Notes under the pieces: generated by a model
The model's database searches: none
Seen by the model: the letters and a program-made list of their open reading frames with translations, nothing else
What the model was told of the DNA's origin: nothing
IMG/VR virus record: IMGVR_UViG_2897341779_000002
Source: a virus
Taxonomy: Duplodnaviria > Heunggongvirae > Uroviricota > Caudoviricetes
Length of the DNA stretch: 42,611 bases
Reading direction: 5' to 3' (one strand)
Made by a program: the position numbers and the translations under genes
Shown here: positions 1 through 42,611 of the stretch, in pieces
Layout of the letters: every line of letters starts with the position of its first letter
Position numbering within the stretch: the stretch's first letter is position 1

Positions 1-201
1 TTACCCATTGGCGCGGCTTAAGAGCTTATTTTTGAATTCACAATGGTCACGATATAACCATCTTGCTCGCCCGTGGATAACTTTGGCTTTTGGCAGGTCG
101 CCGGACTTAATCCGGTCATAGATGAAGGTTTTACCGAAGCCAGTATCGGCCATGATGAATTTCAAATCAACCAGTGAATCAGGTTGTAGTTCGTGTTGCA
201 T
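1..201 (-). CDS. xis: excisionase Xis (P22-type)
   Basis: 66-aa translation (MQHELQPDSLVDLKFIMADTGFGKTFIYDRIKSGDLPKAKVIHGRARWLY...) matches my memory of P22-family Xis; in the circular map it lies directly upstream of int on the same strand. Confidence 0.85.
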   Translation of the reverse strand: MQHELQPDSLVDLKFIMADTGFGKTFIYDRIKSGDLPKAKVIHGRARWLYRDHCEFKNKLLSRANG

Positions 202-242
202 GAGTGCTATCTCCGAATAGGGAATCGAACCTGCAAATCAGG

Positions 243-270
243 CAATAAAAAACCGCCATCAGGCGGCTTG
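243..270 (-). terminator. rho-independent terminator-like hairpin upstream of xis
   Basis: Minus-strand GC stem (GCCGCC...GGCGGC) followed by TTTTTTATT; lies between the ea-type ORFs and xis. Confidence 0.5.
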
Positions 271-317
271 GTGTTCTTTCAGTTCTTCAATTCGAATATT
301 AGTTACGTCTGCATGTG

Positions 318-506
318 CTATCTGCGCCCACAGCATCCAGTGGTCATAGCAGTCGTTGATGTTCTCTGCTTCGATAACTCTGTTGAATGGCTCTCCATTC
401 CATTCACCTGTGACTCGGAAGTGCATTTATCATCTCCATAAAACAAAACCCGCCGTAGCGAGTTCAGATAAAAGAAATCCCCGCGAGTGCGAGGATTATC
501 ATTCAT
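318..506 (-). CDS. hypothetical early protein (62 aa)
   Basis: ORF whose ATG overlaps the stop of the upstream minus-strand gene (ATGAATGA), consistent with the densely coupled leftward operon; no recognisable domain. Confidence 0.4.
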   Translation of the reverse strand: MNDNPRTRGDFFYLNSLRRVLFYGDDKCTSESQVNGMESHSTELSKQRTSTTAMTTGCCGRR

Positions 507-783
507 TGTCGATATTCACCTTTATAGCGAACACCTTTACCGGTTTATCGCCGAAGTGCGGATGTGTGATTGTCTTGATTTCATATCCGTCATACGGGAC
601 GTCAATTCTGCGGCTGGAATCGTCGCGCTTCGGATATCCCTTTGTGATAATCAGGCGGTCATACTCGCGGAACATAATTCGCTTATTCCAGTAGTCATTA
701 CACAGGCGATACTCTTCCGTTTTCTCTCCGCGAATCATGGCATCGAAGTATTCACCTTTAACGGCAAGTTGCAGGTTAGCCAC
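499..783 (-). CDS. hypothetical early protein (94 aa)
   Basis: ORF in the leftward early operon with coupled neighbours; function not recognised. Confidence 0.55.
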   Translation of the reverse strand: MANLQLAVKGEYFDAMIRGEKTEEYRLCNDYWNKRIMFREYDRLIITKGYPKRDDSSRRIDVPYDGYEIKTITHPHFGDKPVKVFAIKVNIDNE

Positions 784-866
784 GACCTTCCTCCTTTGGC
801 TTGTGAATTTGTATCGTCATGCCGCTTTGAGTGGTGACTACAACGACAGAACCAGGCTGAAGACTG

Positions 867-1064
867 TTAAGATTGAATGCTTCGTAAAACGAAGCCAAGG
901 CCAGCGCTTTTTTTATTCTTTCGGTTCCACCAACGCCATCCATTGCTACAGGCTACACTGACAATCCACTGTCCACTCCTGTAAGCCATATAAAACCAGA
1001 TGAGCAAAACCTGAATGAATGCTATCCAGTCAATAATCGTATATTTCGCGAAGGAGACCATCAA
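867..1064 (-). CDS. hypothetical small hydrophobic protein (65 aa)
   Basis: Hydrophobic ORF whose start overlaps the stop of the upstream gene by 4 nt. Confidence 0.45.
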   Translation of the reverse strand: MMVSFAKYTIIDWIAFIQVLLIWFYMAYRSGQWIVSVACSNGWRWWNRKNKKSAGLGFVLRSIQS

Positions 1065-1633
1065 TTAACCTCCTGCGGCGGTTCCGGTAGAGGCATCCAG
1101 TACAAGGCGTTCCCTAACCACGATAAAGTGCCGTCGCTCAACTCCACGTATTCCCCTTGTACCTGTCCTGCCATATACTCGCCGTGCTTTGAATAAATTA
1201 AAATCCAATCATCTTGAGCGGGCATTCGCTCACTACAGCTTATCCAACCATCCGGAGTTACCGGATAGTTGCCCGACAGCTCGTTCAACTTGTAAGTTTG
1301 GCTTACAGGTTCGGCTTCCAGTTCTGCAATGCGCTTCTCTGCAGCTTCCAGCTCAACGCGCAGCTTCCCTACCGTTAGCGCAATTTCCTCGTTCTCCTGG
1401 TCGCGGCGTTTGATGTATTGCTGGTTTCTTTCCCGTTCATCCAGCAGCGCCAGCACGGTTTCTGGTCCGGTCAGAAATTTGAAGGCGTTGAGCGCATCAA
1501 TATCCACACCGTAATCCTTAAGTTCCTGTTCACTTAACAAATCATCATCAACTGGCAACATTAACAGGCGTTCCATTGCCGGAATTGCACGTTCTGCCGC
1601 CTCACGCAGTGCCTGATAGTTAATTTTGGTCAT
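1061..1633 (-). CDS. hypothetical early protein, coiled-coil N-terminus with DUF551-like C-terminus
   Basis: 190-aa ORF; C-terminal W-x-PLPEPP motif recalls the DUF551 family found in lambdoid early-left regions. Confidence 0.65.
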   Translation of the reverse strand: MTKINYQALREAAERAIPAMERLLMLPVDDDLLSEQELKDYGVDIDALNAFKFLTGPETVLALLDERERNQQYIKRRDQENEEIALTVGKLRVELEAAEKRIAELEAEPVSQTYKLNELSGNYPVTPDGWISCSERMPAQDDWILIYSKHGEYMAGQVQGEYVELSDGTLSWLGNALYWMPLPEPPQEVN

Positions 1634-1634
1634 A

Positions 1635-1934
1635 TCACATCCCCCTGAAGCCGTTGCATTTACGTAAAAAATCGCAGATATAGCCCTTCATTTTTTCGTG
1701 CCAATCTCGATCATTCCCATTGCACCAACCATCAGGTGGAGTCCAGTTTTCTATCAGAGCAGCCATTTTCTTTGCTTTCGCCGGAGTAGCTGTTGCGGTA
1801 TCGCAGTAATGACGAGTGTCAACCAACGTATCCATACCATCGATATCAAGTACGCAAAACCATGTGTGATTCGGCATTTCAACAGATGGTATTTGTTGCC
1901 CACGTCGACGTTTATCAATAAGACATACAGTCAC
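1635..1934 (-). CDS. hypothetical early protein (99 aa)
   Basis: ORF tightly packed between neighbouring minus-strand genes (2-nt gap, 4-nt overlap). Confidence 0.5.
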   Translation of the reverse strand: MTVCLIDKRRRGQQIPSVEMPNHTWFCVLDIDGMDTLVDTRHYCDTATATPAKAKKMAALIENWTPPDGWCNGNDRDWHEKMKGYICDFLRKCNGFRGM

Positions 1935-2467
1935 TGGTTGCCTCCTTTGCGAAGCTGGGCAGCAAAGTCAACTAACCACTCAGTCATTTCAACCTTCCCT
2001 ACCAGGTCTGAACCAGGGTGCATACAGCAATCACTCTGCGCCGCTTTGAAATCCTTATACTCATATTCTTGGGCCACCAGATTTTTTGCAGCTTCTATAG
2101 CAGCATCCACCCCCTGCGCCCGCACTTCAGCCAGAAAAGCATCGGTGGCTGGGGTTTCAGTAACATCATCTTCCCATTCGCTAAACTCCTCACGACAAAA
2201 GTCATTAAATTCCTTCTCAGATTGCTTAAGTGAGGTATTTTCAGCAGCCATCTTCGCGCATTTAGCCTCAAGGTTATCAATCGTGATTCCAGCAGAACTA
2301 CACTCCCGCAACGCCGTTTCCAGTTTTGATTCAAGTTCACCGAACTTACGGACAAGGTATTCAGCGTTTGTTTCGTTAACCTTTAAATCACTTGGGATGC
2401 ATTTACCTTTCAGAAAACCATCCATCTCAATTAGTGACATTTGTTTCATTTCTTCCCACTCCGCCAC
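1931..2467 (-). CDS. hypothetical early protein (178 aa), acidic with predicted coiled coil
   Basis: Long ORF in the leftward operon; composition resembles Ea22-type early proteins; function unknown. Confidence 0.6.
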   Translation of the reverse strand: MAEWEEMKQMSLIEMDGFLKGKCIPSDLKVNETNAEYLVRKFGELESKLETALRECSSAGITIDNLEAKCAKMAAENTSLKQSEKEFNDFCREEFSEWEDDVTETPATDAFLAEVRAQGVDAAIEAAKNLVAQEYEYKDFKAAQSDCCMHPGSDLVGKVEMTEWLVDFAAQLRKGGNQ

Positions 2468-2543
2468 ATCGCATTCAGATATTTGTTGTCATTAACAGAA
2501 CCGAAACTCTTTCTCTTAAGCAAGTCCTCTCATGGTAAATTCC

Positions 2544-2840
2544 TCAGTCATTACTGATAGCGCCATAGCGTGAGCGGTAATTACGCAGGCGCGGGTCGAT
2601 ATATTCAGGGAAGTGGGTATATGTGGCTTTGCGGAATGGTCGGATTGATGTCTGGTAAATTCGCTCGCGTTCTTCTTTCTCTGCAAGCCATATACAGTGG
2701 CGAAATTCCTTTTCCTCTTTCGTTTCCTGCGGTAGAGACATTATTCGATCGTAGTTTTTTCTGAATTTATCCAGCACCTCCGATACGGAATTGCCGGAAC
2801 AGCGGCGCGGGTCATCCGCACCATACAAAGGCGCTGGCAT
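2544..2840 (-). CDS. hypothetical early protein (98 aa)
   Basis: ORF in the leftward operon; no recognised domain. Confidence 0.55.
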   Translation of the reverse strand: MPAPLYGADDPRRCSGNSVSEVLDKFRKNYDRIMSLPQETKEEKEFRHCIWLAEKEERERIYQTSIRPFRKATYTHFPEYIDPRLRNYRSRYGAISND

Positions 2841-2863
2841 AATTAAATCCTTATTTTTCTAAA

Positions 2864-3247
2864 TCAGAATGGGATGGAATCGTCGTATTCAGGATTATTT
2901 TGATGATTGCTACTTTGCTGCTGTTGGCTGTTTCCTGAAGTTGCAAATCCAATCTTTGCATTCAGTAATTCAAGAGTGATTGATTGACCATTTTGCCCCT
3001 GATAAACATCAACCCTGATGTTTTCTCCGGTAATTTCTACAATGCCTCCTTCAACCAGAACGCTACGATAGTAATCCGCTTGCGCTCCCGGCTTGGCAAA
3101 TACAACGGCGCTGTAGTTTGTCCATTCTTTCTTTTTTGTCTGGCGATCGTAATACTGAACGCCAGCACGGATGTTGAATCCGATATTTTCCCCGCCCTGA
3201 AACTCTCTTGCGGGTTTGTTTAGTCTTACTGTAATCGAATGTGCCAT
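2864..3247 (-). CDS. single-stranded DNA-binding protein-like (127 aa)
   Basis: Start set at the internal Met (MAHSITV...) because it overlaps the erf stop as TAATG; C-terminal acidic tip ...PEYDDSIPF resembles the SSB DDDIPF tail. Confidence 0.6.
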   Translation of the reverse strand: MAHSITVRLNKPAREFQGGENIGFNIRAGVQYYDRQTKKKEWTNYSAVVFAKPGAQADYYRSVLVEGGIVEITGENIRVDVYQGQNGQSITLELLNAKIGFATSGNSQQQQSSNHQNNPEYDDSIPF

Positions 3248-3852
3248 TAAGCAGTTGCCCCTTCTAATTCGTCTCGTCTGATGTTGTAAACGTCCTGCGC
3301 TTTGTGCTGCTCCGGCGTCCCTTCGAGCATCTTCCACGCTTTGGCGAACGCCTGTTTAAGCTCTTCTACGGTGTTTTTCTGCATTGCTGCGTCAGTGAAT
3401 GCTTTTAGAACCTGTTCAGGTGTAAGTGATGGTTTTGATTGCTTTGCTGCTGCGTTCTGCTGATGTTTATGCTCGTCTGTATCTGCATCTTTCGCATCAT
3501 CAATGCCGAACAAACCATTGAGGCAATACTTGCGTGCATAAGAGCTTGTAGCTCCCGTAACTTGTGCAGAATCCATTCCTTTCTTGCTTTCTTCCTCTCG
3601 TGCAAGAGCGGTTGCCGTATGACTGTTTTCGCCATCGGTAATAGTTGCCGTGGCTTTCACGTAATACCGATCACCAATCAACACAACTTCATCGCTGATT
3701 GATAAAAACAGACCGTTCAGTAACGGCTTAACGCCTTCAAGAATATCTTCGCAGCTTCTGTATTTATATTTGCCGAATGAGTTGTACTGATTCTTTGGCG
3801 CGTTCAGATTCTCCTGAATAGCTGCCAGTCTTGCGTAAAATTCTTTGCTCAT
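3247..3852 (-). CDS. erf: Erf single-strand annealing recombination protein
   Basis: Translation from MSKEFYARLAAIQENLNAPKNQYNSFGKYKYRSCEDILEGVKPLL... matches my memory of P22 Erf; start chosen at MSKEFY with an upstream GAGAG. Confidence 0.85.
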   Translation of the reverse strand: MSKEFYARLAAIQENLNAPKNQYNSFGKYKYRSCEDILEGVKPLLNGLFLSISDEVVLIGDRYYVKATATITDGENSHTATALAREEESKKGMDSAQVTGATSSYARKYCLNGLFGIDDAKDADTDEHKHQQNAAAKQSKPSLTPEQVLKAFTDAAMQKNTVEELKQAFAKAWKMLEGTPEQHKAQDVYNIRRDELEGATA

Positions 3853-3953
3853 ATGATTGCTCTCAGAATGGACACGGCCCAAGGAAATAACGCTGATTTA
3901 ATACTTCGACTCGGGACAAATTAAGGCATACCCGCATTCCTTCGCGGTCACCA

Positions 3954-4112
3954 TTATGGCGATACCAGAGAGCTTTCTGCGTGTACATGCGTCTCTGTAA
4001 CTTGCTCTCCTTCACTGTGGTTGCAAGTGACATGAATATCTCCTTCGTTACCGATTAATTCTTTTATCTGACGAATGAATTCTTCGTCTGACCAGTTATC
4101 CGTAAAACTCAT
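3954..4112 (-). CDS. hypothetical small protein (52 aa) in the kil position
   Basis: ORF starting at the ATGA overlap with the cIII stop; no similarity recognised. Confidence 0.4.
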   Translation of the reverse strand: MSFTDNWSDEEFIRQIKELIGNEGDIHVTCNHSEGEQVTETHVHAESSLVSP

Positions 4113-4279
4113 GGACGGCCTTGTTGTTTCAAAATATCCCAAAGCTTTTCGAGCAAGCTTTTCATTCTTGGTTGTTTAAAGTCTGCTCCGGTTAAAATGT
4201 TTTTTCGTGAATGCTGTACCGATAAAATCGGGTTGAAAGGGCGAACCGATGCCGCCCCTGCAATAGCGAACTGTTGCAT
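4109..4279 (-). CDS. cIII: CIII-like protein (FtsH inhibitor that protects CII)
   Basis: 56-aa ORF from internal Met with AGGAGC upstream; MQQFAIAG... and ...SLLEKLWDILKQQGRP resemble the lambda CIII core (MQYAIAG ... RLIDILNQPGVP) as I recall it. Confidence 0.65.
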   Translation of the reverse strand: MQQFAIAGAASVRPFNPILSVQHSRKNILTGADFKQPRMKSLLEKLWDILKQQGRP

Positions 4280-4343
4280 AGGATGCTCCTTCTGTTTGAT
4301 TGCATAACGAAAACGCCTCGAGTGAAGCGTTATTGGTATGCAT

Positions 4344-4369
4344 ATAAAAAAGCCCTCACACTGGAGGGC
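4344..4369 (-). terminator. rho-independent terminator-like hairpin (tL-type) between orf156 and cIII
   Basis: Minus-strand stem GCCCTC/GAGGGC with 6-nt loop followed by TTTTTTAT. Confidence 0.5.
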
Positions 4370-4473
4370 AAAGAAGATTTCCAATAATCAGAACAAGTCG
4401 GCTCCTGTTTAGTTACGAGCGACATTGCTCCGTGTATTCACTCGTTGGAATGAATACACAGTGCTTATTCGTA

Positions 4474-4944
4474 CTAATAAAACACCCAGTTTTCTGTTTC
4501 TTGGTTGTGTCCAAAGTTATATTCAATACCTGGTGTTGATGTATCAATATTCTTCATCCCATCAACAAGAGTTGATACAACAGCCAAATCTTGTTTGATT
4601 CTCATCAAATGGTATTTCTTCCGGCGCAATAAACTTTCAATGGCAAGTTTCTTCGTCGGGAATGCAAAAGATCTTTCTGCATTTTTTGCTACTTTCTTAA
4701 TTGCATATCTATTTCTCCTTTGTTTCCATTCCTGTAACCACTGATTTGGTGCTGGTTTAAAATTAACAATCCAATGCGCAGGAACCAACCATGCATAATG
4801 CTCTGTCTGATGAAAAGCTATATATTGAAGTGCGAATATTTTGATTCCATCTTCTTCAACTGTCGCTTGGAATCTCCAGAAAACAGGCATTCCATCATGT
4901 TCAGTTTCTGATTCAGGAAAAGGTACGCTCCATGATTTTGTCAT
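4474..4944 (-). CDS. hypothetical protein (156 aa) at the ral/sieB position
   Basis: ORF immediately downstream of N in the leftward operon; not membrane-like; no domain recognised. Confidence 0.6.
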   Translation of the reverse strand: MTKSWSVPFPESETEHDGMPVFWRFQATVEEDGIKIFALQYIAFHQTEHYAWLVPAHWIVNFKPAPNQWLQEWKQRRNRYAIKKVAKNAERSFAFPTKKLAIESLLRRKKYHLMRIKQDLAVVSTLVDGMKNIDTSTPGIEYNFGHNQETENWVFY

Positions 4945-4952
4945 ATATCACC

Positions 4953-5252
4953 TCAAATAAGTGGTTTGCTGCCTAATTTCATTTTCTGGCGACCAACACA
5001 AGTCACACCCATTTCACTGCGTGGCTTGCGGTAGTAAATACGATTCTGTTTACTCTCGACTTCATCTGCCTTCTTGCAGCGAAGGATTCCGAGTGATGCT
5101 GCTTTATCCGCTCTGACGCAACCAGAGAGCTTTAGCGCAATTTTTCGCGCCAGTCGCTGTTCTTGCATCGCCTGTTCACGTTGAGCCTGTCTGCGTGCTC
5201 TGCGGCGATTTCTGGCGTTATCGTCAGCCAGATATGTAATGACTACTGTCAT
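4953..5252 (-). CDS. N: antitermination protein N (phi21-like)
   Basis: Start placed at the internal Met with GGAGG upstream; arginine-rich N-terminus (NARNRRRARRQAQREQ) and C-terminus ...KQNRIYYRKPRSEMGVTCVGRQKMKLGSKPLI match my memory of phage 21 and lambda N C-termini. Confidence 0.8.
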   Translation of the reverse strand: MTVVITYLADDNARNRRRARRQAQREQAMQEQRLARKIALKLSGCVRADKAASLGILRCKKADEVESKQNRIYYRKPRSEMGVTCVGRQKMKLGSKPLI

Positions 5253-5565
5253 GTTGACCTCCGATGAAACAACTTTGGAATTGATAGTGATTGCAAAGTG
5301 GTTTCTGGCCCCTCGAACTGAGGGGCAGAAAGAGCATCTCGCCACCTAATAGGTCGATGCTCGGATCGAGAGATTTAATTAACCTCGGTTTTGAAGTTAT
5401 GCATTCACATAAATCCTCCTACCTCTTGTGCAGCTTTCTTGAATATGGTGGCGGCTGCATAACGCCTATGGAATTGACTTTGGCGGTGACGCGCCGGGTG
5501 CTTATCTTCCGGTTGCCGTCGTGCAGCTGCACTTCACGTCACCCCAAAGCCAACTACTCTTTGGT

Positions 5566-5583
5566 TCCCGCATTTCGGCGGGA
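5566..5583 (-). promoter_or_regulatory. nutL boxB-like hairpin
   Basis: On the leftward transcript this reads TCCCGCCGAAATGCGGGA, identical to the hairpin at 6723..6740 downstream of cro; a shared hairpin downstream of both PL and PR is the expected nut arrangement. Confidence 0.6.
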
Positions 5584-5644
5584 CAATCCCATCAATGTTA
5601 AAGAGCCTGCCAATCTGTTCCGTTTGGCTTCCAGCGTCCTGCTG

Positions 5645-5690
5645 ATGGCTTAAATTTAAGATCTCTTTAATTAATGGTCAAGAGCATTTT
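5645..5690 (-). promoter_or_regulatory. PL promoter / OL operator region
   Basis: Minus-strand -35 TTGACC (plus 5676..5681), 16-bp spacer, -10 TTAAAT (plus 5654..5659); ATTTAAGATCTCTTTAAT at 5654..5671 resembles the operator at 6473..6490. Confidence 0.45.
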
Positions 5691-5749
5691 TGAAGAAAAC
5701 TTAAATTTTCTTTCGTAACTTAAGTTTGGCTTTGATTTTTAAAGGAAAT

Positions 5750-5773
5750 AAAAAAAAAGGGGCGAATGCCCCC
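5750..5773 (-). terminator. rho-independent terminator after the repressor gene
   Basis: Minus-strand stem GGGGC/GCCCC with 4-nt loop followed by a run of 8-9 T, immediately after the cI stop codon. Confidence 0.6.
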
Positions 5774-6424
5774 TTATGGAAGGTTTGCTAGTTTTGCATC
5801 GACAACTACGCCGATGATTTTGCAGTTTCCGTTGATCTCGATCATCGGATATTGTGGGTTAAGTGGTTTTAGAAACTTCCTGCCTGCATCAATAACTAAC
5901 TTCTTGAAAGTTGCCTCGTTTTCTCCTTCGAGCTTTGCAACTACCAGTTTCCCGTTACGCGGCTCTACTTCAGGATCGACGAGTATTATCATTCCTTCAG
6001 GGATACTGAGACCGGCCGGAGCCGTCATTGAGTCTCCCTTCACGTCCAACCAAAACGAATCTTCTGAACAGTCTACGGTTGTATCGTACCAGTTATCTAT
6101 TGCACGCTTATGATATGGTTCTACAGCTTCCATCCAGCATCCTGCGCTCACCCAGCTAATCAGAGGGTATGACCCTCTTGGATCATGCCTACTGTGATAG
6201 GCAATGTTTGAAAGACTTTCCTCTCCTTTCATCAGATAGTCAGGGGAACACTTCAACGCATTAGCCAGGGCGAGAAGATTCTCTCCATTTGGCTCTGTCT
6301 CAGAGCGTTCCCACTGAGATATGGCAACATTAGACACGCCGACCATCTTTCCAAGTGCGGCCTGCCTGATCTTGAGTTCTTTTCTCCGAGCGCGAATGCG
6401 CTCTCCCATCAATTGAGTTTTCAT
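5774..6424 (-). CDS. cI: prophage repressor C2/CI (LexA-like S24 peptidase fold)
   Basis: 216-aa translation (MKTQLMGERIRARRKELKIRQAALGKMVGVSNVAISQWERSETEPNGENLL...) is nearly identical to my memory of P22 C2. Confidence 0.95.
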   Translation of the reverse strand: MKTQLMGERIRARRKELKIRQAALGKMVGVSNVAISQWERSETEPNGENLLALANALKCSPDYLMKGEESLSNIAYHSRHDPRGSYPLISWVSAGCWMEAVEPYHKRAIDNWYDTTVDCSEDSFWLDVKGDSMTAPAGLSIPEGMIILVDPEVEPRNGKLVVAKLEGENEATFKKLVIDAGRKFLKPLNPQYPMIEINGNCKIIGVVVDAKLANLP

Positions 6425-6504
6425 AGTTAAGACATCTTAAATAAACTTGACTTAAGATTCCTTTAGTGGATAATTTAAGTGTTCTTTAATTTCGGAGCGA
6501 GTCT
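6425..6504. promoter_or_regulatory. OR operators with divergent PR/PRM
   Basis: P22-type 18-bp operator-like palindromes AGTTAAGACATCTTAAAT (6425..6442) and ATTTAAGTGTTCTTTAAT (6473..6490); PR -35 TTGACT 6447..6452 and -10 GATAAT 6469..6474; GGAG before the cro ATG. Confidence 0.7.
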
Positions 6505-6690
6505 ATGTACAAGAAAGATGTTATCGACCACTTCGGAACCCAGCGTGCTGTAGCTAAAGCGTTAGGCATTAGCGACGCAGCAGTCTCTCAGTGGAAGGAA
6601 GTCATCCCAGAGAAAGACGCCTATCGACTGGAAGTCGTTACAGCTGGCGCCCTGAAGTATCAAGAAAGCGCTTACCGCAAAGCGGCATAA
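6505..6690 (+). CDS. cro: Cro repressor (P22-type)
   Basis: 61-aa translation MYKKDVIDHFGTQRAVAKALGISDAAVSQWKEVIPEKDAYRLEVVTAGALKYQESAYRKAA matches P22 Cro from memory. Confidence 0.95.
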   Translation: MYKKDVIDHFGTQRAVAKALGISDAAVSQWKEVIPEKDAYRLEVVTAGALKYQESAYRKAA

Positions 6691-6722
6691 GCAAATTGCT
6701 CTTTAACAGTCATGGTCCTCAT

Positions 6723-6740
6723 TCCCGCCGAAATGCGGGA
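6723..6740 (+). promoter_or_regulatory. nutR boxB-like hairpin
   Basis: TCCCGCCGAAATGCGGGA (6-bp stem, 6-nt loop) between cro and cII; an identical copy occurs at nutL. Confidence 0.6.
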
Positions 6741-6798
6741 ATACAACGCGCATAAGTTGATGCGCATAACTTCTTATTTGTTAAGGAAATACTTACAT

Positions 6799-7092
6799 AT
6801 GGTTCGTGCAAACAAACGCAACGAGGCTCTAAGAATCGAGAGTGCGTTGCTTAACAAAATCGCAATGCTTGGAACTGAGAAGACAGCGGAAGCTGTGGGC
6901 GTTGATAAGTCGCAGATCAGCAGGTGGAAGAGGGACTGGATTCCAAAGTTCTCAATGCTGCTTGCTGTTCTTGAATGGGGTGTTGTCGACGACGACATGG
7001 CTCGATTGGCACGACAAGTTGCTTCGATTCTCACCAATAAAAAACGCCCGGCGGCAACCGAGCGTTCTGATCAAATACAAATGGAATTTTAA
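6799..7092 (+). CDS. cII: CII transcriptional activator (lambda-type)
   Basis: From the internal Met the 97-aa product MVRANKRNEALRIESALLNKIAMLGTEKTAEAVGVDKSQISRWKRDW... matches lambda CII from memory; AAGGA precedes the ATG at 6799. Confidence 0.9.
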   Translation: MVRANKRNEALRIESALLNKIAMLGTEKTAEAVGVDKSQISRWKRDWIPKFSMLLAVLEWGVVDDDMARLARQVASILTNKKRPAATERSDQIQMEF

Positions 7093-7114
7093 CAACATCC
7101 AACGAGGTAATTAT

Positions 7115-7387
7115 ATGCGAAACAAAGGCTTTAATCCACCTGATACACACAAAGAAGCTAAGCGTTTGCGCTTCCTTCGTTCCATTGATGAAAGAACTCA
7201 AATCTCTTTTGTGAAAGTTGCCAGAACTGAGCTTCTGAAGGCTGAGGCGAGGGCGTTGCTCCCGTCTCTACCAAAAGAGGAGGGATATACGTTCATTCCA
7301 AACGCATTTCTGGAAAAGCTTCTCAAAGAAGACATATCCGTAAGTCAGTTTAACGATGTTCTTAAGGTCTTTCGTCAAGGCAGGTAG
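7115..7387 (+). CDS. hypothetical protein (90 aa) between cII and the initiator gene
   Basis: ORF from ATG 7115 with GAGG upstream; ends 2 nt before the O-like gene. Confidence 0.55.
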   Translation: MRNKGFNPPDTHKEAKRLRFLRSIDERTQISFVKVARTELLKAEARALLPSLPKEEGYTFIPNAFLEKLLKEDISVSQFNDVLKVFRQGR

Positions 7388-7389
7388 TT

Positions 7390-8337
7390 ATGAGCAATAC
7401 AGCAAAAATCTACGATTTCAGCGCCGCACACGAGCGCAGGAGCAACAGGATGGAGAACCAGAAAACTGGTTACATTCCGTTGTACCGGAGCATTCTGAAA
7501 CAGTCATGGGCGAAAGATGTTTATCTTCGCACCCTGTGGGAAAACCTTCTCCTGAATGCCGCCAGAAAGCCATACAAAGCGAATTTCAAAGGTCATGAAT
7601 GGCATCTGCAACCCGGTCAACTGGTTGTGACAGCAGCTGATTTAGGTCTTCAGTTATGCGACAGACATGGCAAGCCAGCAAGCCGTGATCAGGTTGAGCG
7701 GATGCTTCAGGTTTTTGTGAAAGAGGGGATGATCTCCATTGATGGAGAGAAGCAAAAAGGCCGTGTGATAACCATCACAAATTACCATGAATATGCTCAA
7801 AAAATGGACAATTTACCCGCACATGAAGCCGCACAAACAACCGCACATGATGCCGCACATGATGAAGCCAGCAATAGCGCGGCTTTCAGCGTACATGCCG
7901 CACATGAAAGCGCACATGAAGCCGCACAAACAACCGCACATCATGAACAAGAAGGTATTAACAAGAATATAAATAATACCCCCCTACCCCCCAATGGGGG
8001 AGGCGATGGGCAGGTTAAACCTGAACGTCGCAAGGCAGAACGAATCGACTACGAATCCTTCCTGAACGCCTACAACACCGAAGTCGGTGACAGACTGCCA
8101 CACGCTGTTGCGGTCAACGAGAAACGAAAACGCCGCCTGAAGAAAATCATCCCGCAACTGAAAACGCCAAACGTGGACGGTTTCAGAGCGTATGTCAGGG
8201 CGTTTGTGCATCAGGCCAAGCCGTTTTACTTCGGAGACAACGACACGGGCTGGACGGCTGATTTTGATTACCTGCTGAGAGAAGACTCGTTAACGGGAGT
8301 TCGGGAAGGGAAGTTTGCAGACAGGGGGATTGCATGA
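7390..8337 (+). CDS. replication initiation protein (O-like)
   Basis: 315-aa ORF directly upstream of and overlapping the helicase gene; carries an internal iteron array encoding the repetitive [10 protein letters not shown] peptide. Confidence 0.8.
7816..7980. repeat. origin-like iteron array plus AT-rich segment inside the initiator gene
   Basis: About eight CCGCACATGA-type direct repeats at 7816..7944 followed by AT-rich AACAAGAATATAAATAATA, the lambda-type ori layout. Confidence 0.65.
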
Positions 8338-9710
8338 GACAGGATATCGAAGCGAGCGTTATCGGTGGCCTGCTGATTGGTGGATTAACTCCAACCGCCA
8401 GTGACGTTCTTGCAACGCTGGAGCCGGAAGCGTTTTCAATTCCGCTCTACCGGAAAGCCTTCGAGGTTATCCGGAAGCAGGCGAGAAACAGAAACCTAAT
8501 CGACGCGCTGATGGTTGCCGAGGCGTGCGGAGAGGAGCATTTCACGTCAATCCTGATGACCAGCAAAAACTGCCCGAGCGCCGCAAACCTGAAGGGATAT
8601 GCCGGAATGGTCGCGGATAACTATCACCGCCGTCTGGTGCTGGAAATCATGGATGAAATGCGTGAACCAATCCAAAGCGGAACCATCGACGCATCGAGTC
8701 AGGCGATGGATGAACTTGTAAAACGTCTCTCAGCCATCAGAAAGCCCCGTGACGAGGTTAAACCTGTACGGTTAGGGGAAATCATCACCGACTACACTGA
8801 CACGCTTGACAGGCGTCTGAGGAACGGAGAAGAGTCCGATACCCTGAAGACCGGAATCGAAGAACTTGATGCCATCACCGGAGGGATGAACGCGGAAGAC
8901 CTGGTGATAATCGCTGCTCGTCCTGGTATGGGGAAAACCGAACTGGCGCTGAAGATTGCCGAAGGCGTTGCAAGCCGCGTTATTCCTGGTTCTGACGTCC
9001 GGCGCGGGGTATTGATTTTCTCAATGGAAATGAGCGCATTGCAGATTGCAGAGCGAAGCATTGCCAACGCCGGGAGGATGTCGGTTAGCGTACTGCGAAA
9101 TCCTGCATCGATGGATGACGAGGGCTGGGCACGTGTTGCTAACGGCATGAGTCAGCTTGCAGATTTGGATGTATGGGTAGTCGATGCCTCGCGATTATCG
9201 GTCGAAGAAATACGCTCAATCGCAGAACGGCACAAACAGGAAAATCCAAACCTCTCACTCATCATGGCGGATTATCTTGGCCTGATTGAGAAGCCGAAAG
9301 CAGACCGCAACGACCTCGCAATTGCTCACATCTCCGGAAGCCTGAAGGCGATGGCGAAAGACCTGAAAACACCGGTTATTTCCCTGAGTCAGCTTTCACG
9401 CGATGTTGAGAAGCGACCAAACAAACGCCCGACAAACGCAGATTTGCGTGATTCAGGAAGCATTGAACAGGACGCAGACTCAATCATCATGCTCTATCGG
9501 GAAGCGGTATATGACGAGAACAGTAGCGCCGCGCCATTTGCTGAAATCATCGTGACGAAAAACCGTTTTGGCTCACTTGGTACGGTTTACCAGCGGTTCT
9601 GCAACGGACACTTTGTTGCATGTGACCAGGATGAAGCCAGACAGATTTGCACAGCATCAAATGCACCTGCTGCGCGTGGCAGACGATATGCACAAGGGGC
9701 TGACGTATGA
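8334..9710 (+). CDS. replicative DNA helicase (DnaB family)
   Basis: 458-aa ORF with Walker [18 protein letters not shown] and DnaB-like C-terminal motifs; start overlaps the initiator stop. Confidence 0.9.
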
Positions 9711-9735
9711 CCATCTACATCACTGAGCTTGTAAC

Positions 9736-9767
9736 AGGCCTGCTGGTAATCGCAGGCCTTTTTATTT
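9736..9767 (+). terminator. tR2-like rho-independent terminator after the helicase gene
   Basis: Stem AGGCCTGC/GCAGGCCT with 8-nt loop followed by TTTTTATTT. Confidence 0.5.
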
Positions 9768-9782
9768 GGGGGAGGGTAAATC

Positions 9783-9989
9783 GTGGTTGAGTTGATTTTT
9801 TCTGCATTGAGGATTCTCGGTGCTATGTGGATGGTGGCGACGTTCATTGTGGTTGCCAGCAGTTTTGTCCGGTTGGTAGGCGAAGGTAAAGACCTGGTTG
9901 GTGTGCTTTTCGGTAGCATTTTTCTGTGGGTGATTATCGGTGTTATGCCTGTTGTCGTAGCAAAAGTGGCGTGGCGTTTTGTGAGTTAA
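9783..9989 (+). CDS. hypothetical small membrane protein (68 aa)
   Basis: Hydrophobic ORF with GGGAGGG upstream of a GTG start. Confidence 0.45.
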   Translation: MVELIFSALRILGAMWMVATFIVVASSFVRLVGEGKDLVGVLFGSIFLWVIIGVMPVVVAKVAWRFVS

Positions 9990-10001
9990 TCGGAGGTTAA
10001 T

Positions 10002-10184
10002 GTGAGCAAGTGCCAAAAGTGCAATAACACAGGAATGTGTGATAGCGGAGGTTCTACTCCTTGGGGAGAGCCGATTTTTATTGAATGTGACTGCCTTATG
10101 AAAGATGACGAAAGCAGATGCCAGTTTGAAGAGAGTTGGTTACGACGTGGGGGGCGAATCTTCAGACCTTATCCGTTACCCTGA
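10002..10184 (+). CDS. Cys-rich hypothetical nin-region ORF, possibly the 5' part of a frameshifted gene
   Basis: ORF MSKCQKCNNTGMCDSGG... ends shortly after a G6 run at 10149..10154 where the next ORF (10105..10419) continues in another frame. Confidence 0.4.
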   Translation: MSKCQKCNNTGMCDSGGSTPWGEPIFIECDCLMKDDESRCQFEESWLRRGGRIFRPYPLP

Positions 10185-10419
10185 AAATCACCATGAAATT
10201 GGCAGTGGTGATATTGGTGGTCAATACGTGATGGACGATGTTCAAGGCCACTGGCAAACGTGGCAGGCATCGAGAGCAGCTATTGAAATTGAGCTGCAAA
10301 AGCCAAAGAAAGGCCCACTTCCCGGTGATTATCACATTGGCTATGACTCAGGTGCAGAATCGCAATACGAAAGCGATGTAGAGGCTATCCGCGCCGCTGG
10401 AATCAAAGTGAAGGAGTGA
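10105..10419 (+). CDS. hypothetical nin-region ORF (104 aa), possibly the 3' part of a frameshifted gene
   Basis: Overlaps the previous ORF across the G6 tract; acidic C-terminal half. Confidence 0.45.
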   Translation: MTKADASLKRVGYDVGGESSDLIRYPENHHEIGSGDIGGQYVMDDVQGHWQTWQASRAAIEIELQKPKKGPLPGDYHIGYDSGAESQYESDVEAIRAAGIKVKE

Positions 10420-10607
10420 GCATGAGTCGACGAAGTAGCTTTTTGGGGTTTGTAATATTCCTGTCCTGCACTGGTTACATCGTAATCTGGTCAATTTCGA
10501 ACATTGACCGTGGCGGGAAATATCTCATTGTAATGTTCTTTCCTTTGTTTCTTGGGTGGTACGCCGCAAGGTTGCTGGAAGAATGGGGTTACAGGCATAA
10601 AAAATAA
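10416..10607 (+). CDS. hypothetical membrane protein (63 aa)
   Basis: Hydrophobic ORF coupled to its neighbours. Confidence 0.5.
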   Translation: MSMSRRSSFLGFVIFLSCTGYIVIWSISNIDRGGKYLIVMFFPLFLGWYAARLLEEWGYRHKK

Positions 10608-10618
10608 AGGAGTATTCA

Positions 10619-11029
10619 GTGAAGCAAACAATATTCCTCCGAACTAAGCAACAACAGCAAGCTGCAATAAATGCCATCCTCGCAACACCACTCGATAAAG
10701 ACAAGCCAGTCACCATCCGCATTACTGACTACAAGCGCAACCTTGACCAGAACGCAAAATTTCACGCGATGGTCGCAGATATCGCTAGGCAAGTTCAGTG
10801 GCGCGATAAATGGTTAAAACCAGAACAATGGAAGGTTTTGTTGATCAGCGGTCATGCAGTGGCAACAAAACAGGAAGCTGATGTTTTGCCCGGGCTTGAA
10901 GGCGAATACGTCAACATTCGCGAAAGCAGCGCGCAGATGAGTGTGAAGCGTATGGCAAGTCTGATCGAGTACACAACAGCATGGGCTATTGGTCAGGGTG
11001 TCAGATTTACCGACAGGAGGTACGAATGA
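10619..11029 (+). CDS. ninB: NinB (Orf-family recombination protein)
   Basis: 136-aa translation resembles lambda NinB as recalled (...[33 protein letters not shown]...). Confidence 0.8.
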
Positions 11030-11202
11030 GGCGACAGCGACGAAGTATCACCGACATCATCTGCGAAAACTGCAAATACCTTCCAACGAAACGCACCAGA
11101 AATAAACGCAAGCCAATCCCAAAAGAATCTGACGTAAAAACCTTCAACTACACGGCTCACCTGTGGGATATCCGGTTGCTAAGACATCGTGCGAGGAAAT
11201 GA
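11028..11202 (+). CDS. ninE: NinE
   Basis: From ATG 11028 the product [50 protein letters not shown]... matches lambda NinE from memory. Confidence 0.8.
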
Positions 11203-11204
11203 CA

Positions 11205-11624
11205 ATGGATTATTCACAGTTAAGTGATTTTGAAATTAACAGACGAGTATGTGAGGCTTTAGATATGGAGGAGCATTTCTTCATACCTGATGACGAAGCA
11301 GACTTCGATTCTGAGATCCCCACTGACGAAAGAGGTCCTATTTGGCAGACGCAAAAAAGGGATATTAATGGCTTCCGTTCTTCAAACGGAAATTGCTTCA
11401 ATCCTTGCAATAATCCTGAATACGCGTGGCCAATTATCACTGAAAGCAAAATCAGCACTATGTGGATGACAGCGGAAAAAGAATGGTGCGCATGGTCAGG
11501 AGGTGATTTAGAGGAAGGTTGTTGGGAATGGGAAAATATTCCTGGCTACTACTTCTGCGGTGAATCTCCACTCCGCGCCGCCATGATTGTATTTCTCATG
11601 ATGCAGGACGCCAATAATGCTTAG
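11205..11624 (+). CDS. hypothetical nin-region protein (139 aa, Cys/Trp-rich)
   Basis: ORF from ATG 11205 immediately after the ninE stop; overlaps the ninF start. Confidence 0.6.
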   Translation: MDYSQLSDFEINRRVCEALDMEEHFFIPDDEADFDSEIPTDERGPIWQTQKRDINGFRSSNGNCFNPCNNPEYAWPIITESKISTMWMTAEKEWCAWSGGDLEEGCWEWENIPGYYFCGESPLRAAMIVFLMMQDANNA

Positions 11625-11793
11625 CCCATCCCAATCCCTTCAATACCAGAAAGAAAGCGTCGAGCGGGCATTAACGTGCGCTAACTGCGGTCAGAAGCTG
11701 CATGTGCTTGAAGTTCACGTGTGCTCCGATTGCTGCGCAGAACTGATGAGCGATCCGAATAGCTCAATGTACGAGGAAGAAGACGATGAATGA
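11617..11793 (+). CDS. ninF: NinF
   Basis: 58-aa ORF absent from the supplied track (under 60 aa): MLSPSQSLQYQKESVERALTCANCGQKLHVLEVHVCSDCCAELMSDPNSSMYEEEDDE, matching lambda NinF from memory. Confidence 0.75.
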   Translation: MLSPSQSLQYQKESVERALTCANCGQKLHVLEVHVCSDCCAELMSDPNSSMYEEEDDE

Positions 11794-12508
11794 GTTAATG
11801 AATGGCAATGCCATCAAAATGACAAGCATTGAAATTGCTGAGTTGGTTGGTAAGCGTCATGACAATGTGAAACGTACCATCGAAACGCTGGCTAAAAATG
11901 GTGTTATCCGGCTTCCTCAAATTGAGGTTTCCGAAAGAATCAATAACTTAGGGTTCAATGTTCAGTACGAGCATTACGTCTTCGAGGGCGAACAAGGTAA
12001 GCGAGACAGTATTGTCGTTGTTGCCCAGTTGTCGCCAGAGTTCACCGCTCGCCTTGTTGACCGCTGGCGAGAGCTTGAAGAAGCTGCGGTTAATATCCCC
12101 AAAACGCTACCGGAAGCGTTGCGCCTTGCTGCCGATCTTGCTGAGCAGAAAATGCAACTGGAAAACCAGCTCGCAATTGTCGCACCTAAAGTTGAGTTTG
12201 CCGATCGCGTTGGCGAGGCCAGCGGAATTTTGATTGGAAACTTTGCAAAGGTTGTTGGTATTGGTCAAAACAAACTGTTTGCGTGGATGCGTGATCACAA
12301 AATCCTTATTGCTTCAGGTTCCCGGCGCAATGTGCCAATGCAGGAATATATGGATCGCGGCTATTTCACAGTGAAAGAAACAGCGGTCAACACAAATCAC
12401 GGAATACAGATATCGTTCACCACAAAAATCACCGGGCGTGGTCAACAGTGGCTGACCAGAAAGCTGCTCGATAACGGAATGCTGAAAGTAACAGGGGAGG
12501 CTGCTTAA
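11786..12508 (+). CDS. phage regulatory / antirepressor-like protein (Rha-type N-terminus, KilA-C-like C-terminus)
   Basis: 240-aa ORF; domain assignment is from general resemblance only. Confidence 0.6.
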   Translation: MNELMNGNAIKMTSIEIAELVGKRHDNVKRTIETLAKNGVIRLPQIEVSERINNLGFNVQYEHYVFEGEQGKRDSIVVVAQLSPEFTARLVDRWRELEEAAVNIPKTLPEALRLAADLAEQKMQLENQLAIVAPKVEFADRVGEASGILIGNFAKVVGIGQNKLFAWMRDHKILIASGSRRNVPMQEYMDRGYFTVKETAVNTNHGIQISFTTKITGRGQQWLTRKLLDNGMLKVTGEAA

Positions 12509-12798
12509 TGGCTAACCTACGCAAAGAAGCGCGCGGAAGAGAATGTCAGGTACGTATTTACGGCGTATGCAATGGCAACCCTGAAACTACAGTTCTGGCA
12601 CATTACCGGATGGCTGGAATTTGCGGAACGGGAATGAAGCCTGACGACCTGATCGGTGCATGGGCTTGTAGTGCGTGTCACGATGAAATCGACCGACGCA
12701 CCCATAATCTCGACAACAAAGACGCCAGACTTTACCACCTCGAAGGCGTGATCAGAACGCAGGCGATACTGCTGAGGGAGGGGAAGATTAAGTCATGA
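12508..12798 (+). CDS. Cys-rich nin-region protein (DUF1364-like)
   Basis: 96-aa ORF with CxxC...CxxC spacing (CQVRIYGVC ... CSAC); common upstream of rusA in lambdoid phages. Confidence 0.6.
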   Translation: MANLRKEARGRECQVRIYGVCNGNPETTVLAHYRMAGICGTGMKPDDLIGAWACSACHDEIDRRTHNLDNKDARLYHLEGVIRTQAILLREGKIKS

Positions 12799-13157
12799 AC
12801 GAATATCAGTTTGTGCTTCCATACCCGCCGTCGGTGAATACCTACTGGCGAAGACGGGGAAGCCAATATTACATAAGCGATAAAGGCCAGAAATACCGAA
12901 AAGACGTTCAGCAAATCATCCGCCAACTCAAGTTAGACATTTTCACCAAATCACGACTCCGTATCAAAGTCATCGCAGACGTTCCAGACTCCCGCCGCCG
13001 CGACCTCGACAACATCCTGAAAGGTTTACTCGACTCCCTTATCCACGCCGGATTTGCGGAAGACGACGAGCAATTCGATGACATTCGCGTAATTCGTGGT
13101 GTGAAAGTACCAGGCGGACGGCTTGGAATAAAAATCACCGAACTGGAGAACGCATGA
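12795..13157 (+). CDS. rusA: Holliday junction resolvase RusA
   Basis: 120-aa translation with RusA-like motifs (YPPSVNTYW ... DxDN), in the expected nin position. Confidence 0.85.
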   Translation: MNEYQFVLPYPPSVNTYWRRRGSQYYISDKGQKYRKDVQQIIRQLKLDIFTKSRLRIKVIADVPDSRRRDLDNILKGLLDSLIHAGFAEDDEQFDDIRVIRGVKVPGGRLGIKITELENA

Positions 13158-13342
13158 ACGCCACAATTCAAACGATACCAGAGCTTCTTATCCAGACACG
13201 AGGCAATCAGACCGAAGTGGCGAGGATGCTTTCCTGCGCAAGAGGAACAGTGCTCAAGTACAACCGAGACAGCAAAGGCGAGCGTCACGTAATAGTTAAC
13301 GGCGTCCTGATGGTCAAACAAGGCAAGAGGGGAAGACGATGA
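13154..13342 (+). CDS. ninH: NinH
   Basis: 62-aa product with GNQTEVARMLSCARGTVLKY, as in lambda NinH (GNQTEVARRLKCSRGTVRKY) as recalled. Confidence 0.8.
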   Translation: MNATIQTIPELLIQTRGNQTEVARMLSCARGTVLKYNRDSKGERHVIVNGVLMVKQGKRGRR

Positions 13343-13857
13343 GCATAAGAGAACTAAACCTCACCAAAGAGCAGCACGAGTGGCTGAATGGCTGGCTTGA
13401 ACTGTGGGGCGCATGGGTTTATTCAGGTCGTCTGGAAAAGCGCATGAGCAGCGTAATAGCGAAGTTCATGGAGAGCGTAGAGCCGGGAAGAATTATGACA
13501 AGGCCAATGTGTAATGATGATGATGGAATGTTGATTTCTCAGGTCGTTGATTCCGTCATGTACATTGACAAGAAAGCCTTTGGCATCCTCCTCAGCTACT
13601 ACGCTCATGGTTCATCTAAGCGAGCAATTGCATCCTACTATCACGCGACTGCAAAGCCACGCAAGATGTGTGGACGTGGTGGCGAGGGATGGAGAAAACC
13701 TTCACTGGCAACCTGTAGAAACGAAATTGACGACATCCTGAAAGCGTCATTATTTGTTTTATACCAGCCAATGCAAAATGCTTTCAAAATGCGTAAACGT
13801 GTTGAGAAAGTTAAGCATGTTGCTGTTAAAAACCTTGACATGCAATTATCCATTTAG
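13339..13857 (+). CDS. late gene antiterminator Q-like protein
   Basis: 172-aa ORF at the end of the nin region, directly upstream of a candidate late promoter; family assignment is positional plus general resemblance. Confidence 0.7.
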   Translation: MSIRELNLTKEQHEWLNGWLELWGAWVYSGRLEKRMSSVIAKFMESVEPGRIMTRPMCNDDDGMLISQVVDSVMYIDKKAFGILLSYYAHGSSKRAIASYYHATAKPRKMCGRGGEGWRKPSLATCRNEIDDILKASLFVLYQPMQNAFKMRKRVEKVKHVAVKNLDMQLSI

Positions 13858-13864
13858 CCATAAT
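13835..13864 (+). promoter_or_regulatory. candidate late promoter PR'
   Basis: -35 TTGACA (13835..13840), 18-bp spacer, -10 CATAAT (13859..13864), overlapping the 3' end of the Q-like gene. Confidence 0.45.
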
Positions 13865-14298
13865 TAGAAGGTAAGCTGCCGTTAGTGACTCTTAAGTTGC
13901 AACGGTGGCTTTTTTGTTTGCACAACAGGTAAGAGCATTGAACCCGCAGACCTCGCGGAATTGGTGAAAGGTGCCGCGCAGTACTCTTATCGTTGTGGTG
14001 AATACGCAGGCTGATGCGTTAATCAGGTGAACGAGACACCCGCCGGTCCGTGATATGGCACACCGTGCCGGTCATATCTGCCGCGGTTAGGTTTACGAGG
14101 ATTTCGTAAAGCTGGTCTAGGGTGAAGCCGTGAAAGCGGAGGAAGTAAAACGAGGCGTCGGTACACGCCTATCGTCATTAAGTCGGAGTTCAGCACCGAC
14201 CGCCACAACCCAACCTGAGCCGTAGCCACTGGCTATCCTGAATTCATCAGTGATAGTTATGCTGCGGCCTTCTACACATGACCTTCGTGAAAGCGGGT

Positions 14299-14334
14299 GG
14301 CATGAGGTTGCGCTAACAACCTCATGCCGTTTTG
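14299..14334 (+). terminator. hairpin in the Q-to-S leader (candidate tR'-type terminator or structured RNA)
   Basis: Perfect 11-bp stem GGCATGAGGTT/AACCTCATGCC with 8-nt loop followed by GTTTTG. Confidence 0.4.
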
Positions 14335-14453
14335 CCCGTGCATATCGGTCACGAACAAATCTGATTACTAAACACAGTAGCCTGGATTTGTTCTATCAGT
14401 AATCGACCTTATTCCTAATTAAATAGAGCAAATCCCCTTATTGGGGGTAAGAC

Positions 14454-14777
14454 ATGAAGATGCCAGAAAAACATGACCTGTTAGCCGCCATTCTCGCGGC
14501 AAAGGAACAAGGCATCGGGGCAATCCTTGCGTTTGCAATGGCGTACCTTCGCGGCAGATATAATGGCGGTGCGTTTACAAAAACAGTAATCGACGCAACG
14601 ATGTGCGCCATTATCGCCTGGTTCATTCGTGACCTTCTCGACTTCGCCGGACTAAGTAGCAATCTCGCTTATATAACGAGCGTGTTCATCGGCTACATCG
14701 GTACTGACTCGATTGGTTCGCTTATCAAACGCTTCGCTGCTAAAAAAGCCGGAGTAGAAGATGGTGGAAATCAATAA
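14454..14777 (+). CDS. S: holin S (lambda-type, dual-start S107/S105)
   Basis: 107-aa translation [39 protein letters not shown]... is essentially lambda S; the upstream CCCCTTATTGGGGG hairpin matches the lambda sdi structure. Confidence 0.95.
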
Positions 14778-15237
14778 TCAACGTAAGGCGTTCCTCGATA
14801 TGCTGGCGTGGTCAGAGGGAACTGATAACGGACGGCAGAAAACCAGAAATCATGGTTATGACGTCATTGTAGGCGGAGAGCTATTTACTGATTACTCCGA
14901 TCACCCTCGCAAGCTTGTCACGCTAAACCCAAAACTCAAATCAACAGCCGCCGGACGCTACCAGCTTCTTTCCCGTTGGTGGGATGCCTACCGTAAGCAG
15001 CTTGGTCTGAAAGACTTCTCTCCGAAAAGTCAGGACGCTGTGGCATTGCAGCAGATTAAAGAGCGTGGCGCTTTACCGATGATTGACCGCGGTGATATTC
15101 GTCAGGCAATCGACCGTTGCAGCAATATCTGGGCTTCACTGCCGGGCGCTGGTTATGGTCAGTTCGAGCATAAGGCTGACAACCTGATTGCAAAATTCAA
15201 AGAGGCTGGCGGAACGGTCAGAGAGATTGAGGTATGA
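14761..15237 (+). CDS. R: endolysin R (lambda-type lytic transglycosylase)
   Basis: 158-aa translation [39 protein letters not shown]... matches lambda R from memory. Confidence 0.95.
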
Positions 15238-15671
15238 GCAGAGTCACCGCGATTATCTCCGCTCTGATTATTTGCATCATCGTCTGCCTGTCATGGGCTG
15301 TTAATCATTACCGTGATAATGCAATCGCCTACAAAGAGCAGCGCGATAAAGCCACATCCATCATCGCTGATATGCGGAAGCGTCAACGTGATGTAGCAGA
15401 ACTCGACGCAAGATACACAAAGGAGCTTGCTGATGCTAACGCGACTATCGAAAGTCTCCGTGCTGATGTTTCTGCTGGGCGTAAGCGCCTGCAAGTCGCC
15501 GCCACCTGTGCAAAGTCAACGACCGGAGCCAGCAGCATGGGCGATGGAGAAAACCCAAGACTTACAGCAGATGCTGAACTCAATTATTACCGTCTCCGAA
15601 GTGGAATCGACAGGATAACCGCGCAGGTTAACTACCTGCAGGAGTACATCAGGACGCAATGCCTTCGATGA
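15234..15671 (+). CDS. Rz: i-spanin Rz
   Basis: 145-aa ORF with N-terminal TM segment ([30 protein letters not shown]) like lambda Rz. Confidence 0.9.
15427..15618 (+). CDS. Rz1: o-spanin Rz1 (lipoprotein embedded in the +1 frame of Rz)
   Basis: Embedded ORF with signal/lipobox-like LLGVSAC followed by a proline-rich segment ([12 protein letters not shown]). Confidence 0.8.
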
Positions 15672-15845
15672 TAGCGATAATTTTACTCATCATCCTTCAC
15701 ATCTGGCTCTGTAGACAGGGTGGTGATCACTTCTGGAGTGAATCCAGATTAAACATCTCATTGCTGATGCTTGATATTGAGCATCTGGCGCGCGGTAAGG
15801 GGCTGCGTTGAGATAAGAGCCAGTCATTACAAATACCAGGATTTA

Positions 15846-15869
15846 GCCTCGCATTCGCGGGGCTTTTTT
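15846..15869 (+). terminator. rho-independent terminator downstream of the lysis cassette
   Basis: Stem GCCTCGC/GCGGGGC (one G-U pair), 4-nt loop, followed by TTTTTT. Confidence 0.55.
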
Positions 15870-16016
15870 ATATCTGCAGTAAACCGCGCATCGCAGCGCG
15901 TAACAATCCCGAGTCTTTCAGAAAGCTGAGCCTGAGAACTGCCGTATATGGTGGCGACCATCTCGGGGCGGCTTTTCTGTGCGAACAGGCTCATCTTTCT
16001 AAAAGGTAAAGACGCA

Positions 16017-16559
16017 ATGAACTACCCAACCGTTGTTAACGATATAGATTTCAGAGACCTAATTTTTGTAGCAAACAACGATCCGGTTACAGATTCTTTT
16101 ATGGTGGCAAAAGCATTTGGAAAGCTGCCGAAGAACGTGGTTCGTGACATTGAACGAACCATAGAAGCTTGCCCTCCTGAGTTTGATACAAAGCTCAACT
16201 TTGAGCTTTGCTATAAAAACAATGAGTTACAGAATGGTAAGCCGCAAAAATTCTACCGTCTCCGCAAGGATGGGTTGATGCTTTTGGTTATGTCCTACAC
16301 CAAAAAAGAAGCAATGCGTATCAAAATTGCTTACATCAACGCATTCAACTGGATGTACGCCATGCTTCAGGTTGGTCATCGTCAATTTGAAGAAGAGAGA
16401 AATGCCGTAATGCTGGAGTACATGAAAGAGAAGGATGTTGCCAGCATGTCAGGCCGCCTGCTTAATCGCTGGGGAAAAATTAAGAAGCCTCAGCTACTGG
16501 CGAGAATTGAACGCCTTGAACAGCACGGGCAAACCGTAATCCCCGGACTCACCAATTAA
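16017..16559 (+). CDS. rha: Rha-family phage regulatory protein
   Basis: 180-aa ORF from ATG 16017 (AAGG upstream); family assignment from general resemblance and the P22 position between lysis and packaging genes. Confidence 0.7.
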   Translation: MNYPTVVNDIDFRDLIFVANNDPVTDSFMVAKAFGKLPKNVVRDIERTIEACPPEFDTKLNFELCYKNNELQNGKPQKFYRLRKDGLMLLVMSYTKKEAMRIKIAYINAFNWMYAMLQVGHRQFEEERNAVMLEYMKEKDVASMSGRLLNRWGKIKKPQLLARIERLEQHGQTVIPGLTN

Positions 16560-16786
16560 CGGCAGTACAGCGAAACAACCCAAGCCAGAAAGTGGGGAAA
16601 TAACACTGGCAGCCACTGAAAGATGAACCTCCTGCCTTATGGCAAAAAAGATTCTTTGTGGTGGCGGACTGATGGAAAGACATCGGTTATTGCAGAGACC
16701 ATTCAATGAGTGGTCTCGACAATGGCTTATACCCTACACGGGATAACTTAACTGATATCCCTTTTAACGGATAAACGGAGCCAACA

Positions 16787-17029
16787 ATGGCAGAGATTAT
16801 TCCCATGACTGAAGAACAGAAATTCCAGTTAGAGATTTACAAGCTGGTCATGAACCAGAACGCAGCCGCAGAGGAAGCATTTCAGTTCATTGGCACTGAC
16901 GAACTGAAGCTTGAGCTATTCAAAATTCACTTCCAGTCAGGCGGCGCTAATTCAGATATCACGACCCGCACTATCGAAGCGGTGCGTAAATCGAAGGAAG
17001 CGTTAGACCTGTTCACCACCGGAGCATAA
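16787..17029 (+). CDS. hypothetical protein (80 aa) upstream of small terminase
   Basis: ORF ending 2 nt before terS. Confidence 0.5.
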   Translation: MAEIIPMTEEQKFQLEIYKLVMNQNAAAEEAFQFIGTDELKLELFKIHFQSGGANSDITTRTIEAVRKSKEALDLFTTGA

Positions 17030-17031
17030 AC

Positions 17032-17472
17032 ATGGCGCGCCCAACAAAGTATCAAGAGGCGTATGCCGAACAGGCACGCAAACTGTGCTTGCTGGGCTAC
17101 ACCGATGCAGAGCTTGCTGATTTCTTCGAAGTCAGTGAGTCAACTATTAACAAGTGGAAGCTTGATTATCCTGAGTTTTCGGAGTCCATAAAAAAGGGTA
17201 AGGCCGTCGCTGATGCAGAAGTTAGTGACCGTCTTTATCAACGCGCTATGGGCTTCGTGGCTCCAGACATCGATATTCGTGTTATTGAAAACAGAATTGT
17301 CGAAACTCCTCTTGAGAAGTATTACCCGCCTGATACAACAGCTGCCATCTTCTGGCTTAAGAACCGACAGAAGGATAAATGGCGCGACAAGGTTGATCAC
17401 GAGCTAACAGGCAAAGACGGCGGCGCAATCCAGATTGAAACATCACCGATGAGTACTCTATTCGGAAAATGA
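17032..17472 (+). CDS. terminase small subunit (Sf6 gp1-like)
   Basis: C-terminus ...TGKDGGAIQIETSPMSTLFGK matches my memory of Sf6 small terminase; overlaps the large subunit start. Confidence 0.85.
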   Translation: MARPTKYQEAYAEQARKLCLLGYTDAELADFFEVSESTINKWKLDYPEFSESIKKGKAVADAEVSDRLYQRAMGFVAPDIDIRVIENRIVETPLEKYYPPDTTAAIFWLKNRQKDKWRDKVDHELTGKDGGAIQIETSPMSTLFGK

Positions 17473-18884
17473 CCTCGATTAATCCTATCTTTGAACCGTT
17501 CATTGAGGCGCATCGCTACAAAGTCGCCAAAGGCGGTCGAGGTAGCGGTAAATCATGGGCAATTGCGAGACTGCTTGTTGAAGCGGCGCGTCGGCAGCCA
17601 GTGCGTATTCTCTGCGCTCGTGAACTGCAAAACAGTATCAGCGATTCGGTAATCCGGCTGCTTGAAGACACCATAGAGCGTGAAGGGTATACGGCTGAGT
17701 TTGAAATTCAGCGTTCCATGATTCGTCATCTCGGGACGAATGCTGAGTTCATGTTCTACGGCATCAAAAACAACCCGACGAAGATTAAATCGCTCGAAGG
17801 CATTGATATCTGCTGGGTGGAGGAAGCGGAAGCGGTAACGAAGGAATCATGGGATATCCTGATACCAACCATCCGCAAGCCATTTTCCGAAATATGGGTG
17901 AGCTTCAACCCGAAAAACATCCTCGACGATACCTATCAGCGATTCGTAGTAAACCCTCCCGATGATATTTGTCTGCTGACGGTGAACTACACCGACAACC
18001 CGCACTTTCCTGAAGTTCTCCGTCTGGAGATGGAAGAGTGTAAACGCAGAAACCCGACACTGTATCGTCACATCTGGCTTGGTGAGCCAGTAAGCGCAAG
18101 TGATATGGCAATCATCAAACGTGAATGGCTTGAAGCCGCAACCGATGCGCACAAGAAACTCGGATGGAAAGCGAAAGGCGCTGTTGTCTCTGCGCATGAC
18201 CCATCAGATACAGGGCCAGATGCTAAAGGTTATGCATCGCGTCACGGTTCGGTAGTTAAGCGCATTGCCGAAGGTCTGCTGATGGACATCAACGAGGGTG
18301 CTGACTGGGCTACTTCGCTGGCGATTGAAGACGGCGCTGACCATTACCTGTGGGATGGCGATGGTGTCGGTGCAGGGCTACGCAGACAGACAACGGAAGC
18401 ATTCTCCGGCAAGAAAATTACCGCCACGATGTTCAAGGGCAGCGAATCGCCATTCGATGAAGATGCTCCGTATCAGGCCGGAGCATGGGCTGATGAAGTC
18501 GTACAGGGTGACAACGTTCGCACTATTGGCGATGTATTCCGCAATAAGCGAGCGCAATTCTATTACGCGCTGGCTGACAGGCTGTATCTGACATATCGGG
18601 CGGTTGTCCACGGTGAGTATGCAGACCCCGACGACATGCTGAGCTTCGACAAAGAAGCGATAGGCGAGAAGATGCTGGAGAAACTGTTTGCAGAACTGAC
18701 GCAGATTCAGCGCAAATTCAATAATAACGGGAAACTGGAGCTTATGACTAAGGTCGAAATGAAGCAGAAGCTCGGTATCCCATCTCCTAACCTGGCTGAT
18801 GCGCTGATGATGTGTATGCATTGCCCGGAGTCGGCTGCGCAACCCGACTATTCCAGTTACTCAATTCCTTGTGGTGTAGGTTGA
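17469..18884 (+). CDS. terminase large subunit
   Basis: 471-aa ORF with Walker A-like KVAKGGRGSGKSWAIA; P22/Sf6 gene 2 position. Confidence 0.9.
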   Translation: MTSINPIFEPFIEAHRYKVAKGGRGSGKSWAIARLLVEAARRQPVRILCARELQNSISDSVIRLLEDTIEREGYTAEFEIQRSMIRHLGTNAEFMFYGIKNNPTKIKSLEGIDICWVEEAEAVTKESWDILIPTIRKPFSEIWVSFNPKNILDDTYQRFVVNPPDDICLLTVNYTDNPHFPEVLRLEMEECKRRNPTLYRHIWLGEPVSASDMAIIKREWLEAATDAHKKLGWKAKGAVVSAHDPSDTGPDAKGYASRHGSVVKRIAEGLLMDINEGADWATSLAIEDGADHYLWDGDGVGAGLRRQTTEAFSGKKITATMFKGSESPFDEDAPYQAGAWADEVVQGDNVRTIGDVFRNKRAQFYYALADRLYLTYRAVVHGEYADPDDMLSFDKEAIGEKMLEKLFAELTQIQRKFNNNGKLELMTKVEMKQKLGIPSPNLADALMMCMHCPESAAQPDYSSYSIPCGVG

Positions 18885-18885
18885 T

Positions 18886-21084
18886 ATGGCAGAAAAAAAG
18901 ATGACTGACTGGCATCGCAAGGTGCTGTGCAACTTTGATAATGCCTGGTCAGCAACGCAGGATATGCGTGAGCAGATTATTGAGGCTCAACGTTTCGTCC
19001 GGGTATCCGGCGCACAGTGGGAAGGCAGCACAAACGCTGGTTACTCATTTGATGAAGGCAGGTTTGAGCATTACCCGCGCTTTGAACTGAATAAGATTGC
19101 CCGTGAATGTGATCGCATCATTGGCGAGTATCGACAGAATCGCATCAGCGTTAAATTCAGGCCGAAGGATGACAAGGCATCGGAAGCGTTAGCCAAAAAG
19201 ATGAACGGCAAATTCCGCGCTGACTATCAGGAAACATCAGGTGGCGAAGCGTGTGATAACGCATTTGATGATGCTGTAACGGGCGGATTCGGTTGTTTCC
19301 GCATGTGTGCCGATTACGAAGATGAAATGGACCCAAGTAACGAGCAGCGACGCATCAGCCTTCTTCCTGTTTACGACCCAGCGACATGCGTCTTCTTCGA
19401 TCAGGACAGCAAGCAATATGACCGTTCTGATGCTATGTGGGCTATGGAAATGTTCTCCATGACGCCTAAAGCGTTCGAGGCTGAATACCCTGATTCCATC
19501 GCGGCAGGCCTTTCTCGTGATGAGACTGGCACTCAATATGACTGGTCAACGCCAGATGCCATCTATGTTGGGCGCTACTACGAAGTTCGCATAGAGAAGG
19601 TGAAGCTCACGGCATGGCGCAACCCTGTTAGCGGAGAAACGGCAATCTATGATGAAGAGCAAATCAAAGATATTGTCGACGAGCTGACCGATGGTGCATT
19701 CGAACTGATTGGCGAGCGAACGGTGAAGAAACGCCGCGTTTATTGCGGCCTTCTGTCTGGCGCTGAATGGCTGGAAGAACCGAAGCGTATTCCGGGCGAA
19801 CATATTCCTCTCATCCCGGTATATGGACGTCGCTCATTTGTTGATAATCAGGAACGAATCGAAGGCCACGCAGCAAAAGCGATGGATGCACAGCGTCTTG
19901 AGAACCTGATGGTTTCCATGATTGCAGATAACGCTACTCAGGCTGGCGGTGATGGCATTCCTGTAGTTGATGTTGACATGATTCCTGGTCCTCTCGCCAC
20001 TCATTGGGCGGAGCGCAACAAAAAGCGCCCGGCGTTCCTGCCGATGGTCAGTCTGAAAAACAAAAACGGAGATATTACTGCGCAGGCTCAGGTCAGCAGT
20101 TATACGCCTCCGACACAAATGCCTCCAGCTCTTGCCGGGCTATTGCAGTACACCGGAACGGCTATTCAGCAAATTACAGGTGCGTCGCAGCTTGAGAACA
20201 TGCCGAGCAACGTTGCTACCGATACCGTTGATAGCATCTTTAACCGGATGGATACGCAGTCCTATATCTACATGGACAACATGGCTAAATCCATGCGTCG
20301 CGCTGGCGTTGTGTGGCTTTCTATGGCTCGTGAAGTCTATGGCAGCGATACGCCGATGCGTATCGTTAATGAGGACGGCAGCGATGACGTGGCGCTGATG
20401 ACTGGTGAAGTGGTTGACCGTCAGACAGGGCAGGTTATCGCGCTTAACGACCTTTCGCAGGGTAACTATGAAGTGACTGTCGATGTCGGTCAGTCGTTCG
20501 CTACTCGCCGTGACGCAACGGTTAAGTCGTTACTTTCCATGCTGGCACTTATCCCGCCCGGAACGCCGAAACACGACCTTGTATCGTCGATGATCCTCGA
20601 CAATATGGACGGCGAAGGGATGGACGACCTTAAAGAATACAACCGCAATCAGTTGCTTCTGTCTGGAGTTATCAAGCCGAGAACGCCAGAAGAACAGCAG
20701 ATGGTTGAGCAGGCGAAACAACAACAGGCCAGTCAGCCAGATCCGGCTATGGTTGCTGCGCAAGGTCAGCTTCTTGCTGGTCAGGCTGAATTGCAGAAAG
20801 CGCAGAACGAGCAGGCAGCCATTCAGGTTAAAGCATTCCAGGCACAGACTGATGCTCAGGTTGCAGCGGCAAATGTTGTGAAAATCCTCGCATCTGCCGA
20901 TAGCCAGCAGAAATCTGATATCCGCGAGGCTCTGAAACTGCTCGGACAGTTCCAGCAACAGCAAGGAGACAATGCCCGTGCTGATGCAGAGCTTGTCCTG
21001 AAAAGTCAGGCACAGGGCCATGCGCAGCGCATGGACATCAGCAGCATCCTGCAAAAATCAACTCAGCAACAACCACAGCAGTAA
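18886..21084 (+). CDS. portal protein (P22 gp1-like)
   Basis: 732-aa ORF after terminase with Gln-rich C-terminal barrel-like tail, as in P22 portal. Confidence 0.9.
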   Translation: MAEKKMTDWHRKVLCNFDNAWSATQDMREQIIEAQRFVRVSGAQWEGSTNAGYSFDEGRFEHYPRFELNKIARECDRIIGEYRQNRISVKFRPKDDKASEALAKKMNGKFRADYQETSGGEACDNAFDDAVTGGFGCFRMCADYEDEMDPSNEQRRISLLPVYDPATCVFFDQDSKQYDRSDAMWAMEMFSMTPKAFEAEYPDSIAAGLSRDETGTQYDWSTPDAIYVGRYYEVRIEKVKLTAWRNPVSGETAIYDEEQIKDIVDELTDGAFELIGERTVKKRRVYCGLLSGAEWLEEPKRIPGEHIPLIPVYGRRSFVDNQERIEGHAAKAMDAQRLENLMVSMIADNATQAGGDGIPVVDVDMIPGPLATHWAERNKKRPAFLPMVSLKNKNGDITAQAQVSSYTPPTQMPPALAGLLQYTGTAIQQITGASQLENMPSNVATDTVDSIFNRMDTQSYIYMDNMAKSMRRAGVVWLSMAREVYGSDTPMRIVNEDGSDDVALMTGEVVDRQTGQVIALNDLSQGNYEVTVDVGQSFATRRDATVKSLLSMLALIPPGTPKHDLVSSMILDNMDGEGMDDLKEYNRNQLLLSGVIKPRTPEEQQMVEQAKQQQASQPDPAMVAAQGQLLAGQAELQKAQNEQAAIQVKAFQAQTDAQVAAANVVKILASADSQQKSDIREALKLLGQFQQQQGDNARADAELVLKSQAQGHAQRMDISSILQKSTQQQPQQ

Positions 21085-21174
21085 TTAACCCATAACGTGC
21101 AATGGCTGTCTTTATGAGGCCTGGCACCCTATTGCCTTCCGATGGGCTGAACATCGAGTAAACAGGGGTAACAA

Positions 21175-22068
21175 ATGGACCAGATGGCAGAAAACACACC
21201 AGAAGTTGAAATCGAAACCGACGCGTCAGAGCAGATTCCTGATGATGTCGAACTGGCTGAAAAAGTCGAAACAGAAGATGGCAGTGAGTCCTCAGGCAAT
21301 GATGCAGAGGAGGCTACTGAAACTGATGACGACGAATCAGAACAGGAATTCTACTTTGGTGACGAAAAGCTGGATTCGCCAACCAGCGAAGATGGCGCTG
21401 AGCATGGACTGGTAAAACACCTGCGCAAGACGATTAAAGAGAAAGACCGCGAGCTGAAAGAGCTGATGCGTCAGTCTCAGAAACCCGTCGAGCAGCAGCC
21501 GGTAATCACTCAACCACCGCGAATGCCAAAACTGGATGATGAGGACATCGGTTTCGATGAAGAAATCTACCAGCAACGCATGGCTAAGTGGGCAGAGGAT
21601 AATGGCAAGTACCAGCAACAGGAGATGGCTCGCAAGCAGAAGGAGCAGGAGCTTCAGGCTGCCTATCAAGAGCGATTATCCAAATATCAGCAACGTGTTA
21701 AGGCTCTCAAAGTTCCTGGCTATCAGGAAGCTGAGCAGGCCGTACTCGAGGAAATCCCCATCGAGACACAAAACGCGATCCTGTTTGAGTCAGAGAAGCC
21801 GGAAATCGTTGTTCTGGCGCTTGGTCGCAACGCTGAACTGCGCAAGCAACTGGCAGAAGCTACCAACCCCGTAGCAATTGGTCGTCTGCTGGAACGTATC
21901 GAATCGAAGGCCAGAATCATGCCAAAAGCAAAAACCACGGCAGCCACAACCCCGACGGTTAAGGGGAGCAACGGCGCAGTAATCAACAACCTCGACAAAT
22001 TGAAAGCCAAGGCGCTGGAAACTGGTGACTGGACGCCGTATTTCGCCGCTAAAAAGGCAAAAAAATAA
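21175..22068 (+). CDS. scaffolding protein (P22 gp8-like)
   Basis: 297-aa highly charged helical protein between portal and coat. Confidence 0.8.
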   Translation: MDQMAENTPEVEIETDASEQIPDDVELAEKVETEDGSESSGNDAEEATETDDDESEQEFYFGDEKLDSPTSEDGAEHGLVKHLRKTIKEKDRELKELMRQSQKPVEQQPVITQPPRMPKLDDEDIGFDEEIYQQRMAKWAEDNGKYQQQEMARKQKEQELQAAYQERLSKYQQRVKALKVPGYQEAEQAVLEEIPIETQNAILFESEKPEIVVLALGRNAELRKQLAEATNPVAIGRLLERIESKARIMPKAKTTAATTPTVKGSNGAVINNLDKLKAKALETGDWTPYFAAKKAKK

Positions 22069-22086
22069 CCTATCGGAGCATTAAGC

Positions 22087-23340
22087 ATGGATAACCAATT
22101 AGCAAAAGACCTTGAAATCATGTTCGAAAACTACGTTGAAGGCTTTGAGGCCGCCTGCGTAGTTTCCCGTAACGCTAAAAAATTCCGTCCCGGTGATACA
22201 GCAATGCAGCGAGCAGGTGATGTTCTGTATCGTCCGCAGCATTACCACATGAACATTGAGGAAGGCCTCGACCTCAGCAGCAAAACGCCAACAGCACTGG
22301 TTCAGCGCCTTGTTCCTTCAGTGTTCAAGGAGCCGAAAAACATTCTGTACACTCTGGATGCGCGTGAAATGCGTGACCCTGAGCATAAAACTGAAGCTGG
22401 TCGCGCCGCAGGTATGCGCCTTGCTGCACAGATTGACTCTGACCTGATTTCCATGGTCACGCAGCGTGCTACTAACGTGATCACAATGGCTGACTCAACC
22501 ACTGGTTCACAGGGCCGTGATTTGTGGAACTGTGCGGCAGGTATTGATGCCACCATGACGGCGATTGGTGTGCCACAGGGTATCAACCGCCGCTCTTTTT
22601 GGAACCCCTTCAACTACAAAGACCTTGCTGGCGAGCTTGGTCACCGAGCCTACGCTCAGGGCGCAACCCTGACAGCATACGAAAAAGCGCAGATCCCTCC
22701 GGTTGCTTCCTTTGATAGCTACAAGACCGATATTTCTGGTCGATTACCGAAAGGAAGCACTGAATCCTTGACAGTATCAGGCCAACCTGAACACAAGGTT
22801 GAAGCGAAAGATTCAAATGGTATGCCAGTTGATAACCGACAGGGGACTATTACGGTATCTGCATCTGGCTTGCAGGTTGGTGATGCGTTCACCATTGCCG
22901 GTGTGAATTCCGTACACCAGATCACAAAAGATACCACCGGTCAACCGCAGGTATTCCGTGTTCTGGCTGTTAGCGGAACTACCGTAACAATTTCTCCAAA
23001 GATTCTCCCTGTTGAAAATACTGATGTTGCGAGTCGTCCATATGCAAACGTCGATGCCAAACCGGCAGAATCAGCAGCAATCACCATTCTCAACAAGAAC
23101 GCAGCACCTGCTAACCTGTTCTGGGCTGATGGTTCTGTTGAACTGATGTACGGCAAACTGGCGTTCCCAACTGGTCAGGGTCCACAGGTAATGACAGCAA
23201 CCACCGAGCAGGGCGCTACGCTGATCATGTCTTACTCCTTCGACCACATCAAAGGCGTAACCACTGCGCGTTTCACCACTCTGTACGGTTGCTCTGTACT
23301 GGTTCCTGAATATACGGGCATCGTTATTGCTGGGCAGTAA
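22087..23340 (+). CDS. major coat protein (P22 gp5-like)
   Basis: 417-aa ORF with GGAG RBS, followed by a strong terminator. Confidence 0.9.
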   Translation: MDNQLAKDLEIMFENYVEGFEAACVVSRNAKKFRPGDTAMQRAGDVLYRPQHYHMNIEEGLDLSSKTPTALVQRLVPSVFKEPKNILYTLDAREMRDPEHKTEAGRAAGMRLAAQIDSDLISMVTQRATNVITMADSTTGSQGRDLWNCAAGIDATMTAIGVPQGINRRSFWNPFNYKDLAGELGHRAYAQGATLTAYEKAQIPPVASFDSYKTDISGRLPKGSTESLTVSGQPEHKVEAKDSNGMPVDNRQGTITVSASGLQVGDAFTIAGVNSVHQITKDTTGQPQVFRVLAVSGTTVTISPKILPVENTDVASRPYANVDAKPAESAAITILNKNAAPANLFWADGSVELMYGKLAFPTGQGPQVMTATTEQGATLIMSYSFDHIKGVTTARFTTLYGCSVLVPEYTGIVIAGQ

Positions 23341-23347
23341 TTTTGGT

Positions 23348-23370
23348 GGGGCTTCGGCCCCATTTTTATT
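23348..23370 (+). terminator. rho-independent terminator after the coat gene
   Basis: GGGGC-TTCG-GCCCC hairpin followed by TTTTTATT. Confidence 0.6.
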
Positions 23371-23381
23371 GGGAGAAGACA

Positions 23382-23570
23382 ATGGCACGAACAATGCTCT
23401 ATAAGCCAGGCAACATGATCACCTGCGGTCAGTTTGCTGTCGATTACATCATTGTTGATGACGAAGAAGTTAAATCTCACCTGAAAAAAGGTTGGGTAAA
23501 AACTCCTGAAGAAACCGCAACGAAGCAAAAAGTGGCTAAGGCGGAAGAAGATGGCGAAAACGAAGGGTGA
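23382..23570 (+). CDS. hypothetical small protein (62 aa)
   Basis: ORF from ATG 23382 with GGGAGAAG upstream. Confidence 0.45.
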   Translation: MARTMLYKPGNMITCGQFAVDYIIVDDEEVKSHLKKGWVKTPEETATKQKVAKAEEDGENEG

Positions 23571-24012
23571 TCTCGTTCTAAAGGCTTTACGAAAAGCCGG
23601 GCTGTATTCCAATGCCACGTTGACAGATGCTGACCCTCAGGCAATTGAAGATGCCATTAATGACCTCGAAGACATGATGGCAGCATGGCAGGCGAAAGGT
23701 ATCGAGCTTGGGTATCAGTTTGCTGATACAGAAAACGGCATCATGCCGTTACCTGACGATGATTCAGGCATCCCTGCATGGGCAAATGATGGCGTCGCTT
23801 TGAAACTCGCTGTGCAAGTGTGCATGGATAACGTCATTCAGCCGTCAGACGCTCTCCTTACCGCTGCTGACAGTGCATATCAGACAATCTGTATCGCTTT
23901 AACCAAAATACCACCACTTGAGCGGCGAAATGACATGCCTCGCGGTAGTGGTAACAAAAGCGCGTTTACGTGGAATCGGTTTTACATCGAGAAAGATGAT
24001 CCGAGTACGTGA
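23551..24012 (+). CDS. head-to-tail adaptor (P22 gp4-like)
   Basis: 153-aa ORF in the gp4 position; size and order match P22. Confidence 0.75.
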   Translation: MAKTKGDLVLKALRKAGLYSNATLTDADPQAIEDAINDLEDMMAAWQAKGIELGYQFADTENGIMPLPDDDSGIPAWANDGVALKLAVQVCMDNVIQPSDALLTAADSAYQTICIALTKIPPLERRNDMPRGSGNKSAFTWNRFYIEKDDPST

Positions 24013-24021
24013 GGTGAATAA

Positions 24022-25440
24022 ATGCCGATTCAGCAACTTCCGCTTATGAAAGGTGTCGGCAAAGACTTTCGAAACGCCGACTATATCGACTATCTGCCAG
24101 TGAATATGTTGGCTACGCCCAAAGAAATCCTGAACAGCAGCGGATATCTTCGCTCATTCCCGGGCATTGCCAAACGTTCTGATGTGAATGGTATATCGCG
24201 CGGCGTCGAGTACAACATGGCGCAGAGTGCTGTTTATCGCGTGTGTGGCGGCAAGCTGTACAAAGGAGAAAGCGAAGTCGGTGACGTCGCCGGAAGTGGT
24301 CGCGTATCAATGGCGCATGGTCGAACATCACAGGCTGTAGGCGTTAATGGTCAACTGGTCGAGTATCGTTATGATGGCACGGTTAAAACCGTCTCAAACT
24401 GGCCTACAGACAGTGGATTCACGCAGTATGAGTTAGGTTCAGTTCGCGACATTACTCGCTTACGTGGGCGTTATGCGTGGTCAAAAGACGGAACTGATTC
24501 ATGGTTTATCACTGACCTTGAAGACGAATCGCACCCTGACCGATACAGTGCACAATATCGCGCAGAATCGCAGCCGGACGGCATCATCGGTATCGGGACA
24601 TGGCGAGACTTCATCGTCTGCTTTGGTTCATCGACTATTGAATATTTCTCCCTGACTGGCGCAACCACCGTTGGTGCTGCTTTGTATGTCGCACAGCCAT
24701 CACTGATGGTGCAAAAAGGCATCGCCGGAACCTATTGCAAAACGCCATTCGCTGATTCCTATGCGTTCATCAGCAATCCGGCAACAGGTGCGCCGTCTGT
24801 ATACATCATCGGTTCCGGGCAGGTGTCACCAATCGCCAGCGCGAGCATTGAGAAAATTCTTCGCTCCTACACTGCTGATGAACTGGCTGATGGTGTGATG
24901 GAGTCTCTGCGATTTGATGCGCATGAGCTGCTGATTATCCATCTTCCGCGCCATGTCCTCGTATACGACGCATCTTCAAGCGCCAATGCTCCGCAATGGT
25001 GTGTACTGAAAACAGGTCTGTATGACGATGTGTACCGCGCTATCGACTTCATTTACGAAGGCAATCAGATAACGTGCGGCGATAAGCTGGAGTCCGTGAC
25101 CGGGAAATTGCAATTCGACATCAGCAGCCAGTACGACAAGCAACAGGAGCATCTGCTGTTTACTCCTCTGTTCAAAGCGGATAACGCCAGAGTTTTCGAC
25201 CTTGAAGTTGAATCTTCAACTGGCGTTGCGCAGTACGCCGACCGCCTTTTTCTCTCTGCAACCACTGACGGCATCAATTACGGTCGTGAGCAGATGATTG
25301 AGCAGAATGAACCGTTTGTTTACGACAAACGCGTTTTGTGGAAGCGAGTCGGGCGCATCAGGAAAAATGTCGGCTTCAAATTGCGCGTTATCACGAAGTC
25401 ACCTGTCACTCTGTCTGGCTGCCAGATAAGGATCGAGTAA
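24022..25440 (+). CDS. tail hub protein (P22 gp10-like)
   Basis: 472-aa ORF, same length and position as P22 gp10. Confidence 0.8.
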
Positions 25441-26141
25441 TGGCTGATTCGAATCTCAACACCCCTGTTATTGTGCAGGCGACGCGGCTCGATACATCAA
25501 TCCTTCCACGCAATATATTCAGCCAGTCTTACCTGCTGTATGTCATTAATCAGGGGGCTGATGTCGGCGCAATTGCCGGGAAAGCAAATCAGGCTGGTCA
25601 GGGCGCTTACGATGCTCAGGTGAAAAACGATGAACAGGATGTCGAACTGGCTGACCACGATGCAAGAATCACCGCAAACACAAAAGCGATAAATCTCCTT
25701 GAGGTCAGGTTAACAACCGCCGAAGGGAAGATAGTTGTACTGCGTAGCGATGTTGATTACTTGCTGGATGAGGTTATCGATATTCAGGCGCATCTGGTCA
25801 CTGTTGACCAAAGACTGGATGGCGTAGAAAGCGATATATCTGACATTAAGAGTGATTACGTATCGAAAACCGTAACAGAATCGCAGTCTCTTGCGTCACC
25901 GCTGGATGTAAAAACATCATATTCAGTTGATGGAATTCAGGTCGTTGGAGCAAGGCAGACCGGATGGACAGCGGCCACAGGCACACCACTTCTTGGCTCA
26001 TTCAACGCTAACCAGTCATACACGGTCGGCACTACGTACACACAATCCGAAGTCGCAGCTATCGCTACAGGTTTGGAGCAGGCGCGGCAGCGTATTCTGG
26101 CGCTTGAAACAGCACTTAGATTACATGGGCTGATTGACTGA
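25440..26141 (+). CDS. tail needle (P22 gp26-like)
   Basis: From ATG 25440 (TAATG overlap) the 233-aa product [73 protein letters not shown]... matches P22 gp26 from memory. Confidence 0.9.
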
Positions 26142-26596
26142 TGATTACATTCAAACCAACGCGAAACATCGACCTGATCGAAGCAGTAGGAAATCACCCT
26201 GACATCATCGCCGGGAGCAACAACGGTGATGGATACGACTACAAACCTGATTGCCGTTACTTTGAGGTGAACGTGCACGGTCAGTTTGGCGGCATTGTTT
26301 ACTATCAGGAGATTCAGCCGCTTACATTCGATTGCCACGCCATGTACCTGCCAGAGATTCGCGGCTTCAGCAAGGAAATAGGGCTGGCGTTCTGGCGATA
26401 CATTCTGACCAACACCACCGTTCAGTGCGTCACATCATTTGCTGCACGCAAATTCCGCCACGGGCAGATGTACTGCGCAATGATTGGCCTTAAGCGTGTA
26501 GGAACCATCAAGAAATACTTCAAAGGCGTGGATGACGTGACGTTTTACAGCGCCACACGCGAAGAACTAATCGACTTCCTGAATCACGGGAGATAG
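26141..26596 (+). CDS. P22 gp14-like virion assembly protein
   Basis: 151-aa ORF in the gene 14 position. Confidence 0.65.
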   Translation: MITFKPTRNIDLIEAVGNHPDIIAGSNNGDGYDYKPDCRYFEVNVHGQFGGIVYYQEIQPLTFDCHAMYLPEIRGFSKEIGLAFWRYILTNTTVQCVTSFAARKFRHGQMYCAMIGLKRVGTIKKYFKGVDDVTFYSATREELIDFLNHGR

Positions 26597-26598
26597 CC

Positions 26599-27291
26599 AT
26601 GTTATATGCATTTACGCTGGGCAGAAAACTGCGCGGCGAGGAACCTTATTACCCTGAAAAAGGCGGGAAAGGTGGCAGTTCTGATAAAAGCGCAAAGTAT
26701 GCAGCAGAAGCTCAGAAGTATGCCGCAGACCTGCAAAATCAGCAGTTCAACACCATCATGAACAACCTGAAGCTGTTTACTCCTCTGGCTGGGAAGTATG
26801 TCGGCAGCCTTGAGAACTTATCGTCTCTGGAAGGGCAAGGTCAGGCACTTAACCAGTATTACAACTCTCAGCAGTATAAAGACCTTGCAGGTCAGGCTCG
26901 CTATCAGAGTCTGGCGGCAGCGGAAGCAACAGGTGGATTGGGTTCCACCGCAACCAGTAATCAGTTAGCAACAATCGCACCAACGCTTGGTCAGCAATGG
27001 CTATCTGGACAAATGAACAATTACAACAACCTGGCAAATATCGGTCTTGGCGCTCTTCAGGGGCAGGCAAACGCCGGGCAAACATATGCCAACAACATGA
27101 GTCAGATTTCACAGCAAAGCGCGGCTCTTGCAGCGGCAAACGCCAACCGACCGTCAGCATTGCAGCAGGGTGTTAGTGGTGCTGCATCCGGTGCGCTTTT
27201 GGGTGGTGGCATAGCCAGTGCTCTCGAGCTATCAACTCCGTGGGGTGCTGGTATCGGTGCTGGTCTTGGTCTGCTTGGCTCGTTGTTTTAA
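26599..27291 (+). CDS. ejection (injection) protein, gp7-like
   Basis: 230-aa Gly/Ala/Gln-rich ORF in the gene 7 position. Confidence 0.7.
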   Translation: MLYAFTLGRKLRGEEPYYPEKGGKGGSSDKSAKYAAEAQKYAADLQNQQFNTIMNNLKLFTPLAGKYVGSLENLSSLEGQGQALNQYYNSQQYKDLAGQARYQSLAAAEATGGLGSTATSNQLATIAPTLGQQWLSGQMNNYNNLANIGLGALQGQANAGQTYANNMSQISQQSAALAAANANRPSALQQGVSGAASGALLGGGIASALELSTPWGAGIGAGLGLLGSLF

Positions 27292-27301
27292 GGGGTAATC
27301 A

Positions 27302-28753
27302 ATGGCTACGTGGCAACAGGGTATTAATTCTGGTGGGTTTCTGGCTGGCATCGGTACGCAAAATGAGAATGCGCCAAAGGCAAGCGACATTAACGCAACG
27401 CTTGGTCTGATCCGCGAAAACAATGAACTGGCTCGATCAGGTGCAAATAACGTTGCTCTGACAGGTCTTCGTGGTCTGGCTGGAGTTGCTGATATTTATA
27501 AGCAGCAGCAAAAGCAGGAGCGTAAAGCGGCATTCCAGAAAGGTTATGCGGATGCTTATGCGTCCGGCGACAGGGAGCAGATGCGTAATCTTATTACAGC
27601 ATTCCCCGAAGAGTTTGAGGAAGTCCGTAAAGGCATGGGGTATGTCGATGACGCCCAGCGGGATGATTTTGGCAATCTGGCGCTTAAGGCTCAGGTCGCT
27701 TCGTCGCTTGGTCCGGGTGCATTTGGCAGGTTCATGATGGATAACGAAAAGGAGATGCGTCGTTTAGGTATCCCTCCAGAAACTATTGCGGAAATGCAGG
27801 TTAATGACCCGCAGGGCTTCCAGCACTTCGCAGGTAATCTGGCACTATTTTCTCTCGGTCATGAGAAGTATTTCGATATCAAAGATCAAATGGAAGGTCG
27901 GGATATTGAGCGTGGCAAGTTGGCAGAGACGATTCGCAGCAATAAAGCTGGGGAAGGTTTAAAGGCGCAAAGCATTGCTGTTAGCCGTGAAAACTCCCTG
28001 CGCACTGCTGGAGGTGCTGTTCCTGCATCTGTTAAAGAATATCAATATTTCAACAGCCTGTCTCCAGAGCAACAAAAGACATATCTTCGTGTTCGAGGTC
28101 GTCCTGATGCTGGCGGGGAGAATGTTGTGCAACTGGCAGATGGCAGAACGGTAACGGTTGGTAGGAAGCTTCACGGCGCTGGTGCTAATGCGTTCTACGA
28201 AGGAATAGACAACGAGGGCAATATGATTCGCGTCCCCGCCAGTTCTATTGCTGCTCCGGCTACATCGGCAGCTAATGCACAGAATTACGAAATGAAGAAA
28301 GATCTTGATGCAATTTCTGGCGCATCAATTGACGATCTTGGCTTCATGACAGGTATTACAGGTTCTTCAGGTTCTTTTGCTCTTGGTGCAGATATTCGTA
28401 GCAGGGCATCTGGTGTTGAGGAGAGGAGGCTATACAACGCTGCACAGCGAATCATGGGCAAAATGCAAAATCAGGGGATTGCAGCAGCCCGAGATATGGG
28501 GGCATCTGGCATCAACACCGAAGCAGAGGCCAATAGGTATTTTCAGGGTATGCCAAAGCCTGATTTCTCAAGTCCTGAAGCGCTGCAACAATCAATGCGC
28601 GACATTCAGCAATATACCGACAATTACAACCAGCAATATAACGTTAATGTTGGTAATGGCGGGAAGAAATCATCAAGGCAACAGCCAGCTACTCAGCAAT
28701 CAGCAGGAGGTAGCTACACGTCAAAATCAGGCATTCAATTTACGGTGGAATGA
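27302..28753 (+). CDS. ejection (injection) protein, gp20-like
   Basis: 483-aa ORF in the gene 20 position. Confidence 0.7.
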
Positions 28754-30765
28754 TGAAAGTAACTGCAAATGGTAAGACATTTACCTTTCCTGATGGTACG
28801 AGCACGGAAGATATTGGGTCCGCCATTGATGAGTATTTTGCTGGTCAGTCAGCGCCAACACAACAAGGTGTTCAGCAATCGCCAGCAGACAACTCACTTG
28901 CATCAGGATATGCACAGCTTGCCACTCAGCAGAAGGAAGGACTAGATCGCTCTGCTGAGCAAGGGGCTGTTTTAGGTGCTGCAATGCGCGATGCCGTTAC
29001 CGGTGAAAGCCGAATGACACCAGAAATGGAGAGACTGCAAAATGTTGGGGCTGCCCCTGAGTTGAACTCACTAAGCATGGATGCCCTGAAGGCTGGATGG
29101 TCTCAACTTTTCGGCTCCGACGCGTCTCAGGAAAAGATTCTTCAGAGTATGGGGGCGAAATTAAGGCAGGATGAGAAGGGTAACACTATCGTTTCCCTGC
29201 CATCCGGTGATTATGCCCTGAACAAGCCAGGTTTATCACCGCAAGACCTGACTTCGTTTCTTGCTAATGCGTTAGCGTTCACACCAGCGGGCAGGGCTGG
29301 AACGGTGCTTGGTGCCATAGGGAAATCAGCTGCTACAGATTTAGCACTACAGGGTGGCACCAGCCTTGCTGGCGGAGAAGATATTGATCCTGCACAAACG
29401 GTAATTTCTGCTGGCATTGGTGGTGTTGGCAAGGGGCTGGAAAATACAGTTAGTGCGGTTTCCAGGGCTGTTCGCGGTGAGATGTCACCGGAAGCAAAGG
29501 CTGCTGTCGATTTTGCGTCGGAAAGAAACCTGCCGTTAATGACCAGTGACACGCTGAAAGATAAAACCTTTATGCAGAGTCAGGCTCAGACATTAGGCGA
29601 AAGAGTTCCTTTTTTTGGAACCGGTAAGAATCGGCTGAATCAACAACAAGCACGAGAAAATTTAGTCAGAACATTTAGCGATGGTCTGGGTGGCATTTCT
29701 GATAAACAGCTTTATGAATCTGCGACTAAAGGGCAACAAAAATTCATTGAGGCAGCAGGAAAGCGATATAACCGCATAATTGACGCTATGGGGGATACCC
29801 CTGTCGATCTCTCAAACACGGTAAAAGCTATCGACAATCAGATTGCCGTGTTAAGCCGCCCGGGCAAATCTCAGGATAGAGCCGCGGTAAAAGTCTTGCA
29901 GCAATTTAAAGACGATATCACCAGCGGACCCAATGACCTGCGTCTGGCGAGAGAAAACAGAACTGACCTTCGAAAGCGGTTCATGAATTCAAACGAGACT
30001 GTTGATAAAGACACGCTCCAGAAAGCCAGCGATATTGTCTACAAGGCATATACAGCGGATATGAAAAAAGCAGTATCCCAAAAACTAGGCTCAGAAGAAG
30101 CTGCCAATATGTCTAGGGTTGATCGCTCATGGGCTAGATTCAATGACATGATGGGAAGAACGCGCGTTCAAAAGGCAATAGCCAGCGGCAAGGCTACACC
30201 TGAGGATGTAACAAAACTCGTTTTTAGCCAAAACCCATCAGAACGTTCTCAGCTTTACATGCTTCTGGATGACAATGGTAGGCAAAACGCACGAGCAGCC
30301 ATAGTTCAGAATGCTGTAGATAAGGCGACTGATCCGTCTGGAAATATTAGTGTTGAAAAGTTTATTAATGCGTTACACCGGAACAGGAAGCAATCAGCAA
30401 CTTTCTTTAAAGGCGTACATGGAAAGGAACTGGACGGCGTTATTAAATACCTCAACGATACAAGACACGCGGCAAAAGCGAACGTTCAAAACTTAAATGG
30501 TCAGCAGCTTTATGGATTGTTAGTTGGTGGTGGCATCATAAACGCAGCAGTATTAGCGGGGATGCTAAAAACGGCTGCGTTTGTTGTTCCTGCTGCTGGT
30601 GTCGTAGGAGGAGCTGCGAAGGCATACGAAAGCCCTGTTATACGAAATGCCTTGTTACGTCTGGCAAATACGCCAAAAGGTAGCACAGCATATGACAGAG
30701 CGATCAGTACGGTCACACAATCGCTCACCAGAGTCGCACAGGCATCACAAAAAGAAGCTCAATAA
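28750..30765 (+). CDS. ejection (injection) protein, gp16-like
   Basis: 671-aa ORF in the gene 16 position, overlapping the preceding stop. Confidence 0.7.
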
Positions 30766-30782
30766 CTGGCAGCCACGGATGG

Positions 30783-31133
30783 CTAATTTTTATTCTTTGA
30801 TCTCGTCCACAGGTAAAGAAGAGCAATGGCAAGACAGGAAACAGAGAATAGATAACCTACCTCATATGGTGCGCCAAAAAAATTAGCTATTGATACGGGC
30901 AAAAAAGCCGAAGCGATCAGAATTGAAAGGCAAAAAATAAGCCCAGTAACATAGTTTATTAAACTCTTAAATGAGAAACGTTTTGCTTGATTTACGGTCT
31001 CAGCGAGTGATCGCTTAACGATGGATAAAAGCAAATAGATGGCGACAGTAGCTAATGCCCCTTTCCACCAGTCTGGATATAGTTTTGCGACAATCAGCCC
31101 AAGGAAAACCATGATGACAGACTGAGCATTCAC
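30783..31133 (-). CDS. small inner-membrane protein (three predicted TM helices) at the sieA position
   Basis: 116-aa hydrophobic ORF convergent with gp16; P22 carries sieA here. No sequence identity is claimed. Confidence 0.55.
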   Translation of the reverse strand: MNAQSVIMVFLGLIVAKLYPDWWKGALATVAIYLLLSIVKRSLAETVNQAKRFSFKSLINYVTGLIFCLSILIASAFLPVSIANFFGAPYEVGYLFSVSCLAIALLYLWTRSKNKN

Positions 31134-31308
31134 ACCAACCTCCTTAGTTTTGCGCAGGATACCAGATGATGTATAGGAGTGGGAGTAAAGTTAGTCGGTG
31201 ATAGAACGGTGGTTGCATAATGATATCACGTGACGTAAACTTATTGCGCATAGCGTGTATTCAATGGATGCATAGCTATTGATAATCTCCGATAAGAAGG
31301 AGGTTTGT

Positions 31309-31875
31309 ATGAGCAATGAGACTAATGGGATTGATGAAATGTTTAGCTTGAACGCTGCCAAAGCTGGAGTCGCAATAGGTTTGCTATTACAGCAAGCTTC
31401 TGCGTTCAGTTGTGAGGTGGTTGTTACTGATAACGTTCAGCACGCTTACCATCAATCCTCATTCAGCAGTGAACGGGCTAATGATGAGCTTCATGAGGCG
31501 GTGTCTTCGATTAAAGAATTGTCTCGAATGCTGAAATACGCTTATCGTGTTCTTGCAAACGCTACCGATGAGAATGTAGACAATGTGTTGTCTATCATTG
31601 AACCAGAAAAGTCTCGATTGATAGAGCATCAATTGAGAGGACTTGAAGGGGCAATGAAATCGGTATTCAAAGAAGCTTCTGCTGATTTTAAAGAGATCGC
31701 AAGAGATATCTATATCGTTGTTGCTGATGCCAGATCTGCCGTAACCAACCTGAATAGTCTTATTAAACAACGCTCATGTGTTCCGGTTGTTTTTGATAGT
31801 TCCGTAGATATGGCTGGTTTGCGTGCGCTTGCTGAGCACGGGACTCGTGTGTTTCACTCTGGTAACTTCCACTGA
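31309..31875 (+). CDS. hypothetical protein (188 aa), upstream partner of the YafO-like gene
   Basis: ATG 31309 preceded by AAGGAGG at 5-nt spacing; stop 31873..31875 lies 8 nt before the next ATG; no domain recognised. Confidence 0.7.
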   Translation: MSNETNGIDEMFSLNAAKAGVAIGLLLQQASAFSCEVVVTDNVQHAYHQSSFSSERANDELHEAVSSIKELSRMLKYAYRVLANATDENVDNVLSIIEPEKSRLIEHQLRGLEGAMKSVFKEASADFKEIARDIYIVVADARSAVTNLNSLIKQRSCVPVVFDSSVDMAGLRALAEHGTRVFHSGNFH

Positions 31876-31883
31876 GGTAAAAC

Positions 31884-32333
31884 ATGCAAGTAACCGTGGA
31901 ATATAATCAGGATAGTTTTGACTATTTTTTCTCCCCGGTTTTTGTTGAGTTTCCTGATTTAAAACAAACACTTGTAGATGATTTTATCATCTACAAGTCT
32001 ACGGGAACGTTGCCCAGCTATTTTGGCAGAGACACCTCTTATCATCGACCTCCTGATATTGAAGATGCAGGCCTTATGCACCTTCATTTAGCAATTGGTG
32101 AAAATAAATTTGAGCCAATAAAAAATGGCACAGATATCAGCACACCGCAAAAGTTGCAGTGGCATAAAACATCCAATACCGCTCTCGTTTATGCACAAAA
32201 TCTTTTTGATGAGAACAGGTATTCATTGATTGCTCTTTTTCATCCTGTAGCTCACATGTCTGCTAACAATCATAATAGAATGAGAGTGTTAGCAGGGTAT
32301 GCGAGAGACTTTAGAAACACTATGTTTGACTAA
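31884..32333 (+). CDS. YafO-family toxin-like protein
   Basis: 149-aa product shares motifs with E. coli YafO as I recall it: DFIIYKSTGTLPSYFGRD vs DFISYKRDGVLPDIFGRD; HLHLA vs HIHLA; ALVYAQNLFDE vs HLVYCQGAFDE; SLIALFHPVAH...NNHNRM vs LLIAILKPEPH...RDNNQM. Confidence 0.7.
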   Translation: MQVTVEYNQDSFDYFFSPVFVEFPDLKQTLVDDFIIYKSTGTLPSYFGRDTSYHRPPDIEDAGLMHLHLAIGENKFEPIKNGTDISTPQKLQWHKTSNTALVYAQNLFDENRYSLIALFHPVAHMSANNHNRMRVLAGYARDFRNTMFD

Positions 32334-32334
32334 A

Positions 32335-32357
32335 CCCACCGTCAGGTGGGTTTTTTA
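32335..32357 (+). terminator. terminator hairpin between the convergent YafO-like and ClpP-like genes
   Basis: CCCACC-GTCA-GGTGGG followed by TTTTTTAT. Confidence 0.55.
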
Positions 32358-32381
32358 TAAGGAGTAATCATGATTTACCCA

Positions 32382-32918
32382 TCAAACAACCCACCAGTTT
32401 GCCTGATTGGATGCCAGCCTTGCAGTTTTTATGGAATTAATTATGCCATGCTCAAGAGCCTTGTTAGCATCCAAAATGGTCGAGTCTGCTATCAGGGATG
32501 CCCACCTAATATGGGTTCCGATGTCGATATTGAACGTCTCAACGAAGCGATCAAGATCGTTATCGAGGCATTTCCCGTACTCTCTCAATCTGGCATGGTC
32601 GGCGGCTGGGGAGGCAAAGCACCATAATAGAGGATGTAACAGGAATCTTGATAATGGGTTTGCGAAACGTTCTGAGCCAGCCAGGAAAACGATATTAGCT
32701 ATGGATTCAACATTGCTTATGTTGTGAGTTCTAACGGTAACAGGGAGTGACTTAAGAAAGTTATACGCAGTAAAGCCAGCAGCAGTTTCCCCTCCCTGAC
32801 TTGATATATGGATATTTAATTCAGTTGCGCCTTGAGATAATGCGGTGAGACAGTGGTTCTGAAGTTGCCCAACAGTGGCAGTGTTAACAGGGCATAAGAA
32901 ATGAATTGTGTGCAGCAT
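32382..32918 (-). CDS. ClpP/S14-S49-fold serine peptidase-like protein (178 aa)
   Basis: ISSQGGETAAGFTAYNFL aligns with the ClpP INSPGG...AG segment and a His is conserved near LHPLLW; ATG overlaps the mnt stop (TAATG). Confidence 0.6.
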   Translation of the reverse strand: MLHTIHFLCPVNTATVGQLQNHCLTALSQGATELNIHISSQGGETAAGFTAYNFLKSLPVTVRTHNISNVESIANIVFLAGSERFANPLSRFLLHPLLWCFASPAADHARLREYGKCLDNDLDRFVETFNIDIGTHIRWASLIADSTILDANKALEHGIINSIKTARLASNQANWWVV

Positions 32919-33166
32919 TATTTTTCATCCTTAGCATACATGGTCTTTAGCGTCTCAAGTAGCGCCTCTTTGAATTTATCAGCTTCTTGCTGAGCAAATG
33001 ACTCAACTGACTTTGGCGACCTATCTTCATCAATCGCGGCTTGCAAAATCATGACGATCTCGGAGTTAACAGAGCGACCATTTTTTGATGCTCTGACAGC
33101 AAGAGCCTCGCGTAAAGATTCAGGGATTCTTACCGTAGTTGGAGAAATTGACACACCCTTTGCCAT
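32918..33166 (-). CDS. mnt: Mnt repressor (ribbon-helix-helix)
   Basis: From the internal Met the 82-aa product MAKGVSISPTTVRIPESLREALAVRASKNGRSVNSEIVMILQAA... resembles P22 Mnt (NGRSMNSE motif). Confidence 0.8.
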   Translation of the reverse strand: MAKGVSISPTTVRIPESLREALAVRASKNGRSVNSEIVMILQAAIDEDRSPKSVESFAQQEADKFKEALLETLKTMYAKDEK

Positions 33167-33280
33167 ATAACACCTTTGGTATTCAATTTGATAGCAAAGT
33201 GTATGCAAAAAAATTTTGACTAGATATACTCACTTTGCTATCTTTTGTATTCGAAAAGAGTTGTTTGCGTGGAGGGTAAC
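33167..33280. promoter_or_regulatory. immI control region (Pant/Pmnt with operator-like inverted repeat)
   Basis: Perfect 11-bp inverted repeat ATAGCAAAGTG (33203..33213) / CACTTTGCTAT (33231..33241) flanking TTGACT; TATCTT follows 17 bp after TTGACT; lies between divergent mnt and arc. Confidence 0.55.
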
Positions 33281-33433
33281 ATGGAGAAAGAAATAAGTAA
33301 GATTTTGGTAAGGATGCCGCAGTCGTTAAAGGATGCTATCGGTAGCAGGGCAAAGGAAGAGTGCAGGTCGTTTAACTCAGAGGTTATCAAGCGCCTGATA
33401 GACAGCCTGAAGAGAGAGGGGGTAACGGTGTGA
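33281..33433 (+). CDS. arc: Arc repressor (ribbon-helix-helix)
   Basis: 50-aa product from ATG 33281 (GGAGGG RBS): MEKEISKILVRMPQSLKDAIGSRAKEECRSFNSEVIKRLIDSLKREGVTV, resembling P22 Arc. Confidence 0.8.
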   Translation: MEKEISKILVRMPQSLKDAIGSRAKEECRSFNSEVIKRLIDSLKREGVTV

Positions 33434-33665
33434 TTCGCTTGGATGCAGTAGTCAAAGAGATTGCGATTACCATTTTAAGACCAAATTTTGTTCATGGCGA
33501 ATCATTTGGCACGAACGAAAAATTGAGAAGAGAAAGAGTATTCAGTGGCAAGCGCACGTTTTCAGAAGTGATGCTTGATGCGGCAAAGAAATCAAAACAG
33601 TGAAGCCCCAACTGCTGGAACAGTCAGGGCTTCGGTTGTCGGTAAATCCGTGGAGAAAAACCAAC

Positions 33666-34568
33666 ATGAATAGTATAGCAATTTTAGAAGCAGTGAACAC
33701 CTCTTACGTGCCATTCAACGGTCAGCAAATTATCACCGCCATGGCTGCCGGAGTTGCATATGTTGCGATGAAGCCAATCGTTGAAAACCTCGGAATGAGC
33801 TGGTCAACGCAGCAAACAAAACTCATGAAGCAGATTAGCAAATTCAACTGTGTTCATATGAACATGGTTGCCGCTGATGGTAAGCTTCGTAAGCTACTCT
33901 GCCTTCCTTTGAAGAAGTTAAATGGATGGCTGTTCAGCATCAACCCTGAGAAAGTTCGTGCTGACATCCGCGATAAACTGATTCAGTACCAGGAAGAATG
34001 CTTTACTGTGCTGCATGACTACTGGACAAAGGGAGAGGCAGCAAATGCACGGAAGAAAACATCTGTTGATGACAGGACTCCGCTTCGTGATGCTGTAAAT
34101 ATGCTAGTCAGCAAAAAGCATCTAATGTACCCAGAAGCTTATGCAATGATTCATCAGCGTTTCAATGTGGAAAGTATTGAAGAGCTTGATGCATCTCAGA
34201 TACCACAAGCAGTAGAGTACATCCACAGGGTAGTGCTTGAAGGTGAGTTCATCGGCAAACAAGAGAAGAAAACCAACGAGCTTTCTGCAAAAGAAGCAAA
34301 CAGCCTTGTATGGCTATGGGATTATGCCAACCGCTCACAGGCATTATTCCGCGAACTGTATCCGGCGCTAAAACAAATTCAATCGAACTATTCCGGCAGA
34401 TGTCATGACTGCGGTTATGAGTTCTCCCGTATTATCGATATGGCGAGAGACGTTTTAATCAATCACACACGAGATGTTGATATCAATGAGCCAGACGGAC
34501 CAACGAATCTTTCCGCATGGATGAGACTTAAGAATAAAGAATTACCTCCTTCAGTACATAATTACTGA
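33666..34568 (+). CDS. ant: antirepressor Ant
   Basis: From [43 protein letters not shown]... the 300-aa product matches the P22 Ant N-terminus and length from memory. Confidence 0.85.
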
Positions 34569-34587
34569 CAGATAACCAACGCAACGA

Positions 34588-34610
34588 CCCAGCTTCGGCT
34601 GGGTTTTTTT
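34588..34610 (+). terminator. rho-independent terminator after ant
   Basis: CCCAGC-TTCG-GCTGGG followed by TTTTTTT. Confidence 0.6.
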
Positions 34611-34668
34611 ATGCCCAAAATTCACCGTGGCCATGCTGCGGCGATTCTTTGCATCTGGAGCAAATTAA

Positions 34669-34697
34669 ATGACAGACATTACAGCCAATGTGATTGT
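34669..34697 (+). other. orphaned 5' end of the tailspike gene (codons 1-10, MTDITANVIV)
   Basis: ATG with GGAG RBS encodes MTDITANVIV, the conserved P22-family tailspike N-terminus; the frame is broken by the IS at 34698 and resumes after 37278. Confidence 0.75.
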
Positions 34698-34890
34698 TGC
34701 GTATTTTCATGAAAGGAGATCACTCAATAACTTCCATCGAGATCGGGTAATAACATTTGAACAGATCGCTGAATAACATCGATGGAGATCACTTTTGACT
34801 CATTTTGTTATTCAGTGATCTCCATCAATGTTATTGGAACTTCACAGGTGTGTTGATCTGTATCTTTTGCCATTCCGGTAAAGGATACCT

Positions 34891-36432
34891 ATGCCAACAG
34901 TTCCAATTTCTATGAGAAAACTTAAAGAAATTCTTAGGCTTAAATACGGTGTTGGACTCAGCCATCGACAAATTGGTCGTAGTCTTGCAATCTCCCCTTC
35001 CGTTGTATCCAGATATGCTAATCGGGCGGCTCAACTTGGCATAAAGCAGTGGCCCTTACCTACAGGATGGGATGATACAAAACTAAAACATGCGTTCCTT
35101 CAGACCCAGGTTAAGATGAAGAAGCACTCTCTGCCTGACTGGGCTACAGTACACCGGGAACTGCGTAATAAATGCGTGACGCTGCAGCTACTCTGGGAAG
35201 AATACTGTGAGCGTAATCCAGGCGGTTTTTACAGCTATAACCATTACTGCCGGATGTACCGTGAATGGCTCAAAACCACTTCACCATCAATGCGTCAGGT
35301 ACATAAAGCTGGCGAAAAACTTTTCGTTGATTACTGTGGACCTACCGTTGGCGTTACCGACCCTGAGACCGGAGAAATAAGAACTGCTCAGGTCATCGTA
35401 GCTGTTCTCGGGGCATCAAGTTACACATGGGCAGAGGCCACCTGGTCTCAGCAGCTTGAAGACTGGGTGATGAGTCATGTTCGCTGCTTCCAGTGGTTGG
35501 GTGGCGTTCCTGAACTTGTTGTTCCGGACAATCTGAAAAGCGCCACATCCAGGGCATGTAAGTATGATCCTGACGTTAACCCTACCTACCAGCAGATGCT
35601 TGAGCATTATAATGTCGCAGTTTTGCCTGCGCGGCCACGTAAACCGAAAGATAAAGCCAAAGCTGAAGTTGGCGTTCAGGTTGTTGAACGCTGGATCATG
35701 GCCCGAATCAGGCATGAGATCTTCTACAGCCTTGCATCGCTTAATCAGCGCATTCGGGAGTTGCTGGAAAGACTGAATAACAAAATAATGCAGAAGTTGG
35801 GTTATTCACGTGCAGAACTCTTCATCCAGCTTGATAAACCCGCACTGAAGCCTCTTCCTGAAGCCAGTTACAGTTACACCCTGGTGAAGAAAGTCAGAGT
35901 TCATGCCGATTACCACGTGGAAATCGACAAACATTACTACTCGGTTCCATGTTCGCTGTTAGGCCAGCAACTGGAAGCATGGATCTCCGGAGAACTGGTA
36001 AGACTCTTCAATCAGGGGCAGGAGGTTGCTGTGCACCCGCGCAAGCGTACTTATGGCTACAGTACCCGCAACGAGCACATGCCTGAAGCTCATCGACAGC
36101 ATGCCACCTGGACGCCAGAGCGTCTTCTGGAATGGGCGGGGCACATAGGCAGTGAAACTCATAGTTATGTGCTTCATATACTGAACTCTCGTCCACATCC
36201 GGAACAAAGCTATCGCTTCTGCCTTGGACTCCTGAACCTTCATAAAAAATACAGTAAAGCCAGACTTAATGCAGCATGTGCAAGAGCTCTGAAAACAAAG
36301 GTATGGCGTCTGTCAGGTATTAAATCGATCCTGGAAAAAGGTCTGGATAAACAACCTGTTCAGGATCCAAAACCAGATCTGTTATCCACGATGGAACACG
36401 AAAACGTACGCGGCAGTGAGTATTACCACTGA
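34891..36432 (+). CDS. istA: IS21-family transposase IstA
   Basis: 513-aa ORF with N-terminal HTH-like segment and DDE-type integrase core, immediately followed by istB. Confidence 0.85.
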   Translation: MPTVPISMRKLKEILRLKYGVGLSHRQIGRSLAISPSVVSRYANRAAQLGIKQWPLPTGWDDTKLKHAFLQTQVKMKKHSLPDWATVHRELRNKCVTLQLLWEEYCERNPGGFYSYNHYCRMYREWLKTTSPSMRQVHKAGEKLFVDYCGPTVGVTDPETGEIRTAQVIVAVLGASSYTWAEATWSQQLEDWVMSHVRCFQWLGGVPELVVPDNLKSATSRACKYDPDVNPTYQQMLEHYNVAVLPARPRKPKDKAKAEVGVQVVERWIMARIRHEIFYSLASLNQRIRELLERLNNKIMQKLGYSRAELFIQLDKPALKPLPEASYSYTLVKKVRVHADYHVEIDKHYYSVPCSLLGQQLEAWISGELVRLFNQGQEVAVHPRKRTYGYSTRNEHMPEAHRQHATWTPERLLEWAGHIGSETHSYVLHILNSRPHPEQSYRFCLGLLNLHKKYSKARLNAACARALKTKVWRLSGIKSILEKGLDKQPVQDPKPDLLSTMEHENVRGSEYYH

Positions 36433-36443
36433 TACGGGATCCA

Positions 36444-37193
36444 ATGATGAATCATCTTTACGAACAACTGACCGCACTTAAACTCACCGGCTTCCGTGAT
36501 GCGCTTAAAAAGCAACTTGCTCAGCCGGGCACATACCAGGAGCTGGGCTTCGAAGAACGCCTGTCATTACTGACAGCAGAAGAACTAACCTGCCGTGAAA
36601 ACAGGAAGGCAGAGCGTCTGATCAAACATGCACGGTTCAGACTTAATGCTGAGTTATCAAAGCTGGATTATCGTAACAATAGAGGGCTGGACAGGGCCCT
36701 CATCCGTTCACTCAGTCAGGGAAACTGGTTAACCCTGAAACAAAATATTTTACTGACCGGGGCCACCGGCAGCGGTAAAACGTTCCTGGCATGTGCACTT
36801 GGTCATAATGCCTGCCGACAGGGATACAAGGTCTACTATTATCGCCTTAAAGCGCTGATGGAACAGTGCTATCAGGGGCATGCTGATGGAAGATACAGCA
36901 AACTTTTGACCAGGCTGAATAATAGCGATCTGCTGCTTCTGGATGACTGGGGGCTGGAACCTCTCTCATCAGAACAGCGTAGCGACCTGCTGGAAATAGT
37001 GGATCTGATGTACCAACGAGGCTCAATCATCGTAGTGAGCCAGTTGCCGGTGGAAAACTGGTACAAAATGATCGGAGACTCCACACATGCGGATGCCATC
37101 CTAGATCGACTGGTTCATGGCAGTATCAAGATCGAACTTAAAGGAGAATCAATGCGGAAAATACAATCACCGTTGACCGAAGGAGATCAGTGA
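36444..37193 (+). CDS. istB: IS21-family helper ATPase IstB
   Basis: 249-aa ORF with Walker A LTGATGSGKTFLACAL and Walker B LLLLDDWG. Confidence 0.9.
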   Translation: MMNHLYEQLTALKLTGFRDALKKQLAQPGTYQELGFEERLSLLTAEELTCRENRKAERLIKHARFRLNAELSKLDYRNNRGLDRALIRSLSQGNWLTLKQNILLTGATGSGKTFLACALGHNACRQGYKVYYYRLKALMEQCYQGHADGRYSKLLTRLNNSDLLLLDDWGLEPLSSEQRSDLLEIVDLMYQRGSIIVVSQLPVENWYKMIGDSTHADAILDRLVHGSIKIELKGESMRKIQSPLTEGDQ

Positions 37194-37287
37194 AGGTAAT
37201 TTAAAAACGGTTCTGTGAAAGTGACACGAACCGATCTCCATCGATGTTACTCACCGATCTCCTTCACGGTAATACGCAATTGTATCG

Positions 37288-40200
37288 ATGCCTTCGCAAC
37301 TCTTCACTATGGCGCGTTCTTTTAAAGCCGTAGCCAATGGCAAAATTTATATCGGTAAAATTGACACTGACCCGGTAAATCCTGAAAACCGGATTCAGGT
37401 TTATGTAGAGAACGAAGACGGCTCTCACGTTCCTGTTTCGCAACCAATCATCATTAACGCTGCTGGTTACCCTGTATATAACGGACGGATTGCCAAGTTC
37501 GTAACTGTGCAAGGCCATTCTATGGCTGTGTACGATGCGTATGGCGTACAGCAGTTCTATTTCCAGAATGTGCTGAAGTATGATCCTGATCAACTACGGC
37601 AGCAATTAGAAGACCCAGATGGAGCGAATAAATACCCAAAACTTCAGATAGCAAGATGGAGAGACAGTTATGATGTAAGAGGTTGGGGGGCTATTGGTGA
37701 TGGTGTTCATGATGATACATCAGCTCTATCAGAATTACTTTCTGTTGCAACAGGTGGTGAAAAGATAGATGGGCGAGGGCTTACTTTTAAAGTATCAACT
37801 CTTCCAGATGTCAGTCGATTTAAAAATGCTCGTTTTTTATTTGAGAGAATACCGGGTCAGCCTCTTTTTTATGTTTCTGAAGATTTTATCCAGGGAGAGT
37901 TATTTAAAATTACAGATACACCGTGGTACAACGCCTGGACGCAGGATAAAACGTTTGTATATGACAATGTCATCTATGCGCCTTTTATGGCTGGAGACCG
38001 CCATGGTGTAAATAACCTCCATGTTGCATGGGTTCGCTCAGGAGATGACGGGAAGACCTGGACAACGCCGGAATGGCTTACAGATTTACATGAAAACTAT
38101 CCCACAGTTAACTATCACTGCATGAGTATGGGGGTTGTCAGAAATCGCCTTTTTGCTGTAATTGAGACGCGGACCGTGAGCGGAAATAAACTGCAGGTTG
38201 CAGAGTTGTGGGATCGCCCAATGAGTCGCAGCCTTCGCGTTTATGGTGGTATAACGAAAGCAGCAAATCAGCAAGTCGCTTATATTCGCATTACTGATCA
38301 CGGATTATTTGCTGGTGATTTTGTCAACTTCTCAAACTCTGGTGTTACAGGTGTTACCGGGAATATGACGGTGACTACTGTTATTGATAAAAATACTTTT
38401 ACAGTTACGACGCAAAATACCCAGGATGTGGATCAGAATAACGAGGGTAGATACTGGAGTTTTGGTACATCATTTCACTCGTCACCATGGAGAAAAACCA
38501 GTCTTGGAACTATTCCTTCTTTTGTTGACGGAAGCACTCCTGTTACTGAGATTCACAGTTTTGCGACGATTAGCGATAACAGTTTTGCTGTTGGCTACCA
38601 TAATGGTGATATTGGTCCACGCGAGCTTGGGATACTCTATTTCTCTGATGCTTTCGGTTCTCCTGGTAGCTTTGTTCGCAGACGCATACCTGCAGAATAT
38701 GAGGCGAATGCATCTGAGCCATGTGTAAAATATTATGATGGCATTCTGTATCTGACGACCAGGGGGACATTAAGTACTCAACCCGGTAGTTCATTGCACA
38801 GAAGCTCTGATTTAGGTACATCATGGAATTCTCTTCGCTTCCCAAATAATGTTCATCACTCAAACCTTCCTTTTGCCAAAGTTGGCGATGAGCTGATTAT
38901 TTTTGGCAGTGAGCGCGCATTTGGTGAGTGGGAAGGAGGAGAACCTGATAACCGTTATGCAGGAAACTATCCAAGAACATTTATGACCAGAGTTAACGTC
39001 AATGAGTGGAGTCTGGATAATGTAGAGTGGGTTAATGTTACTGATCAGATTTATCAGGGCGGAATAGTTAACTCTGCGGTTGGTGTTGGTTCAGTTTGTA
39101 TCAAAGACAACTGGCTGTACTACATTTTCGGTGGGGAAGACTTTCTAAACCCATGGAGCATAGGGGATAACAACAGAAAATATCCTTATGTTCACGATGG
39201 TCACCCGGCTGATTTGTATTGTTTCAGGGTGAAAATTAAACAGGAAGAATTTGTTTCAAGGGATTTTGTCTACGGAGCCACTCCTAACAGAACGCTTCCT
39301 ACTTTTATGTCGACGTCAGGCGTGAGGACGGTTCCTGTACCCGTTGATTTCACAGATGATGTTGCCGTCCAGTCACTGACTGTCCATGCAGGTACATCAG
39401 GACAAGTTCGCGCGGAAGTCAAACTTGAGGGTAATTACGCCATTATTGCGAAGAAAGTACCGTCTGATGATGTTACCGCTCAGAGATTAATCGTTAGCGG
39501 CGGTGAAACAACGTCTTCAGCAGATGGTGCAATGATAACGTTGCATGGTTCCAGAAGCAGTACTCCACGTCGCGCGGTATATAACGCACTCGAACATCTT
39601 TTTGAGAACGGAGATGTTAAACCTTATCTTGATAATGTAAATGCTCTTGGTGGTCCGGGAAACAGGTTCTCGATAGTTTATCTTGGCTCCAATCCTGTGG
39701 TTACCAGTGACGGAACATTAAAGACAGAGCCGGTCTCTCCTGACGAAACATTGCTGGATGCCTGGGGTGACGTCAGGTATATCGCTTATAAATGGCTGAA
39801 CGCTGTCGCTATAAAGGGGGAAGAAGGGGCGAGGATACATCATGGTGTAATCGCGCAGCAACTTCGTGATGTTCTTATTTCTCACGGACTCATGGAAGAA
39901 GAAAGCACAACATGCCGCTATGCCTTTCTTTGCTATGACGATTATCCCGCAGTATATGATGACGTCATTACTGGCCAAAGGGAAATGCCGCTGACTGATA
40001 ATGACGGGAGCATCATTGTTGATGAGGATGATAATCCAGTGATGGTAATGGAAGACATCATTGAGCGCGTTGAAATAACGCCAGCAGGATCTAGATGGGG
40101 GGTCAGACCTGATCTCTTATTCTATATCGAGGCAGCATGGCAGCGCAGAGAAATAGAAAGAATAAAAGCTAGGTTAGACTTAATAGAAGGGAAGCACTAA
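37288..40200 (+). CDS. tailspike body: P22-type head-binding domain fused to an endosialidase-like domain and C-terminal intramolecular chaperone domain; separated from its first 10 codons by the IS
   Basis: N-terminal ...[39 protein letters not shown]...VLKYDPDQ matches the P22 tailspike head-binding domain; Asp-box-like SGDDGKTW and SSDLGTSW; C-terminal S-DGTLK (Ser/Lys at i, i+5) and [10 protein letters not shown] recall the endosialidase chaperone domain. Confidence 0.8.
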
Positions 40201-40353
40201 ATGTTTCGTTGGCGTCAAAAATATGAACTGATCACATAAAGAAGTAAGTACATTGGCAAAAAACATTGACGTCAACGAAATTAAATATAAAAATTTAAAT
40301 GCTTTTTAATGACAAGAAAAGTAACTAGTGGTAAAATAACGTAGGATACTAAT

Positions 40354-41214
40354 ATGTTAAGACTCAAGACTCAAGACTCAAGACTCAAGACTCAAGACTC
40401 AAGACTCAAGACTCAAGACTCAAGACTCAAGACTCAAGACTCAAGACTCAAGACTCAAGACTCAAGACTCAAGACTCAAGACTCAAGACTCAAGACTCAA
40501 GACTCAAGACTCAAGACTCAAGACTCAAGACTCAAGACTCAAGACTCAAGACTCAAGACTCAAGACTCGTTTTCCGTTGATGATAATGGGTCAGGTAATG
40601 TTTTTGTATGTGGAGATCTTGTAAATAGCAAAGAGAATAAAGTTCAGTTCAATGGAAACAATAACAAACTTATTATAGAAGATGATGTTGAGTGTCGATG
40701 GCTTACCGTAATATTTAGGGGTGATAATAATTACGTAAGAATACATAAAAACAGTAAGATTAAAGGTGATATTGTCGCAACAAAAGGTTCAAAAGTTATT
40801 ATCGGTAGAAGAACGACAATAGGTGCAGGTTTTGAAGTCGTCACTGATAAGTGCAATGTTACAATTGGCCATGACTGCATGATAGCAAGAGATGTTATTT
40901 TGCGTGCATCAGATGGGCATCCTATATTTGATATTCATAGCAAAAAAAGGATTAATTGGGCAAAAGATATCATTATATCTAGTTACGTATGGGTAGGGAG
41001 AAATGTCTCTATAATGAAAGGAGTATCTGTTGGAAGCGGATCTGTCATTGGGTATGGGAGTATTGTAACTAAAGATGTGCCATCTATGTGTGCAGCAGCC
41101 GGTAATCCAGCAAAAATAATAAAAAGAAATATAATATGGGCAAGAACGGATAAAGCGGAGCTAATTAGTGATGACAAGAGATGCTCCAGCTATCATGCGA
41201 AGCTCACGCAATAA
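40354..41214 (+). CDS. neuO: phase-variable polysialic acid O-acetyltransferase NeuO-like (hexapeptide-repeat acyltransferase)
   Basis: 286-aa ORF: N-terminal RLKTQDS x10 encoded by AAGACTC heptads, then left-handed beta-helix hexapeptide repeats (IGAGFEV, IGHDCMI, VGRNVSI, VGSGSVI, IGYGSIV); location downstream of the tailspike as described for CUS-3. Confidence 0.85.
   Translation: MLRLKTQDSRLKTQDSRLKTQDSRLKTQDSRLKTQDSRLKTQDSRLKTQDSRLKTQDSRLKTQDSRLKTQDSFSVDDNGSGNVFVCGDLVNSKENKVQFNGNNNKLIIEDDVECRWLTVIFRGDNNYVRIHKNSKIKGDIVATKGSKVIIGRRTTIGAGFEVVTDKCNVTIGHDCMIARDVILRASDGHPIFDIHSKKRINWAKDIIISSYVWVGRNVSIMKGVSVGSGSVIGYGSIVTKDVPSMCAAAGNPAKIIKRNIIWARTDKAELISDDKRCSSYHAKLTQ
40359..40568 (+). repeat. 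30 tandem copies of the heptanucleotide AAGACTC inside the neuO 5' coding region
   Basis: Counted directly: 210 bp of perfect AAGACTC repeats = 30 units, a multiple of 3, so the reading frame is maintained. Confidence 0.9.
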
Positions 41215-41273
41215 ATATAAAACATCATGCAGACATATTACCAATATTAATATAAGGTAATAAAAATATAATT

Positions 41274-41302
41274 TACAAAAAAGCCCGTTGGAAGCGACGG
41301 GC
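41274..41302 (-). terminator. rho-independent terminator downstream of int
   Basis: Minus-strand stem GCCCGT/ACGGGC with 8-nt loop followed by a run of 6-7 T. Confidence 0.55.
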
Positions 41303-41453
41303 ATTAACCGCGGTAATGGATAAATTATTAATGTTTTTAGATTGTGAACGATATCATATTGTGCGGAAGTAGTGAAGTAACCATGTAAAATGATTGTTTC
41401 ATAGCCTATGAGACACACAAGGCTTTGTGCTCTTCGATAGTTGTTAAGGCGGA
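41303..41453. other. probable attP-containing AT-rich region between neuO and int
   Basis: Positional inference only: the int C-terminus abuts this AT-rich non-coding stretch and the record is linearised between xis and int. I could not recognise a tRNA-derived core by eye. Confidence 0.3.
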
Positions 41454-42611
41454 TCACTCTACCTTCTCATCAAGCCAATCCGCCCACCACTGCATCATTT
41501 CTCTGCGCTTATCGAGATACTGAGCATGGTTGTAAATACCGCGCACAGATCCGCCGTTGGCATGTGCCAGTTGCACTTCAATAGCGTCAGCAGGCCATTC
41601 GTGCTCGTTCATAATCGTGCTGAATTCATGCCTGAATCCGTGACCGCTTTCTAGACCCTCATAGCCGATTTGTTTGATCACAAGTAGAACCGCGTTCTCG
41701 CAGATTGGCTTCTTCTTATCGTTGCGCCCGGCAAAAACAAACTCTGATACTGGTTTGGTGATGGAGCTTAGCGTAGTGAGAAGTTCAACCACCTGGTCTG
41801 ACATCGGGACCACATGAATTTTGCGTCCCTTCATCACACTGGCGTCGATGGTGATAATCCTGTTTTCAAAATCGACGTTCTTCCATAGCATGGAACGAAG
41901 CTCTTTCGTTCTTAGGGCTGTGTAGCGTAAAACTTTGGTCGCAATGAGCGATACGATACTTCCTGAAAATGTTGCCAGTGCTTTGTTGAATGCAGGGATC
42001 TGGTCTGCAGGAAGAAACGGGAAGTTCTTCTTGCGGTATCCCTTCATGGCGTCAGCAAGGTCAGGTGCCGGGTTATATTTAGCCCTACCAGTGACAATAG
42101 CGTAACGGAAAACCTCGCCGCATCTTCTGCGGGCTTTGTTGGCTCGCTCCATTGCACCGCGATCTTCAAATCTGCGGATTACTTCCAGCAGTTGCATCGG
42201 CTCAATATCCTGAATTTCAAGGCCGCCGATGATAGGTAAAATGTCGTCATCAAACATTTTTGCAAGTTCAGTTGCATAGCCTACTGACCAGACTTGCTTC
42301 TTGTGCTCGTACCATTCCTTGTAAATCGCACTAAAGGAATTGTTGTTAGACGAAGCCTTTTTCGCTTTTACCGGATCGATGCCAACCGAGATGTCTTTCC
42401 TCGCGGTCCATGCTTTATCTCTTGCCTCCTGCAAAGTCATAAGTGGATATTTTCCGACGGTCAGGATTTTCTCCTTACCGTCAATCTTGTAGCGAAGCTG
42501 CCATACCTTTTTCCCTGATACAGGGACATAAAGGTACAGGCCATTACCATCGAGTAGGCGGTATGGTTTTTCTTTCGGCTTTGCTGCTTCAATCTGCTTA
42601 ACGGTGAGCAT
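41454..42611 (-). CDS. int: tyrosine integrase (P4/P22-type)
   Basis: 385-aa ORF whose N-terminus MLTVKQIEAAKPKEKPYRLLDGNGLYLYV aligns with the P4-family integrase arm-binding domain and whose C-terminus carries the R...HxxR...Y catalytic region; start codon is at the last base of the window. Confidence 0.9.
   Translation of the reverse strand: MLTVKQIEAAKPKEKPYRLLDGNGLYLYVPVSGKKVWQLRYKIDGKEKILTVGKYPLMTLQEARDKAWTARKDISVGIDPVKAKKASSNNNSFSAIYKEWYEHKKQVWSVGYATELAKMFDDDILPIIGGLEIQDIEPMQLLEVIRRFEDRGAMERANKARRRCGEVFRYAIVTGRAKYNPAPDLADAMKGYRKKNFPFLPADQIPAFNKALATFSGSIVSLIATKVLRYTALRTKELRSMLWKNVDFENRIITIDASVMKGRKIHVVPMSDQVVELLTTLSSITKPVSEFVFAGRNDKKKPICENAVLLVIKQIGYEGLESGHGFRHEFSTIMNEHEWPADAIEVQLAHANGGSVRGIYNHAQYLDKRREMMQWWADWLDEKVE

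Follow-up and report, generated by a model that had tools for sequence, protein, structure and literature searches.

Three adjacent ant-moron slots, probably exchanged independently, between gp16 and mnt in a CUS-3-type prophage of Escherichia coli K1

The window analyzed here is a 42,611-nucleotide stretch of DNA, which is the prophage of an E. coli K1 strain. It is a CUS-3-type P22-like prophage and matches those of E. coli S88 and APEC O1 at 100% identity. A previous sequence-only reading had placed four open reading frames in the interval from gp16 to mnt, and all four were found where it had put them. Its assignment of the two flanks was also confirmed. The left flank is the gene for a P22-gp16-family DNA ejection protein (28750-30765, plus strand), the last late gene ahead of the cargo region, and the identical copy in S88 carries the annotation 'P22-gp16 family phage DNA ejection protein'. 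The right flank is the mnt/arc/sar/ant immI region. It contains mnt (32918-33166, minus strand; an Arc/Mnt-family ribbon-helix-helix repressor; Pfam Arc, E=9.5e-11), the arc repressor (33281-33433, plus strand; Pfam Arc, E=9.6e-12), the sar antisense RNA (33599-33665, minus strand; Rfam RF00262, 83.9 bits against a gathering score of 43), and the ant antirepressor (33666-34568, plus strand; Pfam P22_AR_N and P22_AR_C). The RefSeq annotation agrees for mnt, arc, and ant, and ant forms the right end of the cargo region. Apart from sar, an Rfam scan gave just a weak sroH match here, which is the terminator hairpin. The immI control region (33190-33244) consists of a 12-nt perfect inverted repeat (33190-33201 and 33231-33242) and a promoter-like site, TTGACT-17 nt-TATCTT. 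The GC content across the accessory interval is 0.38-0.47, compared with about 0.5 in the structural genes.

The first cargo position (slot 1; 30783-31133, minus strand) codes for a 116-aa membrane protein, with a GTG start 5 nt after AAGGAGG. The protein had been described as having three helices, but four hydrophobic segments (residues 1-22, 23-39, 57-88, and 90-111) were counted from its hydrophobicity. The gene lies 17 nt after gp16 and is convergent with it. P22 sieA holds the identical place and orientation (22 nt after gene 16, convergent), which bears out the proposal that this is the sieA position. SieA proteins fall into types A-C and carry the motif FxRYPxEAxxFNK (PMC10883804). The 116-aa protein was rejected as a SieA homologue (BLASTP E=0.29; hhalign probability 0.7%), and the motif was not found in its sequence. 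It matched no family in Pfam, PHROG, or PADLOC, the NCBIfam scan was uninformative too, and tblastn against isolated phages returned no match. Its family comprises 19 clusters, which are confined to Enterobacterales. In 11 relatives, slot 1 is occupied by true SieA or by other small proteins, mostly membrane or secreted ones, and in a sister E. coli prophage it holds a genuine SieA that is 93% identical to that of P22. Judging from position and protein type, the slot-1 product is most likely an envelope-acting factor that would be expressed in the lysogen, such as a superinfection-exclusion factor.

The second position (slot 2) is a two-gene cassette. Its downstream gene (31884-32333, plus strand) codes for a 149-aa toxin of the YafO family, whose members are ribosome-dependent mRNA interferases, and the earlier YafO-like assignment was well supported by Pfam (YafO_toxin, PF13957; E=3.4e-22, 78.9 bits against a cut-off of 25), with a match spanning profile positions 3-101 of 101. 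The protein is 38% identical to YafO of E. coli K-12 (E=7e-20) and retains the YafO core columns FGRD, H66, LVY-Q, and H124. Its score for the NCBIfam equivalog PRK09885 (79 bits against a cut-off of 153) led us to reject orthology to chromosomal YafO; by these sequence comparisons, it is a member of the YafO family and not an orthologue of the chromosomal toxin. The AF2 model from the single sequence was unusable (pLDDT 37), and a PDB sequence search found no solved relative.

The upstream gene (31309-31875, plus strand, with AGGAGG before the ATG) codes for a 188-aa all-helical protein, the putative antitoxin or partner, and the YafO-like gene begins 8 nt beyond it. This protein falls in PHROG 8416, of unknown function. 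Pfam and PADLOC searches with 21 members of its family found neither a known family nor a DNA-binding domain, the NCBIfam scan gave nothing informative, and no similarity to YafN was seen. A weak ZorA match in PADLOC (E=0.004) was absent from the rest of the family. The AF2 model is a helical bundle with a low-confidence C-terminal helix; fold searches with it gave generic matches alone, and a PDB search with the family profile gave matches at chance level (best E=0.031). The family is rare, since clustering at 90% identity gives 6 clusters and clustering at 50% gives 24 in two protein libraries, the latter among 1.84 billion representative proteins, and a scan across species-representative genomes found nothing. 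Its last 30 residues are its best-conserved part and are modelled as a helix after a disordered linker.

The 188-aa family is followed by a PF13957 gene, with a gap of about 2-12 nt, in all 7 of the contexts examined, and the pairing persists down to 22-24% identity. The pair was seen in P22-like ant morons, among lambda-like tail genes, in HK639, in the tail region of a myovirus, and in a further Arc/Ant region. The cassette has the layout of a type II toxin-antitoxin system, namely small co-oriented genes, tight spacing, and the putative antitoxin gene upstream; the 188-aa protein is, however, neither a member of a known antitoxin family nor a carrier of a YafN/RelB-type DNA-binding domain. 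No palindrome upstream of the 188-aa gene is conserved across relatives, and the candidate operator TCACGTGA, present in the window, was discarded because relatives do not keep it.

Promoter-like and terminator-like elements had been proposed to separate three transcription units in the interval. The promoter-like separators did not stand out from chance, with 6 consensus matches found and 6.0 expected in shuffled sequences. The divergent intergenic control region (31134-31308) travels with the YafO cassette and is conserved in five prophages with unrelated slot-1 genes; within it, the conserved TTGCAT-17 nt-TAAACT (31213-31241) is a candidate promoter. The terminator-like separators were borne out in part. 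The hairpin at 32332-32353, common to the convergent YafO and ClpP-like genes, is convincing, with a perfect 9-bp stem, -14.9 kcal/mol, z=-3.5, and a U6 tail on the plus strand, and the annotation of phage Emek lists it as a terminator. The one that follows gp16 is weak (z=-0.6). Homology to phiv205-1/EC.P3 begins at the hairpin at 32332-32353, which doubles as the recombination junction of the YafO cassette.

The third position (slot 3; 32382-32918, minus strand) codes for a 178-aa N-terminally truncated ClpP paralogue. Its earlier ClpP-like label agrees with Pfam (CLP_protease, E=2.2e-11, 44.4 bits against a cut-off of 20.2), and it scores far under every cut-off of the NCBIfam ClpP equivalogs. 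S72 and H95 are invariant in the family, and the position of E. coli D171 is S146 here. Among 21 family members, this third triad position is Ala in 12, Ser in 8, and Thr in 1, and never Asp; the canonical Ser-His-Asp triad of the 178-aa protein is thus incomplete, with Ser and His but without Asp. The 23 N-terminal residues of mature E. coli ClpP are missing, and the N-terminal axial loops, which serve in gating and in ClpX/ClpA docking, are absent. The closest characterized relative is PpClpP1 (PDB 9UXT; E=1.6e-35, residues 3-175), with which the protein shares full-length homology, N-terminal truncation, and Ser-His with a non-acidic third residue. PpClpP1 of Pseudomonas plecoglossicida co-assembles with canonical ClpP (PMC12900304).

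The start codon of the ClpP-like gene overlaps the stop codon of mnt (TAATG at 32918), so the gene belongs to the mnt operon as its second gene, and the right border of the presumed island therefore cuts an operon. The ClpP-like gene is thus not a separate unit, and the division of the interval into three transcription units falls with this translational coupling. The two genes are fused in every relative seen, even where the immI module sits among lambda-like tail genes. Copies of the ClpP-like gene in other genera mostly stand alone, antisense to the phage genes around them (3 contexts in one set and 7 of 8 loci in another). From the translational coupling to mnt, we infer that the protein is made in the lysogen. 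Homology to PpClpP1 suggests that it would form an open-pored, weakly active tetradecamer that alone would not dock ClpX, and that co-assembly with host ClpP might alter ClpXP-type proteolysis.

The interval had been regarded as accessory, and it is indeed variable. The full set is present in just 50 of 5,426 complete E. coli genomes, as a block of about 100% identity, and across P22-like relatives it was not found to be a universally conserved set with a known role. It does not behave as one island, since its three parts differ in distribution: of the same 5,426 genomes, 279 have matches to the slot-1 region, 54 carry the YafO cassette (every copy at 99% identity or more), and 127 carry the ClpP-like gene. 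The YafO cassette is found beside mnt where the ClpP-like gene is missing and slot 1 holds other genes, and the ClpP-like gene is found with other cassettes, among them Panacea-type ones. This variability is not new, having been known since 2008. The region is the rapidly changing 'ant moron' of P22-like phages. A comparison of sixteen genomes, CUS-3 and the APEC O1 prophage among them, distinguished ten types of it and drew the CUS-3 and APEC-1 versions as six-gene morons (Villafane et al., 2008; PMC2629481). As in other morons, the cargo is present, absent, or replaced among otherwise syntenic relatives, and it is ordinary prophage mosaicism at a described hotspot. On balance, we favor the view that the gp16-mnt interval is made up of three neighboring, independently exchanged ant-moron slots, each with its proposed function.

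The interval had also been suggested as a place to look for an undescribed prophage-encoded defense. None of its genes matched a known defense model in PADLOC (PADLOC-DB v2), which agrees with the word 'undescribed', since any defense encoded here would then be a new one. Literature searches on ClpP-like prophage genes, on YafO in phage defense, and by the RefSeq protein accessions of the interval genes found no study of these genes. A role in anti-phage defense is a plausible hypothesis for the interval. In slot 2, the 188-aa protein is most likely an antitoxin that would grip the YafO-like toxin by the conserved C-terminal helix and hold it in check. If the partner were lost, titrated, or not replenished, for example by phage-induced shut-off or loss of the prophage, the freed toxin would be expected to cut ribosome-bound mRNA and stop growth, which may result in abortive infection and/or prophage addiction. 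The toxicity of the cassette, its neutralization, and its trigger are predictions of this scheme; the gene pairing is observed directly.

Several other explanations deserve consideration, and two of them concern the cassette. It might be a selfish addiction or stabilization module that kills cells, or halts their growth, once they have lost the prophage or the cassette, and that plays no role against other phages. The classic type II layout, the mobility of the cassette together with its own upstream region and terminator, and its near-clonal state in E. coli (at least 99% identity in 54 of 54 genomes) are what such a module would show; yet the cassette is seen only in phage genomes, at moron sites where sister phages hold other toxin-antitoxin cassettes. 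This siting is the pattern of phage-borne defense hotspots, and addiction and defense are compatible. A purely selfish role is possible but leans to the unlikely side. Alternatively, the 188-aa protein may be exported or membrane-anchored and not an antitoxin, and the pair may work in a non-classical way, for instance through an envelope sensor with control over an RNase in the cytoplasm. Its N-terminus resembles a signal peptide or membrane anchor, chiefly in distant homologues, which have a K/R n-region, a 10-15-aa hydrophobic core, and an AxA-like end; such an N-terminus would not fit a classical cytoplasmic antitoxin. The segment in the window is uncharged and rich in Ala, Gly, and Leu, and no DNA-binding domain was detected in the family. 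However, homologues as little as 28% identical keep GLL(L/M)QQ in this segment, and such conservation is not usual in signal peptides; the acidic N-extension of the window subfamily gives a net negative n-region, and the segment is helical in the AF2 model, at moderate confidence. Export is hence an improbable explanation, and a C-terminal grip by a true antitoxin is preferred. The partner may also be membrane-associated through its N-terminal segment and may free the ribosome-dependent RNase on phage entry. A sensing antitoxin of this kind would place the YafO pair beside a non-SieA membrane protein at the injection site. The ClpP-like protein may likewise be a co-assembly device in lysogens, leading to superinfection immunity or tighter lysogeny. 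We give these two readings, with host ClpXP/ClpAP reprogrammed by the mnt-coupled ClpP in the one and the 188-aa protein as a new, large sensing antitoxin in the other, a low probability.

Other alternatives turn on the ClpP-like gene. It may be a part of immI regulation that clears leaky Ant, or Arc/Mnt, to stabilize or tune lysogeny. It is coupled to mnt translationally in every E. coli relative and moves into lambda-like phages with the whole ant-arc-mnt module, but no mnt or ant was seen nearby in prophages of Klebsiella, Proteus, Chromobacterium, Pantoea, Erwinia, and Rahnella, and P22 has only the unrelated orf59a at this position; we regard a regulatory role as rather unlikely. A capsid (head) maturation protease is almost certainly the wrong identification, even though the top PHROG and NCBIfam matches are ClpP-related head maturation proteases and the copy in phage phiv205-1 is so annotated. 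P22-type capsids mature without a protease. All NCBIfam matches were far under their cut-offs (49 bits against 120 or 475; for NF045542, 49.3 bits against 120), and this candidate was rejected. The gene is antisense to the late operon, lies in the immI region fused to the mnt operon, and is missing in P22 and in many relatives with the same kind of virion gene set, and the best solved relative, by a wide margin, is a bacterial ClpP paralogue. A protease beside a toxin-antitoxin pair is suggestive, since breakdown by Lon or Clp proteases is the classic fate of type II antitoxins. All four genes could be one undescribed defense system that works only as a unit, in which the membrane protein would serve as sensor or effector, YafO would be the toxin, and the 188-aa antitoxin would be degraded by the ClpP-like protease; the genes are adjacent, and the block is 100% conserved in 50 genomes. 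The near-identical block, though, is most simply explained by common descent (as in S88, APEC O1, and strains named as ST95, for example), every part is found elsewhere in the absence of the others, and the ClpP-like family is a lone gene in other genera, with no YafO neighbor. A four-gene system was therefore ruled out on the distribution of its parts, and both the unit and the roles assigned within it are very improbable.

In the favored arrangement of three exchangeable slots, the gp16-mnt region behaves as an ordered array in which a slot of the SieA type is followed by one for toxin-antitoxin cassettes and then by one coupled to mnt, and in P22-like prophages this array could be mined systematically for injection blockers and toxin-antitoxin-type defenses. 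Should the modules prove active, ST95/K1 strains of extra-intestinal pathogenic E. coli, such as S88, APEC O1, and their relatives, would carry three uncharacterized lysogen-expressed functions in their CUS-3 prophage. These might shape susceptibility to therapeutic K1 phages and also the stability of the CUS-3 prophage, which controls capsule O-acetylation. The putative partner would be a new antitoxin type for a known toxin, from a rare, phage-restricted, and previously unannotated family. The link between a recently solved 'atypical ClpP' and phage cargo genes changes how that family may be interpreted; if the ClpP reading is true, the published 'bacterial paralogue' PpClpP1 would belong to a family widespread as prophage cargo.

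The closest known systems resemble these modules in part. Similar to the slot-1 protein, P22 SieA is a small multi-pass inner-membrane protein whose gene lies directly downstream of gene 16 and convergent to it, but SieA has 164 aa or more, compared with 116 aa here, and the two have no sequence or profile similarity. PpClpP1 and the 178-aa protein are both about 180 aa long, can be aligned over their full length, share the N-terminal truncation, and keep Ser and His with a non-Asp residue at the third position. This residue is Pro in PpClpP1, whereas it is Ser here and Ala, Ser, or Thr across the family. The present family also has a conserved C-terminal (N/R)WWV motif, where the 9UXT alignment ends in QW, and the present gene is prophage cargo co-transcribed with mnt; the word 'prophage' is not used in the PpClpP1 paper (PMC12900304). 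Given Ser instead of Pro and an only moderate identity (about 45%, estimated from the alignment), hetero-assembly with E. coli ClpP is an extrapolation from PpClpP1. As in the chromosomal YafNO system, the slot-2 toxin belongs to the same Pfam family, has the conserved core, and comes second in a tight operon of two genes; in contrast to YafNO, the cassette is phage-borne, and the protein encoded upstream is all-helical, has twice the size of YafN and no sequence relation to it, and lacks a recognizable DNA-binding domain. PanAT cassettes, with Panacea-domain antitoxins, fill the same slot in the same orientation in sister prophages, between the slot-1 gene and ClpP-mnt, showing that slot 2 is a site for toxin-antitoxin cassettes, although the proteins are unrelated and the YafO cassette has no Panacea domain. 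Finally, the region as a whole corresponds to the ant moron, or immI-sieA region, located between gene 16 and the tailspike gene 9 with mnt, arc, sar, and ant. P22 carries sieA and orf59a there, and the present prophage carries an unrelated 4-TM protein, the YafO cassette, and the truncated ClpP; in both, a convergent membrane-protein gene directly follows gene 16 and an extra gene lies between mnt and the terminator.

Three modules that are independent of one another make up the gp16-to-mnt interval (30783-32918); one of them is part of the mnt operon. ORF calling confirmed four ORFs, comprising a membrane protein gene in slot 1 (116 aa, 30783-31133, minus strand), a two-gene cassette in slot 2 (188 aa, 31309-31875, and 149 aa, 31884-32333, both on the plus strand), and a ClpP-like gene in slot 3 (178 aa, 32382-32918, minus strand). 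The sequence-only reading was right that the interval is accessory, as its cargo parts vary independently among E. coli genomes and relatives. However, its proposal of a single island does not hold, since the distributions of the parts differ. In a set of 5,426 complete E. coli genomes, 279 matched the slot-1 region, 127 had the ClpP-like gene, and 54 had the cassette, with every cassette copy at least 99% identical. All parts occurred together in only 50 of the 5,426, and the block was about 100% identical throughout. The GC content across the cargo interval falls to 0.38-0.47. No cargo gene matched any model of known defence systems in PADLOC, in agreement with the suggestion that a defence encoded here would be undescribed. 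The cargo consists of a new putative antitoxin partner of a known toxin family, a phage-borne member of an atypical ClpP type that was characterised only recently, and, in the SieA slot, a membrane protein that is uncharacterised.

Three transcription units separated by promoter-like and terminator-like elements had been proposed. The terminator-like part was borne out by a hairpin at 32332-32353, the only strong terminator in the interval, but a scan for generic promoter motifs found no enrichment in the region. The ATG of the ClpP-like gene overlaps the stop codon of mnt (32918-33166, minus strand) in the sequence TAATG at 32918, and the two genes adjoin each other in all relatives seen. The ClpP-like gene thus belongs to the mnt operon, as its distal member, and does not form a third unit.

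The three-slot layout recurs in the sampled relatives. Slot 1 holds a small gene after gp16 and convergent with it. Across 11 cases, it encoded the four-segment membrane protein of the window, a genuine SieA sharing 93% identity with that of P22, a member of the YobH family, a 62-aa protein with two segments, or proteins anchored at the N-terminus or the C-terminus; no hydrophobic segment was detected in the remaining two proteins, one of which begins with a short signal-like stretch. Slot 2, on the plus strand, holds the 188-aa/YafO cassette, a Panacea-domain antitoxin gene followed by a gene for a 139-160-aa protein, or other small genes. The Panacea arrangement fills slot 2 in sister prophages at the related loci L027:2581-3448, L002:4132-4998, and L008:4737-5186; the 139-160-aa protein shows a weak C-terminal resemblance to the Menshen protein NsnC (E about 9e-6), and the Panacea gene is shortened to 91 aa in phiv205-1. 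Slot 3 contains the ClpP-like gene fused to mnt, is empty, or contains other small genes downstream of mnt. In some relatives, the YafO cassette abuts mnt and the ClpP-like gene is missing; the cassette also occurs with other slot-1 genes.

In a comparison with MBT-5, homology breaks at about 31170, some 37 nt ahead of the start codon of the slot-1 gene, and the right breakpoint of the cassette is the terminator hairpin (32332). A 175-bp region upstream of the 188-aa gene is kept among cassettes even with different slot-1 genes; it contains the divergent slot-1 gene's RBS and, at 31213-31241, a conserved TTGCAT-17-TAAACT that is a candidate promoter. The slot-1 RBS and 5' leader (ACCAACCTCCTTAGTTTTG on the plus strand; 31134-31170) are conserved in five prophages (relatives compared: L003, L017, L018, and L020) while the coding sequences are unrelated, indicating that slot-1 genes are exchanged exactly at the start codon.

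The identification of a YafO-like protein in slot 2 was upheld. The 149-aa protein is a firm member of the YafO family (78.9 bits in Pfam, where the cut-off is 25), shares 38% identity with K-12 YafO (E=7e-20), and retains the FGRD, HxHL, LVYxQ, and late His residues conserved with it. The family of the 188-aa protein is very small, with 6 clusters at 90% identity among 5.8 billion sequences searched and 24 clusters at 50% identity among 1.84 billion representatives searched. Searches of 21 members against Pfam and PADLOC revealed no domain, and the 188-aa protein is not similar to YafN. The partner gene is followed, after about 2-12 nt, by a PF13957 gene of 145-149 aa in all contexts examined, and this pairing persists at 65%, 54%, 38%, 33%, 24%, and 22% identity. 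The backbones carrying the pair are unrelated, including P22-like ant morons, lambda-like tail genes, HK639, a myovirus tube/tape-measure region, and another Arc/Ant region. In phage HK639, the pair has tape-measure/lipoprotein genes on one side and a gene for a minor tail protein on the other, and a terminator is annotated immediately downstream of the pair. Because the pairing is conserved across unrelated backbones, these sequences strongly suggest that the two genes form a functional module.

In the AF2 model of the 188-aa protein (pLDDT 70), a long helical bundle (54-155) is followed by a disordered linker and a C-terminal helix (168-183). This helix carries the most conserved sequence of the family, ...DM.GL..LA.HGT..F.SG.FH, and its placement behind a linker resembles the toxin-binding tail of an antitoxin. 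Cleavage of ribosome-bound mRNA by YafO is established. By analogy, slot 2 most likely encodes a type II toxin-antitoxin module whose toxin would cut ribosome-bound mRNA. The toxin would be released on loss or titration of its partner, and the outcome might be abortive infection, prophage addiction, or both. Within the first 37 residues of the 188-aa protein (31309-31420), residues 16-35 resemble a signal peptide or membrane anchor, as do the N-termini of distant homologues (P0083-P0089), which would be unexpected and does not fit the model of a cytoplasmic antitoxin.

The slot-3 protein, as proposed, has a ClpP fold by Pfam. Its family, of about 180 aa and with hosts in Enterobacterales and Chromobacterium, has invariant Ser72 and His95, and the position equivalent to Asp171 of ClpP is Ser in the window protein and Asp in no family member. 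The 23 N-terminal residues forming the axial loops of ClpP are absent. An almost invariant (N/R)WWV at the C-terminus (32382-32393; family alignment A2) is not present in canonical ClpP. This family is phage cargo in the loci seen. The gene is antisense to its neighbours between lysis and terminase genes in Klebsiella, next to the N gene in Proteus, and among lysis and tail genes in Chromobacterium. Eight further loci came from species-representative genomes; at seven of them, the gene stands alone on the plus strand with runs of minus-strand genes on either side, and the PHROG matches of the neighbours are tape measure, baseplate, sheath, terminase, and portal proteins. Every E. coli copy is coupled to mnt, even in the case in which the entire ant-arc-mnt-ClpP module is situated between the lambda-like tail genes L and K. 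The ClpP-like protein would be made in the lysogen together with mnt, which requires a repressed prophage.

Among solved structures, 9UXT (E=1.6e-35; runner-up about 1e-7), PpClpP1 of Pseudomonas plecoglossicida, is by far the closest relative. PpClpP1 is N-terminally truncated and has a Ser-His-Pro triad; its homotetradecamer has a wide pore and low activity and does not bind ClpX, and with canonical ClpP it forms a more active heterotetradecamer able to bind ClpX (PMC12900304). The third triad residue thus differs, being Pro in PpClpP1 and Ser in the window protein. The word "prophage" is absent from that paper (PMC12900304). The homology to PpClpP1 makes it likely that the ClpP-like protein assembles with the ClpP of the host.

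The window, 42.6 kb in length, represents a complete P22-like (Lederbergvirus-type) prophage of the CUS-3 kind. Its cargo region and flanks match the prophages of E. coli S88, APEC O1, and many further human and bird isolates at 100% identity. In the S88 annotation, the ejection genes gp7/gp20/gp16 are followed by the four cargo genes, mnt, arc, a small ORF, ant, and the tailspike gene. Elsewhere, the prophage encodes an endosialidase tailspike, a hexapeptide acetyltransferase, and an IntS-type integrase. An IS21-family element (34698-37278; istA 34891-36432, istB 36444-37193) with a 5-bp target duplication is inserted 29 nt into the tailspike gene, with E. coli S88 as reference, and the window prophage, with this gene interrupted, probably does not make infectious virions. 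At the 5' end of the acetyltransferase ORF (40354-41214), which encodes the phase-variable neoO-type K1 capsule O-acetyltransferase of CUS-3, 30 perfect tandem AAGACTC copies (40359-40568) keep the reading frame open. The sar antisense RNA was found by Rfam (33599-33665, 83.9 bits), so the immI region (mnt/arc/sar/ant) is complete. The window contains arc (33281-33433) as well as this high-scoring sar, whereas a 2008 comparison reported that CUS-3-type ant morons seemingly lack arc (PMC2629481). A 57-aa ORF between arc and ant (33430-33603) overlaps the arc stop codon, is labelled hypothetical in RefSeq, and differs in length among relatives; a profile scan found no family for it.

The slot-1 protein is a small membrane protein, as had been proposed, but with four hydrophobic segments instead of three helices. 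Pfam, PADLOC, and PHROG scans assigned it to no family. It is limited to Enterobacterales (19 clusters at at least 71% identity), with highly conserved stretches VFLGLIVAKLYPDWWKG and PYEVGYL, and its gene also follows gp16-type genes outside immI contexts. In E. coli E597, U12A, and 2015C-3108 (L005, L006, and L007), a 129-aa version is encoded behind gp16-type genes in another element, close to ykgL/dinD, with ImmA/IrrE, PerC, and Doc-toxin genes among its neighbours; in one of these genomes, only a remnant without gp16 remains. SieA has three types sharing the motif FxRYPxEAxxFNK, and P22 SieA excludes CUS-3 itself (Leavitt et al., PMC10883804). Homology of the slot-1 protein to SieA was ruled out by BLASTP, profile comparison, and the missing SieA motif. 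By analogy, an exclusion-type role might be argued from position, orientation, and membrane character only.

That the gp16-mnt region is variable has been described before. Villafane et al. gave the name "ant moron" to the stretch from gene 16 to gene 9; they distinguished ten types across sixteen genomes, explicitly including the six-gene CUS-3, UTI-1, and APEC-1 versions, and P22's was then the sole version studied (PMC2629481). The sieA position was also correctly recognised, as P22 sieA has the same place and orientation, lying on the opposite strand 22 nt after gene 16, and mnt is followed by orf59a and then a terminator. The skeleton of the region is that of P22, with different cargo.

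Follow-up and report, generated by a model that had tools for sequence, protein, structure and literature searches.

A two-gene cassette of a P22-like Escherichia coli prophage pairs a YafO-family toxin homologue with a member of an unnamed helical protein family

A two-gene cassette on the plus strand of a P22-like E. coli prophage encodes a 188-residue protein of an unnamed helical family (ORF A, hereafter A) and, after an intergenic gap of exactly 8 nt read from the sequence, a 149-residue homologue of the YafO toxins (ORF B, hereafter B). The cassette is probably a type II-like toxin-antitoxin (TA) module with a new antitoxin family. A itself most likely represents an uncharacterised type of antitoxin, since all the loci inspected, in phages, prophages and plasmids, have it beside a YafO gene. 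An earlier note on the whole stretch of DNA analysed here (42,611 nucleotides, the window) had described a two-gene operon with an AAGGAGG ribosome-binding site (RBS), products of 188 and 149 residues and an 8-nt gap, all of which were recovered from the sequence (Table 1).

Table 1. Features of the A-B cassette, in window coordinates
Feature	Coordinates	Strand	Description
Candidate sigma-70 promoter	31213..31241	+	TTGCAT 31213..31218, 17-nt spacer, TAAACT 31236..31241
Leader hairpin	31284..31305	+	AAUCUCC-GAUAAGAA-GGAGGUU, predicted
ORF A	31309..31875	+	188 aa, ATG start, putative antitoxin/partner of the YafO-like toxin, PHROG 8416
Translational-coupling junction	31873..31886	+	TGA stop of A overlaps GAGG ribosome-binding site of B
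ORF B	31884..32333	+	149 aa, ATG start, YafO-family putative mRNA endonuclease toxin, probably of RelE/ParE (BECR) fold
Intrinsic terminator	32332..32359	+	stem AAACCCACC/GGUGGGUUU, loop GUCA, U-run

Organisation and setting of the cassette

On one side of the cassette lie the ejection-protein genes, on the other the mnt/arc/ant region. These flanks agree with the accessory position assigned to it earlier, which we take, from the gene order of P22, to be its sieA slot. The equivalent slot in phiv205-1 is occupied by other genes and is therefore a variable accessory slot. Both A and B are, judged by their homologues, real genes, since they have protein homologues of conserved length in many taxa and both belong to PHROG families. 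The neighbouring ClpP-like/Mnt-like operon was considered as a required part of the system and rejected, as it is present without A-B in phiv205-1, EC.P3 and the PhiR12 phages and stands alongside none of the A-B cassettes inspected elsewhere.

A closer look at the junction between the two genes showed that the TGA stop of A (31873..31875) overlaps the GAGG site of B (31874..31877), from which 6 nt separate the ATG of B. Of the 20 distinct cassettes compared in a table, 18 retain both the 8-nt gap and the TGAGG junction; over all 20, B starts with TTG (12), ATG (7) or GTG (1). The cassette of a Klebsiella plasmid has an 8-nt junction as well. This operon grammar (partner first, 8-nt gap, stop/RBS overlap, TTG starts) is typical of TA modules.

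Upstream of A, the two hexamers and the 17-nt spacer of the promoter proposed earlier are present, and L020, the closest diverged relative, retains both hexamers; on the other side, the candidate is a weak match (7/12 by our own count) that is absent from the output of the promoter scanner, and the region shows no enrichment of promoter-like sites (4 found versus 6.7 expected). The spacer has diverged in L020 and the TCACGTGA palindrome that it contains in the window (31226..31233) is gone there, so that this palindrome is unlikely to be an operator and was rejected as such. Promoter-overlapping palindromes do travel with the cassette in other A-B subfamilies, and autoregulation by A through an unrecognised domain is therefore possible. 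Cassettes of the HK639 type have a terminator in the leader and a palindrome, TTGCTCA-N4-TGAGCAA.

The AAGGAGG site of A (31297..31303), which had been called a strong RBS, is present as a sequence but is predicted to be sequestered in a leader hairpin, where it pairs with an anti-Shine-Dalgarno segment. The minimum-energy structure and the centroid structure predicted for 31248..31325 (-19.7 kcal/mol, z=-2.3) both contain the hairpin, and an equivalent CUCC/GGAG hairpin appears in the predicted consensus structure of the leaders of 16 relatives. A regulatory role is presumed. An Rfam search with the leaders of the window and of the relatives gave nothing near any family threshold. The predicted sequestration would be odd if A must be in excess, and it was counted against a TA module.

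At the other end of the cassette, the terminator claimed after the operon was borne out by a 9-bp stem (32332..32353) that starts within the stop codon of B and is followed by a U-run (-14.9 kcal/mol, z=-2.85); a simple terminator scanner did not list this hairpin at 32332. Similar CCCACC/GGTGGG hairpins lie 3' of B in four other loci (L007, L009, L031 and L037), and the same 42 nt are found in P22-like phages without A-B. With a supported terminator, conserved hexamers in the candidate promoter and at least six kinds of genomic context, the locus is read as a self-contained prophage accessory cassette, or moron (reviewed in PMC3594210), made up of candidate promoter, leader, two genes and terminator.

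The toxin homologue and its partner family

B matches Pfam PF13957 along model positions 3-101 of 101 (E=3.4e-22, 78.9 bits, cutoff 25) and shows 38% identity with K-12 YafO across 120 residues (E=7e-20); the YafO-family similarity suggested in the earlier note is thus significant on profile search. The 16 homologues of B returned all carry PF13957. With respect to the NCBIfam YafO equivalog PRK09885, the score of B (79 bits) lies below the cutoff (153), and by its sequence B is a member of the YafO family but no equivalog of K-12 YafO. The motifs DF..YK..G.LP..FGRD..Y, H66/H68, LVY, DE and P..H124 align with K-12 YafO and their shared residues are invariant or nearly so among 15 homologues, whereas the N-terminal ~28 residues of B are family-specific and differ from K-12 YafO. 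The best structural matches of B are all RelE-type toxins (HigB, RelE and YafQ), and no defence model of PADLOC-DB v2 matched it.

The sub-cutoff score and the family-specific N-terminus would also suit a B that is no growth-arresting toxin here but perhaps an attenuated or phage-directed RNase, with A as an accessory factor (a chaperone, activator or specificity subunit, for example) and the pair serving phage development, and several cassettes do lie within late operons (in the tail region, or between Q and holin). Such a role is nevertheless highly improbable, given that the residues invariant in the B family are common to K-12 YafO, that promoter-like and terminator elements belong to the cassette itself, which is found on a non-phage plasmid too, and that natural frameshifts occur in B only (see below).

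A, by contrast with B, has no match in Pfam, NCBIfam, PADLOC or the PDB, and BLASTP against YafN gave no similarity (E=36), which agrees with its earlier description as a protein without recognisable domain and unlike YafN. Pfam searches of all 26 members of the A family returned nothing meaningful, including no PhdYeFM or other antitoxin match, no recognisable DNA-binding domain was found in A, and the only PADLOC-DB v2 match of A was a spurious one (14 bits) to the tail of ZorA. The upstream ORF might, as the earlier note had allowed, have turned out to be a known antitoxin; A matches no described family in the searches run. It corresponds to PHROG 8416, of unknown function, and a profile search of 1.84 billion (1.84e9) protein representatives returned 24 relatives, the lengths in the family being 167-205 residues. 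The AF2 model of A is an all-helical bundle (pLDDT 70) for which the fold search gave generic helical-bundle matches only, and Foldseek against viral models found nothing below E=0.04. The conserved elements are an invariant C-terminal ...S-G-x-F-H, the QLRGLEG and ARSA..LN.LI.Q blocks and the N-terminal helix, while residues 36-56 form the least conserved region and are modelled with low confidence. A diverges faster than B (mean pairwise identity 0.45 versus 0.56), which was counted in favour of a TA module; its 188 residues, many for an antitoxin, and its lack of a recognisable DNA-binding domain were counted against one, as was the fact that no PADLOC defence model fits either protein.

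In most members of the A family the N-terminus has the look of a Sec signal peptide, a feature missed in the earlier note; the reading of A as a partner of B given there is supported, and the signal-like segment makes a partner other than a classical antitoxin possible. A Sec signal would place A in a compartment other than that of B, which speaks against a TA module. An exported or membrane-associated A (carrying either a Sec signal peptide that is cleaved or a weak signal anchor), forming with B a non-canonical two-compartment pair in place of a cytoplasmic antitoxin and its toxin, is unlikely, although several properties would fit it. In such a pair A might, for instance, be a helical protein that faces the envelope and senses superinfection or damage there, with its synthesis, its export or its short cytoplasmic N-tail controlling the cytoplasmic RNase. 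Most members combine a basic n-region (+1 to +4), an uncharged stretch (15-27 residues) and a small-x-small site at a fixed position, and textbook-looking signal peptides occur in distant members, with MNPFNAITFAALCGPLACPAAMA followed by QEF in PhiR40_1 and MNHFKAMSLATMCGVLTQPAALA followed by EAF in P0032. The segment, whose apolar run covers 9-19 residues across the family, is the most hydrophobic part of A and is not amphipathic, and the variable, poorly modelled region behind it would suit a mature N-terminus. Signal peptides are, however, usually the least conserved region of a protein, and few parts of A are as well conserved as this segment (pairwise identity 0.53-0.68 versus 0.45-0.51 overall). 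Moreover, the n-region of A in the window is acidic (net -2), its apolar run has only 9 residues and is followed by QQ, and the hydrophobic core is missing from two members, the pJN2-26 partner and P0039, the latter of which retains the N-terminal M-P-aromatic motif. Over 19 residues the hydrophobicity falls short of what a stable membrane anchor needs, and no Tat-signal or lipoprotein model matched A; signals of these two kinds were rejected, as only two subfamilies have RR and the residues that precede Cys misfit a lipobox. With A exported, the cytoplasm would hold no antidote to a YafO-type toxin, and stable carriage on plasmids would be difficult to explain.

It is quite unlikely that an exported or envelope-associated A and a cytoplasmic YafO-like RNase make up an undescribed two-compartment immunity module of prophages and plasmids. 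In such a module, envelope events (phage DNA entry, for example) or a block of export would control the release of a translation-arresting toxin.

Linkage and distribution of the pair

In all of the ~45 distinct loci inspected, which span prophage accessory slots, phage HK639, Pseudomonas phages, a phage-plasmid and a Klebsiella IncFIB plasmid, the homologue of A is followed immediately by a YafO gene, and conversely every YafO gene has a homologue of A just before it. The locus search was seeded with a closer alignment of A, the 26-sequence alignment being too divergent as a seed. B was immediately downstream of A in 36 of 36 loci, among them all 31 retrieved through A, and A was upstream of B in each of the 27 testable loci retrieved through B; the most distant relatives of A that were checked (6/6) likewise precede a PF13957 gene. 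Conservation of the pair across P22-like prophages, a check proposed in the earlier note, was found to extend to very different mobile elements, where the two genes are kept as a unit (phages HK639, PhiR40_1, YMC11/02/R656 and pJN2-26, and the Klebsiella IncFIB plasmid). Flanking genes vary with the context, and A is the only protein-coding partner from the window that travels with B. The cassette follows a CI-like repressor directly in L075/L076 and separates the Q antiterminator from holin in L005; in HK639, L002 and L004 it occupies accessory slots among tail genes, and in L037 and L077 it has integrases as neighbours. As for type II modules, the locus is bicistronic, the partner adjoins the toxin and co-occurrence is 100% in both directions over the inspected loci; the autoregulatory DNA-binding domain of type II antitoxins was not recognised in A, nor is the promoter palindrome conserved.

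Within E. coli the pair is nearly clonal (at least 99% identity, 55 genomes), and each of the exact window proteins is present on at least 1000 public contigs. A homologue of B occurs in 620 plasmid records, mostly of large non-mobilizable plasmids; the partner was checked in one of them, the Klebsiella IncFIB plasmid, which carries the full cassette. Addiction or defence cargo is distributed in this way. A purely selfish addiction cassette, which would stabilise prophages and plasmids by post-segregational killing and have no part in phage exclusion, is possible as a tentative alternative. The plasmid records, the presence of the cassette on a phage-plasmid, the lack of any PADLOC model match and the near-clonality in E. 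coli, expected of cargo hitch-hiking with one prophage, all agree with it. What argues against pure selfishness is that the cassette recurs in positions of exclusion genes (after a CI-like repressor, in the sieA slot and in tail-region slots), the kind of prophage position at which lysogen-expressed exclusion genes such as rexAB, sieA and HK97 gp15 are found. Addiction and exclusion are compatible roles and do not exclude each other.

Two independent frameshifts (SF-088 and L010) disrupt B and leave A intact. Among the listed complete E. coli genomes out of the 55 pair carriers, none has a disrupted A beside an intact B, and all are annotated with both genes. Both frameshifts are placed in or next to homopolymer runs and could therefore be sequencing errors.

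Proposed mechanism and relation to known systems

As a TA module the cassette would work as follows. B would be a YafO-family endoribonuclease of RelE fold, arresting translation by mRNA cleavage by analogy with K-12 YafO, and A, the first member of its unnamed helical family, would be its dedicated partner. A would be translated first, from a strong RBS, and B by coupling at the site that overlaps the stop of A, mostly from a weak TTG in the relatives, so that A should be in excess. The excess of A would keep B inactive, presumably through direct binding, for which the S-G-x-F-H terminus, the QLRGLEG and ARSA..LN.LI.Q blocks and the N-terminal helix are candidate contacts chosen only by their conservation. 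Loss or inactivation of A, either through loss of the element or through an infecting phage that shuts off host expression, would then free B. The genomic positions of the cassette suggest that its role may be to keep the prophage or plasmid stable, to abort superinfection, or both.

The closest known system is the YafN-YafO pair of K-12 (dinB-yafN-yafO-yafP operon), with a homologous toxin of the same Pfam family that has FGRD, HxH, DE and P..H in common with B, the same order of partner and toxin and a very short gap. The differences lie in the partner, in the toxin N-terminus and in the setting: YafN has 97 residues and belongs to the Phd/YefM class (PMC3141249), whereas A is twice as long, all-helical and dissimilar to it; B falls below the equivalog cutoff and has a different N-terminal region; and the K-12 pair is chromosomal, next to dinB, whereas A-B is mobile cargo of phages and plasmids. 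The toxins of RelBE, HigBA and DinJ-YafQ have the RelE-type fold that matches B best in structure comparisons, and these modules share with A-B the coupled bicistronic layout and carriage on mobile elements. The antitoxins of RelE/ParE modules combine an RHH, HTH or Phd-type DNA-binding domain with a short toxin-wrapping tail; in A no such domains were found, nor any detectable relative among solved structures. Defence-associated type II modules of the RelE/ParE superfamily have been reviewed (PMC11980606).

In its logic, the cassette resembles lambda RexAB, P22 SieA and HK97 gp15, all being small autonomous cassettes located in the sieA slot, after the repressor or among tail genes. These exclusion systems are built on membrane proteins, while A-B is built on a putative RNase toxin and has no sequence or fold relationship to them. 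A further likeness is to the hyperpromiscuous antitoxin domain Panacea (PanA), said to have been described by Kurata and co-workers in 2022, which reportedly pairs with many unrelated toxin families. Like A, if A is an antitoxin, it is a larger, non-classical antitoxin family recognised by its adjacency to toxins and often located on phage-related elements; unlike the promiscuous PanA, the A family occurs with YafO-family toxins only, in every locus examined.

The literature searched (accessions, PF13957, HK639 and related topics) contained no experimental work on the A-B pair, and neither PADLOC nor this literature held a described system with an A-type partner, as the earlier note had supposed. 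YafO partners have already been counted as unknown or unclassified in genome surveys (PMC3141249, PMC10790755), and the pairing has thus been noticed in part. A prophage survey lists phage-borne YafO genes and names no antitoxin for them (PMC10449497). Every source calls A hypothetical, and defining the A family would therefore fix a systematic annotation gap. The A family would bring to the RelE/ParE superfamily an antitoxin fold of a new kind; should A prove a plain antitoxin, a very large class would grow only by a small step. In the loci inspected, the phage-borne YafO toxins have one dedicated, unnamed partner family, present in phages of Enterobacteriaceae and Pseudomonas, on a phage-plasmid and on at least one Klebsiella IncFIB plasmid. 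The prophage that carries this compact (~1.2 kb) candidate defence or addiction function occurs in ExPEC/APEC lineages, including APEC O1, S88 and ATCC 11775.

Linkage of A and B across mobile elements

The main result of this analysis is the strict and ancient linkage between the gene of protein A, the putative partner, and that of protein B, the downstream YafO-family (PF13957) protein. The pair picked out in the earlier note is conserved, each A homologue that could be placed in a genome lying directly upstream of a PF13957 gene. B was found directly downstream of A in 36/36 loci, including all 31 fetched with A, and the most distant A relatives checked (6/6) also precede a PF13957 gene. 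Viral loci were also retrieved by way of B, and in all 27 that could be tested A lay upstream. The same pairing is seen in HK639 (gp17/gp18), E. coli phage PhiR40_1, Pseudomonas phage YMC11/02/R656 and the Klebsiella phage-plasmid pJN2-26, whose partners match the A profile with E values from 2e-63 to 1e-14, and in a Klebsiella IncFIB plasmid (partner E=5e-62). Plasmids contribute 620 records with a B homologue of about 51% identity; most are large, non-mobilizable and from Klebsiella and Enterobacter, and the partner gene was examined in one. Among 20 distinct cassettes tabulated, 18 keep the 8-nt gap and TGAGG junction, and B starts with TTG (12), ATG (7) or GTG (1).

The flanking genes are wholly different from one context to the next: tail-gene slots (comparison loci L002 and L004, and HK639), the interval separating the Q antiterminator from the holin (L005), the position immediately behind a CI-like repressor gene (L075, L076), the vicinity of integrases (L037, L077), the P22 sieA slot (the window) and plasmids. 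These differing flanks define the mobile unit as promoter, leader, A, B and terminator, a classical moron. On K. pneumoniae IncFIB plasmid NZ_CP083052.1, IS5 copies lie to either side of the pair, which adjoins lacY/lacZ; the 8-nt junction is kept and B starts with TTG. L075:1315-3189 and L076:457-2331 belong to one metagenomic prophage lineage, in which the CI-like repressor (HTH and Peptidase_S24) is encoded on the same strand. The rexAB genes of lambda likewise lie directly downstream of the repressor gene, an analogy that suggests co-expression of A-B with the repressor in lysogens.

Cassette layout and expression signals

Features of the A-B region and its neighbourhood in the window
Coordinates	Strand	Feature	Remarks
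30783..31133	-	multi-pass hydrophobic protein	116 aa (RefSeq: 109 aa); divergent from A-B
31213..31241	+	candidate promoter	TTGCAT-17-TAAACT
31284..31290		AAUCUCC	predicted leader hairpin, 5' arm
31299..31305		GGAGGUU	predicted leader hairpin, 3' arm
31309..31875	+	ORF A	188 aa; AAGGAGG ribosome-binding site 5 nt before start
31884..32333	+	ORF B	149 aa; exactly 8 nt after A
31925..31930		T6 run	1-nt insertion in L010/L055
31933..31938		CCCCGG
31937		1-nt deletion in SF-088 (L080)	within CCCCGG
32370..32627	+	candidate ORF	85 aa; strong AAGGAG ribosome-binding site
32382..32918	-	ClpP-like serine protease gene	178 aa; Pfam CLP_protease E=2e-11
32918..33208	-	Arc/Mnt-like ribbon-helix-helix gene	overlaps start of ClpP-like gene
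32382..33208	-	operon of the two preceding genes	convergent with A-B
34891..about 37200		IS21-family element	ISEc12 istA/istB

The two-gene operon described in the earlier note, with its 8-nt gap and strong ribosome-binding site, was recovered, and the GAGG ribosome-binding site of B is overlapped by the TGA stop of A. The terminator that had been read after B also holds: a GC-rich hairpin of 9 bp, beginning within the stop codon of B and followed by a U-run, folds at -14.9 kcal/mol (z=-2.85), though a simple terminator scanner missed it. The proposed promoter sequence is present. Its match is weak (7/12 by count), it is not among the scanner's calls, and the scanner found no enrichment of promoter-like sites in the A-B region; both hexamers are, however, conserved in L020, the closest diverged relative (A 68% identical), while the spacer has diverged, and this comparison supports the candidate better than the scanner does. 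The TCACGTGA palindrome is indeed present in the spacer, but it is absent from L020, where the spacer has changed, and its loss makes the role of operator, for which it was considered, unlikely. In the predicted leader fold AAUCUCC pairs with GGAGGUU, a hairpin that would sequester the ribosome-binding site of A.

A conserved leader of roughly 120 nt, missing from the window, is found in most A-B cassettes that do not belong to the E. coli/Salmonella subgroup (comparison of L002:3285-3425, the region before gp17 in HK639, and a further 14 loci). A perfect palindrome, TTGCTCA-AAAA-TGAGCAA, spans its -35 region; behind it come TGgTATTAr as an extended -10 element, a small ACAAC..GTTGT hairpin, a GC-rich hairpin that shows compensatory changes and leads into a T-run, and lastly an anti-Shine-Dalgarno hairpin. 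The GC-rich hairpin and T-run could serve as a leader terminator or attenuator, or mark where a small RNA ends; no Rfam family matched this leader. In the subgroup on Klebsiella plasmids the promoter palindrome is another one, TTGTCGATT-N9-AATCGACAA.

The two proteins and their proposed roles

B matches the whole Pfam YafO_toxin model (E=3.4e-22) and is 38% identical to K-12 YafO, with which it shares the motifs DF..YK..G.LP..FGRD, HxH, LVY, DE and P..H, invariant or nearly so among 15 homologues; the YafO-like character first noticed in the sequence is borne out at family level, with a probable RelE-type fold. Its score against the NCBIfam YafO equivalog (79 bits) lies below the cutoff of 153, which points to a family member and not an orthologue of K-12 YafO. 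No solved structure of any YafO relative was detectable by sequence.

Protein A, as had been suspected, has no recognisable domain and does not resemble YafN: searches gave no Pfam, NCBIfam or PADLOC family, no similarity to YafN and, even with a 26-sequence profile, no PDB relative, and among the 26 members searched no family hit recurred in more than one. A is assigned to PHROG 8416, a function-unknown group. Its relatives formed six clusters in a word-indexed search and numbered only 24 when a profile was run exhaustively against 1.84 billion representatives; the family is "hypothetical" in all public sources, with one phage record naming a member "YafM antitoxin" on an unstated basis. The AF2 model (pLDDT 70) is an all-helical bundle, to which a flexible linker joins a C-terminal helix (168-183), and fold searches with it returned generic bundles only. 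A is less conserved than B (mean pairwise identity 0.45 vs 0.56), with four conserved blocks: residues 11-35, 99-122 (QLRGLEG), 136-156 (ARSA..LN.LI.Q) and 168-188 (GLRALA.HGT.VF.SG.FH), and nearly always an aromatic or aliphatic residue plus His at the C-terminal end.

The best-supported model, and a fairly probable one, is a type II-like toxin-antitoxin module, because stable carriage of a YafO-type toxin by plasmids and prophages requires an antidote and A is, in the window, the only protein-coding partner always travelling with B. B would act as a toxic YafO-type mRNA endonuclease and A as its dedicated neutraliser, presumably by direct binding, with translational coupling and the weak start codons of B providing an excess of A. 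The biological role may be addiction, abortive infection or both. Two independent 1-nt frameshifts fall close to the start of B, in or beside homopolymer runs, one in SF-088 (for which RefSeq annotates a truncated YafO) and one in L010/L055; neither genome has a lesion in A. The complete E. coli genomes that were listed out of the 55 with the pair all have both genes annotated, and none of them has A disrupted with B intact. This asymmetry is the one predicted by a toxin-antidote relationship; the numbers are small, and the frameshifts could be real toxin-inactivating mutations or homopolymer sequencing errors.

The N-terminal segment of A, the most hydrophobic part of the protein and not amphipathic, looks like a Sec signal peptide, and A could instead be an exported or envelope-associated partner, which we consider rather unlikely. 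The resemblance is clearest in distant members (PhiR40_1, P0032, P0037, P0044) and moderate in the HK639-like group, but weakest in A of the window (net charge -2, a 9-residue apolar run, QQ, then ASA|FS). Moreover, the segment is among the best-conserved parts of A and its polarity is too high for it to anchor stably in a membrane, the hydrophobic core is missing from two members (one of them, P0039, retaining the N-terminal motif), and no Tat or lipoprotein model matched. Such an N-terminus could make the pair more than a routine toxin-antitoxin module.

Related systems and prophage setting

Taken as a toxin-antitoxin module, A-B falls in the class of RelE/ParE-superfamily type II modules (PMC11980606). 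Its closest relative is K-12 yafNO, whose toxin is homologous to B but whose Phd-class antitoxin is unrelated to A. In genomic position A-B behaves like lambda rexAB, P22 sieA and HK97 gp15. The antitoxin domain PanA is promiscuous in its partners, whereas A pairs only with YafO in the loci examined. Pairing of YafO with unclassified partners has been noticed earlier in surveys only: YafO toxins were found with Phd and with unclassified partners (Leplae et al. 2011, PMC3141249), an E. coli survey gave 13 partner clusters for YafO with only 0.08 known (PMC10790755), and a Pseudomonas prophage survey lists a phage YafO with its antitoxin unnamed (PMC10449497). No experimental study of the pair was found in the literature searched. 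What is new is a dedicated partner family for a YafO-family toxin, widespread, compact and wholly unannotated. New antitoxin families are found often.

E. coli ATCC 11775, APEC O1, S88 and related strains carry the A-B region at 100% identity in a P22-like prophage, where RefSeq names A "hypothetical protein" and B "type II toxin-antitoxin system YafO family toxin". The intact pair is present in 55 of 5426 complete E. coli genomes at >=99% identity, and the exact proteins of the window each occur on at least 1000 public contigs. The gene order agrees with the accessory position given in the earlier note: ejection-protein genes and a small membrane-protein gene (- strand) precede A and B, and beyond lie the convergent ClpP-like and Arc/Mnt-like genes, arc, ant, an IS21-family element and the tailspike gene. 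We take this position to be the P22 sieA/immI accessory slot. In the P22-like phage phiv205-1 two unrelated small genes occupy it, so the slot is variable.

The hydrophobic protein divergent from A-B had no family match, and its gene lies presumably at the position of sieA in P22; L020 has a different small hydrophobic protein there, with a common intergenic region. The ClpP-like/Arc operon is also found in phages without A-B (the P22-like phages phiv205-1, EC.P3 and PhiR12) and is therefore an independent module; neither gene matches a PADLOC model. The candidate 85-aa ORF just past the terminator lies on the strand opposite the ClpP-like gene, overlapping its 3' part. A full-length match links this ORF to PHROG 7758 (E=1e-61), whereas RefSeq annotates only the ClpP-like gene there. 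ISEc12 lies between the antirepressor and tailspike genes, an insertion that may impair tailspike expression in the prophage.

Follow-up and report, generated by a model that had tools for sequence, protein, structure and literature searches.

The closest characterised relative of the protein described here is ClpP1 of Pseudomonas plecoglossicida (PpClpP1; PDB entry 9UXT); the first structure of such truncated PpClpP1-like paralogues appeared in 2026. PpClpP1 carries an N-terminal truncation of more than 15 residues and forms a homotetradecamer with an axial pore of 42.7 Å, and of the residues that make up its active site, Ser73-His96-Pro151, the serine and the histidine are essential and the third is dispensable (PMC12900304). 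The canonical paralogue, ClpP2, exceeds it 13-fold in peptidase activity. PpClpP1 shows no binding to ClpX; together with ClpP2 it assembles into a stable heterotetradecamer, which has a higher activity with ClpX (PMC12900304). In Pseudomonas, the orthologues of PpClpP1 are encoded on the chromosome, beside genes for a KGG stress protein and a DUF6555 protein. We considered whether PpClpP1 is itself prophage-borne and rejected this, the orthologues being chromosomal.

Two kinds of phage genes provide further points of comparison. One comprises the ClpP-related head-maturation proteases (PHROG 94, NF045542), which are phage-borne and share the ClpP fold; the capsids of P22-like phages mature without a protease. 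The other comprises morons such as P22 sieA and lambda bor, which are lone cargo genes in variable slots and are oriented against the late genes. In P22-type phages orf59a and sieA lie between gene 16 and mnt, and in the Escherichia coli phage N7 the same slot contains three unknown ORFs; here, too, the first begins at the stop codon of mnt. As the contents of the slot differ between the P22-type phages and N7, the stretch between gene 16 and mnt is a known variable cargo position. An earlier note on this DNA, made from the sequence alone, had stated that nothing follows mnt in P22; this does not hold, since orf59a and sieA do so in P22-type phages. The product of sieA is expressed from the prophage (PMC10461980).

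Here we describe a gene for a ClpP-like protein that occupies this slot in an E. coli prophage and is coupled to mnt. The ClpP superfamily and the truncated PpClpP1-like paralogues are known; of the branch that phages carry, and of its constant association with mnt, our literature search found no description. PpClpP1 can now be placed in a wider family, of which the enterobacterial branch is phage-borne.

The ClpP-like gene lies in the immunity region of a P22-like prophage

The window, by which we mean the whole stretch of 42,611 nucleotides that was analyzed, is a P22-like prophage of the CUS-3 type from E. coli. Its plus strand carries the genes for the terminase, portal, scaffold, coat and ejection proteins up to gene 16 (28750-30765). 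Beyond gene 16 lie the immunity-I (immI) region, an IS21 element and the genes for an endosialidase tailspike, a NeuO-type acetyltransferase and an integrase; the acetyltransferase gene contains 30 AAGACTC repeats. The ClpP-like gene belongs to immI, where it lies in the interval from gene 16 to arc/ant and runs counter to the head genes (Table 1).

The ORF immediately upstream of it is a genuine Mnt homologue. Its product contains the Pfam Arc/RHH domain (E=9.5e-11) and aligns over its full length with the P22-type Mnt of phage SE21 (36% identity, E=7e-14); the gene is divergently paired with arc, and the sar RNA and ant are found on the far side. A 116-aa membrane ORF adjoining gene 16 was considered as a candidate SieA and rejected, as it has no similarity to SieA; a search of it against the PHROG collection yielded no match.

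Table 1. The ClpP-like gene and neighboring features of the immI region (positions in the window)
Feature	Position	Strand	Basis or description
Hairpin AAACCCACC-GTCA-GGTGGGTTT, then a T run on the plus strand	32332..32356		Read from sequence and RNA fold
ClpP-like gene, 178 aa	32382..32918	-	N-terminally truncated ClpP paralogue, PpClpP1 type
Coupling junction	32916..32932	-	Shine-Dalgarno AAGGA 32932-32928, mnt TAA 32920-32918, ClpP-like ATG 32918-32916
mnt homologue, 82 aa, RHH repressor	32918..33166	-	Pfam Arc/RHH and Mnt alignment
Divergent mnt/arc control region	33167..33280		Pant-like promoter and 12-bp inverted repeat
arc homologue	33281..33433	+	Pfam
sar antisense RNA	33599..33665	-	Rfam RF00262, 83.9 bits
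ant (antirepressor)	33666..34568	+	Pfam P22_AR_N/C

A divergent member of the ClpP superfamily

The ClpP-like protein is recognized by the Pfam CLP_protease profile (PF00574) with 44.4 bits against a cut-off of 20.2 (E=2e-11). The profiles for canonical ClpP score it far lower than their cut-offs, namely 19.2 bits against 308.6 for NCBIfam TIGR00493 and 24-40 bits against 228-361 for the PRK ClpP models of the same collection. Its best PHROG match is PHROG 94, a family of ClpP-related head-maturation proteases (7e-21), and the NCBIfam model for proteases of this kind, NF045542, gives 49.3 bits against a cut-off of 120. Among sequences in the PDB the best match is chain A of 9UXT, which covers residues 3-175 with E=1.6e-35, the next ClpPs following at 1e-7. 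An AlphaFold2 (AF2) monomer model built on 35 homologues has a pLDDT of 93.5 and superposes on 9uxt_A with a TM-score of 0.93 and an rmsd of 1.6 Å; a Foldseek search with this model retrieved ClpP structures at TM-scores of 0.8-0.93, with ordinary ClpPs at about 0.8.

The protein is a real ClpP-fold member of the ClpP superfamily that belongs with neither the canonical ClpPs nor the head-maturation proteases. The earlier note had proposed a ClpP/S14-S49 fold and had named profile searches as the means by which the proposal might fail. These place the protein in the ClpP family and not in an unrelated one, so that the ClpP/S14 part of the proposal stands; the S49 part falls, with the S49 family absent among the Pfam matches at E<=1. 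An S49 protease of the SppA or lambda C type, with a Ser-Lys dyad, was further rejected on the ground that the general base is the invariant His95.

The protein resembles PpClpP1 in its length class (178 versus 183 aa), in sharing the N-terminal truncation, in the positions of the serine and histidine (72/95 versus 73/96), in the non-acidic nature of the position of the Asp, and in a conserved Trp close to the C-terminus. It differs from it in sequence (38-45% identity) and in the residue at the third position, which is Pro in PpClpP1 and Ser in the prophage protein. The genes differ in setting as well, that of PpClpP1 being chromosomal whereas the ClpP-like gene is prophage cargo behind mnt. 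With the canonical ClpP the protein has in common the alpha/beta core, the handle helix, an NSPGG-type oxyanion motif and the Ser and His; however, it is only about 20% identical to E. coli ClpP, has neither the axial N-terminal loops nor Asp171, lacks an Arg170/Asp171-type pair, and has a replaced pocket.

A conserved Ser-His pair, no axial gate and an altered docking pocket

The family alignment shows S39, S40, G42, G43, Ser72 and His95, among others, to be invariant. Ser72 and His95, which correspond to S97 and H122 of E. coli ClpP, are retained in all 35 homologues, down to an identity of 32%. The E. coli D171 aligns with Ser146, in a column that is variable in the family (S, A or T; Pro in PpClpP1), and the neighboring Asp145 is not conserved. 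Of the catalytic sets that the earlier note had envisaged for an alignment, Ser-His(-Asp) and Ser-Lys, the Ser-His pair is thus kept (Ser72/His95) and neither the Asp, replaced by Ser146, nor a Ser-Lys arrangement is found. The note had also called the context of the catalytic serine atypical. This is borne out for the nucleophile Ser72, which lies in an NVESIAN context as against the usual GxAAS(M)G, with no conserved Asp to accompany it; the segment to which the remark was attached, ISSQGG (38-43), is however the counterpart of the "NSPGG" oxyanion motif of ClpP and not the site of the catalytic serine.

The pore of ClpP is gated by its N-terminal loops (PMC9035409). The segment that forms these axial loops is absent from every member of the family: the protein begins at approximately residue 60 of the E. 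coli precursor, with about the first 45 residues of mature ClpP missing. A second difference concerns the surface on which the ATPases dock. In E. coli ClpP, we take the hydrophobic pocket for the IGF/L loops to be formed by Y60, Y62, F82, I90, M92, F112, L114 and L189; by alignment only, the corresponding residues of the prophage protein are N35, H37, S57, H65, I67, F85, N87 and K164. Six of these eight positions, again as judged from the alignment only, are non-hydrophobic (Y60N, Y62H, F82S, I90H, L114N and L189K), and in the same alignment M92 is replaced by Ile and F112 stays Phe. The C-terminal NWWV motif is conserved and forms a beta-strand in the AF2 model. The C-terminus of the Listeria ClpP2 can lie in the docking site.

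Taken at the level of the sequence, the protein keeps the Ser-His pair and is devoid of the gate and the conserved Asp, and its ATPase-docking surface is altered. The features of a canonical ATP-dependent ClpP are lacking on each count considered, i.e., the Asp, the gate, the docking pocket and the NCBIfam score. In E. coli genomes the gene is annotated by RefSeq as "ATP-dependent Clp protease proteolytic subunit", a name that is probably misleading because the features for partnership with an ATPase are missing.

Coupling to mnt and the flanking control elements

On the minus strand the end of mnt and the start of the ClpP-like gene overlap as TAATG, the A at 32918 being common to the stop and start codons, and the AAGGA Shine-Dalgarno sequence of the ClpP-like gene sits inside mnt. 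The 178-aa ORF starting on the mnt stop codon, as the earlier note had read it, is confirmed at 32382-32918, together with this internal Shine-Dalgarno sequence. The last ~12 codons of mnt (ETLKTMYAKDEK) travel with the ClpP-like gene, and our scan recovered no terminator-like site between the two genes. The layout suggests that mnt and the ClpP-like gene share a transcript, with the latter as second cistron, which would be expressed in the lysogen by virtue of its coupling to mnt. Mnt is needed in the prophage state in P22 biology, and from this we infer that lysogens translate the ClpP-like protein from the transcript of mnt.

The control region between mnt and arc contains, on the plus strand, a Pant-like promoter (TTGACT-17-TATCTT, 33216-33244) and a 12-bp perfect inverted repeat (33190-33201 and 33231-33242); a consensus promoter scan did not locate Pmnt. 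At the other end, a hairpin with a 9-bp GC-rich stem (32332-32353) is found 25 nt past the stop codon of the ClpP-like gene and is common to it and the convergent YafO-like gene (see below). A simple terminator scan missed this hairpin, which was found by reading the sequence and then folded: the 61-nt minus-strand segment 32325-32385, which includes the stem, folds with -18.2 kcal/mol (z = -2.6). It is predicted to be a good terminator on the plus strand; in the direction of the ClpP-like gene (minus strand) only a UUU tail follows the stem, so that it should be a weak terminator there.

Distribution, selection and behavior as prophage cargo

Copies of the gene with at least 95% identity are present in 127 of 5426 complete E. 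coli genomes (~2%) and are always chromosomal; the carriers are notably ST95/K1 ExPEC and APEC strains with CUS-3-like prophages. The gene is also found in six sequenced phages. Homologues with identities from 88% to ~32% were recovered from Klebsiella, Pantoea, Proteus, Pectobacterium, Leclercia, Serratia, Providencia, Erwinia, Citrobacter, Rahnella, Chromobacterium and betaproteobacteria. Pairwise comparisons with orthologues by the Nei-Gojobori method gave dN/dS values of 0.07-0.17, with dS at or near saturation. The gene is under strong purifying selection and is not a chance ORF.

To study the genomic contexts we compared 100 loci from genome and viral contig collections (L003-L102) together with two annotated phage records (L001 and L002). 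Copies with at least 80% identity show the same TAATG behind a Mnt-type gene in all ~45 loci in which the upstream region could be read. The mnt genes in front of these copies represent at least five different alleles, with the last ~12 residues (ETLKTMYGKDEK) as their constant part. As only these C-terminal residues of Mnt are constant, the boundary of the cassette lies inside the 3' end of mnt, and the cassette carries the Shine-Dalgarno sequence with it. The pair of mnt and the ClpP-like gene is present in the P22-like phages phiv205-1, E212 and EC.P3, and in the lambda-like PhiR12 phages it is part of a whole ant-arc-mnt module that lies between the tail genes L and K.

The more distant homologues are found in other surroundings. 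None of those examined at 52-75% identity has mnt as a neighbor, and an RHH partner is absent from all examined homologues at or below 75% identity. The homologues at 52-75% identity occupy two recurrent positions. In one the gene stands alone between the endolysin/Rz genes and the terminase, the position of lambda bor; in the other, seen in myovirus-type prophages, it stands alone, flanked by the tape-measure and baseplate-hub genes. Of the 37 distinct contexts of these homologues, 21 have the gene running against the ORFs on both sides. The ClpP-like gene is prophage moron cargo, i.e., a lone gene that occupies variable slots of unrelated prophages. The parallel with sieA extends to the slot, which is that of the ClpP-like gene in the present prophage, the distant homologues lying elsewhere in the Rz-terminase slot. 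The products differ, SieA being an unrelated inner-membrane protein whereas the ClpP-like protein is soluble and has a protease fold.

Possible functions of the prophage ClpP

The explanation that we favor, by a modest degree of confidence, is that this moron gene encodes a gate-less ClpP paralogue of the PpClpP1 type, which is expressed in the lysogen and assembles into rings of its own or hybrid rings. Synthesis of the protein would accompany that of Mnt and would be low and constitutive. Its homology to PpClpP1 suggests that it may form heptameric rings with a wide-open pore, for which two modes of action can be envisaged. Two of its own rings might form a tetradecamer that would function as a weak, ATP-independent peptidase on peptides and unfolded chains. 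Alternatively, a heptamer might stack onto a heptamer of the host ClpP, as PpClpP1 does with ClpP2; ClpX or ClpA could then dock on such a hybrid core from the side of the host ClpP only, which would alter the output of ClpXP and ClpAP. Under either mode the set of proteins degraded in the lysogen would be altered. Its oligomeric state, activity and interaction with E. coli ClpP are extrapolated here from a chromosomal Pseudomonas protein with 38-45% identity, and the two may differ in that PpClpP1 has co-evolved with a partner of its own, whereas the partner of the prophage protein would be the single E. coli ClpP. A hybrid with the latter, and the biological pay-off, are best regarded as speculative.

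Phage exclusion, the stabilization or removal of regulators, and fitness under stress are candidate benefits to the prophage. Many regulators of phages and of stress responses are under the control of the host's ClpXP and ClpAP, and therefore a prophage ClpP subunit in the lysogen could alter host proteolysis, the stability of the prophage or resistance to other phages. While the identity of the protein is clear and would not surprise Clp specialists, a gate-less prophage ClpP that, going by its sequence context, is coupled to a lysogeny repressor offers a concrete lead. A broader proposition is that prophages of Enterobacterales spread a gate-less, ATPase-independent ClpP as an effector of lysogeny, acting either through hybrid 7+7 cores, by which the flow of substrates through ClpXP/ClpAP would be redirected, or as an open-pore protease that would break down unfolded proteins of superinfecting phages. 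We consider this rather improbable at present; if true, it would represent a protease-based mechanism of exclusion or host takeover of a kind that has not been catalogued so far.

A related alternative is that the protein serves specifically in superinfection exclusion or as an anti-phage effector, degrading those proteins of infecting phages that are unfolded or have been ejected, or causing an abortive self-digestion. This would agree with its location between gene 16 and mnt, the place of SieA in P22-type phages, with the presence of homologues in the moron slots of many prophage types, and with its coupling to the lysogeny gene mnt; moreover, ClpP needs no ATPase to degrade unfolded proteins when it is activated by ADEP or is an open-pore variant. 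However, the closest characterised relative is a weakly active chromosomal paralogue of a housekeeping or stress type, and there is no conserved partner gene that might act as a sensor. Searches of PADLOC-DB v2 with the ClpP-like protein and Mnt gave no defence match, and PADLOC on the YafO-like pair and on the cargo genes of related phages returned nothing useful; the former result also speaks against an exclusion role, albeit with little weight, since SieA was missed too. On balance, we hold a dedicated role in exclusion to be unlikely.

Less likely still is an accessory role within immI, in which the protease would trim or remove Ant (or Arc or Mnt) and thereby block induction by leaky antirepressor. 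Such a role could account for the strict linkage to mnt among copies with at least 80% identity despite the exchange of mnt alleles, and for the transfer of the gene with the ant-arc-mnt module into lambda-like phages. Against this, the homologues at 52-75% identity are equally under purifying selection without having mnt, arc or ant as a neighbor, and P22 and most of its relatives run immI without a ClpP-like gene.

An RHH gene whose end overlaps the start of a second gene is a layout common to many type II toxin-antitoxin operons, and a gene of the YafO toxin family lies 48 bp from the ClpP-like gene in convergent orientation. These features might be read as a toxin-antitoxin-like pair, with an RHH antitoxin or autoregulator and a toxic protease, or as a regulator of the stability of the YafO-like pair, and the earlier note had suspected a functional link to that pair. 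The distribution of the genes largely refutes this reading. The pair, which consists of a 188-aa protein and the YafO-like protein, is present in 54 complete E. coli genomes, the ClpP-like gene in 127, and the whole 2.3-kb stretch with both in ~48. The two thus occur independently: among the matches listed, 5 of 30 (H35-H39) have the ClpP-like gene with mnt and arc but without the YafO-like pair, and at least one genome has the pair with mnt/arc but without the ClpP-like gene. Beside the distant homologues in other prophages no YafO neighbor was found. The pair and the ClpP-like gene are independent modules that are convergent here by chance, and the suspected link is not supported. The RHH gene, for its part, encodes a Mnt of full length and has arc, sar and ant beside it, whereas most homologues of the ClpP-like gene have no RHH partner at all. 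We consequently regard either version as highly improbable.

The least probable reading, a decaying remnant of a head-maturation protease or a functionless, inactive pseudo-protease, draws on the best PHROG matches, which are head-maturation protease families, and on one phage record that annotates the gene as a head-maturation protease, but it is set against a score of 49 bits where the NCBIfam head-protease model demands 120, the position of the gene outside the head module, in immI and on the opposite strand, where it is coupled to a lysogeny repressor gene, the invariance of the catalytic Ser and His with a dN/dS of ~0.1 across deep divergence, and the fact that a cellular ClpP paralogue (E=1.6e-35) is much closer to the protein than is any phage protease, so that the earlier view that this is not a prohead protease is upheld.

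Cargo genes between gene 16 and mnt

In the P22-like prophage of the window, the variable position between gene 16 and mnt, which holds sieA in P22-type phages, carries further genes in addition to the ClpP-like gene. Directly after gene 16, at the position of P22 sieA, lies an ORF for a predicted membrane protein of 116 aa, which shows no similarity to SieA and was without a match in PHROG, Pfam and PADLOC searches. It is followed by a gene pair encoding a 188-aa protein of phrog_8416 (unknown function) and, downstream of it, a 149-aa YafO-family toxin (Pfam E=3e-22). This partner of the toxin greatly exceeds the YafN antitoxin in size, and 54 E. coli genomes carry the pair.

Features of the window outside the ClpP-like gene
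Feature	Position	Strand	Details
116-aa predicted membrane ORF	30783-31133	(-)	
188-aa protein gene and YafO-family toxin gene	31309-32333	(+)	
sar antisense RNA	33599-33665	(-)	Rfam RF00262, 83.9 bits
IS21-family element	34891-37193		istA 513 aa, istB 249 aa
Tailspike gene (K1 endosialidase)	37288-40200		
Hexapeptide acetyltransferase gene	40354-41214		AAGACTC repeats at 40359-40568

The same slot is occupied by another cargo set in the P22-like Escherichia phage N7 (L110 5089-6330), where mnt is followed on its own strand by three ORFs of 115, 169 and 106 aa, all of unknown function; the first begins on the stop codon of mnt, the second overlaps the first and an 80-bp gap precedes the third. 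A complete ant-arc-mnt-ClpP-like module is also present in Escherichia phage PhiR12_5 (L002 3525-5537), a lambda-like siphovirus, with the tail genes L and K on either side.

Distant relatives of the ClpP-like gene

An E. coli locus (L094) encodes a ClpP-like paralogue 52% identical to the gene studied here; upstream of it, on the same strand, is a conserved 182-aa gene of phrog_5483 (unknown function; 3374-3922), and both are situated between the terminase and lysis genes. The orthologues of Pseudomonas plecoglossicida ClpP1 (PpClpP1) on Pseudomonas chromosomes (L103-L108) are flanked by genes for KGG-repeat general-stress proteins and a DUF6555 gene. This neighbourhood, present in two different Pseudomonas groups, suggests that the locus is stress-linked.

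Control elements of the immI region

The mnt-arc intergenic region contains a perfect 12-bp inverted repeat (33190-33201, GATAGCAAAGTG; 33231-33242, CACTTTGCTATC), whose arms bracket a Pant-like promoter and are candidate operator half-sites. A 14-bp hairpin recovered by the terminator scan (33633-33602) corresponds to the end of the sar antisense RNA.

Tailspike and acetyltransferase genes

The K1 endosialidase tailspike combines a P22-type head-binding domain with a C-terminal S74 chaperone domain, and hence the prophage is CUS-3-like. The tailspike gene is separated from ant by the inserted IS21-family element. In the related phage phiv205-1, other transposase genes, with no annotation beyond ‘transposase’, lie between the antirepressor-like gene and a tailspike/tail-fibre gene that is split. 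Near its 5' end the hexapeptide acetyltransferase gene contains 30 perfect tandem copies of AAGACTC, which is the NeuO-type phase-variation repeat of the K1 prophage CUS-3; since this copy number is a multiple of three, the reading frame is open.

Follow-up and report, generated by a model that had tools for sequence, protein, structure and literature searches.

An ISEc12 insertion splits the tailspike gene of a CUS-3-type prophage of Escherichia coli and probably impairs its infectivity

Introduction

Heads of phage P22 lacking tailspike (gene 9 mutants) are DNA-filled and stable but non-infectious, and they are activated by tailspike in vitro. P22 virions infect with only about three of six spikes. 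Suppressors of D100N, a P22 mutation that impairs head binding, reportedly map to residue 13. In the assembled tail of Sf6, tailspike residues 4–123 are ordered in situ, and residues 4–16 differ between the protomers that make up an asymmetric hub-binding interface (PMC9728967). Within the Q-dependent late operon, the tailspike gene lies at the distal end, and the ant moron separates it from the other genes (PMC2629481). CUS-3 (CP000711) has the gene order ejection proteins, ant moron, tailspike, neuO with its AAGACTC tract, and integrase at argW.

Here we describe a locus with the same order in a 42,611-nt stretch of DNA (the window; IMG/VR record IMGVR_UViG_2897341779_000002). The prophage is P22-like and of the CUS-3 type. 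Its tailspike gene has been split by an insertion sequence (IS), ISEc12, very probably at the cost of infectivity and as an instance of ordinary IS-driven decay. No literature report of this specific insertion was found.

Results

Insertion site and junctions

The features of the locus are listed in Table 1. The IS is co-oriented with the tailspike gene, starts with TGCGTATT and ends with AATACGCA, so that its termini are TG...CA. The preliminary description had placed a tailspike start with a ribosome-binding site at 34669, a 2581-bp IS21-family element with an ATTGT duplication at 34698, and the resumption of the gene at 37279; the ATG, the GGAG upstream of it (8-nt spacing) and every coordinate of the insertion were verified. 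The position given for the split, after codon 10, also holds, but the break falls more exactly after the second base of that codon. The 29 nt of the tailspike ORF preceding the IS (to 34697) correspond to 9 codons and 2 bases, and the first T of the IS completes codon 10 to Val. The resulting short fusion ORF presumably encodes a junk peptide. An in-frame TAA at 37270–72 ends any longer reading frame out of the IS and so rules out a more extended fusion with the tailspike.

Table 1. Features of the split tailspike locus (window coordinates)
Feature	Position	Strand	Basis or remark
Intrinsic terminator downstream of ant (tANT equivalent), upstream of tailspike start	34586..34611	+	Stem-loop GACCCAGCTTCGGCTGGGTT then T-run
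Native tailspike start	34656..34697	+	GGAG Shine-Dalgarno 34656-34659, ATG 34669, first 29 nt (MTDITANVI + 2 bases of Val10)
Fusion ORF, 35 aa	34669..34776	+	10 tailspike + 25 IS-encoded residues, then stop; translation MTDITANVIVAYFHERRSLNNFHRDRVITFEQIAE
Left target-site duplication ATTGT (5 bp)	34693-34697	.	Single copy in intact genomes
ISEc12-family insertion sequence (IS21 family), 2581 bp	34698..37278	+	100%-identity block boundaries, TG...CA termini, PGAP label in NZ_AP043894.1
IS left end: terminal inverted repeat TGCGTATTTTCATGAAAGGAGATC... and sub-terminal GGAGATC-containing repeats	34698..34835	.	Repeat search
istA, DDE transposase, 513 aa	34891..36432	+	NCBIfam NF033546, Pfam rve + Mu-transpos_C_2, PGAP WP_001298859.1
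istB, AAA+ helper ATPase, 249 aa from ATG 36444 (PGAP start 36447)	36444..37193	+	NF038214, IstB_IS21, PGAP WP_001016257.1
IS right end: sub-terminal repeats and terminal inverted repeat ending ...GGTAATACGCA	37179..37278	.	Repeat search
Right target-site duplication ATTGT (5 bp)	37279-37283	.	
Rest of endosialidase tailspike gene	37284..40200	+	Longest ORF from ATG 37288 (Met12 of intact protein), 970 aa

Alignments end exactly at 34698 and 37278, and the same 2581 bp is found as a discrete block of 100% identity in unrelated phage records. Since such blocks occur elsewhere, the restored junction matches empty sites and the restored gene matches that of E. coli S88, the insertion is far beyond what chance could produce.

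The IS21-family element

The assignment of the element to the IS21 family was borne out by profile matches and by the PGAP label. IstA scores 310.5 bits against the equivalog NF033546 (IS21 family transposase; cut-off 160), and IstB scores 270 bits against NF038214 (cut-off 200) and 227.5 bits against Pfam IstB_IS21 (PF01695). The istB gene lies directly downstream of istA on the same strand, 11 nt past the istA stop codon. The terminal inverted repeats are imperfect, and direct and inverted repeats containing GGAGATC lie within about 140 bp of the left end (at about 34713–34727 and 34777–34793, with an inverted copy at 34814–34835) and about 100 bp of the right end (37180–37194, 37233–37249 and 37256–37272). 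The two genes, the TG...CA imperfect repeats, the sub-terminal motifs and the mobility of the element are those of the IS21 family, as are the 5-bp target duplication (expected 4–8 bp) and the length (expected about 2–2.7 kb).

Full-length copies of the element, chromosomal as well as plasmid-borne, are present in 1,365 of 5,426 genomes. Strain JCM 20135 carries ISEc12 at four places. Exact copies elsewhere in JCM 20135 and S88 each have their own 5-bp duplication, with flanks ACTGG and TTTGC or CTTTGC. Other prophage structural genes also contain ISEc12. The copy in the tailspike gene is likely to be active in transposition, because both ORFs are intact and identical to widespread alleles.

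The restored tailspike and the remaining ORF

Deletion of the IS and one ATTGT in silico gives an ORF of 2946 nt (981 aa) with no internal stop. The restored gene is identical to the intact S88 tailspike gene at 2946 of 2946 nt, and the restored protein is identical to the S88 and APEC O1 alleles. This lack of any difference shows that the insertion is recent. Residues 1–118 of the restored protein match the Sf6 chain 7SG7 (E = 2.7e-64) and residues 1–126 match the P22 chain 8TVR (E = 8e-49). Together with the head-binding domain profile PF09008, these matches agree with the P22-type N terminus proposed from the sequence earlier; the restored reading frame described there was verified as well.

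The remaining 970-aa ORF (37288–40200) retains the head-binding domain without residues 1–11, the endosialidase N-extension, the β-propeller with its β-barrel insert, the stalk and the C-terminal intramolecular chaperone. PF09008 is matched with 194.5 bits at profile positions 12–113, and the endosialidase matches are PF12218, PF12217 (775 bits), PF12195, PF12219 and PF13884. Relatives in the PDB are the K1F and phi92 endosialidases (3GVL and 1V0E, >1000 bits) and the N-domains of the Sf6 and P22 tailspikes; among them are crystal structures of N-terminally truncated endosialidases (residues ~145–817), which thus fold. The restored protein is predicted to be a K1-specific endosialidase of the CUS-3 SiaK1/K1F gp17 type, and the K1 host named in the preliminary description is implied by this body. 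It is identical to the CUS-3 endosialidase at 975 of 981 residues, and for this 99.4%-identical protein endo-α-2,8-sialidase activity is recorded with direct-assay evidence (PMID 16689790) in the CP000711 annotation. PGAP annotates the 970-aa ORF as 'phage tailspike protein' (WP_032190887.1) with no pseudogene flag.

The lost residues 1–11 show conservation across P22-like phages that differ in having unrelated receptor-binding bodies, in a qualitative comparison in which HK620 has one extra residue: the start GGAGCAAATTAAATG is common to CUS-3, epsilon34, Gally and Sf6, and the addition in HK620 is an A.

Transcription and translation signals

The Shine-Dalgarno (SD) duplex of the native tailspike start has an energy of −5.6 kcal/mol, versus a median of −5.95 for the long ORFs in the window. 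At 37288 the value is −2.8 kcal/mol, the 47th percentile among all ATGs in the window, so that the poor ribosome-binding site previously described for the internal ATG is at the level of a random ATG. The local mRNA fold there is −8.5 kcal/mol. The ATG at Met12 is genuine and its surroundings are rich in A/U and weakly structured, so some SD-independent initiation may be possible.

A pattern scan of the right end of the IS found no promoter-like site. A hybrid outward promoter was considered and rejected: the sole −35-like hexamer (TTCACG, 37263–68) has no usable −10 at 16–18 nt, as judged by eye, and a transcript from it would start at or past the ATG. No terminator-like site is predicted on the + strand within the IS. 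The lack of both elements supports the earlier proposal that the body depends on read-through from the IS. For the tANT equivalent upstream of the tailspike start, HK620 and epsilon34 have an annotated terminator at a homologous position.

Prophage context and genome length

The prophage is integrated at the tRNA-Arg gene argW, with the att core CTGCAGGGGACACCATT at the tRNA-Arg 3′ end and adjoining dsdC. The order of integrase, neuO with its heptanucleotide tract and tailspike at argW is that of the CUS-3 type. The insertion leaves the lysogeny functions untouched: neuO (ON phase, 30 copies in the tract in the window), immunity and integrase are intact, and all other virion genes are annotated as intact. 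The prophage is 42,832 bp long with the IS and 40,246 bp without it. The P22 headful of 43,400 ± 650 bp (PMC8402733) serves here as a proxy, no head size having been found for the CUS-3 type. Because the IS lifts the genome to 42.8 kb, near a P22-type headful, it probably consumes most of the terminal redundancy on which circularisation depends.

The locus in other genomes

The same two junctions are present in the complete genome of JCM 20135, which differs from the window solely in the number of neuO repeats (26 versus 30). Both 41-nt junction strings lie in a 1.48-Mb contig of GCA_900706755.1, and contigs end in the right end of the IS in the drafts GCA_014143315.1 (with four similar places) and GCA_965137265.1. 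The insertion is heritable, since it is present in several assemblies. An independent sequence of the locus had been proposed as a check for an assembly artefact; at least four independent assemblies carry the same junctions, which excludes one. The allele with ISEc12 in the tailspike gene was found in 1 of the 5,426 complete genomes, and an identical empty site in at least 32, where the restored 600-bp junction is 100% identical.

Other lesions of the tailspike gene should be noted. NCTC11151 and FY26 have an IS3-family element at about codon 315, and an unrelated gene of their prophage also holds an IS; 2022E04-002 has an IS3 in the tailspike gene; and only 3′ remnants of it are left in N58, E12053, N63 and Eco_23-2678. 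Of the 193 genomes with this endosialidase, 180 have 80% or more of it at a single place; the gene is uninterrupted in most entries.

A related assembly, L004 (GCA_018158575.1), has no IS, but its allele carries a single additional A at precisely the position of the ISEc12 insertion and is frameshifted. The look-up that found L004 returns only alleles whose product starts at Met12, so that a lesion in the first 33 nt was pre-selected. Membership of L004 in the IS-bearing lineage was considered but is not supported, the available 11.4 kb being equally identical to S88 and JCM 20135. The L004 assembly was absent among the four places listed of the 15 contigs with the lineage-specific gp16 variant.

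Discussion

Proposed consequence of the insertion

ISEc12, a two-gene (istA/istB) element present in several copies in this E. coli lineage, transposed into the tailspike gene. The clean insertion duplicated 5 bp and cut off the remaining 971 codons from the native SD sequence, the ATG and the codons at the start of the gene. In the course of events we propose, the Q-antiterminated late transcript, which normally reaches the tailspike gene via the ant region, should still cross the IS on induction, because no + strand terminator-like site is predicted and Q-modified polymerase would ignore one. Ribosomes would start only at Met12, and little tailspike would be made because Met12 has no SD sequence. 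The product would lack residues 1–11, a segment that is ordered and protomer-specific where the trimer docks on the Sf6 tail hub, and should attach to heads poorly or not at all. Any product should fold and cut polysialic acid, because the catalytic endosialidase body and the C-terminal chaperone are intact. The net result would be a stable lysogenic-conversion element giving few or no infectious particles.

Most probably, then, tailspike is scarce or defective and the virions infect poorly. Support comes from the SD at Met12, which is no better than that of a random ATG, from the loss of most of the probable terminal redundancy, and from the order and protomer specificity of Sf6 residues 4–16 in the assembled tail (PMC9728967).

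Alternative explanations

The insertion could be mild, if enough Met12-initiated tailspike from read-through late mRNA trimerises and docks on the hub to keep the phage infectious. No stop interrupts the ORF and every domain is present, the head-binding core (residues 17–106 in Sf6) is kept, PGAP handles the ORF as a normal gene, and the + strand of the IS has no terminator-like site. The weak mRNA structure at 37288 could permit some initiation, and low expression could suffice because P22 needs only about three of its six spikes. The restored gene has no further mutation, which fits a recent event equally well. Against this, the SD at 37288 is not above the random level, the genome is near the headful limit, and the lost residues are conserved among phages whose receptor-binding bodies are unrelated. 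The D100N suppressors said to map to residue 13 of P22 also point to this region. The lost residues further fall in the segment that differs between protomers of the assembled tail; the truncated spike might still bind, since the Sf6 study makes no statement that residues 4–11 themselves contact the hub (PMC9728967). We consider a mild insertion rather unlikely.

A tailspike knockout could instead have been selected, since it would domesticate the neuO prophage: immunity and the O-acetylation of the capsule would be kept, and neither loss by productive induction nor the release of particles that degrade the capsule would occur. Such selection would explain the repeated lesions, which arose independently in the other lineages named above, and neuO is indeed intact and in the ON phase. 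However, the endosialidase is largely retained in 180 of the 193 genomes, the ISEc12 allele occurs in just one complete genome, the NCTC11151/FY26 prophage has a further IS in an unrelated gene, and ISEc12 is found in other prophage structural genes too. Random decay of a 3-kb target would account for the lesion pattern, and induction and lysis are not stopped by a tailspike knockout. Selection is improbable on these grounds. To about the same degree we doubt a combined reading, in which the extra A of L004 is the footprint of an imprecise IS21-family excision and, with the IS3-family hits, marks the tailspike as a recurrent, possibly selected target that locks in the capsule-modifying prophage.

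The extra A, as a potential excision footprint in a strain without the IS, might also suggest a reversible switch, in which excision restores the tailspike in a subpopulation and the prophage is conditionally competent. The L004 allele is frameshifted and the gene is therefore not restored, its look-up pre-selected early lesions, and its equal identity to S88 and JCM 20135 does not support common descent with the IS lineage. Moreover, IS21-family elements transpose via tandem or junction intermediates and are not known for routine precise excision. Such a switch is very improbable. Misassembly of an IS copy into the gene, for which nothing speaks except the multicopy nature of ISEc12 (four places in JCM 20135), can be dismissed as next to impossible, given the same junctions in a complete genome, a 1.48-Mb contig and the window with its different neuO repeat number, the right junction at contig ends of at least two drafts, and a perfect 5-bp target duplication, which is a signature of transposition and not of misjoining.

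Implications

A split and probably poorly functional tailspike gene has practical consequences. WP_032190887.1 should be read as the N-terminally truncated product of a split gene, not as a natural short isoform. Prophage-prediction tools would call the 42.8-kb element intact, though infectious particles are probably impossible. Where a CUS-3-type phage or neuO phase variants are to be obtained from JCM 20135 or its relatives, induction without plaques is to be expected. The locus is a dated case in which multicopy IS wear down the virion genes of a prophage and spare lysogenic-conversion cargo such as neuO.

Comparison with known systems

This is a known IS in a known prophage family, and no new mechanism is implied. 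PGAP labels both products of the element, the RefSeq proteins WP_001298859.1 and WP_001016257.1, as 'IS21-like element ISEc12 family', and its 2581 bp are 100% identical to copies in S88, MS7163, EV36 and others. There is no detectable difference from ISEc12, a name that rests on the PGAP family label, and the insertion site alone is new.

CUS-3 is 40,207 bp long and the prophage described here 40,246 bp without the IS. The tailspikes are nearly identical (SiaK1, see above), but the gene is uninterrupted in CUS-3 of RS218 and split by ISEc12 here. The ant-moron cargo of CUS-3 is somewhat different; here Arc-family genes, a YafO-family toxin and a ClpP-like gene are annotated.

In the NCTC11151 and FY26 prophages, the same gene in the same family is likewise split by an IS, and PGAP flags two partial genes there. 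That element is of the IS3 family, in the opposite orientation and in the catalytic part, so that the enzyme is certainly destroyed, whereas the IS21-family element at codon 10 leaves a complete catalytic ORF. The phenotype expected here by analogy is that of the P22 gene 9 mutants, though those carry amber or folding mutations and the present allele combines an 11-residue N-terminal truncation with the loss of its ribosome-binding site.

Structure of the split tailspike gene

Rereading of window 34500-37500 with recomputation of its features bore out all the coordinates that the preliminary description had given for the insertion, and it is almost certain that an ISEc12-type insertion splits the tailspike gene. 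Upstream of the IS, the tailspike frame encodes MTDITANVI plus two bases up to 34697. Codon 10 is thus broken after its second base, and the first T of the element keeps it as Val. The upstream fragment runs on into the element and ends at 35 residues, while the frame coming out of the element is closed by an in-frame TAA at 37270. Both copies of the proposed ATTGT target duplication abut the element, and removal of the element and one copy gives an open frame of 2946 nt (981 codons), as had been described. The first start codon downstream is the internal ATG at 37288, corresponding to Met12 of the intact protein, which opens a 970-residue frame (the Met12 ORF), again as described. The event is a standard simple insertion.

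Features of the interrupted tailspike gene and its prophage (window coordinates unless stated)
Feature	Position	Description
Native tailspike start	34669	GGAG Shine-Dalgarno, 8-nt spacing, ATG; from the reread sequence
Upstream tailspike fragment	34669-34776	35 residues
ATTGT, left and right copies	34693-34697, 37279-37283	Target duplication
Inserted element	34698-37278	2581 bp; start TGCGTATT, end AATACGCA
Element gene 1	34891-36432	513 aa; NCBIfam equivalog "IS21 family transposase", 310.5 bits (cut-off 160); Pfam rve and Mu-transpos_C_2
Element gene 2	36444-37193	Same strand as gene 1; "IS21-like element helper ATPase IstB", 270 bits (cut-off 200); Pfam IstB_IS21
Met12 ORF	37288-40200	970 aa
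Further domains of Met12 ORF		Endosialidase N-extension; beta-propeller with beta-barrel insert; stalk domain; C-terminal Peptidase_S74 intramolecular chaperone
neuO	40354-41214	Polysialic-acid O-acetyltransferase
AAGACTC tract of neuO	40359-40568	30 heptanucleotide repeats
P22 gp16-type ejection protein	28753-30765	Variant WP_025857608.1
ant-moron cargo	31884-32333 (+), 32382-32918 (-)	YafO-family type II toxin gene and ClpP-like protease subunit gene
PGAP pseudogenes, JCM 20135 prophage	33267-33588, 41157-41240, 42110-42364, 42625-42910 (L003, the JCM 20135 sequence)

The inserted element

The element has an imperfect terminal inverted repeat at both ends and several sub-terminal GGAGATC-containing repeats, direct and inverted, an arrangement that is the IS21-family layout. 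Both of its proteins are labeled "IS21-like element ISEc12 family" by PGAP (RefSeq) in E. coli JCM 20135 (WP_001298859.1 and WP_001016257.1). Every sequence-level mark of IS21-family membership was found, in agreement with the earlier call, and with these marks the element is typical of the family, being ISEc12 by the label of PGAP. Its boundaries are independently confirmed by copies at other loci; in the PhiR12 phage records, it is a discrete block of 100% identity, with the alignment ending exactly at 34698 and 37278. Of the 5,426 complete E. coli genomes, 1,365 carry the full-length element, on chromosomes and plasmids and with a median of three places per genome. Elsewhere in the JCM 20135 chromosome there is a donor copy with 100% identity. 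Exact copies in strain S88 and elsewhere in JCM 20135 have flanking duplications of their own (ACTGG; TTTGC or CTTTGC).

Distribution and age of the insertion

A 600-bp left-junction probe matched exactly one of the 5,426 complete genomes, that of JCM 20135 (NZ_AP043894.1). From intS to the xis-like torI gene, the window and the JCM 20135 prophage are equal base for base except in the neuO repeats (30 versus 26), indicating that the window is a distinct sequence record of the JCM 20135 lineage. Searching for the exact 970-aa product and for a gp16 variant specific to the lineage turned up further assemblies. GCA_900706755.1 contains both 41-nt junction strings within a 1.48-Mb contig. In GCA_014143315.1 (plus four similar places) and GCA_965137265.1, contigs end inside the right end of the IS and cross the identical ...TAATACGCA|ATTGTATCGATG junction. 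An assembly artefact, which the preliminary description would have recognized by a continuous tailspike frame in independent sequencing, is ruled out because the insertion junctions recur in JCM 20135 and in these independent assemblies.

At least 32 complete genomes (APEC O1, S88, NCTC11151, and others) match the junction restored in silico at 100% identity across 600 bp, and the restored gene is identical to that of S88 at 2946 of 2946 nt. On these identities, the insertion is judged to be recent, with no decay since.

The gp16 variant should be noted as a useful marker for the IS-bearing lineage. It is found on 15 contigs, and its counterpart in APEC O1, S88, NCTC11151, and FY26 is WP_000868966.1. 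The JCM 20135 record gives "feces from diphtheria convalescent; lab stock" as its source. Feces of a diphtheria convalescent is the origin story of K-12. The JCM 20135 genome, however, measures 4.90 Mb and shares an identical argW flank and prophage with the ST95-type K1 strain S88. The strain label or the metadata may be wrong.

Other insertions in prophage structural genes

This endosialidase is present in 193 of the 5,426 complete genomes; in 180 of them, 80% or more of it remains in one place. In the closely related prophage of NCTC11151 and FY26 (L012 and L013), the same tailspike gene has an independent lesion, an IS3-family element at about codon 315 (10716-12027), and a second copy interrupts the ClpP-like gene within the ant moron (6683-7994). 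Strain 2022E04-002 also has an IS3 in the tailspike gene, and four genomes among those sampled hold only 3' remnants of the gene. Exact ISEc12 copies interrupt a P2-family major capsid gene in S88 (L024, 1501-4081) and, in JCM 20135, an AAA ATPase gene whose neighbor encodes a phage-type replication endonuclease (L023, 1501-4081). In the PhiR12 phages, a copy lies between tail-fiber fragments (PhiR12_1, L018, 3501-6081); it is 100% identical by alignment, though the exact-string match failed. The PhiR12 records were submitted as complete phage genomes, and their listed hosts are K-12 and E. coli C. The pattern resembles the ordinary wearing down of prophage structural genes by multicopy IS elements, with no selection involved; selective "domestication" of the prophage through tailspike loss is a less likely reading that has no specific support.

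An IS-free allele and the neuO repeats

GCA_018158575.1 (L004) lacks the IS and has AATGTGAATTGTATCG where intact genomes have AATGTGATTGTATCG. A single extra A (GTGAATTGTATCG; L004 2490-2530, equivalent to window 34690-34697 / 37279-37290) frameshifts the tailspike gene, and gene callers again give the Met12 product. This allele does not restore the gene. The extra A coincides exactly with the insertion point of ISEc12 and could have been left by imprecise excision of the IS. However, the look-up returns only alleles damaged in the first 33 nt, which puts a coincidence at about 1 in 10-30, and 11.4 kb of L004 is as identical to S88 as to JCM 20135; the extra A may be an independent frameshift.

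neuO is in frame in the window (full 286-aa ORF, ON phase). In JCM 20135, with 26 repeats, it is out of frame, and PGAP annotates just a 111-aa 3' fragment. The repeat number is 19 in the comparison sequence L005, 11 in L004, 34 in S88, and 39 in APEC O1. The tract is an already known phase-variable contingency locus.

Expression of the tailspike body

The late operon of P22-like phages is Q-antiterminated and has the tailspike gene at its distal end, with the ant moron separating that gene from the rest (PMC2629481). The annotation of this prophage includes an "antiterminator Q family protein." The IS has the same orientation as the tailspike gene, and a pattern scan found no terminator-like site on the + strand within the IS and no promoter-like site at its right end. 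Transcripts of the gene body must therefore come from upstream, supporting the dependence on read-through proposed before, and such read-through probably reaches the body. For the native start, the energy of the anti-SD duplex is -5.6 kcal/mol, close to the median of -5.95 kcal/mol for the long ORFs of the window. ATG 37288 has only -2.8 kcal/mol, which ranks at the 47th percentile among the window's 916 ATGs and bears out the poor ribosome-binding site ascribed to the internal start.

Truncated protein, packaging, and infectivity

The Met12 ORF matches positions 12 to 113 of the Pfam Head_binding profile, exactly the first 11 positions being missing. In the PDB, residues 1-~120 have matches in the tailspikes of Sf6 and P22, in-situ tail structures among them, confirming the P22-like N terminus recognized earlier, and residues ~145-817 match the K1F and phi92 endosialidases. 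The catalytic part of the Met12 product would be expected to fold, because endosialidases without the entire N-terminal domain were crystallized. The product would lack residues 1-11. In the 2.8 Å structure of the Sf6 tail, tailspike residues 4-123 are ordered, and residues 4-16 form one of two segments differing among the three protomers, an asymmetry that permits docking of the trimer on the hexameric hub (PMC9728967). CUS-3, HK620, Sf6, epsilon34, and Gally have unrelated receptor-binding bodies, yet the lost residues and the GGAG-N8-ATG start are conserved among them. In P22, suppressors of the head-binding-defective mutation D100N map to residue 13.

The P22 headful is 43,400 +/- 650 bp (PMC8402733). 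If CUS-3-type heads resemble those of P22, whose value serves as a proxy, terminal redundancy would decrease from ~3.2 kb to ~0.6 kb, which would lie inside the scatter of headful cutting. Taking the transcription, translation, protein, and packaging points together, poor infectivity is the most likely outcome, and we consider it quite probable. The preliminary description is supported in both its description and its interpretation, the impairment of virions being what we infer. What is annotated as a 970-aa "tailspike" is a truncation product, and infectious K1 phage should probably not be expected from this 42.8-kb prophage, intact though it looks.

Comparison with CUS-3

The remaining virion genes are all annotated intact. 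PGAP lists only four small pseudogenes, all accessory genes in the early and nin regions (two frameshifted, two partial). The toxin and protease genes of the ant moron adjoin Arc-family repressor genes; this accessory cargo is also present in APEC O1 and S88. A 17-bp att core, CTGCAGGGGACACCATT, is located on both sides of 42,832 bp.

A literature search found no publication on this particular ISEc12 tailspike allele. The IS family and the prophage family are already known; what is new is this instance of insertion. The prophage that hosts the IS is typical of the CUS-3 type, with its genes ordered as in CUS-3: P22-type ejection proteins, the ant "moron," the tailspike, neuO with its AAGACTC tract, and the integrase beside tRNA-Arg (argW). 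Subtracting the IS and its duplication leaves a prophage of 40,246 bp, compared with 40,207 bp for CUS-3. The restored protein is identical at 975 of 981 residues to SiaK1 of CUS-3, for which the phage record cites direct-assay evidence of endosialidase activity.

Follow-up and report, generated by a model that had tools for sequence, protein, structure and literature searches.

The open reading frame (ORF) at 37288..40200 of the window, i.e., the whole 42,611-nucleotide stretch of viral DNA analyzed in this study, raises two related questions: what type of tailspike is encoded there and whether the gene is still complete. We estimate a probability of roughly 0.9 that the ORF is siaK1 (endoNK1), the gene for the receptor-destroying tailspike of a CUS-3-type, P22-like prophage of Escherichia coli K1 and that this gene is split in codon 10 by ISEc12. 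The ORF product shares 964 of its 970 amino acid residues with residues 12–981 of CUS-3 SiaK1, and all six substitutions fall in the head-binding region and the linker. The nucleotide identity to CUS-3 siaK1 was 99.0% across the entire ORF. In addition, the initial 25 kb of the window matched CUS-3 at 99.3% identity across 90% of its length. The GenBank entry of CUS-3 siaK1 is annotated with endo-alpha-sialidase activity from direct assay (PMID 16689790). All six Pfam domains expected of such a protein were found in the 970-aa ORF in the expected order. The domains and the residues discussed below are as follows.

37288..40200, + strand: tailspike ORF, 5'-truncated; 970 aa, corresponding to native SiaK1 residues 12-981
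37288..37593, + strand: P22-type head-binding (particle-attachment) domain; residues 1-102 (Pfam PF09008, 5.8e-58)
37690..37890, + strand: endosialidase N-terminal extension (End_N_terminal); residues 135-201 (PF12218, 2.9e-37)
37891..39240, + strand: six-bladed beta-propeller catalytic domain (End_beta_propel); residues 202-651 (PF12217, 1.1e-233, full profile 1-367)
38038-38061, + strand: Asp-box SGDDGKTW; residues 251-258, fitting S-x-D-x-G-x-x-W
38224-38472, + strand: inserted beta-barrel (End_beta_barrel); residues 313-395 (PF12195, 1.2e-46)
38803-38826, + strand: Asp-box SSDLGTSW; residues 506-513, fitting S-x-D-x-G-x-x-W
39241..39705, + strand: stalk, triple-beta-helix domain (End_tail_spike); residues 652-806, including R793 (PF12219, 6.6e-78)
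39706..40197, + strand: C-terminal intramolecular chaperone/autocleavage domain (Peptidase_S74, 'chaperone of endosialidase'); residues 807-970, 164 aa (PF13884)
39706-39708, + strand: predicted nucleophile Ser807, codon AGT, at the start of PF13884; equivalent of endoNF Ser911
39721-39723, + strand: Lys812, i+5 from Ser807, in the context NPVVT/SDGTLKTEP; equivalent of endoNF Lys916

The catalytic part closely resembled that of the endosialidase endoNF. The crystal structures of endoNF (1v0e/3gvl) matched ORF residues 134-806 with E = 0 and 65.8% identity; the 1v0e chain begins at residue 245. Both Asp-boxes aligned to those of endoNF, SGDDGQTW and SRDIGQTW. Given that the E values were 1e-233 for End_beta_propel and 0 for 1v0e/3gvl, the match of domains and Asp-boxes is not a matter of chance. 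Moreover, the residue map showed that H239, R445, E477, R492, and R543 of the ORF are conserved and correspond to endoNF H350, R549, E581, R596, and R647, respectively, for which catalytic or substrate-binding roles have been described (PMC12632334). Together, these comparisons support the assignment of the encoded module as a predicted GH58-type endosialidase with specificity for K1 polysialic acid.

Similar to the catalytic part, the C-terminal domain followed endoNF. The PF13884 homology begins exactly at residue 807, the predicted cleavage serine, and the endoNF chaperone-domain structure 3gw6 matched ORF residues 687-968 with an E value of about 1e-94. The identity between the chaperone domain of the ORF and the C-terminal domain of endoNF was 54.6% with a global aligner. 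In endoNF, cleavage depends on the published dyad Ser911/Lys916, and the helper Arg897 takes part in the reaction; the residue map placed stalk R793 of the ORF at endoNF R897. A GVIAQ motif was also found at ORF residue 853. This motif is the conserved trimerization motif of intramolecular chaperone domains, in which cleavage occurs at the serine after the trimer has folded.

The sequence-only reading of this ORF held up, with one correction that concerns its start codon. Its P22 head-binding domain, running through VLKYDPDQ, has the same end as the Pfam Head_binding match. The proposed endosialidase-like module with sialidase-type Asp-boxes was borne out by the full endosialidase Pfam set, the two motif-fitting boxes and the alignment to endoNF-type endosialidases that it had suggested as a check. 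Its K1-phage-type chaperone domain, with a Ser codon at 39706..39708 and a Ser/Lys dyad spaced i, i+5, was exact in position, and the predicted release of roughly the last 160 residues agrees with the 164 residues beyond the predicted scissile bond. Finally, the K1 polysialic acid specificity it had predicted is consistent with the assay of the 99%-identical CUS-3 siaK1 as an endo-alpha-sialidase and with the serovar of the lineage, O1:K1:H7.

By analogy with endoNF and with the 99%-identical CUS-3 protein, for which homology and residue conservation were seen directly, we infer how the encoded protein would work. The P22-type head-binding domain would dock the tailspike trimer on the phage tail, and the GH58-type endosialidase would bind and cleave the K1 capsule polymer alpha-2,8-polysialic acid. 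Trimerization and stalk folding would be driven by the chaperone domain, the last 164 residues, which would then release itself at the Thr806-Ser807 bond by a cleavage that depends on Ser807/Lys812. Both the processing and the activity are predicted for the polypeptide that the ORF encodes; the locus in its present state need not show either.

The region upstream of the ORF bears on whether the gene is complete. It contains the following features.

34657..34697, + strand: orphaned native tailspike 5' end, recognized by aligning it with the intact start of CUS-3 siaK1
34693..34697, no strand: left copy of the target-site duplication ATTGT, read from the sequence
34698..37278, + strand: ISEc12 (IS21 family), 2,581 bp; the exact span matches IS copies in other phage records at 100%
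34891..36432, + strand: istA, 513 aa; Pfam rve and Mu-transposase C domain
36444..37193, + strand: istB, 249 aa; IstB_IS21, 2.2e-67
37279..37283, no strand: right copy of ATTGT, read from the sequence

The element, which RefSeq names 'IS21-like element ISEc12 family', has the hallmarks of the IS21 family, including tandem istA (DDE transposase) and istB (AAA+ helper) genes, inverted repeats, and a short target duplication. Its terminal inverted repeats are imperfect (TGCGTATTTTCATGAA / TTCACGGTAATACGCA). In CUS-3, the empty insertion site reads GTGATCGTATCG, and in related intact prophages the stretch matching 34669-34697 runs directly into that from 37284 onward. The orphaned 5' end retains a Shine-Dalgarno sequence, GGAG, at 34657-34660, the true ATG at 34669, codons 1-9 and two bases of codon 10 (MTDITANVI-V). 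Translation from this ATG reads into the IS and gives a stub of 35 codons. An in-frame stop codon lies inside the IS at 37270-37272, and the next ATG is the one at 37288; the intact CUS-3 gene begins 33 nt before the position matching 37288. Because ISEc12, flanked by the ATTGT duplication, sits inside codon 10, 37288 is not the native start. Thus, the + strand reading frame given by the sequence-only reading is real, but its ATG encodes what is Met12 in the native protein of 981 aa. Likewise, the Head_binding match covers profile positions 12-113 only, so the domain lacks the first 11 profile positions; the IS stands between the first 11 native residues and the ORF, leaving the N-terminal head-binding domain incomplete. 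An assembly artefact was also considered for the IS junction and was rejected, as a closed genome, the type-strain draft and two further drafts all contain it.

Several other explanations need to be weighed against a K1-specific tailspike gene disrupted by ISEc12. Many tail fibres of unrelated specificities carry a Peptidase_S74 domain, and the module could accordingly be a sialidase-like fold with a substrate other than polysialic acid, followed by nothing more than a general tail-fibre chaperone. However, the 66% identity to endoNF extends over the whole catalytic part with all of the listed catalytic residues conserved, the assayed CUS-3 enzyme is 99% identical, and the host lineage is K1, all of which render another substrate hardly credible. 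The RefSeq annotation implies that the ORF from 37288 is an intact, normally working tailspike gene, for which the upstream IS would be merely intergenic: PGAP calls a plain 'phage tailspike protein' CDS (RefSeq WP_032190887.1), and about 10 assemblies have a call for exactly this 970-aa product. Against this, the CUS-3 start survives 2.6 kb upstream: its ATG is at 34669, and the first 9 2/3 codons run up to the left end of the IS, with the 5-bp duplication on both sides of the element. Moreover, the match to the head-binding profile starts only at its position 12, 37288 is not preceded by a Shine-Dalgarno sequence, and the other assemblies with the 970-aa product either share the IS junction (L004, L006, and L007) or have a frameshift at this position (L005). 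An intact gene is highly improbable on this evidence. In the RefSeq entry, a remnant clipped by an IS thus appears as a complete tailspike, which could mislead host-range prediction or depolymerase mining.

A more serious alternative is that the clipped gene is expressed at a low level, from transcripts that run on from istB or the late operon, with a start at Met12 or Met19, and that it yields a shortened but active, self-processing endosialidase that may or may not attach to the virion. The insertion left the whole catalytic and chaperone region unchanged and in frame. The stop codon of istB lies 95 nt upstream of 37288 on the same strand, no terminator-like site was found between istB and 37288, and Shine-Dalgarno-independent or weak initiation at 37288 could give some protein. 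Constructs of endoNF without the N-terminal capsid-binding part reportedly fold and are active. However, the stretch from the IS end to 37288 showed no Shine-Dalgarno sequence, and a consensus scan of the + strand at 36842-38576 predicted no outward promoter in the right end of the IS, which is a weak negative. In addition, the 11 residues that are lost form part of the particle-binding domain. Low-level expression is therefore possible but rather unlikely. Since the IS removed the first ten codons and the ribosome-binding site from the ORF, the copy is probably disabled. The native promoter-proximal context, with its Shine-Dalgarno sequence and ATG 34669, would yield only the 35-codon stub, and the 970-aa remnant from Met12, located behind 2.6 kb of IS and lacking a Shine-Dalgarno sequence, would give little or no tailspike. 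Judged from these sequence features, tailspike production would be abolished or strongly reduced, and the prophage would therefore be defective for infectious particles.

The surroundings of the gene also fit a CUS-3 prophage. Two further genes were found downstream of the tailspike ORF.

40354..41214, + strand: neuO, the phase-variable polysialic acid O-acetyltransferase gene of CUS-3; intact
41454..42611, - strand: prophage integrase; a tRNA-Arg then follows in the matching genome

The neuO gene contains 30 copies of the heptanucleotide AAGACTC at 40359-40568, in frame, which corresponds to phase-ON by the published heptanucleotide repeat rule. As a lysogenic-conversion gene, neuO would stay functional despite the loss of the tailspike. 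The P22-like genome, siaK1, neuO with its AAGACTC tract, and the integrase adjoining tRNA-Arg are together those expected of a CUS-3 prophage. The junction between the IS and the tailspike gene is also present in the E. coli type strain DSM 30083T, whose serovar is O1:K1:H7. The type-strain lineage (U5/41, O1:K1:H7) appears to carry a CUS-3 prophage that is probably unable to build complete virions but has a phase-variable neuO currently in frame, which is relevant when this strain is used to study the K1 capsule or phages.

The CUS-3 module was found in 193 of 5,426 complete genomes. The uninterrupted P22-type 5' region occurred in 705 genomes, and only one complete genome had the IS junction, so that an intact 5' end is the usual state. 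The insertion of ISEc12 in codon 10 is a lesion of the type-strain lineage, shared by the three assemblies named above, and the fourth (GCA_018158575.1) had an off-by-one frameshift at the same site, which may be an excision footprint or an assembly artefact. IS3 insertions in the propeller region were found in at least three other complete genomes. These lesions raise the doubtful idea that the capsule-degrading tailspike of CUS-3 is recurrently inactivated in lysogens while neuO is kept. If true, this would reflect selection against leaky expression of an enzyme able to remove the K1 capsule of its own host, and the prophage would be domesticated because a phage depolymerase conflicts with a host virulence factor.

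Among known systems, SiaK1/endoNK1 of CUS-3 (ABQ88383.1, CAJ29292.1; Stummeyer et al., 2006, PMID 16689790; King et al., 2007, PMID 17601779) is the same gene with the same neighbours, ant upstream and neuO and int downstream. Different from CUS-3, however, the gene is split here in codon 10 by ISEc12, and its first 11 residues and native translation signals are lost. The chimera of a P22-type head-binding domain and an endosialidase was already known from work published in 2005-2007, and its identification here is a rediscovery. The CUS-3 chimeric tailspike, its K1 specificity and its self-cleaving chaperone domain are textbook cases of modular tailspike evolution and have little value as a discovery.

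Similar to the ORF product, endoNF of the lytic coliphage K1F has a beta-propeller with a beta-barrel, a stalk, and a C-terminal chaperone domain. The N-terminal adaptor of K1F, however, is T7-fibre-like, whereas that of the ORF is of the P22 head-binding type. The ORF also carries a 7-residue insertion, FVDGSTP, at residues 412-418, and Met749 at the place of endoNF Gln853, a stalk residue of a polysialic acid-binding site in endoNF. Met749 is also found in CUS-3 SiaK1, which is reported to be active.

The N-domains of P22 and Sf6 tailspikes in the PDB matched the N-terminus of the ORF. The tailspikes of the P22-like Lederbergvirus members P22 (gp9), Sf6, and HK620 possess a homologous head-binding domain (PDB 2xc1, 1lkt, and 7sg7; E values of 1e-41 to 1e-60) and are encoded at the same gene position, after ant. 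Their receptor-binding part, however, is an endorhamnosidase-type beta-helix instead of an endosialidase, and P22 gp9 lacks a self-cleaving chaperone domain. The i, i+5 Ser-Lys dyad and the GVIAQ motif are shared with other Peptidase S74/intramolecular chaperone autocleavage (ICA) domains, such as those of GA-1 gp12, the T5 L-shaped fibre, K5 lyase, and eukaryotic MYRF. Different from these, the domain of the present ORF is the endosialidase-type version, with a long 'tentacle' region and a full-length alignment to 3gw6.

The native siaK1 gene of CUS-3 contains 981 codons and starts 33 nt 5' of the position equivalent to 37288, and homology to CUS-3 on the 5' side of the tailspike ORF of the window ended at 37279 and restarted 2.6 kb further left. 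The sequence-only reading had placed a tailspike gene at 37288..40200. A 970-codon ORF is present there on the + strand and its coding content stands, but 37288 is not the native start.

Features at the 5' end of the tailspike gene
34657-34660, native Shine-Dalgarno sequence GGAG
34669, native ATG, with codons MTDITANVI-V followed by foreign DNA from 34698
34693-34697 and 37279-37283, 5-bp direct duplication ATTGT on both sides of the IS element
34698..37278, IS element of 2,581 bp

The exact span 34698..37278 was 100% matched by IS copies in unrelated phage records. The element ends in imperfect inverted repeats (TGCGTATTTTCATGAA / TTCACGGTAATACGCA), encodes IstA (rve and Mu-transposase C domains) and IstB (IstB_IS21, 2.2e-67) as identified with Pfam, and is listed in RefSeq as IS21-like, ISEc12 family. 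Because this IS, with its ATTGT duplication, divides the native start from the ORF, the tailspike gene is split inside codon 10. Translation from the native start now yields a 35-codon stub. The 970-codon ORF starts at native Met12, just past an in-frame TAA (37270-37272) within the IS, and the Pfam head-binding profile was matched only from position 12.

With its translation-initiation region and first 11 residues lost and a 2.6-kb IS in front, the gene probably yields little or no tailspike, and the prophage would probably fail to assemble infectious particles, which we infer with moderate confidence (about 0.7). RefSeq annotates an intact gene starting at 37288, a reading at odds with the split of the gene and the duplicated target site. 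Alternatively, a shortened but active enzyme may be expressed at low level, as istB, which has the same orientation, stops 95 nt 5' of the ORF and no terminator-like site separates the two. No Shine-Dalgarno-like sequence was found 5' of the ORF start, where the sequence is TTCACGGTAATACGCAATTGTATCG, and the stretch from the IS end to the ORF showed no promoter-like site. An enzyme with a substrate other than polysialic acid is very unlikely, given its 99% identity to the assayed CUS-3 enzyme. Judged likewise at the level of the locus, neuO is quite likely still usable in this prophage with a split tailspike gene.

The protein itself was described correctly from the sequence, including its endosialidase-like module and C-terminal chaperone domain, a rediscovery of a published protein that is hence already known. 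A Pfam search of the ORF product identified all endosialidase domains in the expected order.

Features of the 970-aa product
Residues 1-102, P22-type head-binding domain up to VLKYDPDQ (PF09008, 5.8e-58)
Residues 135-201, End_N_terminal (2.9e-37)
Residues 202-651, End_beta_propel (1.1e-233, full-length profile match)
Residues 251-258, nt 38038-38061, + strand, sialidase Asp-box SGDDGKTW
Residues 313-395, inserted End_beta_barrel (1.2e-46)
Residues 506-513, nt 38803-38826, + strand, sialidase Asp-box SSDLGTSW
Residues 652-806, End_tail_spike (6.6e-78)
From residue 807, Peptidase_S74, 'chaperone of endosialidase' (2.7e-10)

The head-binding domain and both Asp-boxes had been named beforehand, as had the Ser codon at 39706-39708 (Ser807) with Lys at i+5 (Lys812), which was also found. 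Structures of endoNF, the endosialidase of phage K1F (1v0e, 3gvl and others), matched residues 134-806 end to end (E = 0), and 3gw6, containing the endoNF stalk and uncleaved chaperone domain, matched residues 687-968 (about 1e-94). The identities to endoNF were 65.8% in the catalytic part and 54.6% in the chaperone domain. Numbering of endoNF was anchored on the termini of the crystallised chains and on R647A, a substitution seen in 3gvj. The trimerisation motif GVIAQ was found at residue 853. Met749 (nt 39532-39534) aligned to endoNF Gln853, and CUS-3 SiaK1 also has Met there. Gln853, with R837 and S848, belongs to the stalk polysialic-acid binding site of endoNF; the counterparts of R837 and S848, R733 and S744, were conserved. 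Residues H350, R549, E581, R596 and R647 of endoNF, which a deep mutational scanning study of the K1F tailspike describes as catalytic or substrate-binding and as mutation-intolerant (PMC12632334), correspond to H239, R445, E477, R492 and R543 and were all conserved. The autocleavage centre of endoNF consists of the Ser911/Lys916 dyad and stalk Arg897 (PMC8326128, PMC3742440), corresponding to Ser807, Lys812 and Arg793.

If the protein were made, the folded stalk would position Arg793 and the Ser807/Lys812 dyad, and the Thr806-Ser807 bond would be cut after stalk folding. The domain predicted to be released counts 164 residues up to the stop codon, in line with the roughly 160 proposed earlier. 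The mature trimer would bind polysialic acid and cut it at the active site of the propeller (E477, R492 and R543, with H239 and R445), and the P22-type head-binding domain would seat it on the virion tail.

The endosialidase module was found in 193 of 5,426 complete E. coli genomes at identities of at least 95% (192 at at least 99%), and an uninterrupted P22-type tailspike 5' region in 705 genomes. The IS/tailspike junction was found in only one complete genome, that of strain JCM 20135 (NZ_AP043894.1). The exact 970-aa product is called in ~10 public assemblies. The draft of the type strain DSM 30083T (serovar O1:K1:H7) has the junction as well, and two more drafts share its right side and break off within the IS. 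This distribution therefore places the window in the type-strain lineage, with a K1 host. The two genome papers describing the type strain are silent on prophages, and the interruption is a small new annotation point, an instance of ordinary prophage decay.

The JCM 20135 chromosome is 4,903,600 bp, with CUS-3 prophage junctions identical to those of the O1:K1:H7 type strain; that of ATCC 11775, the type strain, is reported as 4,903,501 bp. The JCM 20135 metadata give 'feces from diphtheria convalescent', which is the provenance of K-12. This record may reflect a strain or metadata mix-up, the comparison covering the prophage locus.

Other lesions were observed in related loci. The locus in GCA_018158575.1 (L005, 2493-2535) lacks the IS and equals window 34669-34693 joined to 37279 onward, i.e., the window minus 34694..37278, the IS plus four of the five duplicated bases. 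Owing to one surplus base (GTGAATTGTATCG), the native ATG and the tailspike ORF are in different frames (+1 frameshift). The arrangement resembles a footprint left by off-by-one excision of the ISEc12 insertion present in the window; it may also be an assembly artefact. Moreover, an IS3-family element interrupted the propeller-coding part in 3 of 30 sampled genomes with CUS-3-type prophages, E. coli FY26 (NZ_CP101741.1; L003, 1056-5314) and two others. PGAP marks the IS3-split halves as pseudogenes and the ISEc12-clipped copy as an intact CDS, WP_032190887.1. That these lesions (ISEc12, the L005 frameshift and IS3 in three genomes) reflect recurrent inactivation of a capsule-degrading tailspike under selection in lysogens is unlikely.

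The genes around the tailspike ORF were also compared.

Genes flanking the tailspike ORF
31884-32333, + strand, YafO-family toxin
32382-32918, - strand, ClpP-like protease subunit
Upstream of the ORF, ant
40354-41214, downstream, neuO (hexapeptide-repeat acyltransferase, AAGACTC tract)
Downstream, tyrosine integrase, then tRNA-Arg in the matching genome

The tract of neuO contains 30 AAGACTC copies (40359-40568), a multiple of three; therefore neuO is in frame (phase ON), and its product of 286 aa contains the heptad RLKTQDS ten times. The JCM 20135 locus (L002, 8730-8911), 100% identical apart from this tract, has 26 copies, with a frameshift and a stop after ~80 codons, and PGAP calls only a 111-aa 'acyltransferase'; the DSM 30083T draft (L004, 7072-7176) has 15. 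Either phase variation within one lineage, caught in different assemblies, or collapse of repeats in the short-read draft accounts for this spread.

The 'tail fiber' gene of phage vB_EcoP_ZX5 (39.5 kb) and Phi05 phage fragments share only window 37776-40168 (ORF nt 489-2881), at 99.5% identity, and 'endosialidase' genes with different ends in IAI39-type genomes also match this stretch. The left edge lies within the endosialidase N-terminal extension (~residue 163) rather than where the head-binding domain ends. The shared stretch indicates that phage types recently swapped the receptor-binding module.

CUS-3 was 99.3% identical to the first 25 kb of the window over 90% of that length. In the immI/moron region upstream of ant (31884-32918), the gene content, taken from RefSeq for the identical JCM 20135 region, differs from that of the CUS-3 RS218 record, which contains hkcB, hypotheticals and mnt. 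The siaK1 gene of CUS-3 from E. coli RS218, annotated in GenBank as 'endosialidase tailspike protein' and credited there with directly assayed endo-alpha-sialidase activity (PMID 16689790), was 99.0% identical to the full-length ORF at the DNA level. Residues 12-981 of SiaK1 were identical to the ORF product at 964 of 970 positions, and the six differences all fall before residue 110. The CUS-3 tailspike is known from reviews as a chimera whose N-terminal domain is common to P22, Sf6 and HK620 and whose catalytic domain is common to K1F (PMC5380687).

Follow-up and report, generated by a model that had tools for sequence, protein, structure and literature searches.

The window analysed here, a stretch of 42,611 nucleotides, corresponds to a prophage that extends from torI/xis (1..201, minus strand) to int (41454..42611, minus strand), the gene of the IntS integrase, which was assigned from Pfam matches (Phage_integrase and Arm-DNA-bind_3) and genome annotations. 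P22-like head, portal, terminase, ejection, lysis, immunity and integration genes are present, as can be seen from the PGAP annotation of the identical region of E. coli JCM 20135. Between the end of the endosialidase tailspike gene (position 40200) and int lies neuO, a gene for a polysialic acid O-acetyltransferase (40354..41214, plus strand; 286 amino acids and a stop codon), in the same layout as in the record of phage CUS-3 (CP000711.1). The beginning of neuO is occupied by a tract of heptanucleotide repeats (40359..40568, plus strand), which is the subject of this work.

The neuO gene and its heptad tract

The identity of the neuO product was established by comparison with the crystallised enzyme. 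Residues 45-286 match residues 3-244 of PDB 3jqy chain B with 100% identity over 242 residues (E 1.8e-160), the number of heptads being the sole difference between the two proteins, and the Pfam Hexapep family is matched with 40.4 bits against a cutoff of 27. The active-site residues listed for the enzyme (PMC3046976) are all present in the invariant catalytic part, a left-handed beta-helix encoded by 40569..41211 (plus strand): Met176, His189, Trp213, Arg216, Trp262 and Arg264, with the numbering of the +12 variant shifted by 42, whereby His189 and Trp213 correspond to His147 and Trp171. Since identity to the characterised enzyme is complete, NeuO of this prophage is predicted to carry out acetyl-CoA-dependent O-acetylation of alpha-2,8 polysialic acid. 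The second-best PDB match is OatWY of Neisseria meningitidis W/Y (PDB 2wlc, E 6e-31), likewise a left-handed beta-helix acetyltransferase acting on a sialic acid capsule, with active-site His, Trp, Met, Arg, Trp and Arg in common with NeuO (PMC3046976). OatWY is a distant homologue only; it has no repeat tract and, unlike NeuO, is not phage-borne.

The original prediction described 30 in-frame AAGACTC units that form 210 bp of perfect repeats, and two procedures agree with this description. Tandem Repeats Finder reports a period of 7, 30.0 copies, 100% matches, no indels and the consensus AAGACTC, and a string comparison shows that all 210 bases equal 30 consecutive AAGACTC units. No partial heptad is found at either edge, the tract being bordered by ATGTT upstream and GTTTTCC downstream. 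The ATG (40354-40356) is followed by TT and then by the tract, i.e., the units begin two nucleotides past the start codon, where the tract is known to be inserted in neuO (PMC3046976). Outside the tract, AAGACTC occurs only three times in the 42.6-kb window, both strands taken together, and 30 perfect head-to-tail copies therefore cannot be attributed to chance. The translated product reads MLRLKTQDS(RLKTQDS)9FSVDD..., that is, ML followed by ten RLKTQDS heptads and by FSVDD. There is no in-frame ATG, GTG or TTG upstream, so that 40354..41214 is the longest open reading frame possible in this frame.

A Shine-Dalgarno sequence, AGGA, can be read at 40343..40346 (plus strand), 7 nt 5' of the ATG. 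The GC content of neuO is 36% and that of the spacer separating it from the tailspike gene 27%, compared with 47% for the whole window, as expected if the gene and the spacer were acquired as cargo. A consensus scan of this AT-rich spacer yields a candidate neuO promoter, TTGACG-17-AAAAAT (40266..40294, plus strand), and a second promoter-like site, ATGACA-17-TAAAAT (40309..40337), from which the transcript would start inside the Shine-Dalgarno sequence. The six sites found by the promoter scan around neuO do not differ significantly from the 4.9 expected by chance, and in the terminator scan of the same region sites were no more frequent than chance. A terminator-like GC-rich hairpin with a T-run is located downstream of int, between int and neuO (41283..41302, minus strand).

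The 1,043 bases around the tract are 100% identical to those of CUS-3 from E. coli RS218. The identity covers the flanks, the promoter region and the catalytic domain; in CUS-3, too, two nucleotides separate the ATG from the first unit, and neuO lies between the endosialidase tailspike gene and int. In CP000711.1, the tract bears the annotation 'poly(psi) domain; contains 19 copies of heptanucleotide repeat AAGACTC'. The copies of neuO differ only in heptad number, which is 30 (ON) in the window and 19 (OFF) in the CUS-3 record, with 12 in the crystallised variant. We conclude, with a probability of roughly 95%, that these heptads form the simple-sequence repeat known as poly-psi, and that the neuO gene in which they lie is cargo of a P22-like prophage of the CUS-3 type. 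That NeuO with this heptad is established for CUS-3-type prophages, as the original prediction also stated, is evident from the literature (PMC3046976, PMC13001214). No sequence feature contradicting the reading of the tract as a poly-psi contingency switch was found in the window.

Repeat number and reading frame

Since seven is not a multiple of three, only copy numbers divisible by three keep the catalytic domain in frame. neuO was rebuilt in silico with 0-3 and 27-33 AAGACTC units. Full-length protein was obtained whenever the number of units was divisible by three. With a remainder of one (for example, 31 units), a stop codon is reached 3 codons past the tract (...LVFR*), and with a remainder of two (for example, 29 units) 17 codons past it (...FLYVEIL*). 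Addition or loss of one unit from the 30-unit allele would accordingly leave a product of 77 or 87 amino acids, which bears out the earlier expectation that a single-unit change shifts the frame. The first in-frame ATG past the tract corresponds to Met174, within the catalytic domain, and internal restart in an OFF allele is therefore unlikely. Natural OFF alleles behave in the way predicted by the simulation: the 19 units of CUS-3 lead to a product of 49 amino acids and the 26 units of JCM 20135 to one of 80. The same 861-nt coding sequence, also with 30 repeats, is annotated by PGAP in strain MS8345. It thus follows that 30 units leave the reading frame open and add ten RLKTQDS heptads to the N terminus of NeuO, as had been anticipated from divisibility by three; the neuO gene of the window is genotypically ON. 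The term ON refers here to the genotype of one assembled consensus; the acetylation phenotype, the level of activity and switching are predicted from published work on neuO.

Matches to the neuO region were retrieved from 206 of 5,426 complete E. coli genomes and were nearly complete in 157. Heptad numbers derived from match spans varied from 3 to 60 across 79 distinct complete genomes, in which the BLAST identity of the flanks, with gaps at the tract counted, was 97.4% or higher. UM146, with a non-integer span-derived count, was omitted, as were a few records with BLAST pieces in separate places, which were not countable from the match table; for APEC O1, the span comparison suggests 39 units. 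Six loci were fetched and counted directly (19, 21, 26, 60, 30 and 3 units). All six tracts are perfect, and the counts agree with the span estimates or with the annotation of the records. The three reading frames are represented in the 79 genomes by 28, 25 and 26 alleles; 35% are ON, a proportion that could not be distinguished from one third (binomial p = 0.72). These numbers can be set beside a published set of 64 complete K1 genomes with 3-53 repeats, 65.6% of them OFF (PMC13001214), and the reported overall range of 2-93 copies, ON only at multiples of three, with single-unit changes being most frequent (PMC3046976). The longest tract in our set belongs to E. coli PE144 (NZ_OZ287278.1, 459..878), in which neuO carries 60 perfect heptads, is ON and encodes 356 amino acids; this is above the maximum of 53 in the 64 complete genomes (PMC13001214) and below the 93 known from PCR surveys. 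Exactly 30 units, with flanks 100% identical to those of the window, are also found in two unrelated complete genomes, MS8345 and MS20653. The +30 allele is therefore an ordinary one, inside the documented range.

The strongest single result comes from the CUS-3-type prophage of JCM 20135 (NZ_AP043894.1). This prophage and the window are identical at all 42,401 non-tract positions, with zero substitutions, and carry the same ISEc12 insertion in the tailspike gene; the ISEc12/tailspike junction occurs in just one of the 5,426 complete E. coli genomes, namely in JCM 20135. The tract, however, has 26 units in JCM 20135, where neuO is OFF, and 30 in the window. Since the junction is common only to these two prophages and the 42,401 bases are identical, it follows that the tract changed by four units within one lineage, from OFF to ON or in the reverse direction, while the rest remained unchanged, an assembly error in either record being conceivable. 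In JCM 20135, dsdC is located immediately left of the prophage and a tRNA-Arg gene just beyond int, the P22-like prophage position at argW. The source recorded for JCM 20135, 'feces from diphtheria convalescent', is the classic K-12 provenance; with a genome of 4.90 Mb and a CUS-3-type prophage, this metadata looks questionable.

The difference between the two records raises the possibility that the number 30 is itself an artefact of assembly or the consensus of a mixed population, and that the true or predominant state is OFF. Long perfect repeats can be mis-assembled, a single assembly underlies the count of 30, and the record of the JCM 20135 prophage gives another number although the prophage is otherwise the same. 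Cultures can also be measurably mixed: in a clonal culture of MS7163, fragment analysis showed 21 repeats in 93% of cells, 20 in 1.9% and 22 in 5.4% (PMC13001214). On the other hand, a perfect tract of 210 bp is within the ordinary span of long reads, the two unrelated genomes with exactly 30 units speak for a real allele, and every span-derived count that was checked directly proved to be correct. A mixed culture, moreover, is compatible with a contingency locus and does not compete with it. We consider an erroneous or unrepresentative count improbable.

Taken together, the analysis reveals a perfect intragenic repeat whose unit length is not divisible by three, a copy number that sets the reading frame, OFF alleles that are truncated without rescue, and a tract that is hypervariable relative to the surrounding DNA. 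Wide variation in copy number among near-identical prophages is what one expects of a slipped-strand contingency locus, and this part of the original prediction is upheld.

Interruption of the tailspike gene and probable decay of the prophage

It had also been proposed that the phage carries both an endosialidase tailspike that targets polysialic acid and an enzyme that modifies it. Both genes are indeed present; the tailspike gene, however, is severed after codon 9 by an insertion sequence, in contrast to CUS-3. Its native ATG is at 34669, and a 5' stub (34669..34697, plus strand) of nine codons and two bases (MTDITANVI-V) ends with ATTGT, the left copy of a 5-bp target-site duplication. The stub is followed by ISEc12, a 2,581-bp element of the IS21 family (34698..37278, plus strand; istA 34891..36432, istB 36447..37193), which is identical base for base to ISEc12 of MS7163 and is flanked by the ATTGT duplications. 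When the element and one ATTGT copy were removed in silico, a tailspike of 981 amino acids identical to that of MS7163 was restored. Just inside the left end of ISEc12 there is an imperfect tandem repeat of 23 bp (GGAGATC...CATCGAT-like, 3.3 copies, 34715..34790), and GGAGATCGGT motifs at the right end resemble it; these may be the multiple terminal transposase-binding repeats of IS21-family elements.

In the remainder of the tailspike gene (37279..40200, plus strand), the longest open reading frame starts at internal Met12 (37288..40200; 970 amino acids), so that 11 residues are missing from the beginning of the P22-type head-binding domain. Pfam matches comprise Head_binding (profile positions 12-113 only), End_N_terminal, End_beta_propel, End_beta_barrel, End_tail_spike and Peptidase_S74. 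Neither a Shine-Dalgarno sequence nor a promoter-like site was found before the Met12 open reading frame by inspection of the sequence and by the promoter scan. Given the split by the IS element and the lack of start signals before Met12, the prophage is probably unable to produce a functional tailspike, translation from the original ATG being improbable, and is thus probably defective. The intact tailspike (endosialidase) gene that marks a functional phage is absent from the window, and the prophage should not be assumed to be a source of infectious CUS-3 particles or of endosialidase.

PGAP annotates five early-region pseudogenes in JCM 20135 (window ~500..2600 and ~10100..10420), among them a frameshifted DUF4752 gene, a partial ead/Ea22-like gene, a partial DUF2737 gene and a frameshifted hypothetical gene. 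These pseudogenes are further evidence of prophage decay. Virion genes close to the same site have been damaged independently in other neuO-carrying prophages. In MS7163, ISEc12 is inserted in the scaffold gene; MS7163 had at first appeared colinear with the window (100% coverage), which was rejected when k-mer mapping placed its ISEc12 in the scaffold rather than the tailspike gene. MS8345 has lost most of the tailspike gene in a deletion associated with IS3, in FY26 an IS3 lies inside that gene, and in FDAARGOS_1296 the tailspike gene is absent and IS1A abuts neuO. neuO and int are intact in all four of these IS-damaged prophages. MS20653 is without the 2,586-bp block of IS plus duplication.

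The independent IS hits and deletions in virion genes suggest recurrent decay or domestication of the prophage, and CUS-3-like prophages have been described as decay-prone (PMC9659370). A more specific proposal, that domestication of a CUS-3 prophage is under way in the lineage studied here, with virion genes hit by IS elements in independent lineages, neuO and int kept intact and neuO still switching, is possible but in our view rather doubtful. If true, it would mean selection to retain the capsule-modifying switch and to shed the capsule-degrading enzyme, and the difference between 26 and 30 units would show that several units can change in the time over which strain stocks diverge.

Two further regions of the prophage deserve mention. 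Inside a gene annotated as 'replication protein' in JCM 20135, two clusters of four 12-bp-spaced CCGCACA(T/A)GA-type repeats (7817..7941) precede an AT-rich stretch and a repeat that contains CCCCCC (7977..7992); the clusters look like lambdoid origin iterons within an initiator gene. At ~31300..33170, there are accessory genes in an immI-like region that has the ejection genes on one side and ant on the other: a YafO-family type II toxin gene with a small open reading frame upstream, and a gene for a ClpP-like protease paired with a gene for an Arc-family repressor.

Predicted switching of neuO and its consequences

The tract as single-stranded DNA has almost no self-structure, with a minimum free energy of -1.6 kcal/mol compared with -15.3 for shuffled sequences (z = +3.7), and hairpin-driven slippage was rejected. 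Plain out-of-register re-annealing between units, for which no hairpin is needed, is therefore the likely route. The steps that follow are drawn from published work on neuO. Slippage during replication would add or remove heptads, mostly singly, and would turn translation of NeuO off and on stochastically in a clonal population; a switch from 38 to 39 units was seen in 2 of 30 colonies (PMC8653822). In the ON state, NeuO would acetylate O7/O9 of the K1 capsule. As the catalytic efficiency of NeuO is linear in heptad number (PMC3046976), the +30 enzyme should be relatively active. Acetylation would protect the cell from neutrophils and K1-specific phages while making it more sensitive to serum, as has been described for O-acetylation (PMC13001214). 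The host regulator DsdC, whose gene adjoins the prophage, would additionally activate neuO transcription, which is DsdC-dependent and drops more than 7-fold without DsdC (PMC9659370, where phage protection is also described).

An acetylation phenotype beyond the genotype thus requires transcription and a K1 capsule of the host, and neuO could be in frame and yet phenotypically silent if the host had no polysialic acid capsule or if the gene were not transcribed. The window comprises the prophage only, with no kps or neu genes visible; the dependence on DsdC and the signs of decay described above, the IS element in the tailspike gene and the frameshifted early genes of the identical JCM 20135 copy, point in the same direction. 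However, JCM 20135 has dsdC right next to the prophage, and the functional copies of CUS-3 and MS7163 show 100% identity to the window in the promoter region of neuO, in its Shine-Dalgarno sequence and in its coding sequence. Many neuO-carrying genomes, furthermore, are labelled K1 in their records, and King et al. reportedly found CUS-3 in K1 strains only (in 2007). A silent neuO gene appears unlikely to us. The notion that the tract is a fixed repetitive N-terminal protein domain and not a switch, which could appeal to the fact that the heptads are translated and tune catalytic efficiency (PMC3046976), is already refuted by the genome survey and the JCM 20135 comparison: roughly two in three natural alleles are out of frame, and each frame is as common as the other two (79 genomes; PMC13001214), as is expected of a freely slipping tract and not of a conserved protein domain, the heptads are 100% identical in DNA, silent positions included, and prophages that show no other difference do differ in the number of units.

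We thus return to the contingency switch. In the well-known contingency loci of Haemophilus and Neisseria, e.g., lic1A with CAAT and mod with AGCC/AGTC repeats, the repeat is also intragenic and its unit is not a multiple of three. As in neuO, a surface-modifying enzyme is turned ON and OFF by reversible frameshifting; neuO differs in its unusual heptanucleotide unit and in the translation of the tract to a functional domain that tunes activity. The neuO locus is prophage-borne and resides in E. coli, which is, to our knowledge, otherwise poor in simple-sequence contingency loci. Among P22-like genomes, receptor-modifying cargo next to int/att is exemplified by oac of Sf6 and gtrABC of P22. 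Like neuO, these genes alter the polysaccharide recognised by the phage's own tailspike and thereby protect from superinfection. They modify the O-antigen, whereas neuO modifies the capsule, and phase variation of P22 gtr is epigenetic (Dam/OxyR) and not due to slipped-strand frameshifting.

The neuO switch is already known, and its 2-93 units, the multiple-of-three rule and genome-wide surveys, including a survey of repeat number in complete genomes from 2026 (PMC13001214), are published. The only additions made here are the base-for-base identity with the JCM 20135 prophage outside the tract and the IS-split tailspike gene. neuO is the textbook example of a phage-borne slipped-strand contingency locus of E. 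coli and affects capsule antigenicity of K1 strains, phage resistance, killing by neutrophils and serum sensitivity. With 30 units, the strain that carries this prophage is genotypically ON, and its ten-heptad enzyme is predicted to be relatively active.
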